Shown here one piece after another: positions 1 to 52,200 of a stretch of DNA of 52,200 nt. The first letter of the stretch is position 1; the number at the start of each line of letters is the position of its first letter. Under the pieces are notes generated by a model that saw only the letters and a program-made list of their open reading frames with translations, ran no database searches and was not told where the DNA came from. The DNA is from a virus. Its lineage: Duplodnaviria > Heunggongvirae > Uroviricota > Caudoviricetes. A program made the position numbers and the translations under genes. Where the stretch lies: IMG/VR virus record IMGVR_UViG_3300022660_003821; one strand, given 5' to 3'.

Positions 1-599
1 TATATCTGACTTTTTAATTTCTTAATCTGTTCAAAGTATTCTCGCTTACGGCGCGGTTGCTTTTCGTTTGCCATCTTTCGTTCAAGCGTGGATATTTGAG
101 CAAGCAACTTCGCCCGTTGGTCGTTGTTGGCTATCTGCTCGGCAAGTGTATTGCCTTCCTCTACATCAATCTGCCCGATATGAGTCACAATGTTTTCCCA
201 AACGGTATCGAGATTCAATCCCGATAATGGAAGTGCAGTTTCGTTCGTAGGTTGCCAAGCCGATGAAATAAGTTTGGTGTGGTATATGGCAAATTGTGTC
301 AGCTCCTCATATTGCAGAGCCAACACCATCTTTTGCGGAATGAGTTTCGTCAGCAAGGCGATATTCTTCGTGTCATACTCCTTGCGTTTCATCTGTACGG
401 TAAGCACATAGAACTCTTTTATCTCTGCTCCTTCGCTCAGTGCCGGAACGGTAGCCGATGAAACTACCGCCACAATATCTATGCGTGCTATATCGGCATC
501 GAAACTCTCGCGCTGTGAGGGTTTCAAGTCAAACTTCGCATAAATTGCTTTCTTTGGAAGCTGCTTCTTTCGCTCTGTAGATATGGGAAGACCGTACAT
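1..599 (-). CDS. DUF4391-like protein, partial (runs off the window edge near its C-terminus)
   Basis: Not in the ORF track; translated by hand from ATG 599: MYGLPISTERKKQLPKKAIYAKFDLKPSQRESFDADIARIDIV...LPLSGLNLDTVWENIV. Starts 2 nt after the helicase stop, the usual helicase-DUF4391 arrangement. Confidence 0.75.
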   Translation of the reverse strand, partial: MYGLPISTERKKQLPKKAIYAKFDLKPSQRESFDADIARIDIVAVVSSATVPALSEGAEIKEFYVLTVQMKRKEYDTKNIALLTKLIPQKMVLALQYEELTQFAIYHTKLISSAWQPTNETALPLSGLNLDTVWENIVTHIGQIDVEEGNTLAEQIANNDQRAKLLAQISTLERKMANEKQPRRKREYFEQIKKLKSQI

Positions 600-601
600 A
601 G

Positions 602-3600
602 TTATTTGATTACCAAAAAGCAGATTAACTCAAAGTCATCCAATCCTCGTATCTCCTCGGTAAAGAGTGAACCTTGTACACCACTGAGAAAAGAATCAAT
701 ATCGCTCTCCTCCTTTACATTGATAATCGAGGCAATGGCATCACCCAACAGGTCGGAATAGTGCTGCATATTCTTACCGTCACGAGTGATGCGGTTAAAC
801 TCTCTGCAAATACCCATATCGGGAGTATCCTTGCCCTTACACAAGAAACGCAAGCGGTCAAGCAACTCTTTAGGCGACAGATGATTGACAATGACCTCTT
901 TGTCGTCCGAGATATATACCATATAGAATGGGTGCAGGCGGTTCTTATGGTCGATGTTCACTCCGTTGTTACGGTTCTTCAAGACATAGACTACGCCCGA
1001 AGGATTATCTTCGCGGGCTGAAACAACAGCGTGCAATCCGAATGGTGTATGTTCGATGTTCGGGTGTTCTTTGAGGTATGCCAACAGGTCCATTCGGAAC
1101 TCATTCAACCCCAAATCCATAATGGAGATGCCCGTATTCATCTCCTCAATATCTACTACCTCACTTTGTAGCCGTTTCAACTGTTCACGGCGATACTCAA
1201 GGTCGCCTTTTTCTTCGGGAGATATAGGATTATCATCACCTGTACTTGTGAGTACTGAGACTTTCATTCTCGCCTCTACACGTCCTTTGAGGTCGATATA
1301 TTCATCGAGCGTTACATTTGGCCAATAGTTTACTAGCTGAATGACTTTGTTTCGGCTGCCGATACGGTCGATACGTCCGAAGCGTTGGATAATACGGACA
1401 GGGTTCCAGTGTATATCGTAGTTGATGAGATAGTCGCAATCCTGCAAGTTCTGACCTTCCGAAATACAATCAGTGGCAATAAGCACATCTATTTCGTCTT
1501 GTATATGCGGATAGATGGTTGCTTTCTCCTTGGATATTGGAGAAAACAATGTAAGCACCTTGTTGAAGTCCAACTTCTCACGCTGAGGCAGTCGTAACGT
1601 ACTGCGTGCCTCTACATCACCTGAAACAAGGGCTGTATGCAATCCGTGTTTAGCTTTGATAGGCTCAGCCAAGCAATCATAAAGGTATTCGGCAGTATCG
1701 CTGAAGGCTGTGAAGATTATCACCTTCTTGTTGCCCTCATTGATAGGATTGGCAAACTTATGGCGAAGGTCGGCAACAAGCTGTTGCAACTTGCTATCGT
1801 GTTCAGGAGTAATATCTGCCAACATCAGCAACAACAGATTAAGGTTCTCCATATCCTCCTCCAAATATCTACGCCAAGCGATATGGTCAAGGTCTTGCAG
1901 AGCAATTCTTGTCTTCTTGCCTCCGATGAACATATCTGTTTCACGGTCATCGTAATCAAGATTTTGCGATATGTCTTCTAACTCCAATTCGAAGTTCTCA
2001 CCCTGCTCAATGGTTGCCAGCTTATCAATGGTAGATGATATGAGGTTCTTGATGCGTTCAAGAGTCAAGCGGAAAGAGTTCACCGAACTCTCCAAACGCT
2101 TCAGTAGGTTAATGCTCATCAGTCGGCGAATGCCCTTTTCACGTCCTGCCATACCACGACCGGCAAAGTAACCACCATCACTATCGGTATCAATATATTT
2201 CTCCACTCGACTTGCCAAAATAAAGTCCGAGGGTGTATAAATAGCCAAATTCAATCGGCTGACAATCTCATAAATTTCATTATAGTTGATAGCCGAATCA
2301 AGGTCGGTCAAGTCGGGACGGCGAGGAATAGGCGTTAGTCGTGTTGGGAACTTGCCAATATCTGCTGTATCGTAATATTGCTCGATATGCTTACGACTTC
2401 GGGCAATGGTTACACTATCCAATACCTCAAAGAAATCGAAACTCAAACGGTTTAACAACTCTTTGGTTGTGCGTTCCTCTGCCGGAAGTTTTGCCCAAAT
2501 GTTATACTCTTTCTGTGCCTGGCGGAAAATGTCGTCAATGCTTGATGAGGTATTGAGCAGTTCATCTATTTTTTCACTCTCACCCTCGTATGCAAGTTGG
2601 ATTTGATTCTTTAGGTCATTGAAACGGTTGTTGACGGGAGTAGCCGAAAGCATCAATACTTTGGTCTTTACTCCCGAACGGATAACCCGATTCATCAATT
2701 GCAGATAACGGTTCTCACGAGGGTTATCGTCATTCTCATCTGTTGTTACCTTACCGCCATTACGGAAGTTGTGGCTCTCATCGATAACCACAAGGTCATA
2801 GTTCCCCCAATTGATGTATGATAGGTCTTGTCCGTTAGTCTTACCACCTTTGCGAGAAAGGTCGCTATGGAAGAATACATCGTATCGTAAGCGGTCTTTG
2901 GCAATTGGGTTATTCAGGTAGTTGCTCTTGTAGGTAATCCAGTTGTCATTGAGCTTCTTGGGACATAGAACCAATACAGACTTATTGCGGTTCTCGTAAT
3001 ACTTGATAACCGAAAGGGCTGTAAAGGTCTTACCCAATCCTACGCTATCTGCAAGGATACAGCCGTTGTATTTTTCCAACTTGTTAATGATGGCAAGGCA
3101 AGCATCCTTTTGGAAGTTGTAGAGTTTGTTCCATATCTGACTCTCCTTGAATCCAGTAGCTTCGTTAGGTAGATCATCCTCTGAGAGGTCATCCAAGAAC
3201 TCACGGAAGATATTATAGAGCGTAACGAAATAGAGGAAATCGGGAGCATTCTCCTTATAGGCATTGGTGATGTTATCCAAAACCTTGTCTGTTACTACTT
3301 GCATCTTTGCATTGTCATTCCAAACTTGGTCGAACAATGACAGATACTGTTGTGAGAATGGGGCCGAGAACTTGTTTATCATCGTATATGCATTGTCGCC
3401 ACGCTCACAACCCAACTCTACGGTTGTAAACCCTGTAATGGGCATATAGGCTTTATCATCGATGGTGGCAAAGCCCATCATATTCTCACCTGTGCGATTA
3501 CTTTTGAAGCACGCCTTTTGGCGTATCCAATCGGCACACTCTTTGGCAATAGCCTTTTGGGATAGCTCATTGCGGAGTTTGATTTCAAACTCAGAACCAT

Positions 3601-3847
3601 ATAGATTGCGTTCGCGATTTAGACGAGGTATATAGAACTCTCTCTTTTGCTTGTTGGCTTTTTCGGTAACGAATGTGGGAGAAGTGAAGATGAAACGCAG
3701 CTCATCAATATCCTTGAGTTGTGCTTTCAGCTCTTCAAATGCGTAGATTGAAAAGCACGAAGCCGCAATAGCCACTTTACTGCCACTGCGTAACTCCGTA
3801 ACAAAATCACCTTTTAAGGTCTTGTTAATATTATCTATCAGCTCCAT
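602..3847 (-). CDS. SNF2-family (SF2) helicase/ATPase with N-terminal PLD-like region; restriction/defence-associated
   Basis: Walker A ADSVGLGKT, Walker B DESH, motif III LSATP, motif VI QRFGRIDRIG; 1081 aa. Confidence 0.9.
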   Translation of the reverse strand: MELIDNINKTLKGDFVTELRSGSKVAIAASCFSIYAFEELKAQLKDIDELRFIFTSPTFVTEKANKQKREFYIPRLNRERNLYGSEFEIKLRNELSQKAIAKECADWIRQKACFKSNRTGENMMGFATIDDKAYMPITGFTTVELGCERGDNAYTMINKFSAPFSQQYLSLFDQVWNDNAKMQVVTDKVLDNITNAYKENAPDFLYFVTLYNIFREFLDDLSEDDLPNEATGFKESQIWNKLYNFQKDACLAIINKLEKYNGCILADSVGLGKTFTALSVIKYYENRNKSVLVLCPKKLNDNWITYKSNYLNNPIAKDRLRYDVFFHSDLSRKGGKTNGQDLSYINWGNYDLVVIDESHNFRNGGKVTTDENDDNPRENRYLQLMNRVIRSGVKTKVLMLSATPVNNRFNDLKNQIQLAYEGESEKIDELLNTSSSIDDIFRQAQKEYNIWAKLPAEERTTKELLNRLSFDFFEVLDSVTIARSRKHIEQYYDTADIGKFPTRLTPIPRRPDLTDLDSAINYNEIYEIVSRLNLAIYTPSDFILASRVEKYIDTDSDGGYFAGRGMAGREKGIRRLMSINLLKRLESSVNSFRLTLERIKNLISSTIDKLATIEQGENFELELEDISQNLDYDDRETDMFIGGKKTRIALQDLDHIAWRRYLEEDMENLNLLLLMLADITPEHDSKLQQLVADLRHKFANPINEGNKKVIIFTAFSDTAEYLYDCLAEPIKAKHGLHTALVSGDVEARSTLRLPQREKLDFNKVLTLFSPISKEKATIYPHIQDEIDVLIATDCISEGQNLQDCDYLINYDIHWNPVRIIQRFGRIDRIGSRNKVIQLVNYWPNVTLDEYIDLKGRVEARMKVSVLTSTGDDNPISPEEKGDLEYRREQLKRLQSEVVDIEEMNTGISIMDLGLNEFRMDLLAYLKEHPNIEHTPFGLHAVVSAREDNPSGVVYVLKNRNNGVNIDHKNRLHPFYMVYISDDKEVIVNHLSPKELLDRLRFLCKGKDTPDMGICREFNRITRDGKNMQHYSDLLGDAIASIINVKEESDIDSFLSGVQGSLFTEEIRGLDDFELICFLVIK

Positions 3848-3923
3848 ACCGTTACCACATTAAGTAGGTTGGATATCGGGCTTCAGATAACCATAATGTT
3901 AATTCTTATTTCTGTTCAGACAC

Positions 3924-4019
3924 AAAAAAAGCGTGAAGCCCTGCACTGTCGCTCGCTTCACGATCTGAGGCCTTCGCATTGCCCTACCTGTCGAAACGAG
4001 CAACGCATAAGCCCCACGC
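3924..4019 (-). terminator. Long hairpin plus U7 tract in the leader of the helicase operon (terminator/attenuator-like)
   Basis: Minus strand: GCGTGGGGC pairs with GCTTCACGC (9 bp, two G-U); inner GTTGCTCGTTTC pairs with GAAGCGAGCGAC (12 bp); followed by T7 (plus 3924-3930 = A7). Confidence 0.6.
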
Positions 4020-4700
4020 CGATATGTATAACACAACCTCTATACCGTTTGTTACCATAAGTATGGATACACTAATGGCTATTCGGCATTTGAGGTATGT
4101 ATATAACACACCTACGGGGCATCTACGTTGCTTTGTTTTTGACAGGACTTTTGAAATTTTCTCAGGATTTCTAATCGTCAAACCCAAAGCGTAGTAAACG
4201 CCTTTTCATATGTCTTGTCCCACCCTCCCGTTCTTCTCCATTGGAGATAGAACTATCGGCGTAGGACTTTGCGATAATTTAGCAAATGAATAGGTGAAAG
4301 TTTCTTTTCTCCTACAAAATCGCAATCAATAATCGCAAACTTTGCATGCAAAGTTAAACAAAATATTCTCTTCGGCATATAAAGTTGTGTAACAAAATGC
4401 ATTTACCCTGTCTTATAATAGCGTTTTATAGATGAATTTTCACCCGACTTTGGAGGATAGGATACCGATAGGTAGTTTTGGGACGCCGAAAACATTTCGG
4501 GTGCCCCAAAACACAACTTGCTATGTTCGCTTGAACATAAATTTCCAGTGCCTGGAAATTACCATACAGCAGTCTAAATTTTACTCAAATATCAGCATTG
4601 GTGCGTTGGTTATAACACTTATTGGTTACTTGTTTATAACCAATAAGCAAATCAAGCAATAAAGAATGAGTGTAATCATTAGTGATTATAACAAGTAATG

Positions 4701-4764
4701 CAATCACTCAATCTTGCAATCTGCCAGACTTGCAGTCACACAATCTTGCAGTCTGTCAATCACT
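4701..4764. repeat. Eight tandem degenerate 8-bp units (CARWCnnn)
   Basis: caatcact caatcttg caatctgc cagacttg cagtcaca caatcttg cagtctgt caatcact. Confidence 0.8.
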
Positions 4765-4990
4765 CTTTCTGTAATTGGATTAGCTATTTACTTTCTAAAA
4801 TACTACCAATTATGCAATCTAATGACACCTGAGGACACGTTATGTCGGGTCTGAAGAGCGTATTGTTTTTTGTTTTTACTTAGCACTCAGAAAACCACGA
4901 GTAAGCGAGGGCAAAGGGAGTTTACTTGCTTTGCCGAGCGAAAGTGGGTTCGTGAAACAATAGAATGTTTAATGTAAAAATGAAATAGTT

Positions 4991-5269
4991 ATGGAGATTA
5001 TCAGTATTGAGAAAAAGACCTTTGAGGAGCTTGTGTCGCACCTCGGGCAGTTCGTTAAGCGAATGGATCGTATCAATCGCCAGCGTGGTGGCAGGCGTAT
5101 GAGTGATTGGATGGACAATCAAGATGTCTGCCAAGTGTTGAAGATTAGCCCTCGCACATTGCAGACTCTTCGGGATAGCGGGCGATTGCCACACTCAAAG
5201 ATTAACAATCGTATCTACTATCGCCCTGAAGATGTGGAGCGACTTATCGCAGATTGTAATGATGTTTAA
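4991..5269 (+). CDS. Helix-turn-helix (MerR-like/excisionase) protein
   Basis: WMDNQDVCQVLKISPRTLQTLRDSGRLPHSKI...IYYR: the typical Bacteroidales mobile-element HTH_17 pattern. Confidence 0.85.
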   Translation: MEIISIEKKTFEELVSHLGQFVKRMDRINRQRGGRRMSDWMDNQDVCQVLKISPRTLQTLRDSGRLPHSKINNRIYYRPEDVERLIADCNDV

Positions 5270-5280
5270 CCTAAAATTTT

Positions 5281-5580
5281 ATGCCTATGAGTAATGAAGT
5301 TATCACGCACAAGCACGAGTGGGTACGCGGTCTATTCTCAGAACTTGACCGCATCGCCAAAGATGCCGCAACGATGGCAGATGAGAATCAACCGTTATTG
5401 GGTGGCGAACACTATTTGACCGACAGGGAGTTATCGCAACGCTTGAAAATCAGTCGTCGCACTTTGCAAGACTATCGCAACAACGGCATTTTGCCGTACC
5501 GCCAACTGGGTGGAAAAATCCTCTATCGTGAAAGCGATATTGAACGAGTATTGCAAAGTTGCTATCGAGGCAAGTTTTAG
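5281..5580 (+). CDS. Second HTH excisionase-like protein
   Basis: YLTDRELSQRLKISRRTLQDYRNNGILPYRQLGGKILYRESDI; tandem with the previous HTH gene. Confidence 0.85.
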   Translation: MPMSNEVITHKHEWVRGLFSELDRIAKDAATMADENQPLLGGEHYLTDRELSQRLKISRRTLQDYRNNGILPYRQLGGKILYRESDIERVLQSCYRGKF

Positions 5581-5780
5581 ATTATACCCTATAAGGTATA
5601 ATATGGGGTAAGTACTTGCAAATTACACCCGATAGGGTATATTATAAGTGTAAAGGAAACACTGACTGAACTTATTATGCAGAGTTGGGAGCGAGCTGCC
5701 TTTGTCCCCAGCTCTGTTTTTCATAATAATAGCGGCTTGATTGTAATTTGAAGATAGATACTCTTAATAGATTTGACCTG

Positions 5781-5972
5781 GAAGCTGTTTGAATTTTATT
5801 TCGAGATTATTTGAGAGCTAATTTCGTGTAAATTTTCATTTGGGGTATGCAGGTAATAGTGGACTATTTCCAATTATCACAAATGAAAAGTTGCCGAAAA
5901 GAGCCTCAAAGAAGCCGAAACTATCTTTTGCTGCAACGAACAAACTCTTTCAATAAAATTCAAAACAGCTTC
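5781..5972 (+). repeat. ~190-bp unit, copy B, with ~20-bp terminal inverted repeats; inverted copy of 7422-7612
   Basis: Ends GAAGCTGTTTGAATTTTATT / AATAAAATTCAAAACAGCTTC. Manual alignment to the reverse complement of 7422-7612 gives ~31 differences in 192 nt (~84%). Confidence 0.85.
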
Positions 5973-5990
5973 TTATTATGCGTCGTAGGT

Positions 5991-6161
5991 CGCTTCGCTT
6001 GCTTCGTCCCGAACCCTTTCTCAACTCGGACGGTGATACCGGAGAGTTTTTTCGGGTGAAAAATTATCGAAGAGAATTTTTTGCTCGAAAACCCTTGGGC
6101 TTGAACTCGCAGGTATTGCCCTCCGAGTTAACTTTATAATGGGGCGAAAGCAAGTGAAGCG
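5991..6161. repeat. Imperfect ~20-bp inverted repeat pair enclosing ~130 bp, just past the integrase stop
   Basis: CGCTTCGCTTGCTTCGTCCC (5991-6010) versus GGGGCGAAAGCAAGTGAAGCG (6141-6161). Confidence 0.6.
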
Positions 6162-6173
6162 TACCGCAGACCT

Positions 6174-7406
6174 CTATCCTAAATTTACGATTGCACTCTT
6201 TACATTCATCATATCCTTCAATATCGAACTGTCAAGCACTTTGGCATAGTGTTGCGTCATTTTGATATTAGAGTGCCCAAGCATCTTTGCCACATTCTCT
6301 ATACTTACACCGTTAGCCAAGCACACAGATGTAGCGTAGCTATGTCTAGCAATATGTGTGCTAAGGTGCTTCTGGATTCCGCAGACATCGGCTATCTCTT
6401 TTAGGTAGCTGTTCATATTCTGATTGCAAGGAACAGGCAGTAATACGCCACGCTTGATGCAAGTCGGGTGGTTTTCGTATTTTTTGAGTATTGCCAATGG
6501 GATATCCAGCAACGGGATATTACACATATTATTTGTCTTTTGGCGTGTCTTGCGAATCCAATAGTGTCCGTTGTTGTCTTGCACGATATGCTCGGCAGCG
6601 AGTTGCTGAACATCTATAAATGCCAAACCCGTAAAGGCGGCGAAGATAAATACATCACGCACCAATGCAAGACGAGGCAGCGAAAACTCCTTTTGATATA
6701 TTGTCATAAGTTCGTCCATCGTCAGGAACTCGCGGACAACCTCCTTCTCGTGGAACTTAATACCCGCAAAAGGATTCTTCTCTATCCACTCATTGGCAAG
6801 TGCAAGGTTGATAATCTTCTTCAAGCACTTCATATAGCGGATAACAGTATTCTGCTGACAATTCTTCTCGGTCTTCAGGTAGAACTCAAAGGCTCGCACA
6901 AGTTCGCCGTTTACCTCTGTAATAGGCAAATCCTCTTTGTCATATTTCAGTTTGATAAGTTCGGCAAGATAGCGAGTACAACTTTCGTAGCGCCTTACGG
7001 TGATTAGAGCAAAATCTTTACCCACCAAAGCTCGGCATTGCTCGTTGTGTTCACGCATAGTTCCGATGATGGTGCGTACTTGCTCCACCTTTTTGTCCAC
7101 CCCGAAGAACTTTTCCTGCAATATTCGGGCAGTGATAAGTTCCCCATTCTCTTCAAGTTGCGTGTAAATTCGGTGGAGTTTGATACGGCTTTCCTCGATG
7201 TAGTTATTAAGCTCGGTAGATTTACGGCTTTTACCTCTCGCACACTCCTTTGCCTGGTTCCACGATACAGGCTCAATACTTTTGCGGATGTTGGTTTCTA
7301 CTCTTGCGCCATTGACTGTGATACGCATACATACTGAAGCCTCACCGTTCTTCAGCAGCTTGGTTTTCTTGATAAAGAAAAGCACATTAAATGAATCTCG
7401 TCTCAT
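6174..7406 (-). CDS. int: Tyrosine recombinase/site-specific integrase (Bacteroidales ICE/IME type, N-terminal arm-binding domain)
   Basis: Catalytic region AFTGLAFID, HIARHSYAT, KMLGHSNIKMTQHYAK; 410 aa. Confidence 0.92.
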   Translation of the reverse strand: MRRDSFNVLFFIKKTKLLKNGEASVCMRITVNGARVETNIRKSIEPVSWNQAKECARGKSRKSTELNNYIEESRIKLHRIYTQLEENGELITARILQEKFFGVDKKVEQVRTIIGTMREHNEQCRALVGKDFALITVRRYESCTRYLAELIKLKYDKEDLPITEVNGELVRAFEFYLKTEKNCQQNTVIRYMKCLKKIINLALANEWIEKNPFAGIKFHEKEVVREFLTMDELMTIYQKEFSLPRLALVRDVFIFAAFTGLAFIDVQQLAAEHIVQDNNGHYWIRKTRQKTNNMCNIPLLDIPLAILKKYENHPTCIKRGVLLPVPCNQNMNSYLKEIADVCGIQKHLSTHIARHSYATSVCLANGVSIENVAKMLGHSNIKMTQHYAKVLDSSILKDMMNVKSAIVNLG

Positions 7407-7421
7407 TTTCTCCTACTTTGC

Positions 7422-7612
7422 GAAACTGGTTTGAATTTTATTAAATGAGTTAGCCGTTGACGCTATATATTGTTTCGGCTTCTTTGAGACTCTTTTCGGC
7501 ATCTTTTCATTTGTGCTATTTGAAAATAGCCCGCTATTCCCTGCATAGCCCAAACAAAAATCTACTCGAAAATAGTTCTCAAATAATCTCGAAATAAAAT
7601 TCAACCAGTTTC
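7422..7612 (-). repeat. ~190-bp unit, copy A, directly upstream of the integrase, with its own terminal inverted repeats
   Basis: Minus strand GAAACTGGTTGAATTTTATT...AATAAAATTCAAACCAGTTTC; ends 15 nt before the int ATG. Confidence 0.85.
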
Positions 7613-7727
7613 TGGTTAAACATTTACTCGACAAATGTAGGAATCCGAGTCCGTTTTGATACTATGCAAAATGTTGTGAATCAGCGAAAAACACTCTTTC
7701 AAGGTGGAGATGTTTGGAACACTCGTT

Positions 7728-7748
7728 TGCTCCACCTCCTGCTCCACC
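7728..7748. repeat. TGCTCCACC direct repeat; candidate integrase arm-type binding sites at the end of the left element
   Basis: Copies at 7728-7736 and 7740-7748, with inverted GGTGG(A/T) half-matches at 7703 and 7752. Confidence 0.45.
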
Positions 7749-7795
7749 AAAGGTGGTCGTGAACCGCACTTTTTTGCGTTTTTGGGGAAAATAAA

Positions 7796-7828
7796 AAATC
7801 CCGATTTTCGTTGAAAATCAGGATTTTA
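7796..7828 (-). terminator. Intrinsic terminator downstream of the tRNA 3' remnant
   Basis: AAAATCCCGATTTT-cgttg-AAAATCAGGATTTT; 14-bp stem with one mismatch, T-rich on the minus-strand 3' side. Confidence 0.7.
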
Positions 7829-7850
7829 CGTTGTTTTGCTTTTCTTTGTT

Positions 7851-7864
7851 GTGGTGCCACCAGG
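7851..7864 (-). other. att site: 3' end of a tRNA (probably tRNA-Phe), not a full tRNA
   Basis: Minus strand CCTGGTGGCACCAC matches my recollection of the Bacteroidales tRNA-Phe 3' end (...GGTTCGATTCCTGGTGGCACCA). The T-loop and 5' part are absent here; a terminator follows. Confidence 0.7.
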
Positions 7865-7979
7865 GTGACACTTTATTCGTTGTTATCTACTTGATAATCA
7901 TCACGATAGGGAGGCACGAGATTTGGTAATGTACACTTTCGATACACCACTTTGGCTGAAACCTCAGTTTATCTGTCTG

Positions 7980-8011
7980 CAAAGGTATGACGTTTTTCTC
8001 AAATCACCAAA
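7980..8011 (-). promoter_or_regulatory. Bacteroidota housekeeping promoter pointing outward across the att site
   Basis: Minus strand TTTG (8011-8008)-N20-TACCTTTG (7987-7980) fits the TTTG-N19-21-TAnnTTTG consensus. Confidence 0.55.
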
Positions 8012-8121
8012 TCTTTTAACTGATATTTAATGAACGAGTTATGAAAATGGCCTTAAAAATTCAGACTAACGTAATATTTGAAAGGTGTACGTAGCACATT
8101 GGTAGTACACAATAAAGAAAA

Positions 8122-8151
8122 ACTCCCGATAACACAATTGCTATCGGGAGT
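8122..8151 (-). terminator. Terminator at the end of the late operon
   Basis: ACTCCCGATA-N10-TATCGGGAGT perfect 10-bp stem, followed on the minus strand by TTTTCTTT. Confidence 0.75.
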
Positions 8152-8171
8152 CAACTATCAATTTAAGCGTA

Positions 8172-8501
8172 CTACAGATGGATATGTCCAAATACAAAAT
8201 AATGTAAGGCTGCACCAAACAAGCCGCCAAATGCAGTGGCCGCTAAGTCCAGCCAATCAAAGCCATTGTTACTCTTGAAAATCCCAAGAACGCCACCCTT
8301 CTGGCCGGCATAACACCAATCCTTATACTCAGTAGCAACACCAGCAGTAATAGCTGCACCAATGCCACATAAAGCTGCTGCAAGAAGACCGGCAATAAAA
8401 TGTTTGAATCGGTTGCTCTCTTGCATCCAGCCAAACCATGCTCTTAATTTTTCCTTCATTGTAGTTGTCGTTAAATTACACTGGAAGATGATATATGTCA
8501 C
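8172..8501 (-). CDS. Small membrane protein (two to three hydrophobic segments); possible holin-like
   Basis: FIAGLLAAALCGIGAAITAGVA and LAATAFGGLFGAALHYFVF; last gene of the late operon. Confidence 0.55.
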   Translation of the reverse strand: MTYIIFQCNLTTTTMKEKLRAWFGWMQESNRFKHFIAGLLAAALCGIGAAITAGVATEYKDWCYAGQKGGVLGIFKSNNGFDWLDLAATAFGGLFGAALHYFVFGHIHL

Positions 8502-8923
8502 TTTTTCTTTTGAATTGCTTTTTGCATGTTGTGCTTACGAACACTGATGTAGTATAATTCTTTTTCTACACAACTTTTCTTTGGATCTCCGGCATATAAG
8601 CCGCTTTTACGATATTCTATTAATGCTCGCCTGAACTTTGGTTTCTTGAAAAGGAGATTGAGGGAAGCGTACCCAATTGCTTCTATCAAATCTGCTGAAG
8701 GCGCACTGACATTCCCACTAACCTCCATAATCAAGTTGTATTCCAAAGGAGCTTCGAGTTTTAGGAAGTACCCAACCCTTGTTTCATCAAACTGTCTTTT
8801 TATTCTTTTTCTTCCGAGTTTTTTTCGGGGTTTCGACTTTTTCTGTTTCTTTTGTTTCTGTGTCGATAATTCGTTGTTTTCGTTTGATGAGCCTTTCTCT
8901 TTTTGCAATCGCTTCTCTTTCAT
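8498..8923 (-). CDS. Hypothetical protein with very basic N-terminus
   Basis: KQKKQKKSKPRKKLGRKRIKR; 4-nt overlap with the downstream gene. Confidence 0.6.
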   Translation of the reverse strand: MKEKRLQKEKGSSNENNELSTQKQKKQKKSKPRKKLGRKRIKRQFDETRVGYFLKLEAPLEYNLIMEVSGNVSAPSADLIEAIGYASLNLLFKKPKFRRALIEYRKSGLYAGDPKKSCVEKELYYISVRKHNMQKAIQKKK

Positions 8924-8971
8924 TTTGCTCCATCAATTTTGTGTCCCTGATAAAAGTATGAATCTTCATTA

Positions 8972-10738
8972 TTACACCATATAAGTCATTGAAAACGAAA
9001 TTGTTTTACAACAAGCTCCGCTACAATAAACAATTGTACACTTCTTTTGTCCACCAGCAATTCTACATGTCCAAGGGCTATTGTGGTCGGTAGCTGTACT
9101 AAATGCTACATCATATTTAGGAGCGTCAATTGAATTTGGTAATGTAAATATTGTGCCACTATGGTATGTATATACCTGGCCTTGAATACATACAATATTA
9201 CCTATCTGGCGGGCCTTTATGTTTCCAGAAACAGTAACCCACCCTGTGTCAGATAATTTACTTTGATACGTGCCTTCTTTAGCGGCACCAATGTTTTGAC
9301 GTATCTGCGCTTTCTTCTCTTCCGAAGTTGCCATATCTGACAACAAATTAGCTTTTGTTGGATGAAGATTAGCAACATCAGAAGCTGACATGGCTTCAAT
9401 CTGGGTGCGTAATTGCGCTTTTGTGTATGGTCCAACAAACTGGGTGAAACCGCCATTTTTAGCAGCAAATTTCGTGTCTGCCTGAGTTGTTGTATAAACA
9501 GTAGAGCTATCTGCCTTTAATCCCAACGCCTTTGTCATGTTGGCAACAAGCGCATATTTAGTAGAAAGCAAAACTCCATTTTCCTTAATGGCCGGGCCAA
9601 GATCTACAGCATCATATCCTGTGATTGCAATATTGGCAACGGTGTTTTTAATCTCAAATAGATTATTAGCTGTTTGGTTATATCCGATATAAGCAATATG
9701 ATCATTATTAGAATCTGACCAAACAATTGTTTTACGTAACTCCACATTATCTTTACTATGTGAACATTGCAAAATTAGTGCTTGTACCGTTGAAGATTTG
9801 ATATTAACTCTACCATTTATTTGTACGACTGAAGAACTACCGGTAATAGCAATTATAGCAGAGCCTTTACCATTTCCAATAAAAGTATCACGATAATACT
9901 CTGTACCTCCAGCATACCCTGTCATATTAATATTAATGCAAGCAGTGTTGCTGGCGTGTCCTTTATTCACAATGTCGTTACCAGTAATACTAATATTGCC
10001 AGCCATGCACTCTTTCATTGTAATAGGAAGACTTGTAGCAATACCTTGATTGGATATGGTGTAGAGCAATGTGTCATTTACATAGAATTGGAATCCTGTT
10101 CCATTGGTTATCACAAAACGATACACGGCACCAGAAGCAATTTGAGACTGCACAACCAGGTTCTCGCCGTTATAGTACATCTGACAAACAGCATTACCCT
10201 GTTTGAGTGATGTGCGCCCCTTTGTAGTCAGTGCCCCATTGACATTGACATCGTTATTAAATGTAACGACATCATTGACTGTTTGTTGACCAGCCTTTGA
10301 TTGTAGTAATAACGCATATTTGCCAAATAAGGCATCATTGATTGTTAGACCTCCGGCAGATGTTAATTGAATAAACGCTGGAGTGGAATTAGTGAGGGGG
10401 TCAAGAGCCGTAGGTACTGCGGCTGCAATTGCACACCCATAAATATTACGGCCAACCTTATCTGAGCCGCTTGCATAAGCTACAGTTTCAGTCCTGTTGC
10501 TTTCGTATAAGTATTGTGGCCATGTAGTAATACCAGACACGCCAGAGAAATAGCGTATCTTGCCGTTAATATACACATAACCTTCAGAAATAGATGTTCC
10601 AGATATTTCACATCCACTAATGATAAAATTGTCACACCCGTTGAAAATGCTGGCAAAAGCCAACGACAACTCCTGTAAATTGACAATATCATCAACGTAT
10701 GTATATCGGCCACCTGTTTGTGCGCTAAATTCTTTCAT
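8972..10738 (-). CDS. Tail fibre-like protein
   Basis: Follows the baseplate genes with 1-nt overlap; Gly/Asn/Thr-rich beta repeats; C-terminal DTGWVTV...GTIFTLP fibre-tip-like motif. Confidence 0.7.
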   Translation of the reverse strand: MKEFSAQTGGRYTYVDDIVNLQELSLAFASIFNGCDNFIISGCEISGTSISEGYVYINGKIRYFSGVSGITTWPQYLYESNRTETVAYASGSDKVGRNIYGCAIAAAVPTALDPLTNSTPAFIQLTSAGGLTINDALFGKYALLLQSKAGQQTVNDVVTFNNDVNVNGALTTKGRTSLKQGNAVCQMYYNGENLVVQSQIASGAVYRFVITNGTGFQFYVNDTLLYTISNQGIATSLPITMKECMAGNISITGNDIVNKGHASNTACININMTGYAGGTEYYRDTFIGNGKGSAIIAITGSSSVVQINGRVNIKSSTVQALILQCSHSKDNVELRKTIVWSDSNNDHIAYIGYNQTANNLFEIKNTVANIAITGYDAVDLGPAIKENGVLLSTKYALVANMTKALGLKADSSTVYTTTQADTKFAAKNGGFTQFVGPYTKAQLRTQIEAMSASDVANLHPTKANLLSDMATSEEKKAQIRQNIGAAKEGTYQSKLSDTGWVTVSGNIKARQIGNIVCIQGQVYTYHSGTIFTLPNSIDAPKYDVAFSTATDHNSPWTCRIAGGQKKCTIVYCSGACCKTISFSMTYMV

Positions 10739-11268
10739 TAAGCGTTAAATTTGATATTATAGGTTTTACCAGCAAGTCGATATTTGTCTACATAGTAAGA
10801 CAGCATGGCCAAATAAGCCTCACGTGTAATTAAAGATTCATTGATTTGAGGCGTAAAGACAGTAAAGCTAACGCTACTTTCATCAGTTTTTTCATCTGCA
10901 TAAAATAACGGTTCACCTTGTCGCTTTCCCTCTGATTCTTGATATAAAAGCATATTGTCAGCATCGGCAATATCTGCGGACTGGTGATAGATTGGCACAC
11001 CCAGTTTTTCTCCGTTCTTGATTGAAATCCGACCTTTGCTGTCAATAAAACACTTTTTGAATTTCCTATTTAAGAACCACTCAAACTTAAATGTCTGGGA
11101 GGTCATTGATGCTTCTATTCTTGTTTCCTTGGCCCATTCAACAAAAGCATCGTTTACGTCTCGTAACGGCCTCATAAGTGCCTGTAAGAGCAAAATCAAC
11201 TTGCGCCCACCAAGGTAGTGGGGCACAAATTGATTGATGGTTTTATCAAAGTTGATATAGTATCGCAT
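10738..11268 (-). CDS. Baseplate wedge protein (P2 gpI/Mu gp48-like position)
   Basis: Directly after the J-like gene, translationally coupled; C-terminal VDKYRLAGKTYNI. Confidence 0.55.
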   Translation of the reverse strand: MRYYINFDKTINQFVPHYLGGRKLILLLQALMRPLRDVNDAFVEWAKETRIEASMTSQTFKFEWFLNRKFKKCFIDSKGRISIKNGEKLGVPIYHQSADIADADNMLLYQESEGKRQGEPLFYADEKTDESSVSFTVFTPQINESLITREAYLAMLSYYVDKYRLAGKTYNIKFNA

Positions 11269-12188
11269 TATTCTTCAATTTTTAGCGTAATTGCCTCTTT
11301 CCAGGTAAGCAAAGTCTCTTCATCACCTGAACGTGAGCTTTGCTTCAGAAATCCACTATTCGGAACAAAACACCTATCCACTTTGTGCTCATAACTTAAC
11401 ACTTCACCGCCATCTCCATATTGCACTGGAATGAGGTTGTTGTCATCATCATATTGAGCAATGAAAATACCTTGCAAATCACTTGCAATAGTGCTGATAT
11501 GCACATCAACCACATGTTCTGCCCGCTGGATTGCGTCTATAATCTTTTGGGTGTAAATAACACCATCGAAGCTCACATTAGCAATAAAGTCATTTAATGC
11601 GTCTTCTATGTTTTTATAGACTTCCTCTTCACTGATCGCACCGTCATAATATACGGTAACACGAGGTACAAGCACATCGCCTTTACGACTTACAATTGTC
11701 GCATGTGTTCCAGCAAAAGCAATTTGATTGAAGTATGCGCGAATAGCTAACAATTCTTCATCACTTACTCGCTCGTATGCGCCCGGCTCACCAGTAGCAA
11801 TCTTCAACATCAGTTGCTTGTCGTAAAAGCCTGCTTCTTGGTATTCAGAATAGCTAACGCGAGTAATGACTCGTTTGGTCTCGTCAATAGTTGGATAAGA
11901 AAATGCAGTGCCCTCTTCATTCATCTCTAACTCATCTCCACTTTGATATTTCAGCAATGCGTTTGCGTAGTATGCAGCGTTGCCGTTTATACGATTCTGA
12001 AGGTCTTTTGCCAAATCAACCTTGAAAACATCAAGAATATTCTCAAAGGTCCAAATACAGGCAGATGTTACCCAAGTAAACGCATCAATTACCGACATCT
12101 TAGAGCTATTCTGAAACTCAGTCAGCTCTAAGTATTGGTTTCTATAGTTTTTTGCAACTGTATAAATCTCAGTTAATGTACGTGCCAT
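11268..12188 (-). CDS. Baseplate J-like wedge protein
   Basis: Size, synteny and C-terminal VYKNIEDALNDFIANVSFDGVIYTQKIIDAIQRAEHVVDV. Confidence 0.65.
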   Translation of the reverse strand: MARTLTEIYTVAKNYRNQYLELTEFQNSSKMSVIDAFTWVTSACIWTFENILDVFKVDLAKDLQNRINGNAAYYANALLKYQSGDELEMNEEGTAFSYPTIDETKRVITRVSYSEYQEAGFYDKQLMLKIATGEPGAYERVSDEELLAIRAYFNQIAFAGTHATIVSRKGDVLVPRVTVYYDGAISEEEVYKNIEDALNDFIANVSFDGVIYTQKIIDAIQRAEHVVDVHISTIASDLQGIFIAQYDDDNNLIPVQYGDGGEVLSYEHKVDRCFVPNSGFLKQSSRSGDEETLLTWKEAITLKIEE

Positions 12189-13066
12189 TATGATTCTTTT
12201 GTATAAACAATTTCGTTAATCACAAATTTCCATTTACCCGACTCATTCCAAGCAGGCTCATTTATAATTGTTTGAATTGCGGCCATACCAACTTCTGTAG
12301 GCTCCGTATCAAGATAAACAGTACAATCACGTCTGCTACCGTAATTCTCTACAATATTGACTAAATAATTGTCAAGCACACTTACATCGGAAAATTGTAC
12401 TTGCAACAAATTCAGTTCTTGCAAACTCATATTGTAGATGGGGGACAGATCTGAAATGACCATCTTACGCAAATCTACTTTGACAGTGCCGTCAAATAAT
12501 AATAGACCTTTGAGCGAATTACCGTTTGCTTTTGAGACAAATTCATCAACAACAACTGGGCAAATTGTGTACATGTCACCTCTCAATAACGATGTGTCAA
12601 GAGAAAGCAAGTTAAATGTACCATAAATGCGCACTCTCCTTACATCAACTACATTGTCAAAATAATGCAGAAGTCTACGTGACGTATGGGTAAGTTCAAT
12701 GCTCTCCAATTCTGTATTGTCACCCCAGTCAATCACCATAACACCATCACCGCTAACAGTAAAGTCAATAGATTCTTTATCGTTAGGCACTCCACACACA
12801 AAGATTAGCGGCTGGTCGGTAGATTTATAATAAACATGTCGCTGCCCATTAGCCGGCACAAGGTTCTCAGATTTCAATCCTGATACAATACCTTCGTTGA
12901 TCACAAAGTAGTCATGATATTCCAGTTCCATGCCCGGCACAAGATCGGTAGTCATATTTAACTGGGGGTTGCTGATAAGTAAATCAAACACTCCCTCGAT
13001 GGTGCCATATAGCAACATTGCAACATCCCAAATGTTTTGATTAGGAGTTACCTTATGTTTAGCCAT
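12188..13066 (-). CDS. Baseplate/tail protein with N-terminal LysM/tail-X-like motif
   Basis: KVTPNQNIWDVAMLLYGTIEGVFDLLISNP; short LRR-like stretch DLSPIYNMSLQELNL. Confidence 0.55.
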   Translation of the reverse strand: MAKHKVTPNQNIWDVAMLLYGTIEGVFDLLISNPQLNMTTDLVPGMELEYHDYFVINEGIVSGLKSENLVPANGQRHVYYKSTDQPLIFVCGVPNDKESIDFTVSGDGVMVIDWGDNTELESIELTHTSRRLLHYFDNVVDVRRVRIYGTFNLLSLDTSLLRGDMYTICPVVVDEFVSKANGNSLKGLLLFDGTVKVDLRKMVISDLSPIYNMSLQELNLLQVQFSDVSVLDNYLVNIVENYGSRRDCTVYLDTEPTEVGMAAIQTIINEPAWNESGKWKFVINEIVYTKES

Positions 13067-13748
13067 TGTTATCCACGTTTGTAGTATCTAAATCAAGATG
13101 TAAGTCGTTGGTTTCAAAATCATAACTTGCATTATTGACTTTAACACCATCTTCCTCAAATTCACGTTGTAGTACATTAGCCAATGCAGTATGGTCAATG
13201 TTACTCTGGGTCCACCTAATTAGTCCAACACCTGTCAATGGGTAGCGATAACAATTAGTTGGAATACACTTCAGAAGCAAATTAGCATTTTGTCTATTTG
13301 CTTTTACAATATTCATATCGCTTTCAGAACTGGAATACAACTCAACAATACCTCGGTTTAATTTAAGGTAGAATGAGGTTTCTGAAATGGTAAAAAGTTC
13401 TGAAGCATACATATTGGCAAAAGTGCCACCATATTTTGCGGCTTGTACGAGAAACCATTCTGTACCATTTACAGGATTTTGCAGGTATGTATAAGAGCCG
13501 TCTGTATATTCGCGTTTAATGCGAACATAAAACTCCTTATAGATAGGCGTATATGGGATAGTAGTATAGATACCGCCTTTTTTAACCACATCTTCAGATA
13601 AGGTAGCTGGAAGGGTGATTTCACCGTATATATATCTCATCAAGCCAGCATCATTCTCCACCCAATTGAATGGACGGAGAATGAACTTATTGTGCGGAGA
13701 CAGTGTTATGTCTCCTGTATTGATATGTATTTCTATGTCTTTACGCAT
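13059..13748 (-). CDS. Putative baseplate protein (gp25/gpW-like C-terminal part)
   Basis: Synteny; C-terminal YPLTGVGLIRW...LQREFEEDGVKV. Confidence 0.45.
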   Translation of the reverse strand: MRKDIEIHINTGDITLSPHNKFILRPFNWVENDAGLMRYIYGEITLPATLSEDVVKKGGIYTTIPYTPIYKEFYVRIKREYTDGSYTYLQNPVNGTEWFLVQAAKYGGTFANMYASELFTISETSFYLKLNRGIVELYSSSESDMNIVKANRQNANLLLKCIPTNCYRYPLTGVGLIRWTQSNIDHTALANVLQREFEEDGVKVNNASYDFETNDLHLDLDTTNVDNNG

Positions 13749-13754
13749 TGCTTA

Positions 13755-16265
13755 TTAATATCTGGTCGATAAATCATGTTCTGTTCCAAATATATCTGTC
13801 ACTATACACATTGCTCCCCACATATCTATGCAAATCCATCGGGCACAATATACATATTCATCATTAATCCATATATGTCCAGGAACAGCAATAAAACTGG
13901 CATAACCACCACGAATTAAGATTGACGAACACAAATTTTCTTTGCCAAAGTCAGCGTCATAAGACACTTTCGTTGCCAAAGAAGCGTTATTTTCTACTTT
14001 AATTGTCGTTGTACACCATCCGTATGGTTGTCGGGTAAATGGTCCATAATTACAATCGTATATTTTAATTTCTTTTCCAATGTAAGATGCGTCAATTGGT
14101 AATACTATTGTATAATAATGTCTGTCATCTAATTGATAAGGCCATTCGTCCAAATTATAATCAGACACGTCACATACATTCGTCATTAAATACAAATGCT
14201 TATTGATTTTCAACTCTACCTCTGGCTCCACACCAGTATTATCATTGATAGAGTTAATGATAGCGTCAGATTTATATGCAAAATGCAAATGTTGGCTAAA
14301 GCTGCCTAATACTTCAGTATTTCCATCTTTATCCCAAATAATATTTCCATTAGCCAAAGCACCAGAACCATCTTGATTCAAGTACCAAGTACCTGTTGCA
14401 TTCTTAATGTTAGCTGTAGAAATAGTGCCAGCAGTGATATTGTCAGCACTAATCTTACCAGCAAACACCCCTTCAGAATTGACAATGGTGCCACCTAAAT
14501 TGTTCCAACCAATCTTTACGGAATCTGCAAATGTGACATTACCTTGTGCATCCCAACTGATATTACCACCGGCAACAGCACCATCGCCATTGACACCAAA
14601 ACGCCATTTATATCCAAACACACCAACTGGGGAAATTGATATAGAGTCGGCACTTGCTGTAAAACCAGTGACATCTGCAATTGGGGTGCCCGTATAGAGC
14701 AAAGTGTTGTTAAATTTCCATCCAGCAATACTGCTTACGTCATCGCTTTTTAATTTGAATAGTTTTTTGCCATTCAAATCATAAGCTGCAAACTCAGCAC
14801 CAGTATCATTGATATTCATGTATATGCCACCATTAGCATCAATATAATTTTCTAATGCTGTTGAAGCAAGTGAGTTAAAGTTCGCATTCGCGTAAGCAGA
14901 CATGTATAATCCCGTAACAGAACCATCTGACACCAATGCAACATTATTAGTAGAGAGCCTATTTGGATTCAACTTCCAGCCAACAATTTCACCACCATCA
15001 TTAGATGCTGTAAACTTAATCTTACCGCCCATAAATGAAACGTCGCCATTTGAGTCAATGAACCATTTATAACCTCGCAATCCGTTTGTACCAAGTGTGA
15101 TGCTACCGCTTTCAGATGTATATTGCTGGGCGGTATTCATTTTATTGCCTGTCCAAATAGCTGTATCATCAAAGTTCCATCCAGCTATTAAATTTTCCGA
15201 GCCAAGACTGAAAACTTTGTGTTGTTGTACTTCTGCACCGTCTATACCTGTTTGCGGCAGATAGCCAATTAAGCCATAAGATGACGCATTGTCATAATAC
15301 ATAGCAACACCGCCATACATTGCGACCCAACCTTTATGAAAATTAGAATCCCAACCATCTTCTTTTGGAGCACCTTGTGCTGCTACCCCTATATAATTAT
15401 TATTTGCATCAAGGCACATCATATTGCTACGCAACACACCTTCGCCAATATGCCAACCGCCAATTACACCATCTGAAGCCTTAATTGTTCCAGCAAACTC
15501 CGCACTTCCATCTGCATGAAATTTTACATTACCTTTTGCAAATGTAGCATTACCCGATTTATAAAGTCCCCAAATAACATTTCCATCTGCATCGCTGGAA
15601 ATAATGGAACCTTCAGACAGAATTTTTAATGTACCATCCGAAGTCTGAATACCGCCTTTTGCAATCTCCCAGCCACCAATTAAGCCACCATGCTCATTGA
15701 TATGGAAAATATCTTCACCTTGTTTGTAGCCATATATACCAGCCCCATTATCGCTGTCTGGGCCAATGTACACACCAGTTAGAACTGACATGTCGGCCTC
15801 ATTGGTAATCTTTTTGCCGACAAATAATTTAGGTGTAATCAGATACGTACTGCCTATAGTCGTTTTGTTGTTTTCCCAATCCTTAATCCAGTCAAGCATT
15901 GTTGATTCTCGCATGACGGAATACTGGAAGATAACTGTCGCAACAAATTCATCTTCTGTCGCAACTTCCAATGTAAGGGTGCCGGACAAGGCATCTGTTG
16001 GTATAGATTTTATGATTAACCGTTTTGTAGCATCCGTCCCGGCTATCTCATATTCGATTTTATCATTGCTGGGTGTGACAGAATTGATTGTGAATGGGAC
16101 TTTCACGTCTCCACGCACAACCGTAATGTCACTATATGCCTCATCCAAAACAGGATTTGTGCCGTCAAAATCGGCTTTTATAGCGCATACATTAGGGGTG
16201 GCCGACACCGAATAGGCATCGTTCACATTCACTAACGTAATCATTCCTTTTGCTATTGTTGCCAT
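13755..16265 (-). CDS. Tail fibre/spike-like protein with repeated IxGWx(I/F/L) motifs
   Basis: LIGGWEI, VIGGWHI, LIAGWNF, EIVGWKL, SIAGWKF; two G.GA.A.GNI.WD..GN motifs. Confidence 0.7.
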   Translation of the reverse strand: MATIAKGMITLVNVNDAYSVSATPNVCAIKADFDGTNPVLDEAYSDITVVRGDVKVPFTINSVTPSNDKIEYEIAGTDATKRLIIKSIPTDALSGTLTLEVATEDEFVATVIFQYSVMRESTMLDWIKDWENNKTTIGSTYLITPKLFVGKKITNEADMSVLTGVYIGPDSDNGAGIYGYKQGEDIFHINEHGGLIGGWEIAKGGIQTSDGTLKILSEGSIISSDADGNVIWGLYKSGNATFAKGNVKFHADGSAEFAGTIKASDGVIGGWHIGEGVLRSNMMCLDANNNYIGVAAQGAPKEDGWDSNFHKGWVAMYGGVAMYYDNASSYGLIGYLPQTGIDGAEVQQHKVFSLGSENLIAGWNFDDTAIWTGNKMNTAQQYTSESGSITLGTNGLRGYKWFIDSNGDVSFMGGKIKFTASNDGGEIVGWKLNPNRLSTNNVALVSDGSVTGLYMSAYANANFNSLASTALENYIDANGGIYMNINDTGAEFAAYDLNGKKLFKLKSDDVSSIAGWKFNNTLLYTGTPIADVTGFTASADSISISPVGVFGYKWRFGVNGDGAVAGGNISWDAQGNVTFADSVKIGWNNLGGTIVNSEGVFAGKISADNITAGTISTANIKNATGTWYLNQDGSGALANGNIIWDKDGNTEVLGSFSQHLHFAYKSDAIINSINDNTGVEPEVELKINKHLYLMTNVCDVSDYNLDEWPYQLDDRHYYTIVLPIDASYIGKEIKIYDCNYGPFTRQPYGWCTTTIKVENNASLATKVSYDADFGKENLCSSILIRGGYASFIAVPGHIWINDEYVYCARWICIDMWGAMCIVTDIFGTEHDLSTRY

Positions 16266-16279
16266 ATAATCTTATTTAT

Positions 16280-16309
16280 GAAGAATAGGAAGCAAGACAC
16301 TGTAAAGTT
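16280..16309 (-). promoter_or_regulatory. Phage late-promoter motif AAC-N18-CTATTCTTC, ahead of the 836-aa fibre
   Basis: Plus-strand gaagaatag 16280-16288 and gtt 16307-16309; ATG 14 nt downstream. Confidence 0.7.
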
Positions 16310-16342
16310 GTCCGCTTCCTATAAATCCTAAGCCAAAAATTG

Positions 16343-16702
16343 TCACTGAATTTCTTGCAAGAACTGGTCAGCAACCTTCTTTGCGAACCTTCGATATGCT
16401 TGCATCACATTAAATTCTGCAAGAGCCTCTTCGTCATCTTTGTCAAATAGATAATTGTTTACGATGGCTTGCATTTCGTCATCTCGATACTTTTGACGAA
16501 TCAGTGTCGAAATGACAGTATCTCGGTCATATTGTCCGACTGGAAGCGTAACCGTATTGTATCGGAATTTCCTTCCATCTTGCGCCTCTTCTCCACTTAA
16601 TTCCTCAACCTGGAAATTGATTGTGTAAACCTTTTGCCCAAGGTGACGTTCAAAAGTCACAAACGGAGGAGGACAATCTGCGTAATTATAAGTTAAATCC
16701 AT
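16343..16702 (-). CDS. Putative tail-fibre assembly/chaperone-like small protein
   Basis: LIRQKYRDDEMQAIVNNYL...AEFNVMQAYRRFAK resembles small helical proteins that follow fibre genes in Bacteroidales phages; overlaps the RT 3' end by 17 nt. Confidence 0.5.
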   Translation of the reverse strand: MDLTYNYADCPPPFVTFERHLGQKVYTINFQVEELSGEEAQDGRKFRYNTVTLPVGQYDRDTVISTLIRQKYRDDEMQAIVNNYLFDKDDEEALAEFNVMQAYRRFAKKVADQFLQEIQ

Positions 16703-18131
16703 AATCCTCTATAAGTTTTGTTGAGATTTCATATTGTTGCTTTATTTTCACTACCTGACAGCGACCTTTCAAATAGCACACCTTCCAGAAATACTGATAA
16801 TCTGTAAAAGCACCTCGTCTGATACCATAACTGTTACAATGAATCAAAAATCCGAAATAACTATTGATACCGCTGACAGCTCGTTCCAATTGAAGCAAGT
16901 CCATCATGTCTTGCTCATCACTTTCATATATTCGTTTACAAATTTTATCAAGCACCGCTATTGCATTGTACATTGAGCCAATTGTGCGATTGCTTAAATA
17001 TGTTCGATAGCGTTTAATAACACTGCCTACGAACTTTACACCCTTCTTAACTTCTTGCAAATAGAATTTATCAACATGTAACTGGAGATGGAGAGTGTTC
17101 GACAGATAAAGAGCTGCAAGATGATATAAGTCTATAATGTCTTGCTTCTTTGGTCCCGTAATGCAGAAATCATCTACAAACCGAATGTATCTGCAATTCC
17201 TTTTCGCACATTCCTCCAGCATATACTCATCAAAGAACGACATATAGAAATTAGCAAATAACTGACTTGTTAAATTGCCAATCGGCATTCCAGTCATAGG
17301 TTCTGCATAAAACAGACTCTTGTGTTTTGCTAACTTGTCCCATAATGTCAAATCGCCACGTCTTTCGCAATCTTTCTGAGGTGCATGGCGAATTGTTTCT
17401 TGTGTGAGGTATATCAATGTTTCAATATCATCACCATCATAATGCTCACGAATGAATGGGATTAGCAAATCTTCCAACACTTGACAGTCGATGCTCATGA
17501 AAAATGAACGAATATCAAATTTGCCAATATAAGCCTCATATCTATAATGCTTACTGACAATCTTCATGTCCTCACTCAACTTCTCAACAGCCTTGGTTGT
17601 GCCATACTCTTTTCTGCAATTGAATGATACATTGCCTTGTTCCTGGAAGCGTTGTTCAAACAGAGGTTCCAATCGTAAACAAATCCAATGTTGTACAATT
17701 CGATCTCTAAAATTAGCAGCAAAGACTTCTCTCAATTTTGGTCGCGTAACTACAAAGCATGTACTTGTAGTAGGTGTATATGTTCTTGTGATAGCCTCAT
17801 ACGCTAATCTTGGAATGTCTTCTTCTGCAAATAACCTATAAAGCGTACATTGATGACTCGTCTTTTTATGTCTACAACAATCGAAAAAGGCATCTACCCA
17901 ACCTTGGACTTCGTTTTCAAATTCGCACACAGCCCTAACCACGTTACTGTTGTACTTGTTGTTGTTGTTGAAGTTACCATTGGAGAAGTTGACGTTCCAT
18001 GCGTTAGTCTGGTTGTACTCTGAACTACTCCAGCGGTTCGAGGCTGATGCTGCGTGTACTAACTTATTCTTAACTAAATCATGGGATCCAGTGACACGCC
18101 CATTTAATAAACTGAGTCCGCTTACTTTCAT
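16686..18131 (-). CDS. DGR reverse transcriptase; ORF reads in frame through the TR
   Basis: LREVFAANFRDRIVQH, GKFDIRSFFMSID, GMPIGNLTSQLFANFYM (DGR-type), RYIRFVDDF; adjacent to avd and the TR/VR pair. Confidence 0.95.
   Translation of the reverse strand: MKVSGLSLLNGRVTGSHDLVKNKLVHAASASNRWSSSEYNQTNAWNVNFSNGNFNNNNKYNSNVVRAVCEFENEVQGWVDAFFDCCRHKKTSHQCTLYRLFAEEDIPRLAYEAITRTYTPTTSTCFVVTRPKLREVFAANFRDRIVQHWICLRLEPLFEQRFQEQGNVSFNCRKEYGTTKAVEKLSEDMKIVSKHYRYEAYIGKFDIRSFFMSIDCQVLEDLLIPFIREHYDGDDIETLIYLTQETIRHAPQKDCERRGDLTLWDKLAKHKSLFYAEPMTGMPIGNLTSQLFANFYMSFFDEYMLEECAKRNCRYIRFVDDFCITGPKKQDIIDLYHLAALYLSNTLHLQLHVDKFYLQEVKKGVKFVGSVIKRYRTYLSNRTIGSMYNAIAVLDKICKRIYESDEQDMMDLLQLERAVSGINSYFGFLIHCNSYGIRRGAFTDYQYFWKVCYLKGRCQVVKIKQQYEISTKLIEDYGFNL
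17919..18046 (-). repeat. DGR template repeat (TR), 128 bp
   Basis: Aligns without gaps to 18645-18772 (offset 726); 13 AAC/AAT codons and 42 adenines on the coding strand. Confidence 0.97.
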
Positions 18132-18149
18132 ACGTATATGTCAGTGGGA

Positions 18150-18545
18150 TCACTTGCACCTTTTTAATGTTGCATTGCGCCATAATCCAAGCTCAGTATA
18201 AATCTTATTCATACAGAGAGAAAAATGTGCGAACTGTTTGTTTGACAGTACACGAGCGTGTCCATTTATATCGGAATACTCTTTTAGTATTCTTACAATC
18301 GTTTTCACTCTTGTCAAATGAACATGCGCTGTGTCAATGCAGTCTAAACGCTCTTGTGCAGCGTCTCGGTCCGTTTCCAGTCCTAAATGAATTGCAATCA
18401 GCGCATCATCAATTGCGCCAGAACACAAATGCACATAATGTCTTAGGACAGGAGAGTTGGGTGTTCTTCCACCTACAGGAATCCACCACATTGCCAAATT
18501 TTCGACAGCTCGATAAAGAGAAGATTGAAAGACTGTTTTTGCCAT
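18150..18545 (-). CDS. avd: DGR accessory variability determinant (Avd-like four-helix bundle)
   Basis: 131 aa, helical, between target and TR; C-terminal LSNKQFAHFSLCMNKIYTELGLWR fits the bAvd pattern. Confidence 0.85.
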   Translation of the reverse strand: MAKTVFQSSLYRAVENLAMWWIPVGGRTPNSPVLRHYVHLCSGAIDDALIAIHLGLETDRDAAQERLDCIDTAHVHLTRVKTIVRILKEYSDINGHARVLSNKQFAHFSLCMNKIYTELGLWRNATLKRCK

Positions 18546-18590
18546 CTTTGTACGCTTATAGATTAACTCATTTACAATGTTAGTTTATAT

Positions 18591-18619
18591 ATGAATAGTT
18601 TTTTATAATAGGGGCGGTT
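18591..18619 (-). promoter_or_regulatory. Late-promoter motif AAC-N18-CTATTCAT ahead of avd-TR-RT; the AAC lies in the DGR hairpin arm
   Basis: atgaatag 18591-18598; gtt 18617-18619. Confidence 0.7.
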
Positions 18620-18635
18620 GAAAGAACCGCCCCTA
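18609..18635. promoter_or_regulatory. GC-rich hairpin/cruciform just downstream of the VR (DGR target-recognition element)
   Basis: TAGGGGCGGTT-GAAAG-AACCGCCCCTA, perfect 11-bp stem, 6 nt after the target stop codon. Confidence 0.85.
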
Positions 18636-18641
18636 AAAACA

Positions 18642-21600
18642 CTAAAATGCGCACACAGCCCTAACCACGTGACTGCCGTACTTGAGGTAGTAGCTGAAGT
18701 AACCATTGGAGAAGTGGACGAACCATGCGTTAGTCTGGTTGAACTCTGAACTAGTCCAGCGGTACGAGGCTGTATAATTAGCCATGACTGCATTATTGAT
18801 TGCATTAGCAAAAATATTCAAATCAGATGCAAGTCCCTGGCGATAATACCAATACTGCCTTACAAGTTCACCGATAGCTGGGAGATACCAGTTGTGTGCT
18901 TTGAACTTTGGTGCAAGTTCTTCACCATCTGCAACTGTTGGCTCATAAGCATAACAGTAAGAAGCCGCCGGCCAATAATACTGCTGATACTTTGCAGCAT
19001 TACCATTGTTCTCAATGATTTTGCTTATTAGCTCATACAGATTCTCCATCTCTGATTTAGTGCGAACACCATCTTTGAACTGTGCAGCTGGGATAGAAAG
19101 TCCAGCAGCATCAAGAACCTGATTACGATGAGCAATAATACCAAGAGTATGATGCAAACCTGTTGGTGCTTTTTCACCCTCATTAATTCCAGCTCCCGCA
19201 ACTTCAAACATAGAAGAAGTCAAGTCACGAAGCCCAATATCACCTGCACCCGTATTCTCACCTAACCCAGTAACAAAACCATATTTATCACCAGTGTCAG
19301 GATCACGATAGTTGTCGTCTCGAATATAGTTTGGAGAATTGTTTTCCGCAGCATTCTTCAGACCTGTTGAGCCAAAGTTTGTAATTGTAGAAATATCATA
19401 CACATTGGTGATTCCATCAAATGTAATATTGGTAATACCATTTGTGTTATCTCCACTATACAAGCCCCAAGGAATACTTGTAGAAGCATTGTAACCCTTG
19501 ATGTCGTCCAACGCAACCATACGTCTATCAGGTACACCATCTGCACGGTCCGTTTCACCGATATAGAAGCAAATACCGATAGGCGATTTCAGCGGATTCA
19601 ACATATCGCTATATGAGCCATCCGAAAACACATAGTCTCCTAATGCTGCCGGGCGGTCATACAAATACAAGTCTTTCGTTACGGTTAGTGTCTTTTCAGT
19701 GGTAACAATTGTACAAGTCAATTTGACGGTTAAAGCAGTTTCACTAATCTTATTTACTGTCACTTCACCCGTTCTTGGGTCCACTGACGCATAAGAAGAC
19801 GTTGGCATAGACCATTCCAGCGAAACAAAGTTGTTTGCGTTAGGACTATTTGGAATGATAGTAAACTTTCTCACATCAGCTGAACGGAAAGTATTATCGC
19901 CACCAATCTGAGCACTGTTAATAGAACGCTGTACATACGAAATACGAAGTGGGTTGGTTTCATTGTCGATATTGCCAAACTTCTCAATCAATGCCTTTTT
20001 AAGTTCAAAGGTCATATATTCAGTAGAAGCAAGCGATATGGTACCTGTAATATGAACATTTGGAATATTCACAAGCCAATTTAAGAAATCAGCAGTAACA
20101 TTTTCCCAGGCCACATCACGTACAGCCAACTTGGTCAATTTGCGATTCTCGTCTGTCTCATTGTGTTTTGCATCATACAACTCTGCAATCGTATTATACA
20201 AATCTAATGTACCGACATTATCACCAATAACAAACGATGTCAAATAACTGTATGCGTCAAGTGTCAACAGTGATAAGCTGGGCAGATCCTTAATTTCCAA
20301 CTCTGTCAAATACCCACCGAGTCTCACTTCAGACAGCAACTTAGCTGTTGGGAAAATAACAGAAGTAATCTTCGTACCACGAACATCCATTTTTAACAAA
20401 CGAATACTTCCACTGATGTCCAATTGACCTCCAAGTAAACTTTCACCATTAAGGTTCAACGATGTAATCAATGGTGTATTTACATTCAATCTACTTGGAC
20501 GGAACTCTGGATTGCCTGTTGGGGTTGCAACAATCTCAACAAGACGTTGGCCATTAATGGTAAAATCGTTTGTGGGGTTAACAGACAAATCACCCAAGTT
20601 ACCAAATGAACGATAATAGTTACCGCCTTTCAAACCGCATACAGTATCACCTAATGCTCCACTGTCATCTACAACAAAATGATACACCTCTTTTGGTGCT
20701 ACGCGAACATGAGGGTTGCGTAATGTTTGACCAACACGTGCGGTAGGATATAGATACTGATGAGGTACCACATCCAACACTACGGTAGGGCTACTACCAT
20801 CAATACGAGGATAAGTGTTGAAACCAAAACCGTTATCACCTGTCAAACTGAACTCTCCATAAGCTGCATACGAAGACATATATACCAAACGGCGTTTCAT
20901 ATACTGTCTCTCAGAAGCTAACTGATCTCCCAAAGACTGTGTAATAGGCTTAACGCTACGGTCAGACACAAACTTCAATGATGTGGGGTACTCGTAACGA
21001 ATACGAGCAGTCTCATTATACGCAACTGCTGGGAAGTATTCTTGAATTGCGAAAAAATATTTCTCCAGTGCGCCCCATGCAGATTTTTCTAACCCCTTCT
21101 TCTGGTCTTCAGCAGTAATTAAATCTGCCATAGAAGTCAAGATTGTATTCATCATCTCTGCTAACTCTGTAGTTCCGTTTTCCCACATCAACTCCATCAA
21201 GTTAAAGAGCACATTGCCGCCACCTTCAGTGTAAAGCAACTCGCCGGCATCAGAGTATGGGTGCATTCTATCAATATAGTATGGCTTAATCTGATAACCA
21301 GAGTTATTTGTCTTAAAGATAGTGTCCAAGTCATCTTGATGGGCCTCAATTAAGTGTGTGATAGGATCAAGAACCCAATATGTATTCTTAGAGTTGTTAT
21401 CAGTACCGGCTAAGAAATGGTTGACAAATGCGTAATGGAACATCAGCGATTTTACATTGAAGTATTCGCCGATAGTAGCCTTTGCATCAGCAACAATCGC
21501 AGCAATGAACGCAGAGTTAATTTCATCCCACGCACCTGCCGACAAACCATTCATGGCATTCGGATATAAGGTGTTAAGATTTTTAGTCTGGTAAATGCCG

Positions 21601-24600
21601 CCAATATTCAAACCTGCTGGAACCCATGTCTTGTTGATGAAATCATAACGATATACGTCATATATCGCAGCTCCACCTCCAGCACGTGTCATCCAATATT
21701 GCTTTTCGGTATTAACTGAAGTGTCTTCTAAGAATGCTTCAAGATTTCCATCTGTATATGGAAGAATCATTGGACAGTGCATGAACGCCCAGTTCCACGC
21801 TTCTTTATAATACTCTACAATATTGTCAAGTGGTTGGTCGGCTACATGACCTTCATCATCATCCTCTTCATACACCAAACCTGCATCAAAGTCCAAGCAG
21901 CCATCACCGTTGTACTCGAAATACTCTTCCTTGACGTTATAGGTTACATTGTCATCCCAAGGCACACGCATATCGGTTAGAGGCTTGTTATTATCAGAGC
22001 CTTCTAACATTGCAAAATCTGCATGTTCCGGGTTCTCATCATCATAACCCCAAGTTGGCTTATCCATTTTGCCGGGGCCAAATGTTCCCAATCCATGAAA
22101 TACAGGCTCGGTATCTTCTGGAGTCTGCAAGAAGTACAGGAATGGACGTTCCAATACAGTTACACGTGCTTTAGGGTCTGCTTTTTGTAATGAGTTCTTA
22201 CCAACAATAGCGGTATGTAACAAGTTATACAACTCAGTAGCACCTTGCTTATGGCTCTGCATTGAAGACGCATAGTTAATTTTCAATACCAACTTTTTAG
22301 CGGCTGGAACATCAGCGGAAAGCTGATACTTCATGCCATGATCAACGCCATTGCCGTCAACCCAGCCATCGTCTTTAATTTTATCGCCATTGCCGTCAAC
22401 TGTTTTGTTGACATCCCACTGAGGATTCCACCAGAAATAAGTTTTAGCGGTAGAGCCTTGGCCTTTACATGGCAATAACCCATACTTCTTACCAATAGTA
22501 CCACTATATTCGTTATTTGGTGTACCGTCAGGATTCAACTGAGAAATTTCAAGCCAACCTTTCTGACTATCTTGATTTGTGTGGTTAGGTTCATAACCAT
22601 GCCATACAAGCACATTGTATTTCTCCTTTGCCTTCTTGTAGCTGATAACACCATTTTCCATAATGTCATTAGCATCGCGGAACGCAATTTTTTCTGCCGA
22701 AGTGGGTAAGGTACTCATATAGTCTTTCATACACTCGTCAGCAGAAAGCACCTTCTTGTAGCATCTGATAGAATAGATGTCAATATCAGCATCTTCCTGA
22801 CCAATACGAATGCCGCCATGACCAGCACTTGTGATAAACTCATTTGCGTTAGTTATTTCAAATGGGAACTCACGATTGATTACACCATTAATGAAAATGC
22901 GCACTAAAGCGACTGTTTCCGTACTGGTGGTTGAAGAACGTAAAGCATGAACGACATTGATTGCAATATGGGTACGCACACCCTCTTCCCAACTAAAGTT
23001 CTGGTCTGCTTCAATAGCTGAACTACGAGTAAACAAGAAACCATCAAGAGGGCGCATATATAAACCAAGTGGCAATCCTGTTGCGGCAACCAATGAACAG
23101 ATTTGGATAATTGGATCTACCTCATTGGTGATGTTGTGTACAGCAAAGTCAAATTCCAGTGTCATACTGGAAGCCGTATTGGTCTTAAATGCTTCAAACG
23201 GCTCGTATGGAATAGTCAGATATTGCCCTGCAAGAATACGCAACACACGCTGCCCATCCTTAGCAGCAACCCAGCCGTCATTAACAAATCCAAAATTCTC
23301 AAATTTTGCTCCGGGTAATTCAACATTGTCCTTTGCAGCATTGAGAATACGGTCTGGAGCGATCTCACTATTATTGCGAATTTTAGGGTTCAAAAAGAAA
23401 TCTGCACCACTTGTAGGACTGAATTTTTCTTTGTTATCAACATTGATAATTGCGATAGAAGAACCTGTACTTTCAAGCAAGAAATCTTGATATGTCTCGC
23501 CGTCTTTGCGATATACGTGCAAATATCCATACACAATATCATCTGTGTCGTTCTCAATCTCTACAGTCGTGATAAATGAATATTGTTGCTGAGGTGAGGC
23601 TTCATCTTCAACGCGCAAATACTCATTACTTTCAGAATCATCAGTCAACACAAACGCCAACTCCATATTCTCCCCAGAAGGGTTATATATGGCGTAATCG
23701 AACAAATTGGTTTGTTCATAGTTGGTAACATCTAACTTCAAGTTTTGAAGCAAAAGGTAAGGTGTCATATCTGAAGCATCTCTCACAACCATAATAGAAT
23801 TTGTGATATGCTCAGATTCAAGACTTGCACCATCGCCATCAACACAAGTAAGCCATGACTCTACTGTGTGTACACCATGAGTCAACAGTTTCACTGCCTG
23901 AGTTGATGAGTCTGTAATTGACTGTGTAGTATATGTTGAAGTTGTATATGTGCCGGTGCCAATAGGATATTCAATTTCACGAATACCGCCTTCACCACTG
24001 ATCTTCAAGTGCAATGTCTTTGATACACCAGCTCCATATATATAGTATGAGAACTGTAAATAATCATTGGTAACTGGAAGATGATAGTCTGTGGCCATTT
24101 CCAGTCTCAAAGATGTCAATACTACTGAATCAAAAATGATATAGTTAGACGGAGAACCAAATGATTCATCAACAACATACACACGCACACGGTTAGCACC
24201 TGTTGCCAAATATTCCGTAATATCAATTTCATCATAGTTAGCAGTTGCACTCTTTGATGCTAAAGCCATTGAACCTTTCGTTACCCACTGACCATTCTCA
24301 TAGGTTTGGATATACAGCGTACCACTGTTACCTGTATCATATCCACCTGTTGTACTGGTAAATAAAAGATGCAATACAAGCGAGCCGGTAATACTTACCA
24401 GGTTCGTTGTACTATCTGTGGTTTTCAAAAGAATTTCTGTTCCTTCTGCGGTGTACGGAAGAGTAACTGCTCCGTCAGCATTAGGGGTGTAAGTCTGGCT
24501 ACCCATAATTACACTCTTCACGCTTTTTTGATTTTCTTGCACAGCTGCAACCAGTCTCTTAAACTCCTCTGCCGTCAATTTCTCATTGGCTGGAATGCTC

Positions 24601-24665
24601 TCTGTGGCTGCTTGCTGGCTGGCATTGTTCTGTTTGTTAAGCAGATCTGAAATGTCTGTTGCCAT
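18642..24665 (-). CDS. DGR target: giant tail/receptor-binding protein (LamG-like, CotH-like kinase, LRR, Ig-like, C-terminal C-type-lectin/DUF1566-like VR domain)
   Basis: VR at the C-terminus; WYLPAIGEL...W.SSE...AW.V.F CLec-type motif; THIAI...IFINGV...IRIG...IYSIRCY LamG-like motif; KGQGST, DNNSKNTY and QDDLDT kinase-like motifs. Confidence 0.85.
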   Translation of the reverse strand: MATDISDLLNKQNNASQQAATESIPANEKLTAEEFKRLVAAVQENQKSVKSVIMGSQTYTPNADGAVTLPYTAEGTEILLKTTDSTTNLVSITGSLVLHLLFTSTTGGYDTGNSGTLYIQTYENGQWVTKGSMALASKSATANYDEIDITEYLATGANRVRVYVVDESFGSPSNYIIFDSVVLTSLRLEMATDYHLPVTNDYLQFSYYIYGAGVSKTLHLKISGEGGIREIEYPIGTGTYTTSTYTTQSITDSSTQAVKLLTHGVHTVESWLTCVDGDGASLESEHITNSIMVVRDASDMTPYLLLQNLKLDVTNYEQTNLFDYAIYNPSGENMELAFVLTDDSESNEYLRVEDEASPQQQYSFITTVEIENDTDDIVYGYLHVYRKDGETYQDFLLESTGSSIAIINVDNKEKFSPTSGADFFLNPKIRNNSEIAPDRILNAAKDNVELPGAKFENFGFVNDGWVAAKDGQRVLRILAGQYLTIPYEPFEAFKTNTASSMTLEFDFAVHNITNEVDPIIQICSLVAATGLPLGLYMRPLDGFLFTRSSAIEADQNFSWEEGVRTHIAINVVHALRSSTTSTETVALVRIFINGVINREFPFEITNANEFITSAGHGGIRIGQEDADIDIYSIRCYKKVLSADECMKDYMSTLPTSAEKIAFRDANDIMENGVISYKKAKEKYNVLVWHGYEPNHTNQDSQKGWLEISQLNPDGTPNNEYSGTIGKKYGLLPCKGQGSTAKTYFWWNPQWDVNKTVDGNGDKIKDDGWVDGNGVDHGMKYQLSADVPAAKKLVLKINYASSMQSHKQGATELYNLLHTAIVGKNSLQKADPKARVTVLERPFLYFLQTPEDTEPVFHGLGTFGPGKMDKPTWGYDDENPEHADFAMLEGSDNNKPLTDMRVPWDDNVTYNVKEEYFEYNGDGCLDFDAGLVYEEDDDEGHVADQPLDNIVEYYKEAWNWAFMHCPMILPYTDGNLEAFLEDTSVNTEKQYWMTRAGGGAAIYDVYRYDFINKTWVPAGLNIGGIYQTKNLNTLYPNAMNGLSAGAWDEINSAFIAAIVADAKATIGEYFNVKSLMFHYAFVNHFLAGTDNNSKNTYWVLDPITHLIEAHQDDLDTIFKTNNSGYQIKPYYIDRMHPYSDAGELLYTEGGGNVLFNLMELMWENGTTELAEMMNTILTSMADLITAEDQKKGLEKSAWGALEKYFFAIQEYFPAVAYNETARIRYEYPTSLKFVSDRSVKPITQSLGDQLASERQYMKRRLVYMSSYAAYGEFSLTGDNGFGFNTYPRIDGSSPTVVLDVVPHQYLYPTARVGQTLRNPHVRVAPKEVYHFVVDDSGALGDTVCGLKGGNYYRSFGNLGDLSVNPTNDFTINGQRLVEIVATPTGNPEFRPSRLNVNTPLITSLNLNGESLLGGQLDISGSIRLLKMDVRGTKITSVIFPTAKLLSEVRLGGYLTELEIKDLPSLSLLTLDAYSYLTSFVIGDNVGTLDLYNTIAELYDAKHNETDENRKLTKLAVRDVAWENVTADFLNWLVNIPNVHITGTISLASTEYMTFELKKALIEKFGNIDNETNPLRISYVQRSINSAQIGGDNTFRSADVRKFTIIPNSPNANNFVSLEWSMPTSSYASVDPRTGEVTVNKISETALTVKLTCTIVTTEKTLTVTKDLYLYDRPAALGDYVFSDGSYSDMLNPLKSPIGICFYIGETDRADGVPDRRMVALDDIKGYNASTSIPWGLYSGDNTNGITNITFDGITNVYDISTITNFGSTGLKNAAENNSPNYIRDDNYRDPDTGDKYGFVTGLGENTGAGDIGLRDLTSSMFEVAGAGINEGEKAPTGLHHTLGIIAHRNQVLDAAGLSIPAAQFKDGVRTKSEMENLYELISKIIENNGNAAKYQQYYWPAASYCYAYEPTVADGEELAPKFKAHNWYLPAIGELVRQYWYYRQGLASDLNIFANAINNAVMANYTASYRWTSSEFNQTNAWFVHFSNGYFSYYLKYGSHVVRAVCAF
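18645..18772 (-). repeat. DGR variable repeat (VR) at the 3' end of the 2007-aa gene
   Basis: 16 mismatches to the TR: 15 at TR adenines and one G>C. VR reads SYRWTSSEFNQTNAWFVHFSNGYFSYYLKYGSHVVRAVCAF; TR reads SNRWSSSEYNQTNAWNVNFSNGNFNNNNKYNSNVVRAVCEF. Confidence 0.97.
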
Positions 24666-24720
24666 TATTTGATAGTTTATACATTTAAGGAGAAGTTGAA
24701 ACTCATCAAATGAATATTAT

Positions 24721-24749
24721 ATGAATAGTGGAAGAGTGCATTGCAGGTC
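24721..24749 (-). promoter_or_regulatory. Late-promoter motif variant GAC-N18-CTATTCAT ahead of the DGR target
   Basis: atgaatag 24721-24728; gtc 24747-24749. Confidence 0.6.
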
Positions 24750-24813
24750 AACCAAAATCCTCAATTTTATCATGCAGCCCACCCAGAATAGGTGGAGCTG
24801 CACAATATTATAT

Positions 24814-27270
24814 TTAGAAGATAACCGGGAACGTGTATGGGAATACTGAGCTACCGTTTTGTAATTCACAAATGAATAAGTCAGAACCGCTAATCCTATA
24901 TCCGAGTGTAATAGATTGTTGTGTGCGGTCTATTGCTTCTTGTATCAAGTTACCGTCTCCATCATATTGCTCTTGAAACCAGGTCGTGTCCTCATTTTCA
25001 ATATCTGGAAGGTTATATTTTTTCCATACAAAGGTGAAGTTCTCAGCAACAAATTCATCGTCAACCAAATTGCCTTGATAATACACCGATGCCCTCAAAG
25101 TTGTGGCACACTTGCCATTTTTGAAAGAATCGCCCTGTGTTGAACTTACCTTTACCGTATAACCAAGGATATATTGCTTACGAATGGTAAATGTGTCAAT
25201 ATAGACATTAGTTCCAATCGTGACTTCACATTTAACTGTCAATACGCTACTGTCATTCCAATACTTACCATCAGGAAGGATTGTTAATGTTTTAGCATTA
25301 GCATTAGAAAATTTAACCCACTCATCATCCTTCAAATAATACCATTTTCTTTGACTTGATGTAGAAGTGATATTCTCCTCTGTCATTGTCAGCAATATTG
25401 ACTGCGGGTATAATTGGGTTGATGAGGAAGAATCATCACCAAGCAAGGTAAACGTGTCAGCACCTGTGATACGAATTGATTTTGATACAACCGCCTGTTG
25501 AAAAGAAGAACCAAGGTTGTGCCAATTCAAAGTTACTTCATCACCAAACACCACTTTCCCGTCAGCTCCCCAAGAAATGTTTTTATTAGCCAAATAACCA
25601 GAGCCATCCGTGCGTAACAAAAACGAGTTGGTACGTGTACCAATACTACCTTCTCCATCAAAGTTCAATTGCAGCAATGGATTCTGAATTGTTCCTCCAA
25701 TACCACCTCGATTAAACCAAGCACCATAGTCTTCTGTGAAATTTAATATTTCATCTGTTGGCTGGTATTGTGTGACTGTTTTACCCAACTCTAACTGTGG
25801 CGCAGTAAAATAAAGCAATGGCTCATCTGGCACAACCTCATCTTGTGCAACAATACTACTATCGTCTGAAATAGCATCAGAATCAGATTCGGTAAACATA
25901 GGATGAATAGAGAGTATGAGGTCCTCACCATCTGCATCAATCAGATTAAATGGGACACTCAACCTGTGCCACCCATGAGTCTCGGTATTATACACCTGTA
26001 AAATGCCTACAAGATGTCCATTCTGGGAAATTTCTAATTGACATGGGGATTTTGCGTATGTCCAAAACGAGAAACAATAACCCTTATCAATACGCTTCGC
26101 CAGCCAATCTGCATTCTGCGCAATCATTTCCACCTTATCTGTAATTGTATAGACATTACCCATACCAGTAGGATTGGCAACTGTATCATTGATGACTATC
26201 GCATTTGTAAAATTGACATCCAATGAGTTGAGAAACGCATTGCGATGTATTTTACCTGCATAGAATGTAGAGCCAAATCCATTTTCATCCCCAGCAGTCA
26301 AAGTACCAGAAATATGGGCTGATGCAGAAGCAAACAGTTTTTGTAGATACCCGCCATATCCGTCTAATTTCCCAAATACAGGGTCAGATATACCACTCAG
26401 CTTACCAATCCTCATCTGGCTTGCGTCCATAAAATTTGCCACACTGGATAGCAAAATTATGTTCAGGTCTGCAATCCATACTTCATCATTAGCTGCCATA
26501 GAGGACAAATCTAACTTAAATGAACGCAAATGTCTTCCAGACCAATCAACAGTAATCGCATGTAATTTATATTGCCATTCTGTAGTGATGTGAACATCAA
26601 CCGAGCCGTCTATACGCACATCGTCTATATAGCCTAACGATGCTGTAGCAGACAAAGGTGTCGATGCCTTAACCTTATAGGAAATCAATACTCTATTCGG
26701 ATTTGCCACATATTGATAGAAATCTTGTTTCAATCCAACAAACCCATCATACGGAGTATCATCTCGCTGAATATGGCAAATTCTGGAGTGCTCTGTATCA
26801 TTTCGTGTATAGTCACACGCAACACATTCAGTACCATATACAACATATTGTGATGTAGAATCTATTTGTTCTGTATTAGCAATGTTTTCCGGCCAACACA
26901 AACTCGCATTTCTACCAATACCATCAATAATGTCCATATATGGAGCTTGATCATCGCTTGCTGTTAAATACAATGCACCAGATCTATTCAAGTCGAACAA
27001 GTTGGTAATTCTTGCAAAATCAAGAATCTCACTTGTTTTTGGGACATCACCCTCCAATAAGGCTCCAATAAAATATGGTTGCTCTTGTACGACATTGTTC
27101 TCATCTACAATCTTATCAACGCCATAATCCAAAACGCACATAAGAGAATAGATGAGATTCTTGCCGTCAAAATATTGCCTTCTGACTATATCGCCAGTTT
27201 TTAACCCTTGTGTTTTCTTTGTGTCATAACGAAGGGATATACGATACTTCTTATAATCAAAAACAGCCAT
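24814..27270 (-). CDS. Tail/baseplate-associated structural protein
   Basis: In the tail module; contains QLELGKTVTQYQP (CBM-like end motif) and GSGYLANKNISW, shared with the 836-aa fibre. Confidence 0.6.
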   Translation of the reverse strand: MAVFDYKKYRISLRYDTKKTQGLKTGDIVRRQYFDGKNLIYSLMCVLDYGVDKIVDENNVVQEQPYFIGALLEGDVPKTSEILDFARITNLFDLNRSGALYLTASDDQAPYMDIIDGIGRNASLCWPENIANTEQIDSTSQYVVYGTECVACDYTRNDTEHSRICHIQRDDTPYDGFVGLKQDFYQYVANPNRVLISYKVKASTPLSATASLGYIDDVRIDGSVDVHITTEWQYKLHAITVDWSGRHLRSFKLDLSSMAANDEVWIADLNIILLSSVANFMDASQMRIGKLSGISDPVFGKLDGYGGYLQKLFASASAHISGTLTAGDENGFGSTFYAGKIHRNAFLNSLDVNFTNAIVINDTVANPTGMGNVYTITDKVEMIAQNADWLAKRIDKGYCFSFWTYAKSPCQLEISQNGHLVGILQVYNTETHGWHRLSVPFNLIDADGEDLILSIHPMFTESDSDAISDDSSIVAQDEVVPDEPLLYFTAPQLELGKTVTQYQPTDEILNFTEDYGAWFNRGGIGGTIQNPLLQLNFDGEGSIGTRTNSFLLRTDGSGYLANKNISWGADGKVVFGDEVTLNWHNLGSSFQQAVVSKSIRITGADTFTLLGDDSSSSTQLYPQSILLTMTEENITSTSSQRKWYYLKDDEWVKFSNANAKTLTILPDGKYWNDSSVLTVKCEVTIGTNVYIDTFTIRKQYILGYTVKVSSTQGDSFKNGKCATTLRASVYYQGNLVDDEFVAENFTFVWKKYNLPDIENEDTTWFQEQYDGDGNLIQEAIDRTQQSITLGYRISGSDLFICELQNGSSVFPYTFPVIF

Positions 27271-29051
27271 TAAATAATCTCTTCAACGAAATCTCCTGAG
27301 CAAGCGTCACTCACCCACCAAGACCCATTTGTAACTGATTGTTTCTGAACTTCTAATTCATAGAATCTTGCTTTCTTACGAATAGTCAATTCATCAAATG
27401 TGGCAGAAAAACCACCTGCCAACTCACTTTGCATAATGGACCAGCCATAACCAGCAAAACCACTGGCAAATCGCATAGAACTTAAATTATTGACAAAATA
27501 CGCATTGCCCGTAAAACGAATGCCATCAGTCAACCCTTCAAGAAAAATTCCATCATCAAAGAATAGCGTATTTTCAATTAATCGAGTTTTATATTTCTCA
27601 CTAATTATTGAAAAACTTGTACTTTCTATAGGTTTCTGGAAGGTAAAGAACTCCGCGTCAGTAGTAAAATTAAGACTTGCAGACCATTCTTTACTCAAAT
27701 CCTTAAATAGCGATGTGGTGTCTTTATACGCTACGCCAAATGGTATAACCTCTGTTTGCTGTAATTGCTCTGTGCCATTTTTAATAACATGTAAATAAGG
27801 CAACGTAAAAACTATATCCCTATTTGTGTCATTGGCTTTAATTGCGGGGCCATCAACAGCCCCCAGTCGAATATTACGATAGAAAGTTACGCCGCAGTCT
27901 TCAGAAGATTTATAATATGTTTGTAATACGGTAGGACCTGCATTAGCGCATCCAGCACTTAACGAGTTCTTGAAATTACCATCTCCATATTGGGTAATGA
28001 TATTATAAGTCCCATCATAGTTTTTAATCGCAGTCTGGAGGGCAATGTATGATGTAGCTGTCTCTCCATCGCTATCTCCAAGATTCATGACTTTACCAGG
28101 AGCAGCAAAAGATACGATATTGTCACTTCCACCACGAACCTTAATGATATACTTATCGTCAAACTTAATGCCGTACCCGGTCCATAATGCTAAGTCTGTG
28201 GCTAATTGAACGTACAATGCCGCCGTAGCTTCATTCTTGCCAGAATAGAGGAGTTTTTTACCATCTTCACCAAGATCGAATCCTTTTAATGCAGTAAGCC
28301 TACCATTGTATGTCTGGGCACCATCTACAGTCAAATTTCCATACACATGAGCATCTTTCATGCTCCAATCAGTTGTACTATTATTACTATTGCCTGCATG
28401 GTAATATTCATTTGTATTATTGAATATACCGTTGCTATTAATTTTAATAGTTCCAACTGCAAATTCTCCAGATGTAGAAACATTACCATTCAGTTTAATA
28501 TTTTCTGATGTGATATGTAATGCTTCATCTTGATAAAATATTGATTGGTGGTTAGAAAAGTAAATACCTTCATTACCAAGATTAAGATGTCCTATAATAG
28601 TCGCATCTTTATCTACTGTCAAATAACCATATATATGAGCCAATAATTTGTTATCTGAGTCAATACTTGTCTCAAATATCATCTTATTTGAATGACCAGC
28701 CTGAAAACCATATAGTGCTCCCAACGCACCAGTCATCGTATCTCCAGAGCGAGACAAGAAACCAACGCCGGCAGAACCTCCAGAACCACCACCGCTTACA
28801 GATGACATAATAGCATTTGCCATCATGTATGCAGAGTTCTTCATCAGAATTGTTGAATGGTTAGCCAAGCCTTCTGCTATAGCGGCGGCATCTATCTCAC
28901 CACTTTCTGTTAGTGGTGGGTTAGAGACATAATCTGGACCATCACAAAGGTTTGCGGTACGCATACCTTCATAGAAACGACTGTACAGATCATATAAGCC
29001 TGTAGACTTATCTAATGCAGCTTCATCGAAATTTAATTTTGCCTCAGCCAT
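27270..29051 (-). CDS. Tail structural protein
   Basis: Coupled to its neighbours; C-terminal FASGFAGYGW...FDELTIRKKARFYELEVQK pattern typical of Bacteroidales phage tail proteins. Confidence 0.6.
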   Translation of the reverse strand: MAEAKLNFDEAALDKSTGLYDLYSRFYEGMRTANLCDGPDYVSNPPLTESGEIDAAAIAEGLANHSTILMKNSAYMMANAIMSSVSGGGSGGSAGVGFLSRSGDTMTGALGALYGFQAGHSNKMIFETSIDSDNKLLAHIYGYLTVDKDATIIGHLNLGNEGIYFSNHQSIFYQDEALHITSENIKLNGNVSTSGEFAVGTIKINSNGIFNNTNEYYHAGNSNNSTTDWSMKDAHVYGNLTVDGAQTYNGRLTALKGFDLGEDGKKLLYSGKNEATAALYVQLATDLALWTGYGIKFDDKYIIKVRGGSDNIVSFAAPGKVMNLGDSDGETATSYIALQTAIKNYDGTYNIITQYGDGNFKNSLSAGCANAGPTVLQTYYKSSEDCGVTFYRNIRLGAVDGPAIKANDTNRDIVFTLPYLHVIKNGTEQLQQTEVIPFGVAYKDTTSLFKDLSKEWSASLNFTTDAEFFTFQKPIESTSFSIISEKYKTRLIENTLFFDDGIFLEGLTDGIRFTGNAYFVNNLSSMRFASGFAGYGWSIMQSELAGGFSATFDELTIRKKARFYELEVQKQSVTNGSWWVSDACSGDFVEEII

Positions 29052-30016
29052 TATTTCTGAACTTGTACTTTCTTAGTTAAGAATCCACTATGAGCAGATT
29101 TGAACGAGTCTATCTTTGCCTTCAGGGATATAAAACTGGCCATATTAGCTGGCGGTTGTGGTCCCATCATTGTTGGTGTCATGATTTGTCCTATATATCC
29201 AACCAATTCTGACAATATGGTAGCTAACTCTACACCTAACACAGCGTCATCGGTTCCAGAATCGCTACCGAGATAAACTGTACCATCTTCAATTTTTACT
29301 TTTGAATTACCAAACTGGGAAAGGTGCTGTTCCTCATCTAAAATTGTTTCTGCCTTATTATGTTTCAGATGAATTTGTTCTTGATCCATCATCATAGAAC
29401 TTTTGTCATCACCAATCACAGTTTCAACCTTTTCGCTATCCATCACGTGCTTGGTATGATTAGCATCATCTTCACCTTGCACTTCAGTAGTGATTGAATC
29501 TTTGAGGTAAGTCGTTTTGGAGAACACTCCAGTTTCTTCCAAGTCTTGAATATCTGGAGAGTTTTCATCGCTTTCGTCAAATTCTTCACGTTCTGTTACA
29601 CCAACTGTTATCGTATCATGAGAATCCAATTGAATAACATCAACATGAGAAAACATTGAAACATACTCTGTTTTTGTCTCCGGGTCTATTGAAATAGTTA
29701 CTTCTGAATATAATTTCGGTATAATCAGAAGTCCTTTGGAATTATCTTGTAATGCACTAAGATATACACCCTCATGATAACCGATTTTTTTATCTTCGGT
29801 TTCTTCCATTGAAAGGCTATAATATTCTTGCACATCAACGGTGCCTGCCAGTTCGCCATCAGTATGGATTTTAGCAACATACCCGGTTACTTTACCAGTA
29901 TCTTTCAGAACACCATCTTGATTGATGATACCATGCCATGCAATCTTCCTAATCGCGTCACGAATAGCCTGATTTGAACTCAAATCTGGTCTTTTATTTT
30001 TGCTCATTGCTTTCAA
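29051..30016 (-). CDS. Baseplate spike/gpV-like protein
   Basis: N-terminal OB-fold-like strand pattern, beta-repeat middle, C-terminal DDAVLGVELATIL; position after the hub gene. Confidence 0.6.
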   Translation of the reverse strand: MKAMSKNKRPDLSSNQAIRDAIRKIAWHGIINQDGVLKDTGKVTGYVAKIHTDGELAGTVDVQEYYSLSMEETEDKKIGYHEGVYLSALQDNSKGLLIIPKLYSEVTISIDPETKTEYVSMFSHVDVIQLDSHDTITVGVTEREEFDESDENSPDIQDLEETGVFSKTTYLKDSITTEVQGEDDANHTKHVMDSEKVETVIGDDKSSMMMDQEQIHLKHNKAETILDEEQHLSQFGNSKVKIEDGTVYLGSDSGTDDAVLGVELATILSELVGYIGQIMTPTMMGPQPPANMASFISLKAKIDSFKSAHSGFLTKKVQVQK

Positions 30017-31427
30017 GTTTATCTTTTGCTATACAATATGGTAGCTTGATTCGTTGACGATAGCCACTTACGCCAAATGTTGTATGAACCTCATCTACTA
30101 AATAATAGCCATTCTTTTGTGGATATAGTTTGTCATTCAGATGAACTTTTGTGCCTGTTTTCAAAGCCAAATCTCCAAATAAGGTTAAAGTTCCCTCAAT
30201 ACCATTCATGTTATAGCTCTCAAAATATTTAATGGCCTCTTCCAGTAAAGCATCATGGCTGATACCTATTTTACGCGACATGTATGGAATTACCGTATAT
30301 GTACTCAAATCAACCTTATCCTTTGATTTGCTGAAACAGGTGGCTCCAAGTTTACGCGCCTTCTTCGAGATTGTAGTTTCGTTCATTACTTGCCATTTAT
30401 CTTTTGTAGGCTTGGATTCATCCCAATTAGGATTACGTCTTATAGTAATGTGATAAAACTTGTCCTGAGTATCTAAGCATGTGGCTTCAACAGCCAAGAA
30501 TGCTTTATCGGTATTCATGAGCGTTAATCCATTATTCGCTACATGATAGTCGAATAAAATTTCTGGAATTTCAGATGAATCGTCTCTGATAACCGAATCC
30601 TTGCCAGCGTTTGAAAAGTATGAACGACCTACTGCGATATATGGCGTATCTCCATTATATTTGATGTAAGCGAACACCTTATATTTCCCCCATTCAGTTA
30701 ATACATCAGCAACAGTTAAGTCAGTTGTTAAACCCACTTTGCCAATATTAATTTCACAAGACTTAGTGTCTGGATGCAAACTAAGCCCGGTGTTTTCAAG
30801 CAATTTGTACTTACCATCAGCGGCCAAAAAATCATTGACCGTCATGTTCTTGGATGCTGGAACTTTTGGACACGAGATTTTTTTAAGACCACTGGCGAGA
30901 TTTTCACATTTGATTTCAATGGGCGTATCAATGCTACATTTAGTTATATAGCCATCAAACATTGTAGTCAAGTGATTTTTATATTCAGCTAATTTACCAG
31001 TGTCATTGTGTATAGACTTACCATCTTTATCAATTTTGGCCAAAGCTGCAATTTTAGGGTCTGTCGTATAACCCAACATAATGCGAATACGGGAACCGAC
31101 CTTAAAGTCTGTTACCTCAGCTTTTTTAGAATTGGTGCGAGTAGTAACAAGCACACCAGTATCTTCTACTGTCGCAGATACTTTTGAACTGTATTCTGCA
31201 CCATTCAATTCAGTAATCGTCTTTTTAATAACGGTGCCACGAGGAAATTTGACAGAAGCCGTACCGATTAATTTTCGGTACGACTCTTCGATTTCTATGT
31301 TTTCCACCTCTGTAATCAAACGGGGGCTGGAAGGTTCCTCCATTGGCTTTTTAGGGTCAGCCAAATCCCATATCTGAATCAAACAAATGAGAATATGGAA
31401 ACTCGGTTGGTTTTTAATCGCTGCCAT
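29994..31427 (-). CDS. Baseplate hub (Mu gp44/P2 gpD-like)
   Basis: MFDGYIT..IEIKCENLA and C-terminal GTLTLFGDLALKTG...GYYLVDEVHTTFGVSGYRQRIKL. Confidence 0.7.
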   Translation of the reverse strand: MAAIKNQPSFHILICLIQIWDLADPKKPMEEPSSPRLITEVENIEIEESYRKLIGTASVKFPRGTVIKKTITELNGAEYSSKVSATVEDTGVLVTTRTNSKKAEVTDFKVGSRIRIMLGYTTDPKIAALAKIDKDGKSIHNDTGKLAEYKNHLTTMFDGYITKCSIDTPIEIKCENLASGLKKISCPKVPASKNMTVNDFLAADGKYKLLENTGLSLHPDTKSCEINIGKVGLTTDLTVADVLTEWGKYKVFAYIKYNGDTPYIAVGRSYFSNAGKDSVIRDDSSEIPEILFDYHVANNGLTLMNTDKAFLAVEATCLDTQDKFYHITIRRNPNWDESKPTKDKWQVMNETTISKKARKLGATCFSKSKDKVDLSTYTVIPYMSRKIGISHDALLEEAIKYFESYNMNGIEGTLTLFGDLALKTGTKVHLNDKLYPQKNGYYLVDEVHTTFGVSGYRQRIKLPYCIAKDKLESNEQK

Positions 31428-32449
31428 TATATATTAGGGACTAAAGCATCTAATCCGGCATTAGCAAATGAAGACACTGTGCTTGTCGCAACATTTGCAA
31501 TCATCTCAGAATACTTGCTGTTCAATATAAATTTATACCACTTGTTCATAGGGCTTAATGTCAATTCTGCATTCAATGCTGCAATAGTATCTTTGGTTAC
31601 AATCACGTCTTCATCAGGCTCAACTGCAACACAAGTAAAACTATATGGCTGAATGTTCTTATATTCTGAAGGAGGTAGTGCAAAGTCTTTAATGAGCACC
31701 TGTTCAATATTGAATTGCTTAAACATAAAATGATGCACCTTTACCACACCGCCATATTGCATGATTTGAATAAACTTCTTTACATCATTATCAGGGTAAA
31801 CTCCGTCTTGATTGGAATTTATTTCACCTGATACAGAAAAAGAAAGGTCTCCACCAGATATTAGTTCCTTGCGTGTATAGTTACGCCCTTGTACTGGCGT
31901 AAGCACCAAGTTTTTTGAACTTTGTGTACTAATGCGAGGAATCAAATCAATAAAGCACACAGTCTTTGTGGAATATGATTCTTTTTTAGGCTTTCCATCC
32001 ACATAAGATACGTCTTCTACTTGAACAGCAGAATCCCCATCATAATAAATCATTAACGCCTCATGTACCGCATTGCCATACTTATCTTTTGCAATAATTG
32101 TATGATTTCCTTCAGCTGTAATTTTACCCCAATCTTCTTGCTGGGTGGTTTGATTTTTGATAAGCTGGACGTGATTTGTTTCTTGCTGTTTTAGGACCGT
32201 ATCACGCAACTTGCCTTCCAAATATCGCTGGTATCTTGGGAAAAGTTTATTGACCTCCCCCTCGATTATTTGCATGGCCATTTGCTTTGCAACATGGACT
32301 GCAACATATTTGTATGCTCTATTATTTTTGTATGTCAAGTTACCGCCAGGCCCATTTAGGTAGCGGTAACTTATACTTGACAACATTGCATCGGTTGAAC
32401 TACCGACTGAAAATTTGAGCGAGTTCCACGCTCCACCCCAGTAACTCAT
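31427..32449 (-). CDS. Tail tube initiator-like protein (DUF6046-like C-terminus)
   Basis: KNLVLTPVQGRNYTRKELISGGDLSFSVSGEI; directly after the tape measure. Confidence 0.6.
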   Translation of the reverse strand: MSYWGGAWNSLKFSVGSSTDAMLSSISYRYLNGPGGNLTYKNNRAYKYVAVHVAKQMAMQIIEGEVNKLFPRYQRYLEGKLRDTVLKQQETNHVQLIKNQTTQQEDWGKITAEGNHTIIAKDKYGNAVHEALMIYYDGDSAVQVEDVSYVDGKPKKESYSTKTVCFIDLIPRISTQSSKNLVLTPVQGRNYTRKELISGGDLSFSVSGEINSNQDGVYPDNDVKKFIQIMQYGGVVKVHHFMFKQFNIEQVLIKDFALPPSEYKNIQPYSFTCVAVEPDEDVIVTKDTIAALNAELTLSPMNKWYKFILNSKYSEMIANVATSTVSSFANAGLDALVPNI

Positions 32450-35400
32450 TATCCGTGATATGTTTCATCAAAATCGTGTACTACATCAACTAAAGCCTGA
32501 GTAAGCTGACCCTTCAAGTCGGCAATTACGGCTGCATTATCTGGATTAGACAAGTCTACTGACTCGACATTCATCAGATTTTCAATTTTAACAATCACCT
32601 GCTTAGGTGCTGCACTATTGTTATTATAGTGTGACTTATAGTCAGAAGATTTACCACCAGGATTGGTTGTGGTTGTAGTGGTTGTAGTTGTAGTGCCTGT
32701 GCCATTTTGAGCAATTAATTTCCTCTGCATGTCTGCATCAGACATAGGAAGCATTACTCCATTATCCGGCACCCATTGGCCGTTTCGGAAAGTGTATTTA
32801 ACTCCATCAAGAGTTACTGTAGAACCTTCCTTAGCTTGAGGCTTGTTTGGATCGCCGTATGACCAAACTGGGTTATTGATATAACTTTCAAAATATGGGC
32901 GAATTGATGGATGCAACTGATTAACAGTGTCAATGATTTTTTGATGGAATGACAAGAATAAGGTTCTTGCTTGTTCAGCAGTCAAATCCATCTTAGTGTA
33001 TTTGCCAGTATTTTCATCAAACACTTCTACATTCTTCAATACTCCCCATTTGCCATTTTTGAAACCCATTTTTTCAAGGAATCCATTGCTGGCAAATTCG
33101 CCATACCTATCTGCATTGAAAATATCAATACCACTTTCCAACAGGAATTGTTTAATTAATACATCGCTGATAGTTTTATTGGATTCATGAGATTGCAACA
33201 TTTGGACCCATGTAGCCATTAAATTAGCAGCTACAGTTTGTGGATTATTCCATGCAAATTGTTCACCTAATGTTTTATTAAAGGCAGTGACATAATGATA
33301 ACCACGTTTATTATCATCAAACGAATTATTTCCAACAGTTGATAAGCTCCAAAGAGATGATCCAGGTATAATACTTGCTCTTTTTTCATTCTTAAACGCA
33401 GTCAATTGGCCTAACACGGCATTGAAATCCTCTATACTGGATGCCTTTAGAAAACGACTTTGAAAATTAGCAATTGTTTTTGCCAATTCTGTGCCGTCAC
33501 TGGTATCTCTACCTAAACCGTATAAAAGTCTTGCAGCTGCTATCTGGTTAAGAGAACGGGTACTCTCACGTCCAAAATCAATACCATTATACGCATACGT
33601 CTGAAAGCCCCTACCATTCTTATCCAAATTTTGCACTGTATGAACCAGCATATCATAATCCAAACTACCATCATCTTTATATGTTGAAGATAGTGCTGCG
33701 ATACGTTGTTCATTTATAGTTGTAAACGCCCCAAATGGTTTCTTTGCATTATCAAAAATGGTTTTATAAGTTTTTGAAAAAGGCTCTTGATTTGCTTCTT
33801 TTTCAACCTGTTGCATTAAACCCAATTGTTCTTTCATTAATGATACATGTGCGCCTATTGCTTGATTGACATCTAATTGCTTATTATACACAATTGCAAG
33901 ATATTTATCAGCCATAGTAGCGTGCTCTGAATAGTTAATGCCATTCAGATTAGATGTAGATTCCAAGAACCTATTGTTTGCAGCGGTAGCGTCATCAATG
34001 GATTCGTGATACTTATATAAGGCATACCCAGCCGCACCAAAAGCGGCAACAAGAGCAGTGACCCAGCCAACTGGGTTGGAAAGCAATGGTAGCAGTTTGG
34101 GGAGAAGACCAACTAATTTGGTCATACCAATATAACCCGCCATGCCACCAATAGCGGTACCAAACATACTGGCAGTGCTTCCTTCTTCACCAACCATAGA
34201 ACCCAAATACGCACCACCAACACCACCAAGCATACCAGCAGCTCCAGCTGCGCCCATCCATAACGGTGCTAAATGGTTTGGGTACATAGACTTAAATCTC
34301 TGTACTACTGCTGGAGAGTAACCACGAGATTTAGCCACCCAACTTAATGGCATAATTGTAGCTAAACCACCCCTAAAACCGCGTTGTGCAGTAACGGCAG
34401 CTGTAATATTTTTAGATAGCAATCCATACTGCATAGATAATTGTCCAATAGCACGAGCACCTGCCAAAACAAATGAACTAAAGTTCAATAAAGATCTAAA
34501 AATTCTTAATGGTATCAATACAGCAGATAATCGAACCTGCCACTCTAACCACAGTTTTACAAAACCACCAAAACGATTATACAATTCAATTAAGGTGAAC
34601 AAAAATTCTTTCAAGAATTTAATAATGTCTAATGTGAGTGTACCCATCTCACGAAGAGCTTTCTTCGCCTCATCAGTCTTTAACCAAGCTGTAGTGCTGG
34701 TAAGCAACTCTCGAATGGGGCTATTCATCTCTTCAAACACTTGCATACCAGTTTCGGTAAATGCAGATGTTAATTGATACCAAAGACCCTGAATTGTATT
34801 TTTCTTTTCCTCAGCCAGTTCGCCAACTAATCCGTCTGATAAAAAGTTCTTTTCTACAATCTCATTCCACTTATCGACATTCATAGCAAGTGATACAGCA
34901 CCCTGTGCCGCAGTTTTGTGGAACAATTTATAGAAATCATCTACATACAAATCAGCGTTTTTAAGATCCTGGAAGATTTCAGTTAATGGCCTTACACGTC
35001 CCGATTTATCAGTACGCGACACACCAATGCGCTCCCAGTTTGTTAACTGTTTCTTTGTTGGGTTTACAATATTTGCCATAATAGTACGCAATGTCGTACC
35101 TGCCTGTGAACCCTTAATACCAGCGTCACCGAGAATACCCATTGCAGCAGTAGCTTCTTCAAAAGAAACACCACCAGCAGACAAAAGGCTCGCAGAATAC
35201 TTATACGCTTCTGCAATTTCAAGCAAAGTTGTATTTGACTTTGTAAAGGTCATGGTCATAATGTCAGCAGCACGCCTTACCTGACTGGGATCAATGCCAT
35301 ATCCAGTCATAATATTGGTAACAACGTCAGCCGTCTCACCCAAATCTGTATCACCGACCAACGCAATATCAGCAATTGGCGCAATTGATTTATTAATTGC

Positions 35401-36150
35401 CTCTACATCAAAACCAGCCATAGCCAAGAATTTACTTGCATCTGCTACTTGCGGTGCAGTAAACTTTGTTTTGACACCAACATCACGCACAATACGCTCC
35501 ATCTGTGCAAAGCGTTGTGCAAATGATTGTGGATCTCTATCATGGGTACGCAGAATATTACGGGCAGTTGCCATAAGGTTGTCATACTCGGTGGCTTCCT
35601 TAATAGTGCTTCCTATCAATGAACCAAGGCCAGTAATACCATAAGCAATACCCATACCCTTAACAAAATCTAACGCACCAATACCGCCAGTATCTATCAT
35701 AGTATGTCCAAGTGTATTATAGACTTGGTTGCCAGACATAGCGTATGGCTTTATTGAAGTACGCGATGATCTTCCTGAAGTAATTACGCCTCCACTACGA
35801 GAACGTGAACTGGAGGTCTTACCACCACCTGAAGTGCTACCAGCAGGTGCCGCACCTGTAGTGACATTTAATGCAGCAGTTTTCTTTGCCAAACGATGAA
35901 TCTTCTCCAGTTTAGCAATAGTAGCATCCAATTTCTTGTTCACCTTAGATGTGGCAATATCCAATACAGGTGCCTTGCGAGACATCTGATTGAGTTTGTT
36001 TGTCACGGCCTCTATCTTCTTCTGAAAGGCGGTAAGTTGCTTGCCAGCCTGAGACAACTTGTTGGTTGCCTGTTGAAAGTTGGTAAGTGCCTGTATCGCC
36101 GCTTGTGACCGGACATTTATGTCATAATTTACTACATAATTTTCTGCCAT
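32449..36150 (-). CDS. Tape measure protein (TP901-like core)
   Basis: TKFTAPQVADASKFLAMAGF, LGDAGIKGSQAGTTLR; Ala/Gly-rich hydrophobic middle; 1233 aa. Confidence 0.93.
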   Translation of the reverse strand: MAENYVVNYDINVRSQAAIQALTNFQQATNKLSQAGKQLTAFQKKIEAVTNKLNQMSRKAPVLDIATSKVNKKLDATIAKLEKIHRLAKKTAALNVTTGAAPAGSTSGGGKTSSSRSRSGGVITSGRSSRTSIKPYAMSGNQVYNTLGHTMIDTGGIGALDFVKGMGIAYGITGLGSLIGSTIKEATEYDNLMATARNILRTHDRDPQSFAQRFAQMERIVRDVGVKTKFTAPQVADASKFLAMAGFDVEAINKSIAPIADIALVGDTDLGETADVVTNIMTGYGIDPSQVRRAADIMTMTFTKSNTTLLEIAEAYKYSASLLSAGGVSFEEATAAMGILGDAGIKGSQAGTTLRTIMANIVNPTKKQLTNWERIGVSRTDKSGRVRPLTEIFQDLKNADLYVDDFYKLFHKTAAQGAVSLAMNVDKWNEIVEKNFLSDGLVGELAEEKKNTIQGLWYQLTSAFTETGMQVFEEMNSPIRELLTSTTAWLKTDEAKKALREMGTLTLDIIKFLKEFLFTLIELYNRFGGFVKLWLEWQVRLSAVLIPLRIFRSLLNFSSFVLAGARAIGQLSMQYGLLSKNITAAVTAQRGFRGGLATIMPLSWVAKSRGYSPAVVQRFKSMYPNHLAPLWMGAAGAAGMLGGVGGAYLGSMVGEEGSTASMFGTAIGGMAGYIGMTKLVGLLPKLLPLLSNPVGWVTALVAAFGAAGYALYKYHESIDDATAANNRFLESTSNLNGINYSEHATMADKYLAIVYNKQLDVNQAIGAHVSLMKEQLGLMQQVEKEANQEPFSKTYKTIFDNAKKPFGAFTTINEQRIAALSSTYKDDGSLDYDMLVHTVQNLDKNGRGFQTYAYNGIDFGRESTRSLNQIAAARLLYGLGRDTSDGTELAKTIANFQSRFLKASSIEDFNAVLGQLTAFKNEKRASIIPGSSLWSLSTVGNNSFDDNKRGYHYVTAFNKTLGEQFAWNNPQTVAANLMATWVQMLQSHESNKTISDVLIKQFLLESGIDIFNADRYGEFASNGFLEKMGFKNGKWGVLKNVEVFDENTGKYTKMDLTAEQARTLFLSFHQKIIDTVNQLHPSIRPYFESYINNPVWSYGDPNKPQAKEGSTVTLDGVKYTFRNGQWVPDNGVMLPMSDADMQRKLIAQNGTGTTTTTTTTTTNPGGKSSDYKSHYNNNSAAPKQVIVKIENLMNVESVDLSNPDNAAVIADLKGQLTQALVDVVHDFDETYHG

Positions 36151-36171
36151 TGTTTATTGAATTATGTTTCT

Positions 36172-36202
36172 GAAGAATAGAGCCTACGAGAACATTTTGG
36201 TT
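36172..36202 (-). promoter_or_regulatory. Late-promoter motif AAC-N19-CTATTCTTC ahead of the tape measure
   Basis: gaagaatag 36172-36180; gtt 36200-36202. Confidence 0.65.
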
Positions 36203-36255
36203 AATAAAAGAATGCCCCATTACCAAGAAAGAGGCAATGGGGCAAAAAGGAGATG

Positions 36256-36824
36256 TTATGAAAGAAGCCCAAGTGTGTTTGCTTGTTGTGTACGTAGTTG
36301 GTGGGCATCCAACCATTCTGCGTCATTGGCCATTATAGCAAATTCTTCATCACTTAAACTGTCAACATCTGTCCCTGGGAAATAGTGCTTGATTAAGATA
36401 AGTTTGTGCCTTAAATAGTCATCGTCTTTTACTTCCCAGGCTTTGATAAATTTACTAACTTACCATGACGCATTTCGATGATCTTAGTCAACTGACCCAT
36501 CAAACCGAAGAGGAACAGTGAATCGTCATCTACAAGGTCTTGATCTCCACCCAAGAAACAGTCCTTTGCCAGATTACGCATTGCGACAGCCTGATTGCTC
36601 TGTGCAGCAGCAAGGTACTTACTGAATGCCTGGAATGAAGGCTGACGGAAATAGCCGATATAAAGCGGTTTCTCGTCATAATCACCACCCTCTACGCAAA
36701 TAGGGTACACTACACGTAGCTTTGAATCCTTTTCCTTCAACGAGGCTACGGTTTTCTCAATTTCTTTCTGTACTTCAGGAGTAATCTCTACCTGATTTAC
36801 TTCCAATACTTCGTCTCTTTCCAT
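36256..36824 (-). CDS. Tail assembly chaperone, -1 frameshift product (gpGT-like, 189 aa)
   Basis: Slippery heptamer A AAT TTA at 36453-36447; the -1 frame stays open for 63 codons (IKAWEVKDDDYLRHKLILIKHYFPG...LGLLS*). Confidence 0.8.
36429..36824 (-). CDS. Tail assembly chaperone (gpG-like)
   Basis: Between tube and tape measure; acidic, 131 aa. Confidence 0.8.
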   Translation of the reverse strand: MERDEVLEVNQVEITPEVQKEIEKTVASLKEKDSKLRVVYPICVEGGDYDEKPLYIGYFRQPSFQAFSKYLAAAQSNQAVAMRNLAKDCFLGGDQDLVDDDSLFLFGLMGQLTKIIEMRHGKLVNLSKPGK

Positions 36825-36856
36825 AATATTCTCGATAAATTTGTGAATGTTTTATA

Positions 36857-36885
36857 ATGAATAGTGTATGTGTTGCTTAGTGGTT
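36857..36885 (-). promoter_or_regulatory. Late-promoter motif AAC-N18-CTATTCAT ahead of the chaperone
   Basis: atgaatag 36857-36864; gtt 36883-36885. Confidence 0.7.
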
Positions 36886-36891
36886 TGAAAA

Positions 36892-36919
36892 ATGGGTGGA
36901 TATTTTCATACCCACCCAT
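36892..36919 (-). terminator. Terminator after the tail tube gene
   Basis: ATGGGTGGATAT-tttc-ATACCCACCCAT stem, followed by TTTT on the minus strand. Confidence 0.65.
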
Positions 36920-36954
36920 CACGATAAACACTTTATCTAACAATTATGGAACGA

Positions 36955-37416
36955 TTATTGAGCAGAAGTGCTTGGAATAATCTTGAATGGATTGAGGTCA
37001 AACTCCTTTGTGATGTTGGTATCATCCTGACTGGCCTCCATGCCGTCTTCAGTGAAAAGACATCCTTTCAATGTTACGGTTTCAGTGGTCCAATCATCTG
37101 TGCCCAACTCGTTTGCCCAAGAAACCACTAAGTCAAACTCGCCCAGAGCCATTAGAGTGCCCTTCAAAGCTCGCAACTGCACCTGTGTATTGTAGTCCAT
37201 AGTGATTGATGCCGTATATTCACGGTTTCCAAATCCTCTATTTACAGGCTCGCCACCCAAACCATAGTTGGTCTTCACATTGCGCTTGATATTCCACTTG
37301 ATACCAGAAACACCCTGTAAAATCGTTGGGTTAGCATTGCTTGAACCAGTCAAAGCAGGTGCGGTCAACTCAATCATTGCCCAAGAGTAGGCTACGTTAT
37401 TTACTATTGTTGCCAT
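36955..37416 (-). CDS. Tail tube protein
   Basis: 153 aa directly after the sheath; YSWAMIEL...GIKWNIKRNVKTNYGLGGEPVNRGFGNREYTASIT. Confidence 0.85.
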   Translation of the reverse strand: MATIVNNVAYSWAMIELTAPALTGSSNANPTILQGVSGIKWNIKRNVKTNYGLGGEPVNRGFGNREYTASITMDYNTQVQLRALKGTLMALGEFDLVVSWANELGTDDWTTETVTLKGCLFTEDGMEASQDDTNITKEFDLNPFKIIPSTSAQ

Positions 37417-37421
37417 TTACC

Positions 37422-38750
37422 TTATTGCTTTAATACAAGACCTTCAGTTACCTTAATAGTTTTAGCAGTTCCAATAGGAACCATCGTGTACTGAATAATC
37501 AGCGTGTCATTTTGCAAGATGTTCTGATTAGCTGGAATGGTTACAGCACCAATACCGCTAATTTCCTCAGCTGCTACCATCGCGTTCAGAATGTCAGTAA
37601 TCAGATTGGTGAATACTGTAATCTGAGCAGTTGAAAGGTAGCCGGTTGCTGGATCAACTTTGATTGGAGAGTTTACGTAAGGGAGTAAAGCTGCACGAAC
37701 AGACCTACGAGACTTGTTGATTACTCGGTTACGAGCAATAGTGCGATAGTCACCATTTGAACAAGTAGAATCTCCAGAGAAATACACATGACCTTCAAGA
37801 CCCGCATATTTAACGAGGAATACGTAGCCCAACTCTTCAAGATTGTCCAGCTGAATCTGTGACAATGAAGAATACTTGGTAGAGTTAGTCAGCTTAGAGT
37901 CAACAACCTCTGCGTTACCAAAACCAAACTCAACATCTGGGAAGTAATTGATGAGGTCGAAGTGCTGTACCCAACCGATAGATTCAGCCACACTTGCTTG
38001 GGTTAAACAACCAAGAGCAGCACCTACAGTACCTACTGGAGTCTTTGATTCAAGCGCAATCTGCATCGCAGATACATCACTGTCGAGACCTTGACCCAAC
38101 AGAACTGTGACGTAGCGAGCATCAATTACGCAAGTTGGGATTTCACTCCAAACGATTGTGCTATCTTCACCAGTAGCAGTCTTTACCTTTGCTGAGTTAG
38201 CACAAAGCAAGATGCTTGCTGGAGCGTTATAGTTGTTGGCCATATTTTCTGCGACAGACTGCAAATCGCCTACAATCGCAATGCTATACTGTGAAGCAGA
38301 CTCATCCATCTTCTTCCACAAGTTTTGCTCAGTCCATACACCGAATTGGTTAATGATACCGAAAGAAGCCTTCTGCATATCAATTAACGCATCCCAGTTC
38401 TGTGAACAGTCAGCAAACATGACAAACAAACGACCAGAGCCACCAGCTAACTTGAAGAAATGCTCGATATGGTAATAAGGAATGCCATGTAAGAAATCCT
38501 TGCTTGTTCCATCCTCATCCATTTCGCCGGTATAAGCAGTGATACCAGCAGCAATAGCGTCATCAAGACTGTTTAACTCAATTACGTTGTCCTTCAATGA
38601 TTCTGCTAACGTAGCACCAGGACCCTTAGTCCAGAAATCTGGCTGAGCCGAAATGTCAAATAACAAACCGCATACCTTCTCGGTCAAATTAGAAATTTCT
38701 TTTCCAATATTGCCATCGGTATCAGTCATATATACGCCACCTAATGCCAT
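37422..38750 (-). CDS. Tail sheath protein (DUF2586-like)
   Basis: C-terminal DYRTIARNRVINKSRRSVRAALLP...ILNAMVAAEEISG; 442 aa. Confidence 0.85.
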   Translation of the reverse strand: MALGGVYMTDTDGNIGKEISNLTEKVCGLLFDISAQPDFWTKGPGATLAESLKDNVIELNSLDDAIAAGITAYTGEMDEDGTSKDFLHGIPYYHIEHFFKLAGGSGRLFVMFADCSQNWDALIDMQKASFGIINQFGVWTEQNLWKKMDESASQYSIAIVGDLQSVAENMANNYNAPASILLCANSAKVKTATGEDSTIVWSEIPTCVIDARYVTVLLGQGLDSDVSAMQIALESKTPVGTVGAALGCLTQASVAESIGWVQHFDLINYFPDVEFGFGNAEVVDSKLTNSTKYSSLSQIQLDNLEELGYVFLVKYAGLEGHVYFSGDSTCSNGDYRTIARNRVINKSRRSVRAALLPYVNSPIKVDPATGYLSTAQITVFTNLITDILNAMVAAEEISGIGAVTIPANQNILQNDTLIIQYTMVPIGTAKTIKVTEGLVLKQ

Positions 38751-38756
38751 TGTTTA

Positions 38757-39140
38757 TTATGATTTAGAATTATAAAAGGGATTTTTGTAAAGAATAGCGT
38801 TACCACGCAATGAAGGTTTAGCACTTGGAGAGAACACGCGACCAGTAGTGCTGACATACAATTCAGGCATATTGTAGAACGCCTTCAAAATACTTTGCAC
38901 ATTGGCTGGAATGTCCTTCTCTACAGGGGCCTTCTTTGCCGCACTCGCTTTAGGCTTTTCAACCTGCTCTGCTGGTTGCTCCACCTGCGCTTCAGGCATC
39001 TCTTCACTATTCTCTGGTTGAGGCTGTTCAACAACCTCTTCAGTTGTTTCTTGTGTTGTTTCTACCGCAGTTGGTACATTTTCAGGAGACTCAACTACCG
39101 CTGTTTCTACTGCGGGAACTTCTGCTTTCTTCTTTGCCAT
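38757..39140 (-). CDS. Hypothetical virion protein with low-complexity Glu/Pro/Ala/Thr N-terminus
   Basis: Between capsid and sheath; ordered-looking C-terminus ILKAFYNMPELYVSTTGRVFS. Confidence 0.6.
   Translation of the reverse strand: MAKKKAEVPAVETAVVESPENVPTAVETTQETTEEVVEQPQPENSEEMPEAQVEQPAEQVEKPKASAAKKAPVEKDIPANVQSILKAFYNMPELYVSTTGRVFSPSAKPSLRGNAILYKNPFYNSKS
38790..38818 (-). promoter_or_regulatory. Late-promoter motif AAC-N18-CTATTCTT ahead of the sheath, inside the upstream gene
   Basis: aagaatag 38790-38797; gtt 38816-38818. Confidence 0.65.
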
Positions 39141-39156
39141 AATAGTTAACTAAAAA

Positions 39157-39185
39157 GGGGAATGGAGCCTGTCCCTCCACTCCCC
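39157..39185 (-). terminator. Terminator after the major capsid gene
   Basis: Minus strand GGGGAGTGGAG-N7-CTCCATTCCCC-TTTTT. Confidence 0.8.
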
Positions 39186-39213
39186 AGGTTTATATAATCT
39201 ATACTGATTTCAA

Positions 39214-40272
39214 TTAAGTTGTAGCCTTGTACGCAGTCCAAACTACGATTTCAGAAGGAAGTACGATGTTAACATCGACCTTCATACGCATCTGGAAGAA
39301 GTACAACTCAGAGTTAGCTTGCAGACGCTCAACCTTTACAGACTCTTGGTCAGTAGCGTAGTCAACACCCATCCACAAACATGAATCCATACCGGTAGTG
39401 AACTTGCCGAGGAAGATGGTGTGCTCTGGAATACCATTAATCACAACGATCTTCTTACCCTTGAAGCGGTACTTGTTCACGTCAGCATTTTCTGAATACT
39501 TCACGTCCTTTGCAGAGAGATACTGGTCGTAAAGATCCCATGCCTCCCAGCCCATAACGAACTTCAGAGCATTAGACTTACGAAGATTCTTAGGACATGC
39601 GAGCCACATAGCATAGAGAGCCTTCTCTACCTGCTCACCAGTCATAAGAGTAGTATCACCAGCTACGATAACCTGACCACTTGCCTTCTCGTTAGTGTCT
39701 GTGCTATTGATGTTAGTGATTACGCGAGCAACGGCACCATCGAAATACTTCATAGGGCCGGCAGCAGACTCACCACCAATTACAGTGCTATCAGCAGGTG
39801 CGGTAATAGACTTGTCATCGCCGCCCTTCTTGCTACACCAAATACAGTCACCAAGATACTCGTCCTTACGGTCAATTAAGAGGTGAAGCATAGTTGCCTG
39901 TACCTTTGGATCAAGCTCACGGAAGATAAGTTCGCCTTCTGGTTGGAAAGGCTTCCAATACTCCTCAAAATCACGAGGATTAAATTCAAGATATACCATG
40001 AAATCCTGTGGCTCCAAGTAACGCTCCGAGTGAGTGTACTGGTTCAGACCATCTGCACCAACACCACCTTCAGTAGAAGTAGGAGTAGGCTTGTTGTCCT
40101 GAATAATCTTACCAAGCGATACGTGAGGAAGCGTAAACTTCTTTTGTACGCCAGGCTTAATATGCACAAGACCTTCACGGAAGGTGTCATTACCTTGCGC
40201 GGTATATACCAGCAAATCCTCTAAGACTTCACCTGCATAGGTATTACCTGCATAATTAATTGTTCCTGCCAT
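39214..40272 (-). CDS. Major capsid protein
   Basis: 352 aa directly after the protease/scaffold and followed by a terminator; assignment by synteny and size. Confidence 0.75.
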   Translation of the reverse strand: MAGTINYAGNTYAGEVLEDLLVYTAQGNDTFREGLVHIKPGVQKKFTLPHVSLGKIIQDNKPTPTSTEGGVGADGLNQYTHSERYLEPQDFMVYLEFNPRDFEEYWKPFQPEGELIFRELDPKVQATMLHLLIDRKDEYLGDCIWCSKKGGDDKSITAPADSTVIGGESAAGPMKYFDGAVARVITNINSTDTNEKASGQVIVAGDTTLMTGEQVEKALYAMWLACPKNLRKSNALKFVMGWEAWDLYDQYLSAKDVKYSENADVNKYRFKGKKIVVINGIPEHTIFLGKFTTGMDSCLWMGVDYATDQESVKVERLQANSELYFFQMRMKVDVNIVLPSEIVVWTAYKATT

Positions 40273-40285
40273 TTATTTGTACTTT

Positions 40286-40819
40286 TTAGAATTTCTTAAA
40301 TTCAACTTCGCCGACAACAGCCTGAACCTTCTCGGCCATCTTCTCTTCTGCTGTCTTCATTGCGTCCTGAACATGACTAATGTTCTCAGGGTCATTTGCA
40401 ATCTCCTTGCTAACCTTGTCACGACCTGGGATTGATGCCAGGGTAGCTTTTACCATCTCAAAGTTGGTGTTAGCCATTGCAACCCATGACTCCTTAGCAG
40501 ACTCATCAATTTTGCCGGCCTCGATAGCCGCCTGTACTGTATTCTCGATCTCAGCCGCCAAAGCTGCCTTCTCAGCATCCTGATACTTCTGTAAAGAAGC
40601 CTTCACTTCAGCAAGTTCATCGCCCATGTTCTTAACTTCAGCTTCCTTACCTTGATACTTGATTTGCAACTCGCTCAACTGTGACTTGACATCTTTCAAA
40701 TCGCTTTCAGCTTTCAGCAAATCGGTAATACGGCTGGAAACATTCGCTACAGGAACATCGTTAGAAAAACCAAGCTGTGCGCATACAGCACCAAAACTTA
40801 CATTTTCTTTGTTTTCCAT
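40286..40819 (-). CDS. Nested in-frame scaffold protein (Met244 start, 177 aa)
   Basis: ATG at 40819 is in frame, with AT-rich leader, and a late-promoter motif lies 36 nt upstream. Confidence 0.6.
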   Translation of the reverse strand: MENKENVSFGAVCAQLGFSNDVPVANVSSRITDLLKAESDLKDVKSQLSELQIKYQGKEAEVKNMGDELAEVKASLQKYQDAEKAALAAEIENTVQAAIEAGKIDESAKESWVAMANTNFEMVKATLASIPGRDKVSKEIANDPENISHVQDAMKTAEEKMAEKVQAVVGEVEFKKF

Positions 40820-41548
40820 TACTTTTTGTTCTTGAAAATTTTGTTCATTTTGATTATGAATAGCAACTAACTTCTCCAGAAGTTTATTTTCATCAAGTTC
40901 TTCTGCCATAGAAGCCATGATGTCACGTAAAGAAGTTGCGCTTGTCACACCTTCAATTTGATTTTTAACTTTATCGCATACCTGTTTTGAGGTTTTCAAA
41001 ATATTAGTTGCGGGGAGAATACCGGCTGCTACAGCTTCTTTTGCGCTGAAATAAGTCCCATCAGCATCACCTTCACCATCCATGATACTTCTAACCTTTT
41101 CCTTAGTAAGACCGAAGCGTTTTTGATATATAGTCTCCAACTGACCTCTAAAGGCATTGAGCATATTCTTTACCGTTTCGTCATCAGAGTCCTTATCATA
41201 AATGAAAGGATTGTGAATCATGAGGATTGAATAATCGTGCATATAAAGATGGTCTCCAGCGGCCCAGATAACGCTACCCATCGAAGCTGCAATACCTTCA
41301 ATTACACAATCCACTTCAATAGGACAAGATTGAATAATTGAGAATGTGCTCATTCCATACATGACGGAGCCTCCATCAGAATTAATAAGCACAACAATCT
41401 TAGAAGGTTGCACACAATTCTGAAGCCACAAGAACTCTTCATTAAAGCATTGAGTCGAATAGCTATCTACAGGACCAAAAAAGCGGATTATAGCAGGTGC
41501 ATCTTTAGAAGCCTTGCCTACAACATATTTCAATTTGTTTGTGTCCAT
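40286..41548 (-). CDS. ClpP-like prohead maturation protease fused to a scaffold domain
   Basis: INSDGGSV, IEGIAASMGSVI (catalytic Ser), ILMIHNP (His), TYFSAKEAVAAG; coiled-coil C-terminal part. Confidence 0.9.
   Translation of the reverse strand: MDTNKLKYVVGKASKDAPAIIRFFGPVDSYSTQCFNEEFLWLQNCVQPSKIVVLINSDGGSVMYGMSTFSIIQSCPIEVDCVIEGIAASMGSVIWAAGDHLYMHDYSILMIHNPFIYDKDSDDETVKNMLNAFRGQLETIYQKRFGLTKEKVRSIMDGEGDADGTYFSAKEAVAAGILPATNILKTSKQVCDKVKNQIEGVTSATSLRDIMASMAEELDENKLLEKLVAIHNQNEQNFQEQKVMENKENVSFGAVCAQLGFSNDVPVANVSSRITDLLKAESDLKDVKSQLSELQIKYQGKEAEVKNMGDELAEVKASLQKYQDAEKAALAAEIENTVQAAIEAGKIDESAKESWVAMANTNFEMVKATLASIPGRDKVSKEIANDPENISHVQDAMKTAEEKMAEKVQAVVGEVEFKKF
40856..40884 (-). promoter_or_regulatory. 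Late-promoter motif AAC-N18-CTATTCAT inside the protease gene, ahead of scaffold and capsid
   Basis: atgaatag 40856-40863; gtt 40882-40884. Confidence 0.65.
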
Positions 41549-41566
41549 TGTTTTCTTTGATTTTCT

Positions 41567-41596
41567 GAAGAATAGAATTTGTTGAAATAAAAAGTT
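41567..41596 (-). promoter_or_regulatory. Late-promoter motif AAC-N18-CTATTCTTC ahead of the protease
   Basis: gaagaatag 41567-41575; gtt 41594-41596. Confidence 0.7.
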
Positions 41597-41614
41597 GTAA
41601 AAATCACATGATTA

Positions 41615-42337
41615 TTAGGCACTAAAACCTGCCGCATCTTCAATAGTTGGAGATTTATGATTGTCATGACCATCAGTATTGCATTCCTGATTTTGGTCTG
41701 AGTGGTTTGTAAAGGGTGGAGCTACTATATATCTATCCACATAATTCTTATACCGATACGAAGAATATTCTGAAAACCAAACCTCATAATCTATCCAAAA
41801 TGGTTGCAGCCCATCATCAAAAGACTCTGGTTGGTCAAAATATGTTAGTTGGAACCTTTCTGTTAATGCTGGAAATTCATGTTTGCGGTCTTGAATCGCA
41901 GCATTGATTCTTTGAAATAGTTCATAGCCTTCCAGTTCATGATCTGTATCGCTGTTATTTAATCGGTTAAGAACATATTGAATACGCATAGTCGCGCGAC
42001 CTTCACCAATACGTGATTGTTGCACTAAATAATAAACATTAATAAAGTGCAAGAATACGGCAGGGAAAGCAATGGCGTACTCTTTGTTCCACTTGTTATT
42101 TTTCAAGCGACTTAGTTGTCCATTATTTAACTTTATGGTACGGAACAAAGGTGGACTATCAGGGTCATTCTCATTTAATTTGAGGTCTCCTAATATATTT
42201 TTTACAGCCCTATACACTTCGCATAAAGCATTAGTCGTGTACAATTCTTTCTCTTGACTGATAGGGCTATCATTGACGGCTTGCTGGATGGCTTGCACAT
42301 CCTCTTGTTCAAGCGGTTTATATTTATCTACTATCAT
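41615..42337 (-). CDS. Putative tail terminator/head-tail joining protein
   Basis: Synteny; IAFPAVFLHF motif. Confidence 0.5.
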   Translation of the reverse strand: MIVDKYKPLEQEDVQAIQQAVNDSPISQEKELYTTNALCEVYRAVKNILGDLKLNENDPDSPPLFRTIKLNNGQLSRLKNNKWNKEYAIAFPAVFLHFINVYYLVQQSRIGEGRATMRIQYVLNRLNNSDTDHELEGYELFQRINAAIQDRKHEFPALTERFQLTYFDQPESFDDGLQPFWIDYEVWFSEYSSYRYKNYVDRYIVAPPFTNHSDQNQECNTDGHDNHKSPTIEDAAGFSA

Positions 42338-42837
42338 TTAGGAAATCCGCTAAATATAACTGTCGATAACTGCATCAATTTATCTTTTAATACGGTAGAG
42401 TGTCCGATATACTGTCTTTGTATGCTACGAACCCCAGTGTGGCCGTATGTATATGTTCCACTTTTTGCGTTATGGACTGCCGCATAACAAAAACCGCGAT
42501 GGCGTTTGGTGTGCTTAAATCCATTTGGGTCTGTATAAATCCTCACTCCAGAAGGAGAAGATTTATCAGATATATGTTTCCATTTTATTGAATTTTTCAA
42601 TGAAGATGTTTCATTGAGCAATGGATGTTTTTTTCTATCCCGGCGTGGCCTCCAAGGTAAGGAACCAGAAGTGTTTAGACGTTTCAAATCAAATGACTCT
42701 TTGAAAATTGAGACAGCAGCTTTTCCGGCTTGCACTTCAAAGTTCCAAACATTCACTTGAAATTTGTGAGGCAAATGTCTCCATTGAGCAATCATTTGCT
42801 GTGGCGAAATAGGAATGCCGACAACTTTTTTAGCCAT
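42334..42837 (-). CDS. Phage virion morphogenesis (Mu gpG-like) protein
   Basis: PLLNETSSLKNSI...YAAVHN...IQRQYIGHS. Confidence 0.75.
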   Translation of the reverse strand: MAKKVVGIPISPQQMIAQWRHLPHKFQVNVWNFEVQAGKAAVSIFKESFDLKRLNTSGSLPWRPRRDRKKHPLLNETSSLKNSIKWKHISDKSSPSGVRIYTDPNGFKHTKRHRGFCYAAVHNAKSGTYTYGHTGVRSIQRQYIGHSTVLKDKLMQLSTVIFSGFPK

Positions 42838-43678
42838 TGAAATACTTTGATTTGATTCTATTAGCTATTGACTGCAATACTTCAACATGTTCACTTTGAA
42901 TTTGGAAATATGGATGCTCGTCTGAAAATATTCTCCCACCCAGTGCCACGCTTTCCTTAAATGTTGGATTGAACCATTCTGGAACCTCTGGTATTCTAAT
43001 GGCTGCGTTTTGCACATCACGTATCTGGCCGACAATACTGTCTTCCACCAAGTAACAACGACACGCATGTTCAATAGGTGGAATTAACCAAGCGGGGAAA
43101 GATGCTTTCGGCGCAGAATAACCTTCATATTGTAAATGCCAAGGTCTTACACGCTCATCCCCTTGCGTCATATATGTTAAGACTGTATTATTAGAAATGA
43201 ACAGTAATTGTGCGGCCACAATCATAGCATATTCAGCATCCTGATTCTCAATTAAAGCATATCTATCATTGTATTTTGAGAAAATTGCAAAAATCTCATC
43301 TTGCTCTTCCTCTTCAAGTTCTTCCATATTTTCAATTTCTGGAAGTTCCTGAGCCATTTGATATTCTTCCGCTACTGCAAAATCTACCAAATTATCAATA
43401 GCGGCCACAATGATATTGCGTTTCGCTTTATCTTGCTCCGACAACCCATCTTCTGCATTACGAAGCAGCTCCAATGCTGTATCATATTCCAGTCCAAAAC
43501 CTTCAAGCGCGTGATGAATTGCGAAATCAGCCCTTAAAGCCATCAATTCCTCCATCACTTCCCAAGATTCCATATCATTAGGAATACTATCAAGCAATTT
43601 TTCAAATATAACCAAGAGGGCCATAAATTCTTCTTTATGGCGATTATCATCTTGATTAGGCAACTTATTTGCTTGCAC
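42830..43678 (-). CDS. Head morphogenesis protein (Mu gpF/SPP1 gp7-like)
   Basis: YMTQGDERVRPWHLQYEG...PPIEHACRC. Confidence 0.85.
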   Translation of the reverse strand: MQANKLPNQDDNRHKEEFMALLVIFEKLLDSIPNDMESWEVMEELMALRADFAIHHALEGFGLEYDTALELLRNAEDGLSEQDKAKRNIIVAAIDNLVDFAVAEEYQMAQELPEIENMEELEEEEQDEIFAIFSKYNDRYALIENQDAEYAMIVAAQLLFISNNTVLTYMTQGDERVRPWHLQYEGYSAPKASFPAWLIPPIEHACRCYLVEDSIVGQIRDVQNAAIRIPEVPEWFNPTFKESVALGGRIFSDEHPYFQIQSEHVEVLQSIANRIKSKYFNG

Positions 43679-43698
43679 ACTGGAGAGAGAAGCGTTGC

Positions 43699-45012
43699 CT
43701 ATCGCTTCCTCTCCTTTAGAAAATTTACAGCACCACGATGTCTGCCGTATCTTTTATAGTATTCTTCATCAGACATACGGTATGTGTCATCACCACCTCT
43801 GGCTCCGACTCCACCGACATTCGGATTCTCCAGGTTTAATTGCCGACCAACAGTAACACCAAACACCTTTTCAATTTCATCTGCTGCAATTTCATAACGC
43901 TCTGTCAAGAAAGTGTAAAGGTCAATTTGGTCTTTGTTTGACATCTCTAAACGCTTTGAATACTTGAACTCCAGTCCATCTTCAATATACCCCATTGCTA
44001 CTAAGCGAGGTATAATCTCTTCATTCATGACATTTTCAATATATTCACGATATACCTCTACGCGGTCACGGAAAATATCTTGATGTGCATTGGTTGCACC
44101 AACATAAGATTGGGTGGCACCAGCCATAGACTCAGAACCAAGTATCAAATTTGACACTTCCTTATCAACGACCTCCATCAACCCAGTAAAAACTTTCTCT
44201 GAATTAGACATGGTAAAAGTCTTAATATCAACTTCATCATTCAGACCAGTTACAATTACCTTATTCTGTGCGGCACTTGCAATGTCATTTGCAAGGCGTT
44301 TACGGTCTTGCGAATTATCAGACTCTGTTTTACCATGAATAATCGGTTGGCCATAAGTATGACTAAAATTCACATAATTAGCCAACGTGAACTTCTTAGC
44401 AAGAATTAGAGGGGTTGTAGCAGAAAACAAACCAAGTGTTCCTGAATTAATAAGCACGTAATGATTATAATATTGCGGAGACTCAAAATCCCACCCAGGA
44501 CTCCATATACCCTGTCTGCGAACAATACGTTTCTGATCTGGGAGAACATTGCGTCTTTCAATAATATTAACCTCTTTAAGTTTTCCAGTCTTCTCATCAA
44601 TATCTGGCAAAATTTCTAAGGCAGTAAAACCATAGAGTTTAGATTCCACGATACCTTTTATGATTTTAATAAACTGGGTGCCTTGTATCTTTCGGGTTGC
44701 AGCCACATCCTTCACATACTTACCCTTTTCATTTTGGCGAGCCAACATGTAGCGTTCTCCCACGATTTGAGATTCAAGCGTTTCAAGCACGGCAGATAAG
44801 TGCGCATCCTGTTGAACGCACGCATCATATAAGTCAATTAACTTTCCACGATCATCTAACACCGTGCCATTGACCACCTGATTCTGTACAGACTTGAAAC
44901 GACAATATCGCTCAATCTCCCTGACATATTCTTGAATCGTTTTTTTGCTGGTTCTAAATATACTCTCCAGCAAATCAACATTGAATTTTTCTTCACTATT
45001 AACAGTAGCCAT
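43699..45012 (-). CDS. Portal protein (DUF935/Mu gp29-like); start revised to ATG 45012
   Basis: LYDACVQQDAHLSAVLETL, NFSHTYGQPIIHGK, LILGSES. The ORF-track start at 45066 lies upstream of the late-promoter motif (45031-45060). Confidence 0.85.
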   Translation of the reverse strand: MATVNSEEKFNVDLLESIFRTSKKTIQEYVREIERYCRFKSVQNQVVNGTVLDDRGKLIDLYDACVQQDAHLSAVLETLESQIVGERYMLARQNEKGKYVKDVAATRKIQGTQFIKIIKGIVESKLYGFTALEILPDIDEKTGKLKEVNIIERRNVLPDQKRIVRRQGIWSPGWDFESPQYYNHYVLINSGTLGLFSATTPLILAKKFTLANYVNFSHTYGQPIIHGKTESDNSQDRKRLANDIASAAQNKVIVTGLNDEVDIKTFTMSNSEKVFTGLMEVVDKEVSNLILGSESMAGATQSYVGATNAHQDIFRDRVEVYREYIENVMNEEIIPRLVAMGYIEDGLEFKYSKRLEMSNKDQIDLYTFLTERYEIAADEIEKVFGVTVGRQLNLENPNVGGVGARGGDDTYRMSDEEYYKRYGRHRGAVNFLKERKR

Positions 45013-45030
45013 TATATTCTTTTTTTTACA

Positions 45031-45060
45031 GAAGAATAGGTTAAATGACCGCTTTTCGTT
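45031..45060 (-). promoter_or_regulatory. Late-promoter motif AAC-N18-CTATTCTTC ahead of the portal
   Basis: gaagaatag 45031-45039; gtt 45058-45060. Confidence 0.7.
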
Positions 45061-45188
45061 TGCCAAAATGGAAATTTCAAAATTTCACTTTACCTAATTG
45101 GAATATTTGAAATAAAAAATCCAAATACTTAAAACATTGATATACAGATATAGAATAAAAATAAATATGTTAAAAGTATAGATTTTGT

Positions 45189-45219
45189 TTTGCTACTTTC
45201 AATATATTTATTACCTTTG
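45189..45219 (+). promoter_or_regulatory. Bacteroidota housekeeping promoter for the rightward arm
   Basis: TTTG (45189-45192)-N19-TACCTTTG (45212-45219). Confidence 0.8.
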
Positions 45220-45260
45220 CACTCGAATGGTATATTCATCATTAATTAAATTACAATAAT

Positions 45261-45806
45261 ATGAACGGATTTGATTTTTACCGTATTAAAACGGAGTGGG
45301 TCTCAGAAAGAGACGGAGGAAACTTGGCAAAAGTCAAGACAGAAGAATTGGTGTATGTTTCAAGCTACACTGAAGCGGAAAAAGTGGCTTACGCTATCGC
45401 TGAAAGTGAAAACAGAACCCAGTTTGGAAGCATTAACATTGAAATCATCAAAACGAAGATTACAGAATTGGTGTACAGTGATGTTTTAGCACAAGACACA
45501 GATATGACTGCTGGACTGATCTGCAATTTCTTTGAAGAGGATGAAGATACCGGCGTTGGTCTGTATTGCGTAAAGGTTATGTTTATTGAGGTTGACGAAA
45601 AAACTGGAAAAGAGAAACGCTCAAATGAAAACATTTACGTGCCAGCCATTTCCAACATTGAAGCCGCACAATATGTACGCGAATATCTTAAAAAGGTAGG
45701 AGAAATGCGTGAGTTTATCGTGCGAGACACTAAATTTGACAAAGCCGCTGCAATTCTCTGGCCGGCAGAAGTACATCAGGAAAAAACAAGACTTATTGGA
45801 GCTTAA
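45261..45806 (+). CDS. DUF4494-like protein (internally duplicated)
   Basis: FYRIKTEW...EELVYVSSYTEAE and LYCVKVMF...NIYVPAISNIEAA. Confidence 0.7.
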   Translation: MNGFDFYRIKTEWVSERDGGNLAKVKTEELVYVSSYTEAEKVAYAIAESENRTQFGSINIEIIKTKITELVYSDVLAQDTDMTAGLICNFFEEDEDTGVGLYCVKVMFIEVDEKTGKEKRSNENIYVPAISNIEAAQYVREYLKKVGEMREFIVRDTKFDKAAAILWPAEVHQEKTRLIGA

Positions 45807-46261
45807 TGTTCCCCAAAATTACTGGAAAGCCTATACAATTAACGTGTTCAGAGCCGGCGATTCCAGAGTTTCCCGAATTGCTCTTTGGGAGTTCAATTGA
45901 TAATGACATCTCAGTCTTTGATGCCACTGCATATCTTCAAAACAAAGGACTTCAATTAACTGTAACAGCGTTCTTCAAACAATACGAAGCACTCATCAAA
46001 AACTTGATACGTTCATATAATATGGATGAAGAACAAGTATGCAAGCTAAATCATGAAGGCCACTATTTAATTGACGGTAACTTTGCTTACCTTTTCATCT
46101 CTTTTGTCGAACCTGATTTCTTAGCATATATGTGTGATAGAATCCATGAGCTATTCAGTAATGGATTTTGCATTTCGGACACATATCTTGTACAAGCAGC
46201 CAAAAATAGGCTCACTAAGAATGTTATGGACACGATATTAGAGTATGAGCAAAATCAGTAG
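45806..46261 (+). CDS. KilA-N-like DNA-binding protein
   Basis: VFDATAYL...AYLFISFVEPDFLAYMCDRIHELFSNG. Confidence 0.55.
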   Translation: MFPKITGKPIQLTCSEPAIPEFPELLFGSSIDNDISVFDATAYLQNKGLQLTVTAFFKQYEALIKNLIRSYNMDEEQVCKLNHEGHYLIDGNFAYLFISFVEPDFLAYMCDRIHELFSNGFCISDTYLVQAAKNRLTKNVMDTILEYEQNQ

Positions 46262-46607
46262 TCAATCAAAAAGGGTTTTAGTATTCAACCCACTCAAAAA
46301 GCTCATTGCTATTTACCAATCCGCATTTGCTGCCTCCAGATCATTTGGGGTTCAAAGACCATCAATTGCATCTGTATGTACAGGTATTTCTATGTCATGC
46401 AAGGGTATGTATTTTCGATACCTTCAAGATGACATAGAAGTTACATTTGAAGATCTTGGTACATTGAGACTGGAAGAATACGACCAATTATGTGGAGTTA
46501 AGCGACAACTTTACAAAACTAAAAACATGAGTCGCAAAGGAACAAAATATAAAACCAAAAACAAAAGGAGTTATGAAAGTACAGATTGTAAACAAGTCAA
46601 AGCATGA
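46245..46607 (+). CDS. NUMOD1-like HTH protein
   Basis: [39 protein letters not shown]...KGMYFRY. Confidence 0.7.
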
Positions 46608-47007
46608 GTTGCCTAAGTATGCAACAAAGTTATCAGCAGGTATGGATTTACGTGCGAACATTGACGAACCCGTAGTGTTGCAGCCAGGAGAAAGACGTTT
46701 GATTCCTACAGGCATACACATTGGTCTTCCACAAGGATATGAAGCACAGGTTAGACCTCGTAGCGGATTGGCACTAAAACATGGCATTACGTGCCTAAAC
46801 TCACCGGGAACAATTGATGCAGACTACACTGGAGAGGTAGGTGTAATTCTCATCAATCATGGACATGAGCCATTCACCATCAACGATGGAGACCGCATTG
46901 CACAAATGGTAATTGCAAAATTCAAAAAGGCAGCGTGGGTCGAAGTGGATGTATTACAAGACACTGAACGTGGTGATGGTGGCTTTGGGCATACAGGAAA
47001 ACAGTAA
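46573..47007 (+). CDS. dut: dUTPase (trimeric)
   Basis: [44 protein letters not shown]. Confidence 0.97.
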
Positions 47008-47022
47008 TTAACAATCAAACAA

Positions 47023-47058
47023 GGGCACATTGCCAATAGTGGTTATGTGCCCATTTTT
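47023..47058 (+). terminator. Terminator after dut
   Basis: GGGCACAT...ATGTGCCC followed by ATTTTT. Confidence 0.6.
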
Positions 47059-47064
47059 ATAATT

Positions 47065-49026
47065 ATGGGAACTATTAATCATACAATAACAGTAGAAAGC
47101 AAAGAGGTGCTTGTCGCTGAGCTTAAAAAGCATAACGAGCTATATCGTAAAGGTGAACCAATTATTTCAGACACAGAATATGATTCTATGGTCGAAATAT
47201 TGCGACAAATGGATCCTGACAATGAATGGTTTCAAACAGTTGAACCAGGTGTAGTCAACGCTGGCCGCAAAGTAAAGTTGCCTATTCCAATGAAATCGCT
47301 CGATAAAGTTAAGAGCCTTCCAGACATTAAGGGGTGGCTAAAATCATTGTCTATCAATGATAACGAAACAATTATAATTACACCTAAATTTGATGGTTTG
47401 TCACTTCTATATAGCTACTCACAAAACAGAGCTTTTTCAAGAGGAGGTGCTGAAAATGAAGGTCAAGATTGTACGCCGCATTACAATATGTTACAAACCA
47501 CACAAGTAAACGCAACCAGACTTTGGGATTGCGTATTCGGAGAGTTTGTATTTAATCGAAAACAATGGGAAACTTATTTTGCTGGCAAAAACTCACCAGA
47601 AACAGGCGATAAGTATAAATCACCACGCAACACAGCAGCAGGTTTCCTCAATCGAGACGTTCCATCAGAACTCATCAAACATATTGATTTCTATAGATAT
47701 GGCATTGACGCTTATTCATTAGAAAATTTTGATACTTATAAAGACGTATTGTTAGAGCTATGTACAACATTTAATCAAGAACCATTATTCGGTACGGTCA
47801 AAGCACAGGACCTATCTGAAGAACTGCTGCATGAATATTTCAAACAATTCAGCGAACAGTATTACATTGATGGATTAGTATTATACATCAATGACCTTGA
47901 CATTTGGGACCGCATTGGCAGACATCAATCAACAGGCAACCCAATGTATGCAATTGCCTACAAGCACCCGGACTTTACAGACAGCTTCCAGACTACTGTC
48001 AAAGGAATTGCCTGGAAGGTAAGTAAGAGTGGAGCGTTAAAGCCAGTTGTTAACATCGAAACGGTTGATACAGGAGATTGTAATATGGAGAATCCAACAG
48101 GATATAATGCAGCTTGGATCAATGATCATGAAATTGCCGCAGGTGCAAAAATACTCGTTACCCGTTCTGGTGGTGTGATTCCAAAAATTCTTTGTACTCT
48201 TGAACCAGCAACGACTGAAGAACAAGAGGCATTATGGGACAACCTATCAGAATGCCCCCATTGCGGTGCGCCAACAGCATGGAATGAAAATCATGTTGAG
48301 TTGTGTTGCACGAACAAAGAATGTTCAGGCATCCAGTTGGCGAAGATGGTGTTCTTCTACATTACGTGTGGAGCAGAGAATGTCGGCGAAGAGACATTAA
48401 GTAAAATATACAATGCCGGATTTACAACAATTCCTCAGTTGTTAAATATTACATTTGATGATTTGATGAATATTGAAGGATTTGGAGAAAGTATCTCCAA
48501 TATAATTCTTGACAACAATCGCAAGATTAAAAACGGCATAGATATATTTACCTTAATGCACGCCAGCGATTGTTTTGCCGGTATTGGTAAAGTTAAAGCT
48601 CAGAAAGTATTGGATGATATGGGGCCAGAAATGGCAGAACTATTCTATAGATTAGAATACCCGCCATTAATCCCAGCCAACCCCGCCTATGATAATTTGT
48701 CCAAAACCCAACAAGCATTTGAAAATGGAGTCTACCCATTCTACAAATTTGTATCAGAAGTTAAAATACCAATTCTACGCCCGAAGAAAAAGGTAATTAA
48801 TAATAATGGTACCTGTGCCGGCATGAGCGTTTGTTTTTCGGGAATACGTGACGCTTCACTGGAATCCGTCATTACCACACAGGGAGGAACGATAGCTTCA
48901 GGGGTTAGTAAAAAAACAACTCATTTGATTGTCAAAGACCCCAGTGGTTCATCAAGCAAAATAACCAAAGCAAAAGGATTGGGCATACCAATTTTATCAA
49001 TAGAAGATTTTAAGGCACTTATGTAA
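47065..49026 (+). CDS. ligA: NAD+-dependent DNA ligase; start revised to ATG 47065
   Basis: Domain Ia YRKGEPIISDTEYD, adenylation motif ITPKFDG, SPRNTAAG, YYIDGLV, AIAYK, Zn finger CPHC...C...C, C-terminal BRCT (VCFSG...GVSKKTTHLI...SSKITKAKGLGIPI). Confidence 0.93.
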   Translation: MGTINHTITVESKEVLVAELKKHNELYRKGEPIISDTEYDSMVEILRQMDPDNEWFQTVEPGVVNAGRKVKLPIPMKSLDKVKSLPDIKGWLKSLSINDNETIIITPKFDGLSLLYSYSQNRAFSRGGAENEGQDCTPHYNMLQTTQVNATRLWDCVFGEFVFNRKQWETYFAGKNSPETGDKYKSPRNTAAGFLNRDVPSELIKHIDFYRYGIDAYSLENFDTYKDVLLELCTTFNQEPLFGTVKAQDLSEELLHEYFKQFSEQYYIDGLVLYINDLDIWDRIGRHQSTGNPMYAIAYKHPDFTDSFQTTVKGIAWKVSKSGALKPVVNIETVDTGDCNMENPTGYNAAWINDHEIAAGAKILVTRSGGVIPKILCTLEPATTEEQEALWDNLSECPHCGAPTAWNENHVELCCTNKECSGIQLAKMVFFYITCGAENVGEETLSKIYNAGFTTIPQLLNITFDDLMNIEGFGESISNIILDNNRKIKNGIDIFTLMHASDCFAGIGKVKAQKVLDDMGPEMAELFYRLEYPPLIPANPAYDNLSKTQQAFENGVYPFYKFVSEVKIPILRPKKKVINNNGTCAGMSVCFSGIRDASLESVITTQGGTIASGVSKKTTHLIVKDPSGSSSKITKAKGLGIPILSIEDFKALM

Positions 49027-49028
49027 CG

Positions 49029-49056
49029 AAATGGGAGAGATTGCTCTCCCATTTTT
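49029..49056 (+). terminator. Terminator after the ligase
   Basis: AAATGGGAGAG-attg-CTCTCCCATTT followed by TT. Confidence 0.85.
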
Positions 49057-49120
49057 ATTTCCTGTATATCAACGCAAAACAAAATTTTTTATATCATTTG
49101 CACAGATTTTTGCTATATTC

Positions 49121-49152
49121 TTTGGTAATATCATTTTCTCTTTGTACATTTG
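49121..49152 (+). promoter_or_regulatory. Bacteroidota housekeeping promoter for the small recombinase
   Basis: TTTG (49121-49124)-N20-TACATTTG (49145-49152). Confidence 0.75.
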
Positions 49153-49179
49153 CACCAGAAACTGAAACAAATATGTGAT

Positions 49180-49767
49180 ATGGCAAAGAAAAATCAATTA
49201 ACAACAAGCGACTACCTGGAATATCCAGAGTATGAAAGGTTGCTTACTTGTCTTCACGATGACAATGAGTTTCTGTGGGAATTATACGCACGATTAGGTT
49301 TCTGCACTGCTTGTCGAGCATCAGACATCTTAAATTTTCGCTGGGTTGACATTCTTGATAGAACAGAACACGTTGTTGTAGAACAAAAGACAAAGAAAGC
49401 CCGTAAACTATCATTTAACCAATCTGTTCAAAGAAAACTTAAAGAGTTGTACAATTTGCTTGGAAGGCCATCGAAAGATGAGTTTATTTTCATTAGCAAA
49501 ACAACTGGAAGGCCATTGACGATACAGTATATTAATCAAAAGTTAAAAGACTTTAAGTATAAATACCGTATCAAGATTGGAAACTTTTCAACACACACAT
49601 TTAGAAAGACATTCGGCAGATATGTATATGATACGCATAATCATAGCGCAGAAAGTCTGATACTTCTTAACAAAATACTATGCCATTCAAATATAAATGT
49701 TACAAAAACATATATTGGCATAACTCAAGATGAAATAAACAACATCTTTAACTCTATTGCTTTCTAA
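49180..49767 (+). CDS. Small tyrosine recombinase (catalytic domain only, 195 aa); start revised to ATG 49180
   Basis: ACRASDI (R), HTFRKTFG (HxxR), LCHS (H), TKTYI (Y). The ORF-track TTG start overlaps the promoter. Confidence 0.88.
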   Translation: MAKKNQLTTSDYLEYPEYERLLTCLHDDNEFLWELYARLGFCTACRASDILNFRWVDILDRTEHVVVEQKTKKARKLSFNQSVQRKLKELYNLLGRPSKDEFIFISKTTGRPLTIQYINQKLKDFKYKYRIKIGNFSTHTFRKTFGRYVYDTHNHSAESLILLNKILCHSNINVTKTYIGITQDEINNIFNSIAF

Positions 49768-49850
49768 GAAAGCGCACCAAAATTGAAGCGTGTTATCGCG
49801 CCCTTGCATCTTCTTTTCGTTGTCGGCTTTTATAGCCAAAATGTATTTTT

Positions 49851-50420
49851 ATGTCACAACAAGCAAGGGAATGCACGCATTCACATCTTCAATGTCGATA
49901 TTGCGGTTCTCCAGTTGATTTAGAGAACTATAATCAAAAGTTGCCATTACCACAGGTAATGAAAAAGGAGCAACTTTGTTTCGCTTGTGCTTTCTGGAAG
50001 CATCTAATCGACAATCCTGTACCTTATCGCCAAATCATTAATGGCACCCATTGGACTTTTAATCCTTGGTCTGACAAACCGATGATGTTTGCAGGTCATG
50101 GAGGCAGGGCGTTTTACATTATGCTAAACGATGGCAATGTATTACGCTCCAATAACGCATGGTTTCAAGGCGAGATTCCAGAGCATTTTAGGTCTCAACT
50201 GCCAGATACGGCAAAATTCATATCAAGAACAGCTTACTATAAAATCAAAGACCAGCCCATGTTCCAATGCCAGTCCAAAGGGTGCTGGGATAGGTATCAT
50301 TGTTATTGGTATGACAAAACGGTAGAGGTTGATGGTGCATGGAACAAGATCCCATCCAACCACAAAATTGGAGATGAATGTTGCGAATTATTCTTAGATA
50401 AAAATGTCGTATATGAATAG
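49851..50420 (+). CDS. Cys-rich hypothetical phage protein
   Basis: CRYC...CFAC and C..KGCWDRYHC motifs; 189 aa. Confidence 0.6.
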   Translation: MSQQARECTHSHLQCRYCGSPVDLENYNQKLPLPQVMKKEQLCFACAFWKHLIDNPVPYRQIINGTHWTFNPWSDKPMMFAGHGGRAFYIMLNDGNVLRSNNAWFQGEIPEHFRSQLPDTAKFISRTAYYKIKDQPMFQCQSKGCWDRYHCYWYDKTVEVDGAWNKIPSNHKIGDECCELFLDKNVVYE

Positions 50421-50721
50421 TATAACTACAATCATATTAGCAATTATAGCATTGGCCCTATGCTATATAATCTATAAACTGCATAAAATAGAAAAGGCCG
50501 CAAAAGACTTATATGAACTGCCTCATGGAGAAAGCCTATATTCAATTAGTCATCATGAGTTTAATAGTGTCAGTCTTCAATACATATTAATTGCTGTTCG
50601 AGCAATAATGCACAGTTGGATGATGCAGAGCGTGGCAACTGAAAACTACGAAGCAGCAGAAAACTGGAAGCAAACAATATGTGAAATTGAAAAATTAATT
50701 AAAACCAAAGTAAATAAGTAA
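50404..50721 (+). CDS. Hypothetical membrane-anchored protein
   Basis: N-terminal IITIILAIIALALCYII-type hydrophobic segment. Confidence 0.55.
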   Translation: MSYMNSITTIILAIIALALCYIIYKLHKIEKAAKDLYELPHGESLYSISHHEFNSVSLQYILIAVRAIMHSWMMQSVATENYEAAENWKQTICEIEKLIKTKVNK

Positions 50722-50723
50722 TT

Positions 50724-50918
50724 ATGGAAATCGTAGGATGTATTGTATGTGTGCTCATTATTGCCATCATTTACACAATGGCTATTGCTTGCGTGCGCAC
50801 ATTAGCTTGTAATGATTGTCCCTTAAAAGACAAGTGTCAAAAATCAATCGAGAACGGCTCTGGCCGGCTATGTGACGAAAACAATCCAATCAACCCACTT
50901 ATGCCTACACAATTATGA
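50724..50918 (+). CDS. Small hypothetical membrane protein with Cys cluster
   Basis: Hydrophobic N-terminus; CNDCPLKDKC. Confidence 0.5.
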   Translation: MEIVGCIVCVLIIAIIYTMAIACVRTLACNDCPLKDKCQKSIENGSGRLCDENNPINPLMPTQL

Positions 50919-51259
50919 TTGCTGAAATTATCATCATAGTCCTCACGGTACAAGACTGCAACATCCAGTGGGACAAAGTAGCACAAGCGACTACTGAACA
51001 AATTGAGTATGCCGACATCACGCCACTGGCTGTCACTCCATCTTTGGAAGACATTACAGTTATCCACACTCAACACAAGAGCTATGATGCCCAGCATTAC
51101 CGCTATTTGTCAAAACGGCATACAGATATGGCAATTACACGCACCGCCCACAAAAGAGTAATTTATTGGAAACGAATAAGAAGCAGAACATGGAAAAAGA
51201 AAAATACATTTCAATTGGAGGCATTGACTATTATCCTCATAGTAATCGTTGCCATTTAA
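50915..51259 (+). CDS. Hypothetical protein
   Basis: Coupled 4-nt overlap at the start; the long 3' overlap with the next ORF makes it uncertain. Confidence 0.35.
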   Translation: MIAEIIIIVLTVQDCNIQWDKVAQATTEQIEYADITPLAVTPSLEDITVIHTQHKSYDAQHYRYLSKRHTDMAITRTAHKRVIYWKRIRSRTWKKKNTFQLEALTIILIVIVAI

Positions 51260-51390
51260 TCCGTTGCCCTAAATGTAATAGGGAAAATTACTTAATCAAC
51301 GTAACCACTGGAGTTTGTACATGGTGTGGGTATAATGCCAACACCGATGAAGAATTAAAAAATAAATTTAATCAGATAAGAAATGAATAA
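51190..51390 (+). CDS. Zinc-ribbon protein
   Basis: CPKC...CTWC; likely start MEKEKY at 51190. Confidence 0.6.
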   Translation: MEKEKYISIGGIDYYPHSNRCHLIRCPKCNRENYLINVTTGVCTWCGYNANTDEELKNKFNQIRNE

Positions 51391-51844
51391 GTTAACAAAA
51401 GAGCAGATGCAAGACGCACTGCGTAAAGTAACATTGAACTGTACGGAAGAAGAAATCCGATTTGTGTTTCATCTATTTTCTTTTGACCTTAAAGAGTTCA
51501 AGCAAGAAACCGGCAGAATCAGTTTCGAGATTCACTACAAGATTAACTACATCGTCAAGGTTGAGTTGACAGCAACAGCTATGACATTCTCTAACGAATG
51601 GATAAACTTTGAAGATGAGAACACTCACGGTATTGCCATGACGGTTCCTACATGTCTTGGAGAATTGATGGTCATGTTCATCAATATGTTCATGCCTAAC
51701 CTGCTTCAGCGTGTTTGCTACAATATCGCGTACAACGAACAGTGGTCCATTTTTGAGTCGGTAGAAGAAGCGCAAGAATACCTGGGCATTTCCCAGATGA
51801 CAATTGCTGAAATTGTAAAACCACACAACGAAAAGCAAGAATAA
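51383..51844 (+). CDS. Hypothetical phage protein
   Basis: 153 aa, coupled to its neighbours. Confidence 0.65.
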   Translation: MNKLTKEQMQDALRKVTLNCTEEEIRFVFHLFSFDLKEFKQETGRISFEIHYKINYIVKVELTATAMTFSNEWINFEDENTHGIAMTVPTCLGELMVMFINMFMPNLLQRVCYNIAYNEQWSIFESVEEAQEYLGISQMTIAEIVKPHNEKQE

Positions 51845-51845
51845 T

Positions 51846-52200
51846 ATGAATGTCGATGTAAATGAAAAGCAAGTCATTCCTTACAGCCATCACTACAGAT
51901 GCTTTCCTCAAATGGTAGGCTCTGTAGTGAATCAGGCCGTATTTATGTACTTGCTGGATGAATATCTTTGCCGATTGAGGACTGGGAAGCAAACTAAGTT
52001 TACTGTTAGTGTCAACGAAATCGCGCAAAAAAGAAATATGACATGGCGCACCGTCACCAACAGCTTGTCAAAACTTTCAATAATGCAGTTAATATCTGTA
52101 GATGATGATATTTGTTCAGTAAATGCCAACAGATATGTCTCTCTTGTTACTGCATTTTATAAACTTTCAAAAACGAGGGATAAACAAAAATTTATCACTG
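51846..52200 (+). CDS. Hypothetical protein, partial, possible winged HTH (replication-initiator-like)
   Basis: Translated by hand: MNVDVNEKQVIPYSHHYRCFPQMV...VSVNEIAQKRNMTWRTVTNSLSKLSIMQLI; open to the window end. Confidence 0.55.
   Translation, partial: MNVDVNEKQVIPYSHHYRCFPQMVGSVVNQAVFMYLLDEYLCRLRTGKQTKFTVSVNEIAQKRNMTWRTVTNSLSKLSIMQLISVDDDICSVNANRYVSLVTAFYKLSKTRDKQKFIT

Follow-up and report, generated by a model that had tools for sequence, protein, structure and literature searches.

Giant DGR target proteins that combine CotH, LamG, LRR, and CLec modules have been described several times: as "category f1" by Wu et al. 2018 (PMC5758913), as "PC_00012" by Roux et al. 2021 (bioRxiv 2020.04.01.020958), as Bacteroides "domain group 3" by Macadangdang et al. 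2024 (bioRxiv 2024.11.15.621889), and also by Benler 2021 (PMC8008677). The protein studied here is encoded in a 52,200-nucleotide stretch of DNA from a Caudoviricetes virus (IMG/VR record IMGVR_UViG_3300022660_003821), termed the window as a whole. It shares with category f1, PC_00012, and group 3 a length of ~2000 aa, the combination of CotH, Laminin_G/carbohydrate-binding, and LRR modules, a C-terminal CLec VR, a phage context, and an association with gut Bacteroidales, and no architectural difference from them was found. The original prediction had singled out this gene as the best candidate for a new system in the window, a claim that falls, as the same fusion is present in all four reports and homologues occur in Hankyphage and BS-TP1; the architecture is already published and the gene is one more member of the family.

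In Hankyphage (Bacteroides phage p00, BK010646), the DGR target has 2245 aa (record positions 31489–38226) and was presented in the original paper as having a C-type lectin but no known function, the kinase domain being unmentioned; that paper also noted the likeness of many DGR targets to a pilin tip of B. ovatus that has the C-type lectin fold. The Hankyphage order of tape measure, hub, minor tail, giant target, small ORF, TR, and RT matches that found here, and the two targets are colinear across the N-terminal and LamG region (E 7e-8) and across the kinase C-lobe and LRR (E 6e-11), with D..KN and DxD kept at aligned positions at 21–23% identity. BS-TP1 (PQ571274) is a cultured temperate Bacteroides phage of larger size (112 kb), whose target is described in PMC12694917 as a ~2000-aa multi-domain, tail-related DGR target. 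The corresponding protein, gp27, is annotated as hypothetical only, is 28.5% identical to the present protein over 97% of the kinase segment, and is preceded by baseplate-hub and tail-fibre genes and followed by a four-helix-bundle protein and RT.

The Bacillus spore-coat Ser/Thr kinase CotH (5JD9/5JDA; PF08757) is a free enzyme of ~360 aa, whereas here the kinase is embedded in a phage protein of 2007 aa; the whole fold superposes and the catalytic Asp/Asn and DxD align, at 8–12% identity in structure-based alignments. In B. subtilis, the substrates of the kinase are CotB and CotG of the spore coat (PMC7821199), and that work does not show the extracellular action earlier ascribed to CotH kinases; no CotB/CotG-like partner was identified for the phage protein. 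Mtd of Bordetella phage BPP-1, the paradigm DGR tail-fibre tip, likewise has a C-terminal VR of C-type-lectin fold that an RT rewrites from a TR with adenine specificity, whereas the lectin here is of the Lcl_C/4EPS type. Mtd itself is small, a few hundred residues long, and is not known to carry enzyme, LRR, or LamG modules. Among phage DGR lectin tips it is the one studied case (PMC2408619), and it is a receptor binder. The best structural matches to the VR tip, Bacteroides ovatus BACOVA_04982 (4EPS) and the Legionella Lcl C-terminal domain (8Q4E), come from a cellular fimbrial protein and an adhesin, respectively; neither is a phage tail protein and neither has a kinase.

The target gene is a single unbroken ORF (Table 1). 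Tape measure (32449–36150), baseplate-hub-like (29994–32449), and tail protein (24814–27270) genes make up the tail module in the window, where the target comes directly after the genes for hub and tail protein, tightly packed and with the same orientation, an order shared with both BS-TP1 and Hankyphage. An integrase gene is found at 6174–7406, and the setting is best explained as the prophage of a temperate tailed phage within a genome of gut Bacteroidales type. The protein matches two PHROG families of unknown function, phrog_24896 (5.9e-100) and phrog_14959 (2e-38), and its homologues form 440 representative clusters (50% identity), nearly all of ~2000 aa. The nearest homologue representative is 76% identical in the kinase segment, and a megablast search of the phage collection gave no match; by sequence comparison, this copy is a divergent member of the giant CotH DGR target family. 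Its reading as a DGR variable protein of the tail module, composed of N-terminal, LamG, CotH, LRR, Big_2, and C-type-lectin regions in that order, is given a probability of roughly 0.85.

Table 1. Features of the target gene and its DGR cassette, in positions of the window
Feature	Position	Strand	Basis
Whole gene: giant DGR target (variable protein), 2007 aa, tail module	18642..24665	(-)	Single ORF; PHROG matches; homologue clusters
N-terminal region, aa 1–439, beta-rich	23349..24665	(-)	Conserved in homologues
LamG/concanavalin-A-like lectin region, aa ~440–680	22626..23348	(-)	Homologue Pfam matches; language-model neighbours
CotH-type atypical protein kinase domain, aa 682–1268	20862..22622	(-)	AF2, Foldseek, VIA-align, hhalign
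KGQGSTAK, aa 734–741, probable glycine-rich nucleotide-binding loop	22443..22466	(-)	hhalign and conservation
GTDNNSKNTY, aa 1087–1096, predicted catalytic loop (D1089, K1093, N1094, Y1096)	21378..21407	(-)	Alignment and conservation
HQDDLDTIF, aa 1109–1117, predicted metal-binding DxD (D1111, D1112, D1114), DFG-equivalent	21315..21341	(-)	Alignment and conservation
Leucine-rich-repeat domain, aa ~1337–1572	19950..20657	(-)	AF2 model, structural matches, homologue Pfam
Big_2-type Ig-like domain, aa ~1578–1670	19656..19934	(-)	Structural matches; Big_2 in 2/19 homologues
C-type-lectin-fold tip (Lcl_C type), aa ~1671–2007, VR-bearing	18645..19655	(-)	Pfam and structure
Variable repeat (VR)	18645..18772	(-)	Repeat with TR, adenine-biased differences
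131-aa ORF at the Avd place	18150..18545	(-)	Between target gene and TR; size typical of Avd
Template repeat (TR)	17919..18046	(-)	42 adenines in 128 nt
Reverse transcriptase (RT) of the DGR cassette	16686..18131	(-)	RVT_1 5.9e-10 at aa 133–370; phrog_1423 1.6e-66

Fold and Conserved Residues of the Central Domain

The AlphaFold (AF2) model of residues 680–1330 is of high confidence (pLDDT 90.8, pTM 0.91) and has the fold of CotH, as had been proposed. Foldseek returned 5jd9/5jda (E 1.3e-5, probability 1.0), and superposition on Bacillus cereus CotH (5jd9) with VIA-align gave a Z-score of 23.5 and an r.m.s. deviation of 3.9 Å, with 341 of the 358 CotH residues aligned, the runners-up being PI4KII (Z 10.9) and HipA/HipT (8.6). 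Relative to Bacillus CotH, the domain contains ~250 residues of insertions. The protein itself scores far below the Pfam CotH (PF08757) cut-off of 23.8 bits (9.8–9.9 bits, E 0.66–0.69), with model positions 158–220 matched to residues 1059–1122. Among its homologues CotH is the sole recurrent Pfam family (13/41, best 2.4e-5), and a giant ORF of 2302 aa in a Muribaculaceae genome, at 25.1 bits, lies above the cut-off. Comparison of the family profile with 36 genuine CotH domains by hhalign gave an E of 1.6e-4, and the neighbours of the kinase domain in an atlas search were CotH clusters; sequence-profile searches with this family did not reach the solved CotH chains.

All four motifs quoted in the original prediction lie where it placed them, the three listed in Table 1 and LVLKINYASS at residues 792–801. 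Residues D1089, N1094, and Y1096 align with "nwD...n.YLY" of genuine CotH with high per-column confidence, and D1112 and D1114 with the CotH "wDyD" in the profile-profile alignment to the 36 genuine domains. In the AF2 model HQDDLDTIF comes after two short strands past the catalytic loop, as in kinases, and D1089 and D1112 are separated by 23 residues, the same spacing as D228 and D251 in B. subtilis CotH. Across family representatives with overall identity down to ~32%, D1089, K1093, and N1094 are invariant (151/151), as are D1111, D1112, and D1114, with Y1096 present in 150 of 151; the Asp, Asn, and DxD residues earlier proposed as catalytic are conserved among homologues, as that prediction required. 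At the other end of the domain the N-lobe alignment is weak, and KGQGST finds its best local hhalign match, itself weak (E 0.046), in the "rGntS" loop of CotH; Q736 and G737 are invariant in 143/143 representatives and K795 in 144/144, and the invariant lysines K795 and K866 are candidates for the ATP-binding Lys. In the predicted structure, then, the central domain is shown to adopt the fold of CotH and to retain, under absolute conservation, the Asp/Asn of the predicted catalytic loop and the DxD predicted to bind metal.

Loci with and without a DGR alike retain the CotH core: of 63 related loci, 25 have a strict DGR signature, ~12 a TR-like repeat, and ~26 neither, which speaks for a role of the core that does not depend on the variable tip. 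In an alternative reading the CotH fold is non-catalytic, either a pseudokinase with a nucleotide or a surface molecule as its ligand or simply a stiff spacer within the fibre. The weak N-lobe similarity, the two competing candidates for the ATP-binding Lys, the large insertions, and the presence of binding modules on both flanks (LamG, LRR, Ig, and lectin) would all suit such a role, and fungal CotH proteins are viewed mainly as factors of the spore surface and of virulence, the Mucor paper (PMC9973265) connecting them with spore formation and virulence. However, pseudokinases typically lose the catalytic Asp, Asn, or metal-binding Asp, and here these residues are invariant even as identity elsewhere in the domain falls to ~32%; Hankyphage, at ~23% identity, still has them. 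A non-catalytic fold appears rather unlikely, and we favor, if not strongly, a domain that would bind ATP together with Mg/Mn and act as a functional phosphotransferase rather than a dead scaffold.

Flanking Modules and the DGR Cassette

The N-terminal region gave no significant match in Pfam or NCBIfam. Together with the LamG region it is colinear with residues 344–897 of the Hankyphage target, and it is presumed to provide tail attachment and the shaft. Within the LamG region, Pfam detected Laminin_G_3 in 1 of 19 homologues (E 0.008) and the Sialidase N-terminal lectin in 2 of 19, and Laminin_G_3 clusters account for 81 of its 100 nearest entries by language model (score 0.93), in agreement with the description by Wu 2018 of its targets. 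The segment first called LamG (residues ~500–650) does lie inside this region, which may be a LamG-like lectin, a call less certain than those of the modules that follow.

The remaining three modules are confirmed by their predicted structures. The LRR domain (pLDDT 88.1) matches YopM (Z 10.2), LIC12234 (Z 10.0), and LRR-Ig proteins, and Pfam finds LRR_4 in 5/19 and LRR_EndoS in 4/19 homologues; the Ig-like domain matches the Big_2 domain of 7quz (Z 10.4, r.m.s. deviation 2.3) and also the Ig domains of lambda gpV, T5 pb6, and phi29. At the tip, Pfam Lcl_C was detected at 6.5e-09 (36.5 bits on the sub-sequence, cut-off 34.9) and in 13 of 19 homologues, and the structure superposes on 4eps (Z 13.7 over 197 residues, 17% identity) and on the Legionella domain 8q4e (Z 10.1, 27% identity). 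The earlier calls of an LRR (residues ~1375–1530, inside the domain now delimited), an Ig-like domain, and a CLec VR domain are all upheld, the VR lying within the Lcl_C/4EPS-like C-terminal domain.

The DGR claimed for this locus is likewise present and looks functional, with a TR/VR pair and the RT alongside. A direct repeat of 128 nt comprises the last codons of the target ORF (VR) and a copy 726 nt downstream (TR). The two are 88% identical and 15 of their 16 mismatches fall at TR adenines, all at codon positions 1 or 2, altering 12 codons between 1968 and 2006, and a G+C-rich stretch of ~20 nt at the 3′ end of the repeat, at the expected place of the IMH, is identical in both. The RT/TR cassette has rewritten the last ~40 codons of the gene by adenine-specific mutagenesis, which makes the face with which the lectin tip would bind its ligand hypervariable. 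The 131-aa ORF had no match in Pfam, PHROG, or NCBIfam and no similarity by BLASTP to the four-helix-bundle protein of BS-TP1; its position, together with its size, makes it a candidate Avd. The RT ORF as listed takes in the TR at its 5′ end, although translation probably begins only beyond the TR; an Lcl_C-like match at residues 20–68 of this ORF corresponds to the translated TR.

Proposed Role of the Protein

The protein is likely to be a tail fibre or receptor-binding protein, in which the lectin tip would set what the phage sticks to; gene order in the tail module, by itself, suggests the virion location. If the kinase is active, our tentative preference is that it would act in the cytoplasm of the infected cell, on itself or on other virion proteins, during tail assembly, by analogy with CotH, which phosphorylates spore-coat proteins as the coat is assembled; ATP is available in the cytoplasm. 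Activity at the host surface once the phage has adsorbed is considered less likely than this and, overall, unlikely; a virion outside the cell has little ATP, which is awkward for a kinase at work during adsorption. More doubtful still is a live virion kinase for which the DGR lectin tip would be a programmable targeting module, phosphorylating a changing set of host-surface proteins or glycans at adsorption or penetration; if true, such a self-retargeting virion kinase would be a mode of phage-host interaction without characterised precedent.

Enzymes that have a kinase fold and phosphorylate glycans or carry out AMPylation are well known, and the domain could be an active enzyme with a non-protein substrate or another chemistry, such as phosphorylation of host capsule, LPS, or glycan held by the lectin modules, or an AMPylation-type transfer. 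The kinase is indeed sandwiched between carbohydrate-type binding modules. In addition, the atlas search showed cellular Bacteroidota CotH domains fused to BACON, ricin-B lectin, dockerin, and Por secretion tails, and the four cellular Bacteroidales CotH proteins recovered start with lipoprotein-like signal sequences, which points to an extracytoplasmic, glycan-associated location for those proteins. Against this, every CotH enzyme characterised is a Ser/Thr protein kinase (PMC7821199) and the supply of ATP outside the cell is doubtful. We regard a non-protein substrate as improbable. The least probable reading is that the protein stays out of the virion and, within a lysogen or a cell under infection, manipulates host signalling, a role proposed by Roux et al. 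for PC_00012 (bioRxiv 2020.04.01.020958), given a gene tightly packed on the same strand behind the hub and tail genes, in the same order in BS-TP1 and Hankyphage, a translation that on direct reading has no N-terminal hydrophobic signal sequence or signal peptide, a Big_2 domain that matches Ig domains decorating phage tail and capsid proteins, and a receptor-binding DGR lectin tip in the one studied phage case, BPP-1 Mtd, as indicated in PMC2408619.

Significance for the Family

The family of giant tail-module targets is very large, with 112 confirmed loci among representative prokaryote genomes, mostly of gut and rumen Bacteroidales, and its distant members include the target of Hankyphage, a phage described as globally ubiquitous in the Hankyphage paper. 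The most conserved part of these proteins is the predicted kinase active site. This window adds no new kind of system; it contributes one well-preserved example and residue-level mutation targets (D1089, N1094, D1112, and D1114), and cultured phages with homologues exist (BS-TP1 and others, PMC12694917), which makes the question of kinase activity open to experiment. An active kinase would be the first such enzyme demonstrated on a phage tail, and it would add a step to the assembly of abundant gut phages or to their encounter with the host.

The variable protein, its retroelement and the tail module

The 2007-residue protein is encoded after the tail genes and is followed by the components of a diversity-generating retroelement (DGR). 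The gene order of tail module, target and DGR is identical to that of the cultured Bacteroides phage BS-TP1 and likewise to that of Hankyphage p00, a Bacteroides phage with a homologous target; a megablast search of a phage collection found no close relative. The integrase marks the phage as temperate or a prophage. Beyond it lies a gene for a 1081-residue SNF2/helicase-family protein (602-3847, minus strand), which may originate from the host or another element. Six ORFs of 836, 229, 292, 306, 176 and 588 residues (8972-16265, all minus strand) are located 3' of the DGR, and BS-TP1, too, has a large hypothetical gene after its reverse transcriptase (RT). None of the six has a significant Pfam match, nor has the 836-residue ORF, the only one scanned against PHROG, a match there; they may be further tail or fibre components.

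Features of the tail module and retroelement (nucleotide positions) and domains of the target protein (residues, aa)
Feature	Position	Strand	Remarks
Tyrosine integrase	6174-7406	-	Arm-DNA-bind_5, Phage_int_SAM_5, Phage_integrase; one prophage end
RT	16686-18131	-	RVT_1 5.9e-10; phrog_1423 1.6e-66
Template repeat (TR)	17919-18046	-	Second copy of the 128-nt repeat, 726 nt downstream of VR
131-aa ORF, candidate accessory variability determinant (Avd)	Between target gene and TR		By position only, where Avd normally sits
Variable repeat (VR)	18645-18772	-	Last codons of target ORF; 128-nt direct repeat with TR
Target gene	18642-24665	-	Single uninterrupted ORF, 2007 aa
Tail protein	24814-27270	-	Tail module; followed by target gene and DGR
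Two baseplate-hub-like genes	Between tape measure and tail protein	-	Tail module
Tape measure	32449-36150	-	Tail module, tightly packed, same strand
LamG-like region	aa ~440-680		Weaker support than the other domains
LRR domain	aa ~1337-1572		YopM Z 10.2; LRR-Ig proteins
Big_2 Ig domain	aa ~1578-1670		Z 10.4; also matches Ig domains of lambda gpV, T5 pb6 and phi29 capsid
C-type-lectin tip	aa ~1670-2007		B. ovatus BACOVA_04982 (4EPS) Z 13.7; Legionella Lcl C-terminal domain Z 10.1, 27% identity

Alignment of the repeats revealed that 15 of the 16 mismatches between TR and VR fall at TR adenines, and that the differences occupy codon positions 1 or 2 only, altering 12 codons in the range 1968-2006. 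The sole non-adenine mismatch (window position 18754, codon 1971; G in TR, C in VR) may have arisen after retrohoming as an ordinary point mutation. Both repeats end at the 3' side in an identical G+C-rich stretch of ~20 nt, at the position where the IMH would be. The RT ORF as called begins upstream of TR, and its true start is probably downstream of 17919; its Lcl_C/adhesin-like match is spurious, because its first ~70 codons are translated TR. The Avd candidate was recognised by no family in the libraries scanned, NCBIfam included, and has no similarity to the four-helix-bundle protein of BS-TP1. Judged from its sequence, this is a genuine and apparently active DGR, whose RT/TR cassette rewrites the lectin tip at positions templated by adenine.

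Fold of the central domain and its neighbours

Pfam CotH matched the 2007-residue protein only below threshold (9.8 bits, E 0.69, residues 1059-1122), in a stretch that covers the putative catalytic motifs. An exhaustive search for homologues of the kinase segment (residues 680-1330) returned 440 representative clusters, nearly all of ~2000-residue proteins, and CotH was the sole recurrent Pfam family among 41 aligned homologues (13/41, best 2.4e-5). NCBIfam gave no match for the segment or either flank. A fold search was needed because no sequence route, whether phmmer of the full protein, a 41-sequence profile or a four-sequence profile of Bacteroidales CotH, reached the solved CotH chains.

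The AlphaFold2 model of the segment, built from the alignment of the 41 homologous segments (A2), has a pLDDT of 90.8 and a pTM of 0.91. Its only significant Foldseek match is Bacillus cereus CotH (5JD9/5JDA; E 1.3e-5, probability 1.0, TM 0.64 by target), and VIA-align superposes residues 682-1268 on 341 of the 358 CotH residues with a Z of 23.5 and an r.m.s. deviation of 3.9 Å, the runners-up being PI4KII (Z 10.9) and HipA/HipT (Z 8.6). Searching the ESM Atlas by shape led to viral and Bacteroidota clusters annotated as CotH. As modelled, the central domain adopts the fold of CotH-type kinases, in agreement with the original prediction, and the extent of the superposition indicates an entire CotH kinase with ~250 residues of insertions. 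A family-profile match to cofilin over the catalytic-loop region (E 0.01) was attributed to chance, because it is short, confined to a motif and involves an unrelated fold, and because the structure search contradicts it; single sub-threshold matches to Kelch, AbiJ_NTD4 and Glyco_hydro_2_N were discounted.

The C-terminal part of the protein (residues 1331-2007) was modelled with a pLDDT of 88.1 and resolves into three domains, consistent with the Pfam families found in homologues (Lcl_C in 13/19, LRR_4 in 5/19 and Big_2 in 2/19). The LamG-like region gave sub-threshold Laminin_G_3 and Sialidase N-terminal matches in a few homologues and its language-model neighbours are mainly Laminin_G_3 clusters, a call that agrees with the literature. 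The predicted architecture, a DGR-diversified protein with CotH-like kinase, LRR, Ig and C-type-lectin VR domains, is thus borne out by the ORF, the TR/VR pair, the RT and the models.

Conservation of the putative active site

The four motifs quoted in the original prediction were all located in the protein, at residues 734-741, 792-801, 1087-1096 and 1109-1117. For comparison, 36 genuine CotH domains were collected from Bacteroidota genomes and a second phylum reached via a related locus; their PF08757 scores are mostly ~200 bits or higher, and their consensus contains 'rGntS...Kksfk', 'gnwD.y...knn.Yly' and 'iPyDyDntlg'. The phage-family profile aligned to this set with an hhalign E of 1.6e-4, whereas a set of just four full-length cellular CotH proteins gave no significant hhalign match; nor did hmmsearch with the four-protein profile reach significance against 151 family proteins, though its alignments had the motifs where they were expected. 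The high-confidence block of the 36-domain alignment pairs Asp1089 with the 'nwD' aspartate, Asn1094 and Tyr1096 with 'n.YLY', and Asp1112 and Asp1114 with 'wDyD'. In B. subtilis CotH, the substitutions D228Q and D251A abolish enzyme activity (PMC7821199, from which the B. subtilis numbering is taken), and the 23-residue spacing of this pair equals that of Asp1089 and Asp1112. Moreover, the order of elements around the modelled active site (helix, catalytic loop, two short strands, DxD) is that of the kinase core. The glycine-rich loop of CotH aligns weakly with KGQGST (E 0.046), and the N-lobe is less certain; the candidates for the ATP-binding residue are the invariant lysines Lys795 and Lys866.

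The catalytic Asp and Asn residues are conserved throughout the family, as the original prediction required: Asp1089, Lys1093, Asn1094, Asp1111, Asp1112 and Asp1114 are invariant in 151/151 representatives, among which overall identity falls to about 32%. Lys795, Asn797 and Ser800 are likewise invariant in 144/144, and Gln736, Gly737 and Asn747 in 143/143. The Hankyphage target, although only 21-23% identical to the 2007-residue protein, has D..KN and DxD in the corresponding alignment columns. This pattern in the aligned sequences shows absolute purifying selection on the kinase active-site residues.

Distribution, proposed function and earlier descriptions

A scan of representative prokaryotic genomes confirmed 112 loci, of which 80 were kept, overwhelmingly from gut and rumen Bacteroidales. 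The closest relatives (74-75% identity) and several others (L002, L003, L024, L026 and L029 in the scan) come from MAGs labelled Eggerthellaceae, Eubacteriales, Staphylococcus, Akkermansia or Saccharibacteria, and most likely represent mis-binned phage contigs and not true hosts. Among the 63 loci with sufficient downstream sequence, 25 carry a strict DGR signature, defined as a repeat of 70 nt or longer in which TR adenines account for at least 80% of the mismatches, and ~12 more have a TR-like repeat at the canonical distance of ~600-800 nt. In ~26 (L062-L077 and others), including all loci from Bacteroides species (28-30% identity), no TR-like repeat was found within 6 kb downstream. The kinase-bearing core is thus kept with and without a DGR, the diversified lectin being one of several possible tips.

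By inference, the 2007-residue protein serves as a tail fibre or receptor-binding protein, and its CotH domain is catalytically competent. The favoured site of action is the cytoplasm, where the kinase would modify the protein itself or other virion proteins as the tail is being assembled. ATP is present there, and the substrates of the characterised CotH enzyme are likewise structural proteins, those of the self-assembling spore coat (PMC7821199). Since CotB, a known CotH substrate, is phosphorylated on serine-rich repeats (PMC7821199), a speculative candidate substrate is the Ser/Arg/Gly-rich low-complexity stretch at residues ~100-140 of the tape measure (12 Ser per 40 residues), the sole notable Ser-rich segment among the phage ORFs of the window.

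A more exciting but less likely alternative has the kinase working at the host surface, with proteins or glycans as its targets. Two observations suggest it: lectin modules flank the kinase domain, and cellular Bacteroidota CotH proteins are extracytoplasmic and fused to glycan modules. Those from host-type Bacteroidales genomes (L082-L085) have a lipoprotein-like signal start, a hydrophobic stretch ending in Cys, and are probably surface-exposed or periplasmic, whereas inspection of the translated phage ORF revealed no hydrophobic signal sequence at its N terminus. That the domain is a pseudokinase is disfavoured, the conservation pattern of its active-site residues speaking against it.

The proposal that this gene was the best candidate for a new system does not hold, as the architecture had already been described. 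Wu et al. 2018 (PMC5758913) reported 13 'category f1' DGRs in phage contexts, whose ~2000-residue targets combine a CLec3 VR with motifs of CotH and Laminin_G_3. Roux et al. 2021 (bioRxiv 2020.04.01.020958) described PC_00012 with a CotH-like kinase, and the idea of a kinase-VR contact is theirs; Benler et al. (PMC8008677) is also among the prior accounts. Macadangdang et al. 2024 (bioRxiv 2024.11.15.621889) described Bacteroides 'domain group 3' proteins of more than 2000 residues, in which LRRs and carbohydrate-binding motifs accompany the active-site motifs of CotH, and a 2025 cultivation study (PMC12694917) found ~2000-residue multi-domain DGR targets, termed potential tail proteins, in temperate Bacteroides phage isolates. 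No functional study came up in a literature search. The 2007-residue gene is a well-preserved member of a known and abundant family, whose function is predicted from sequence and models.
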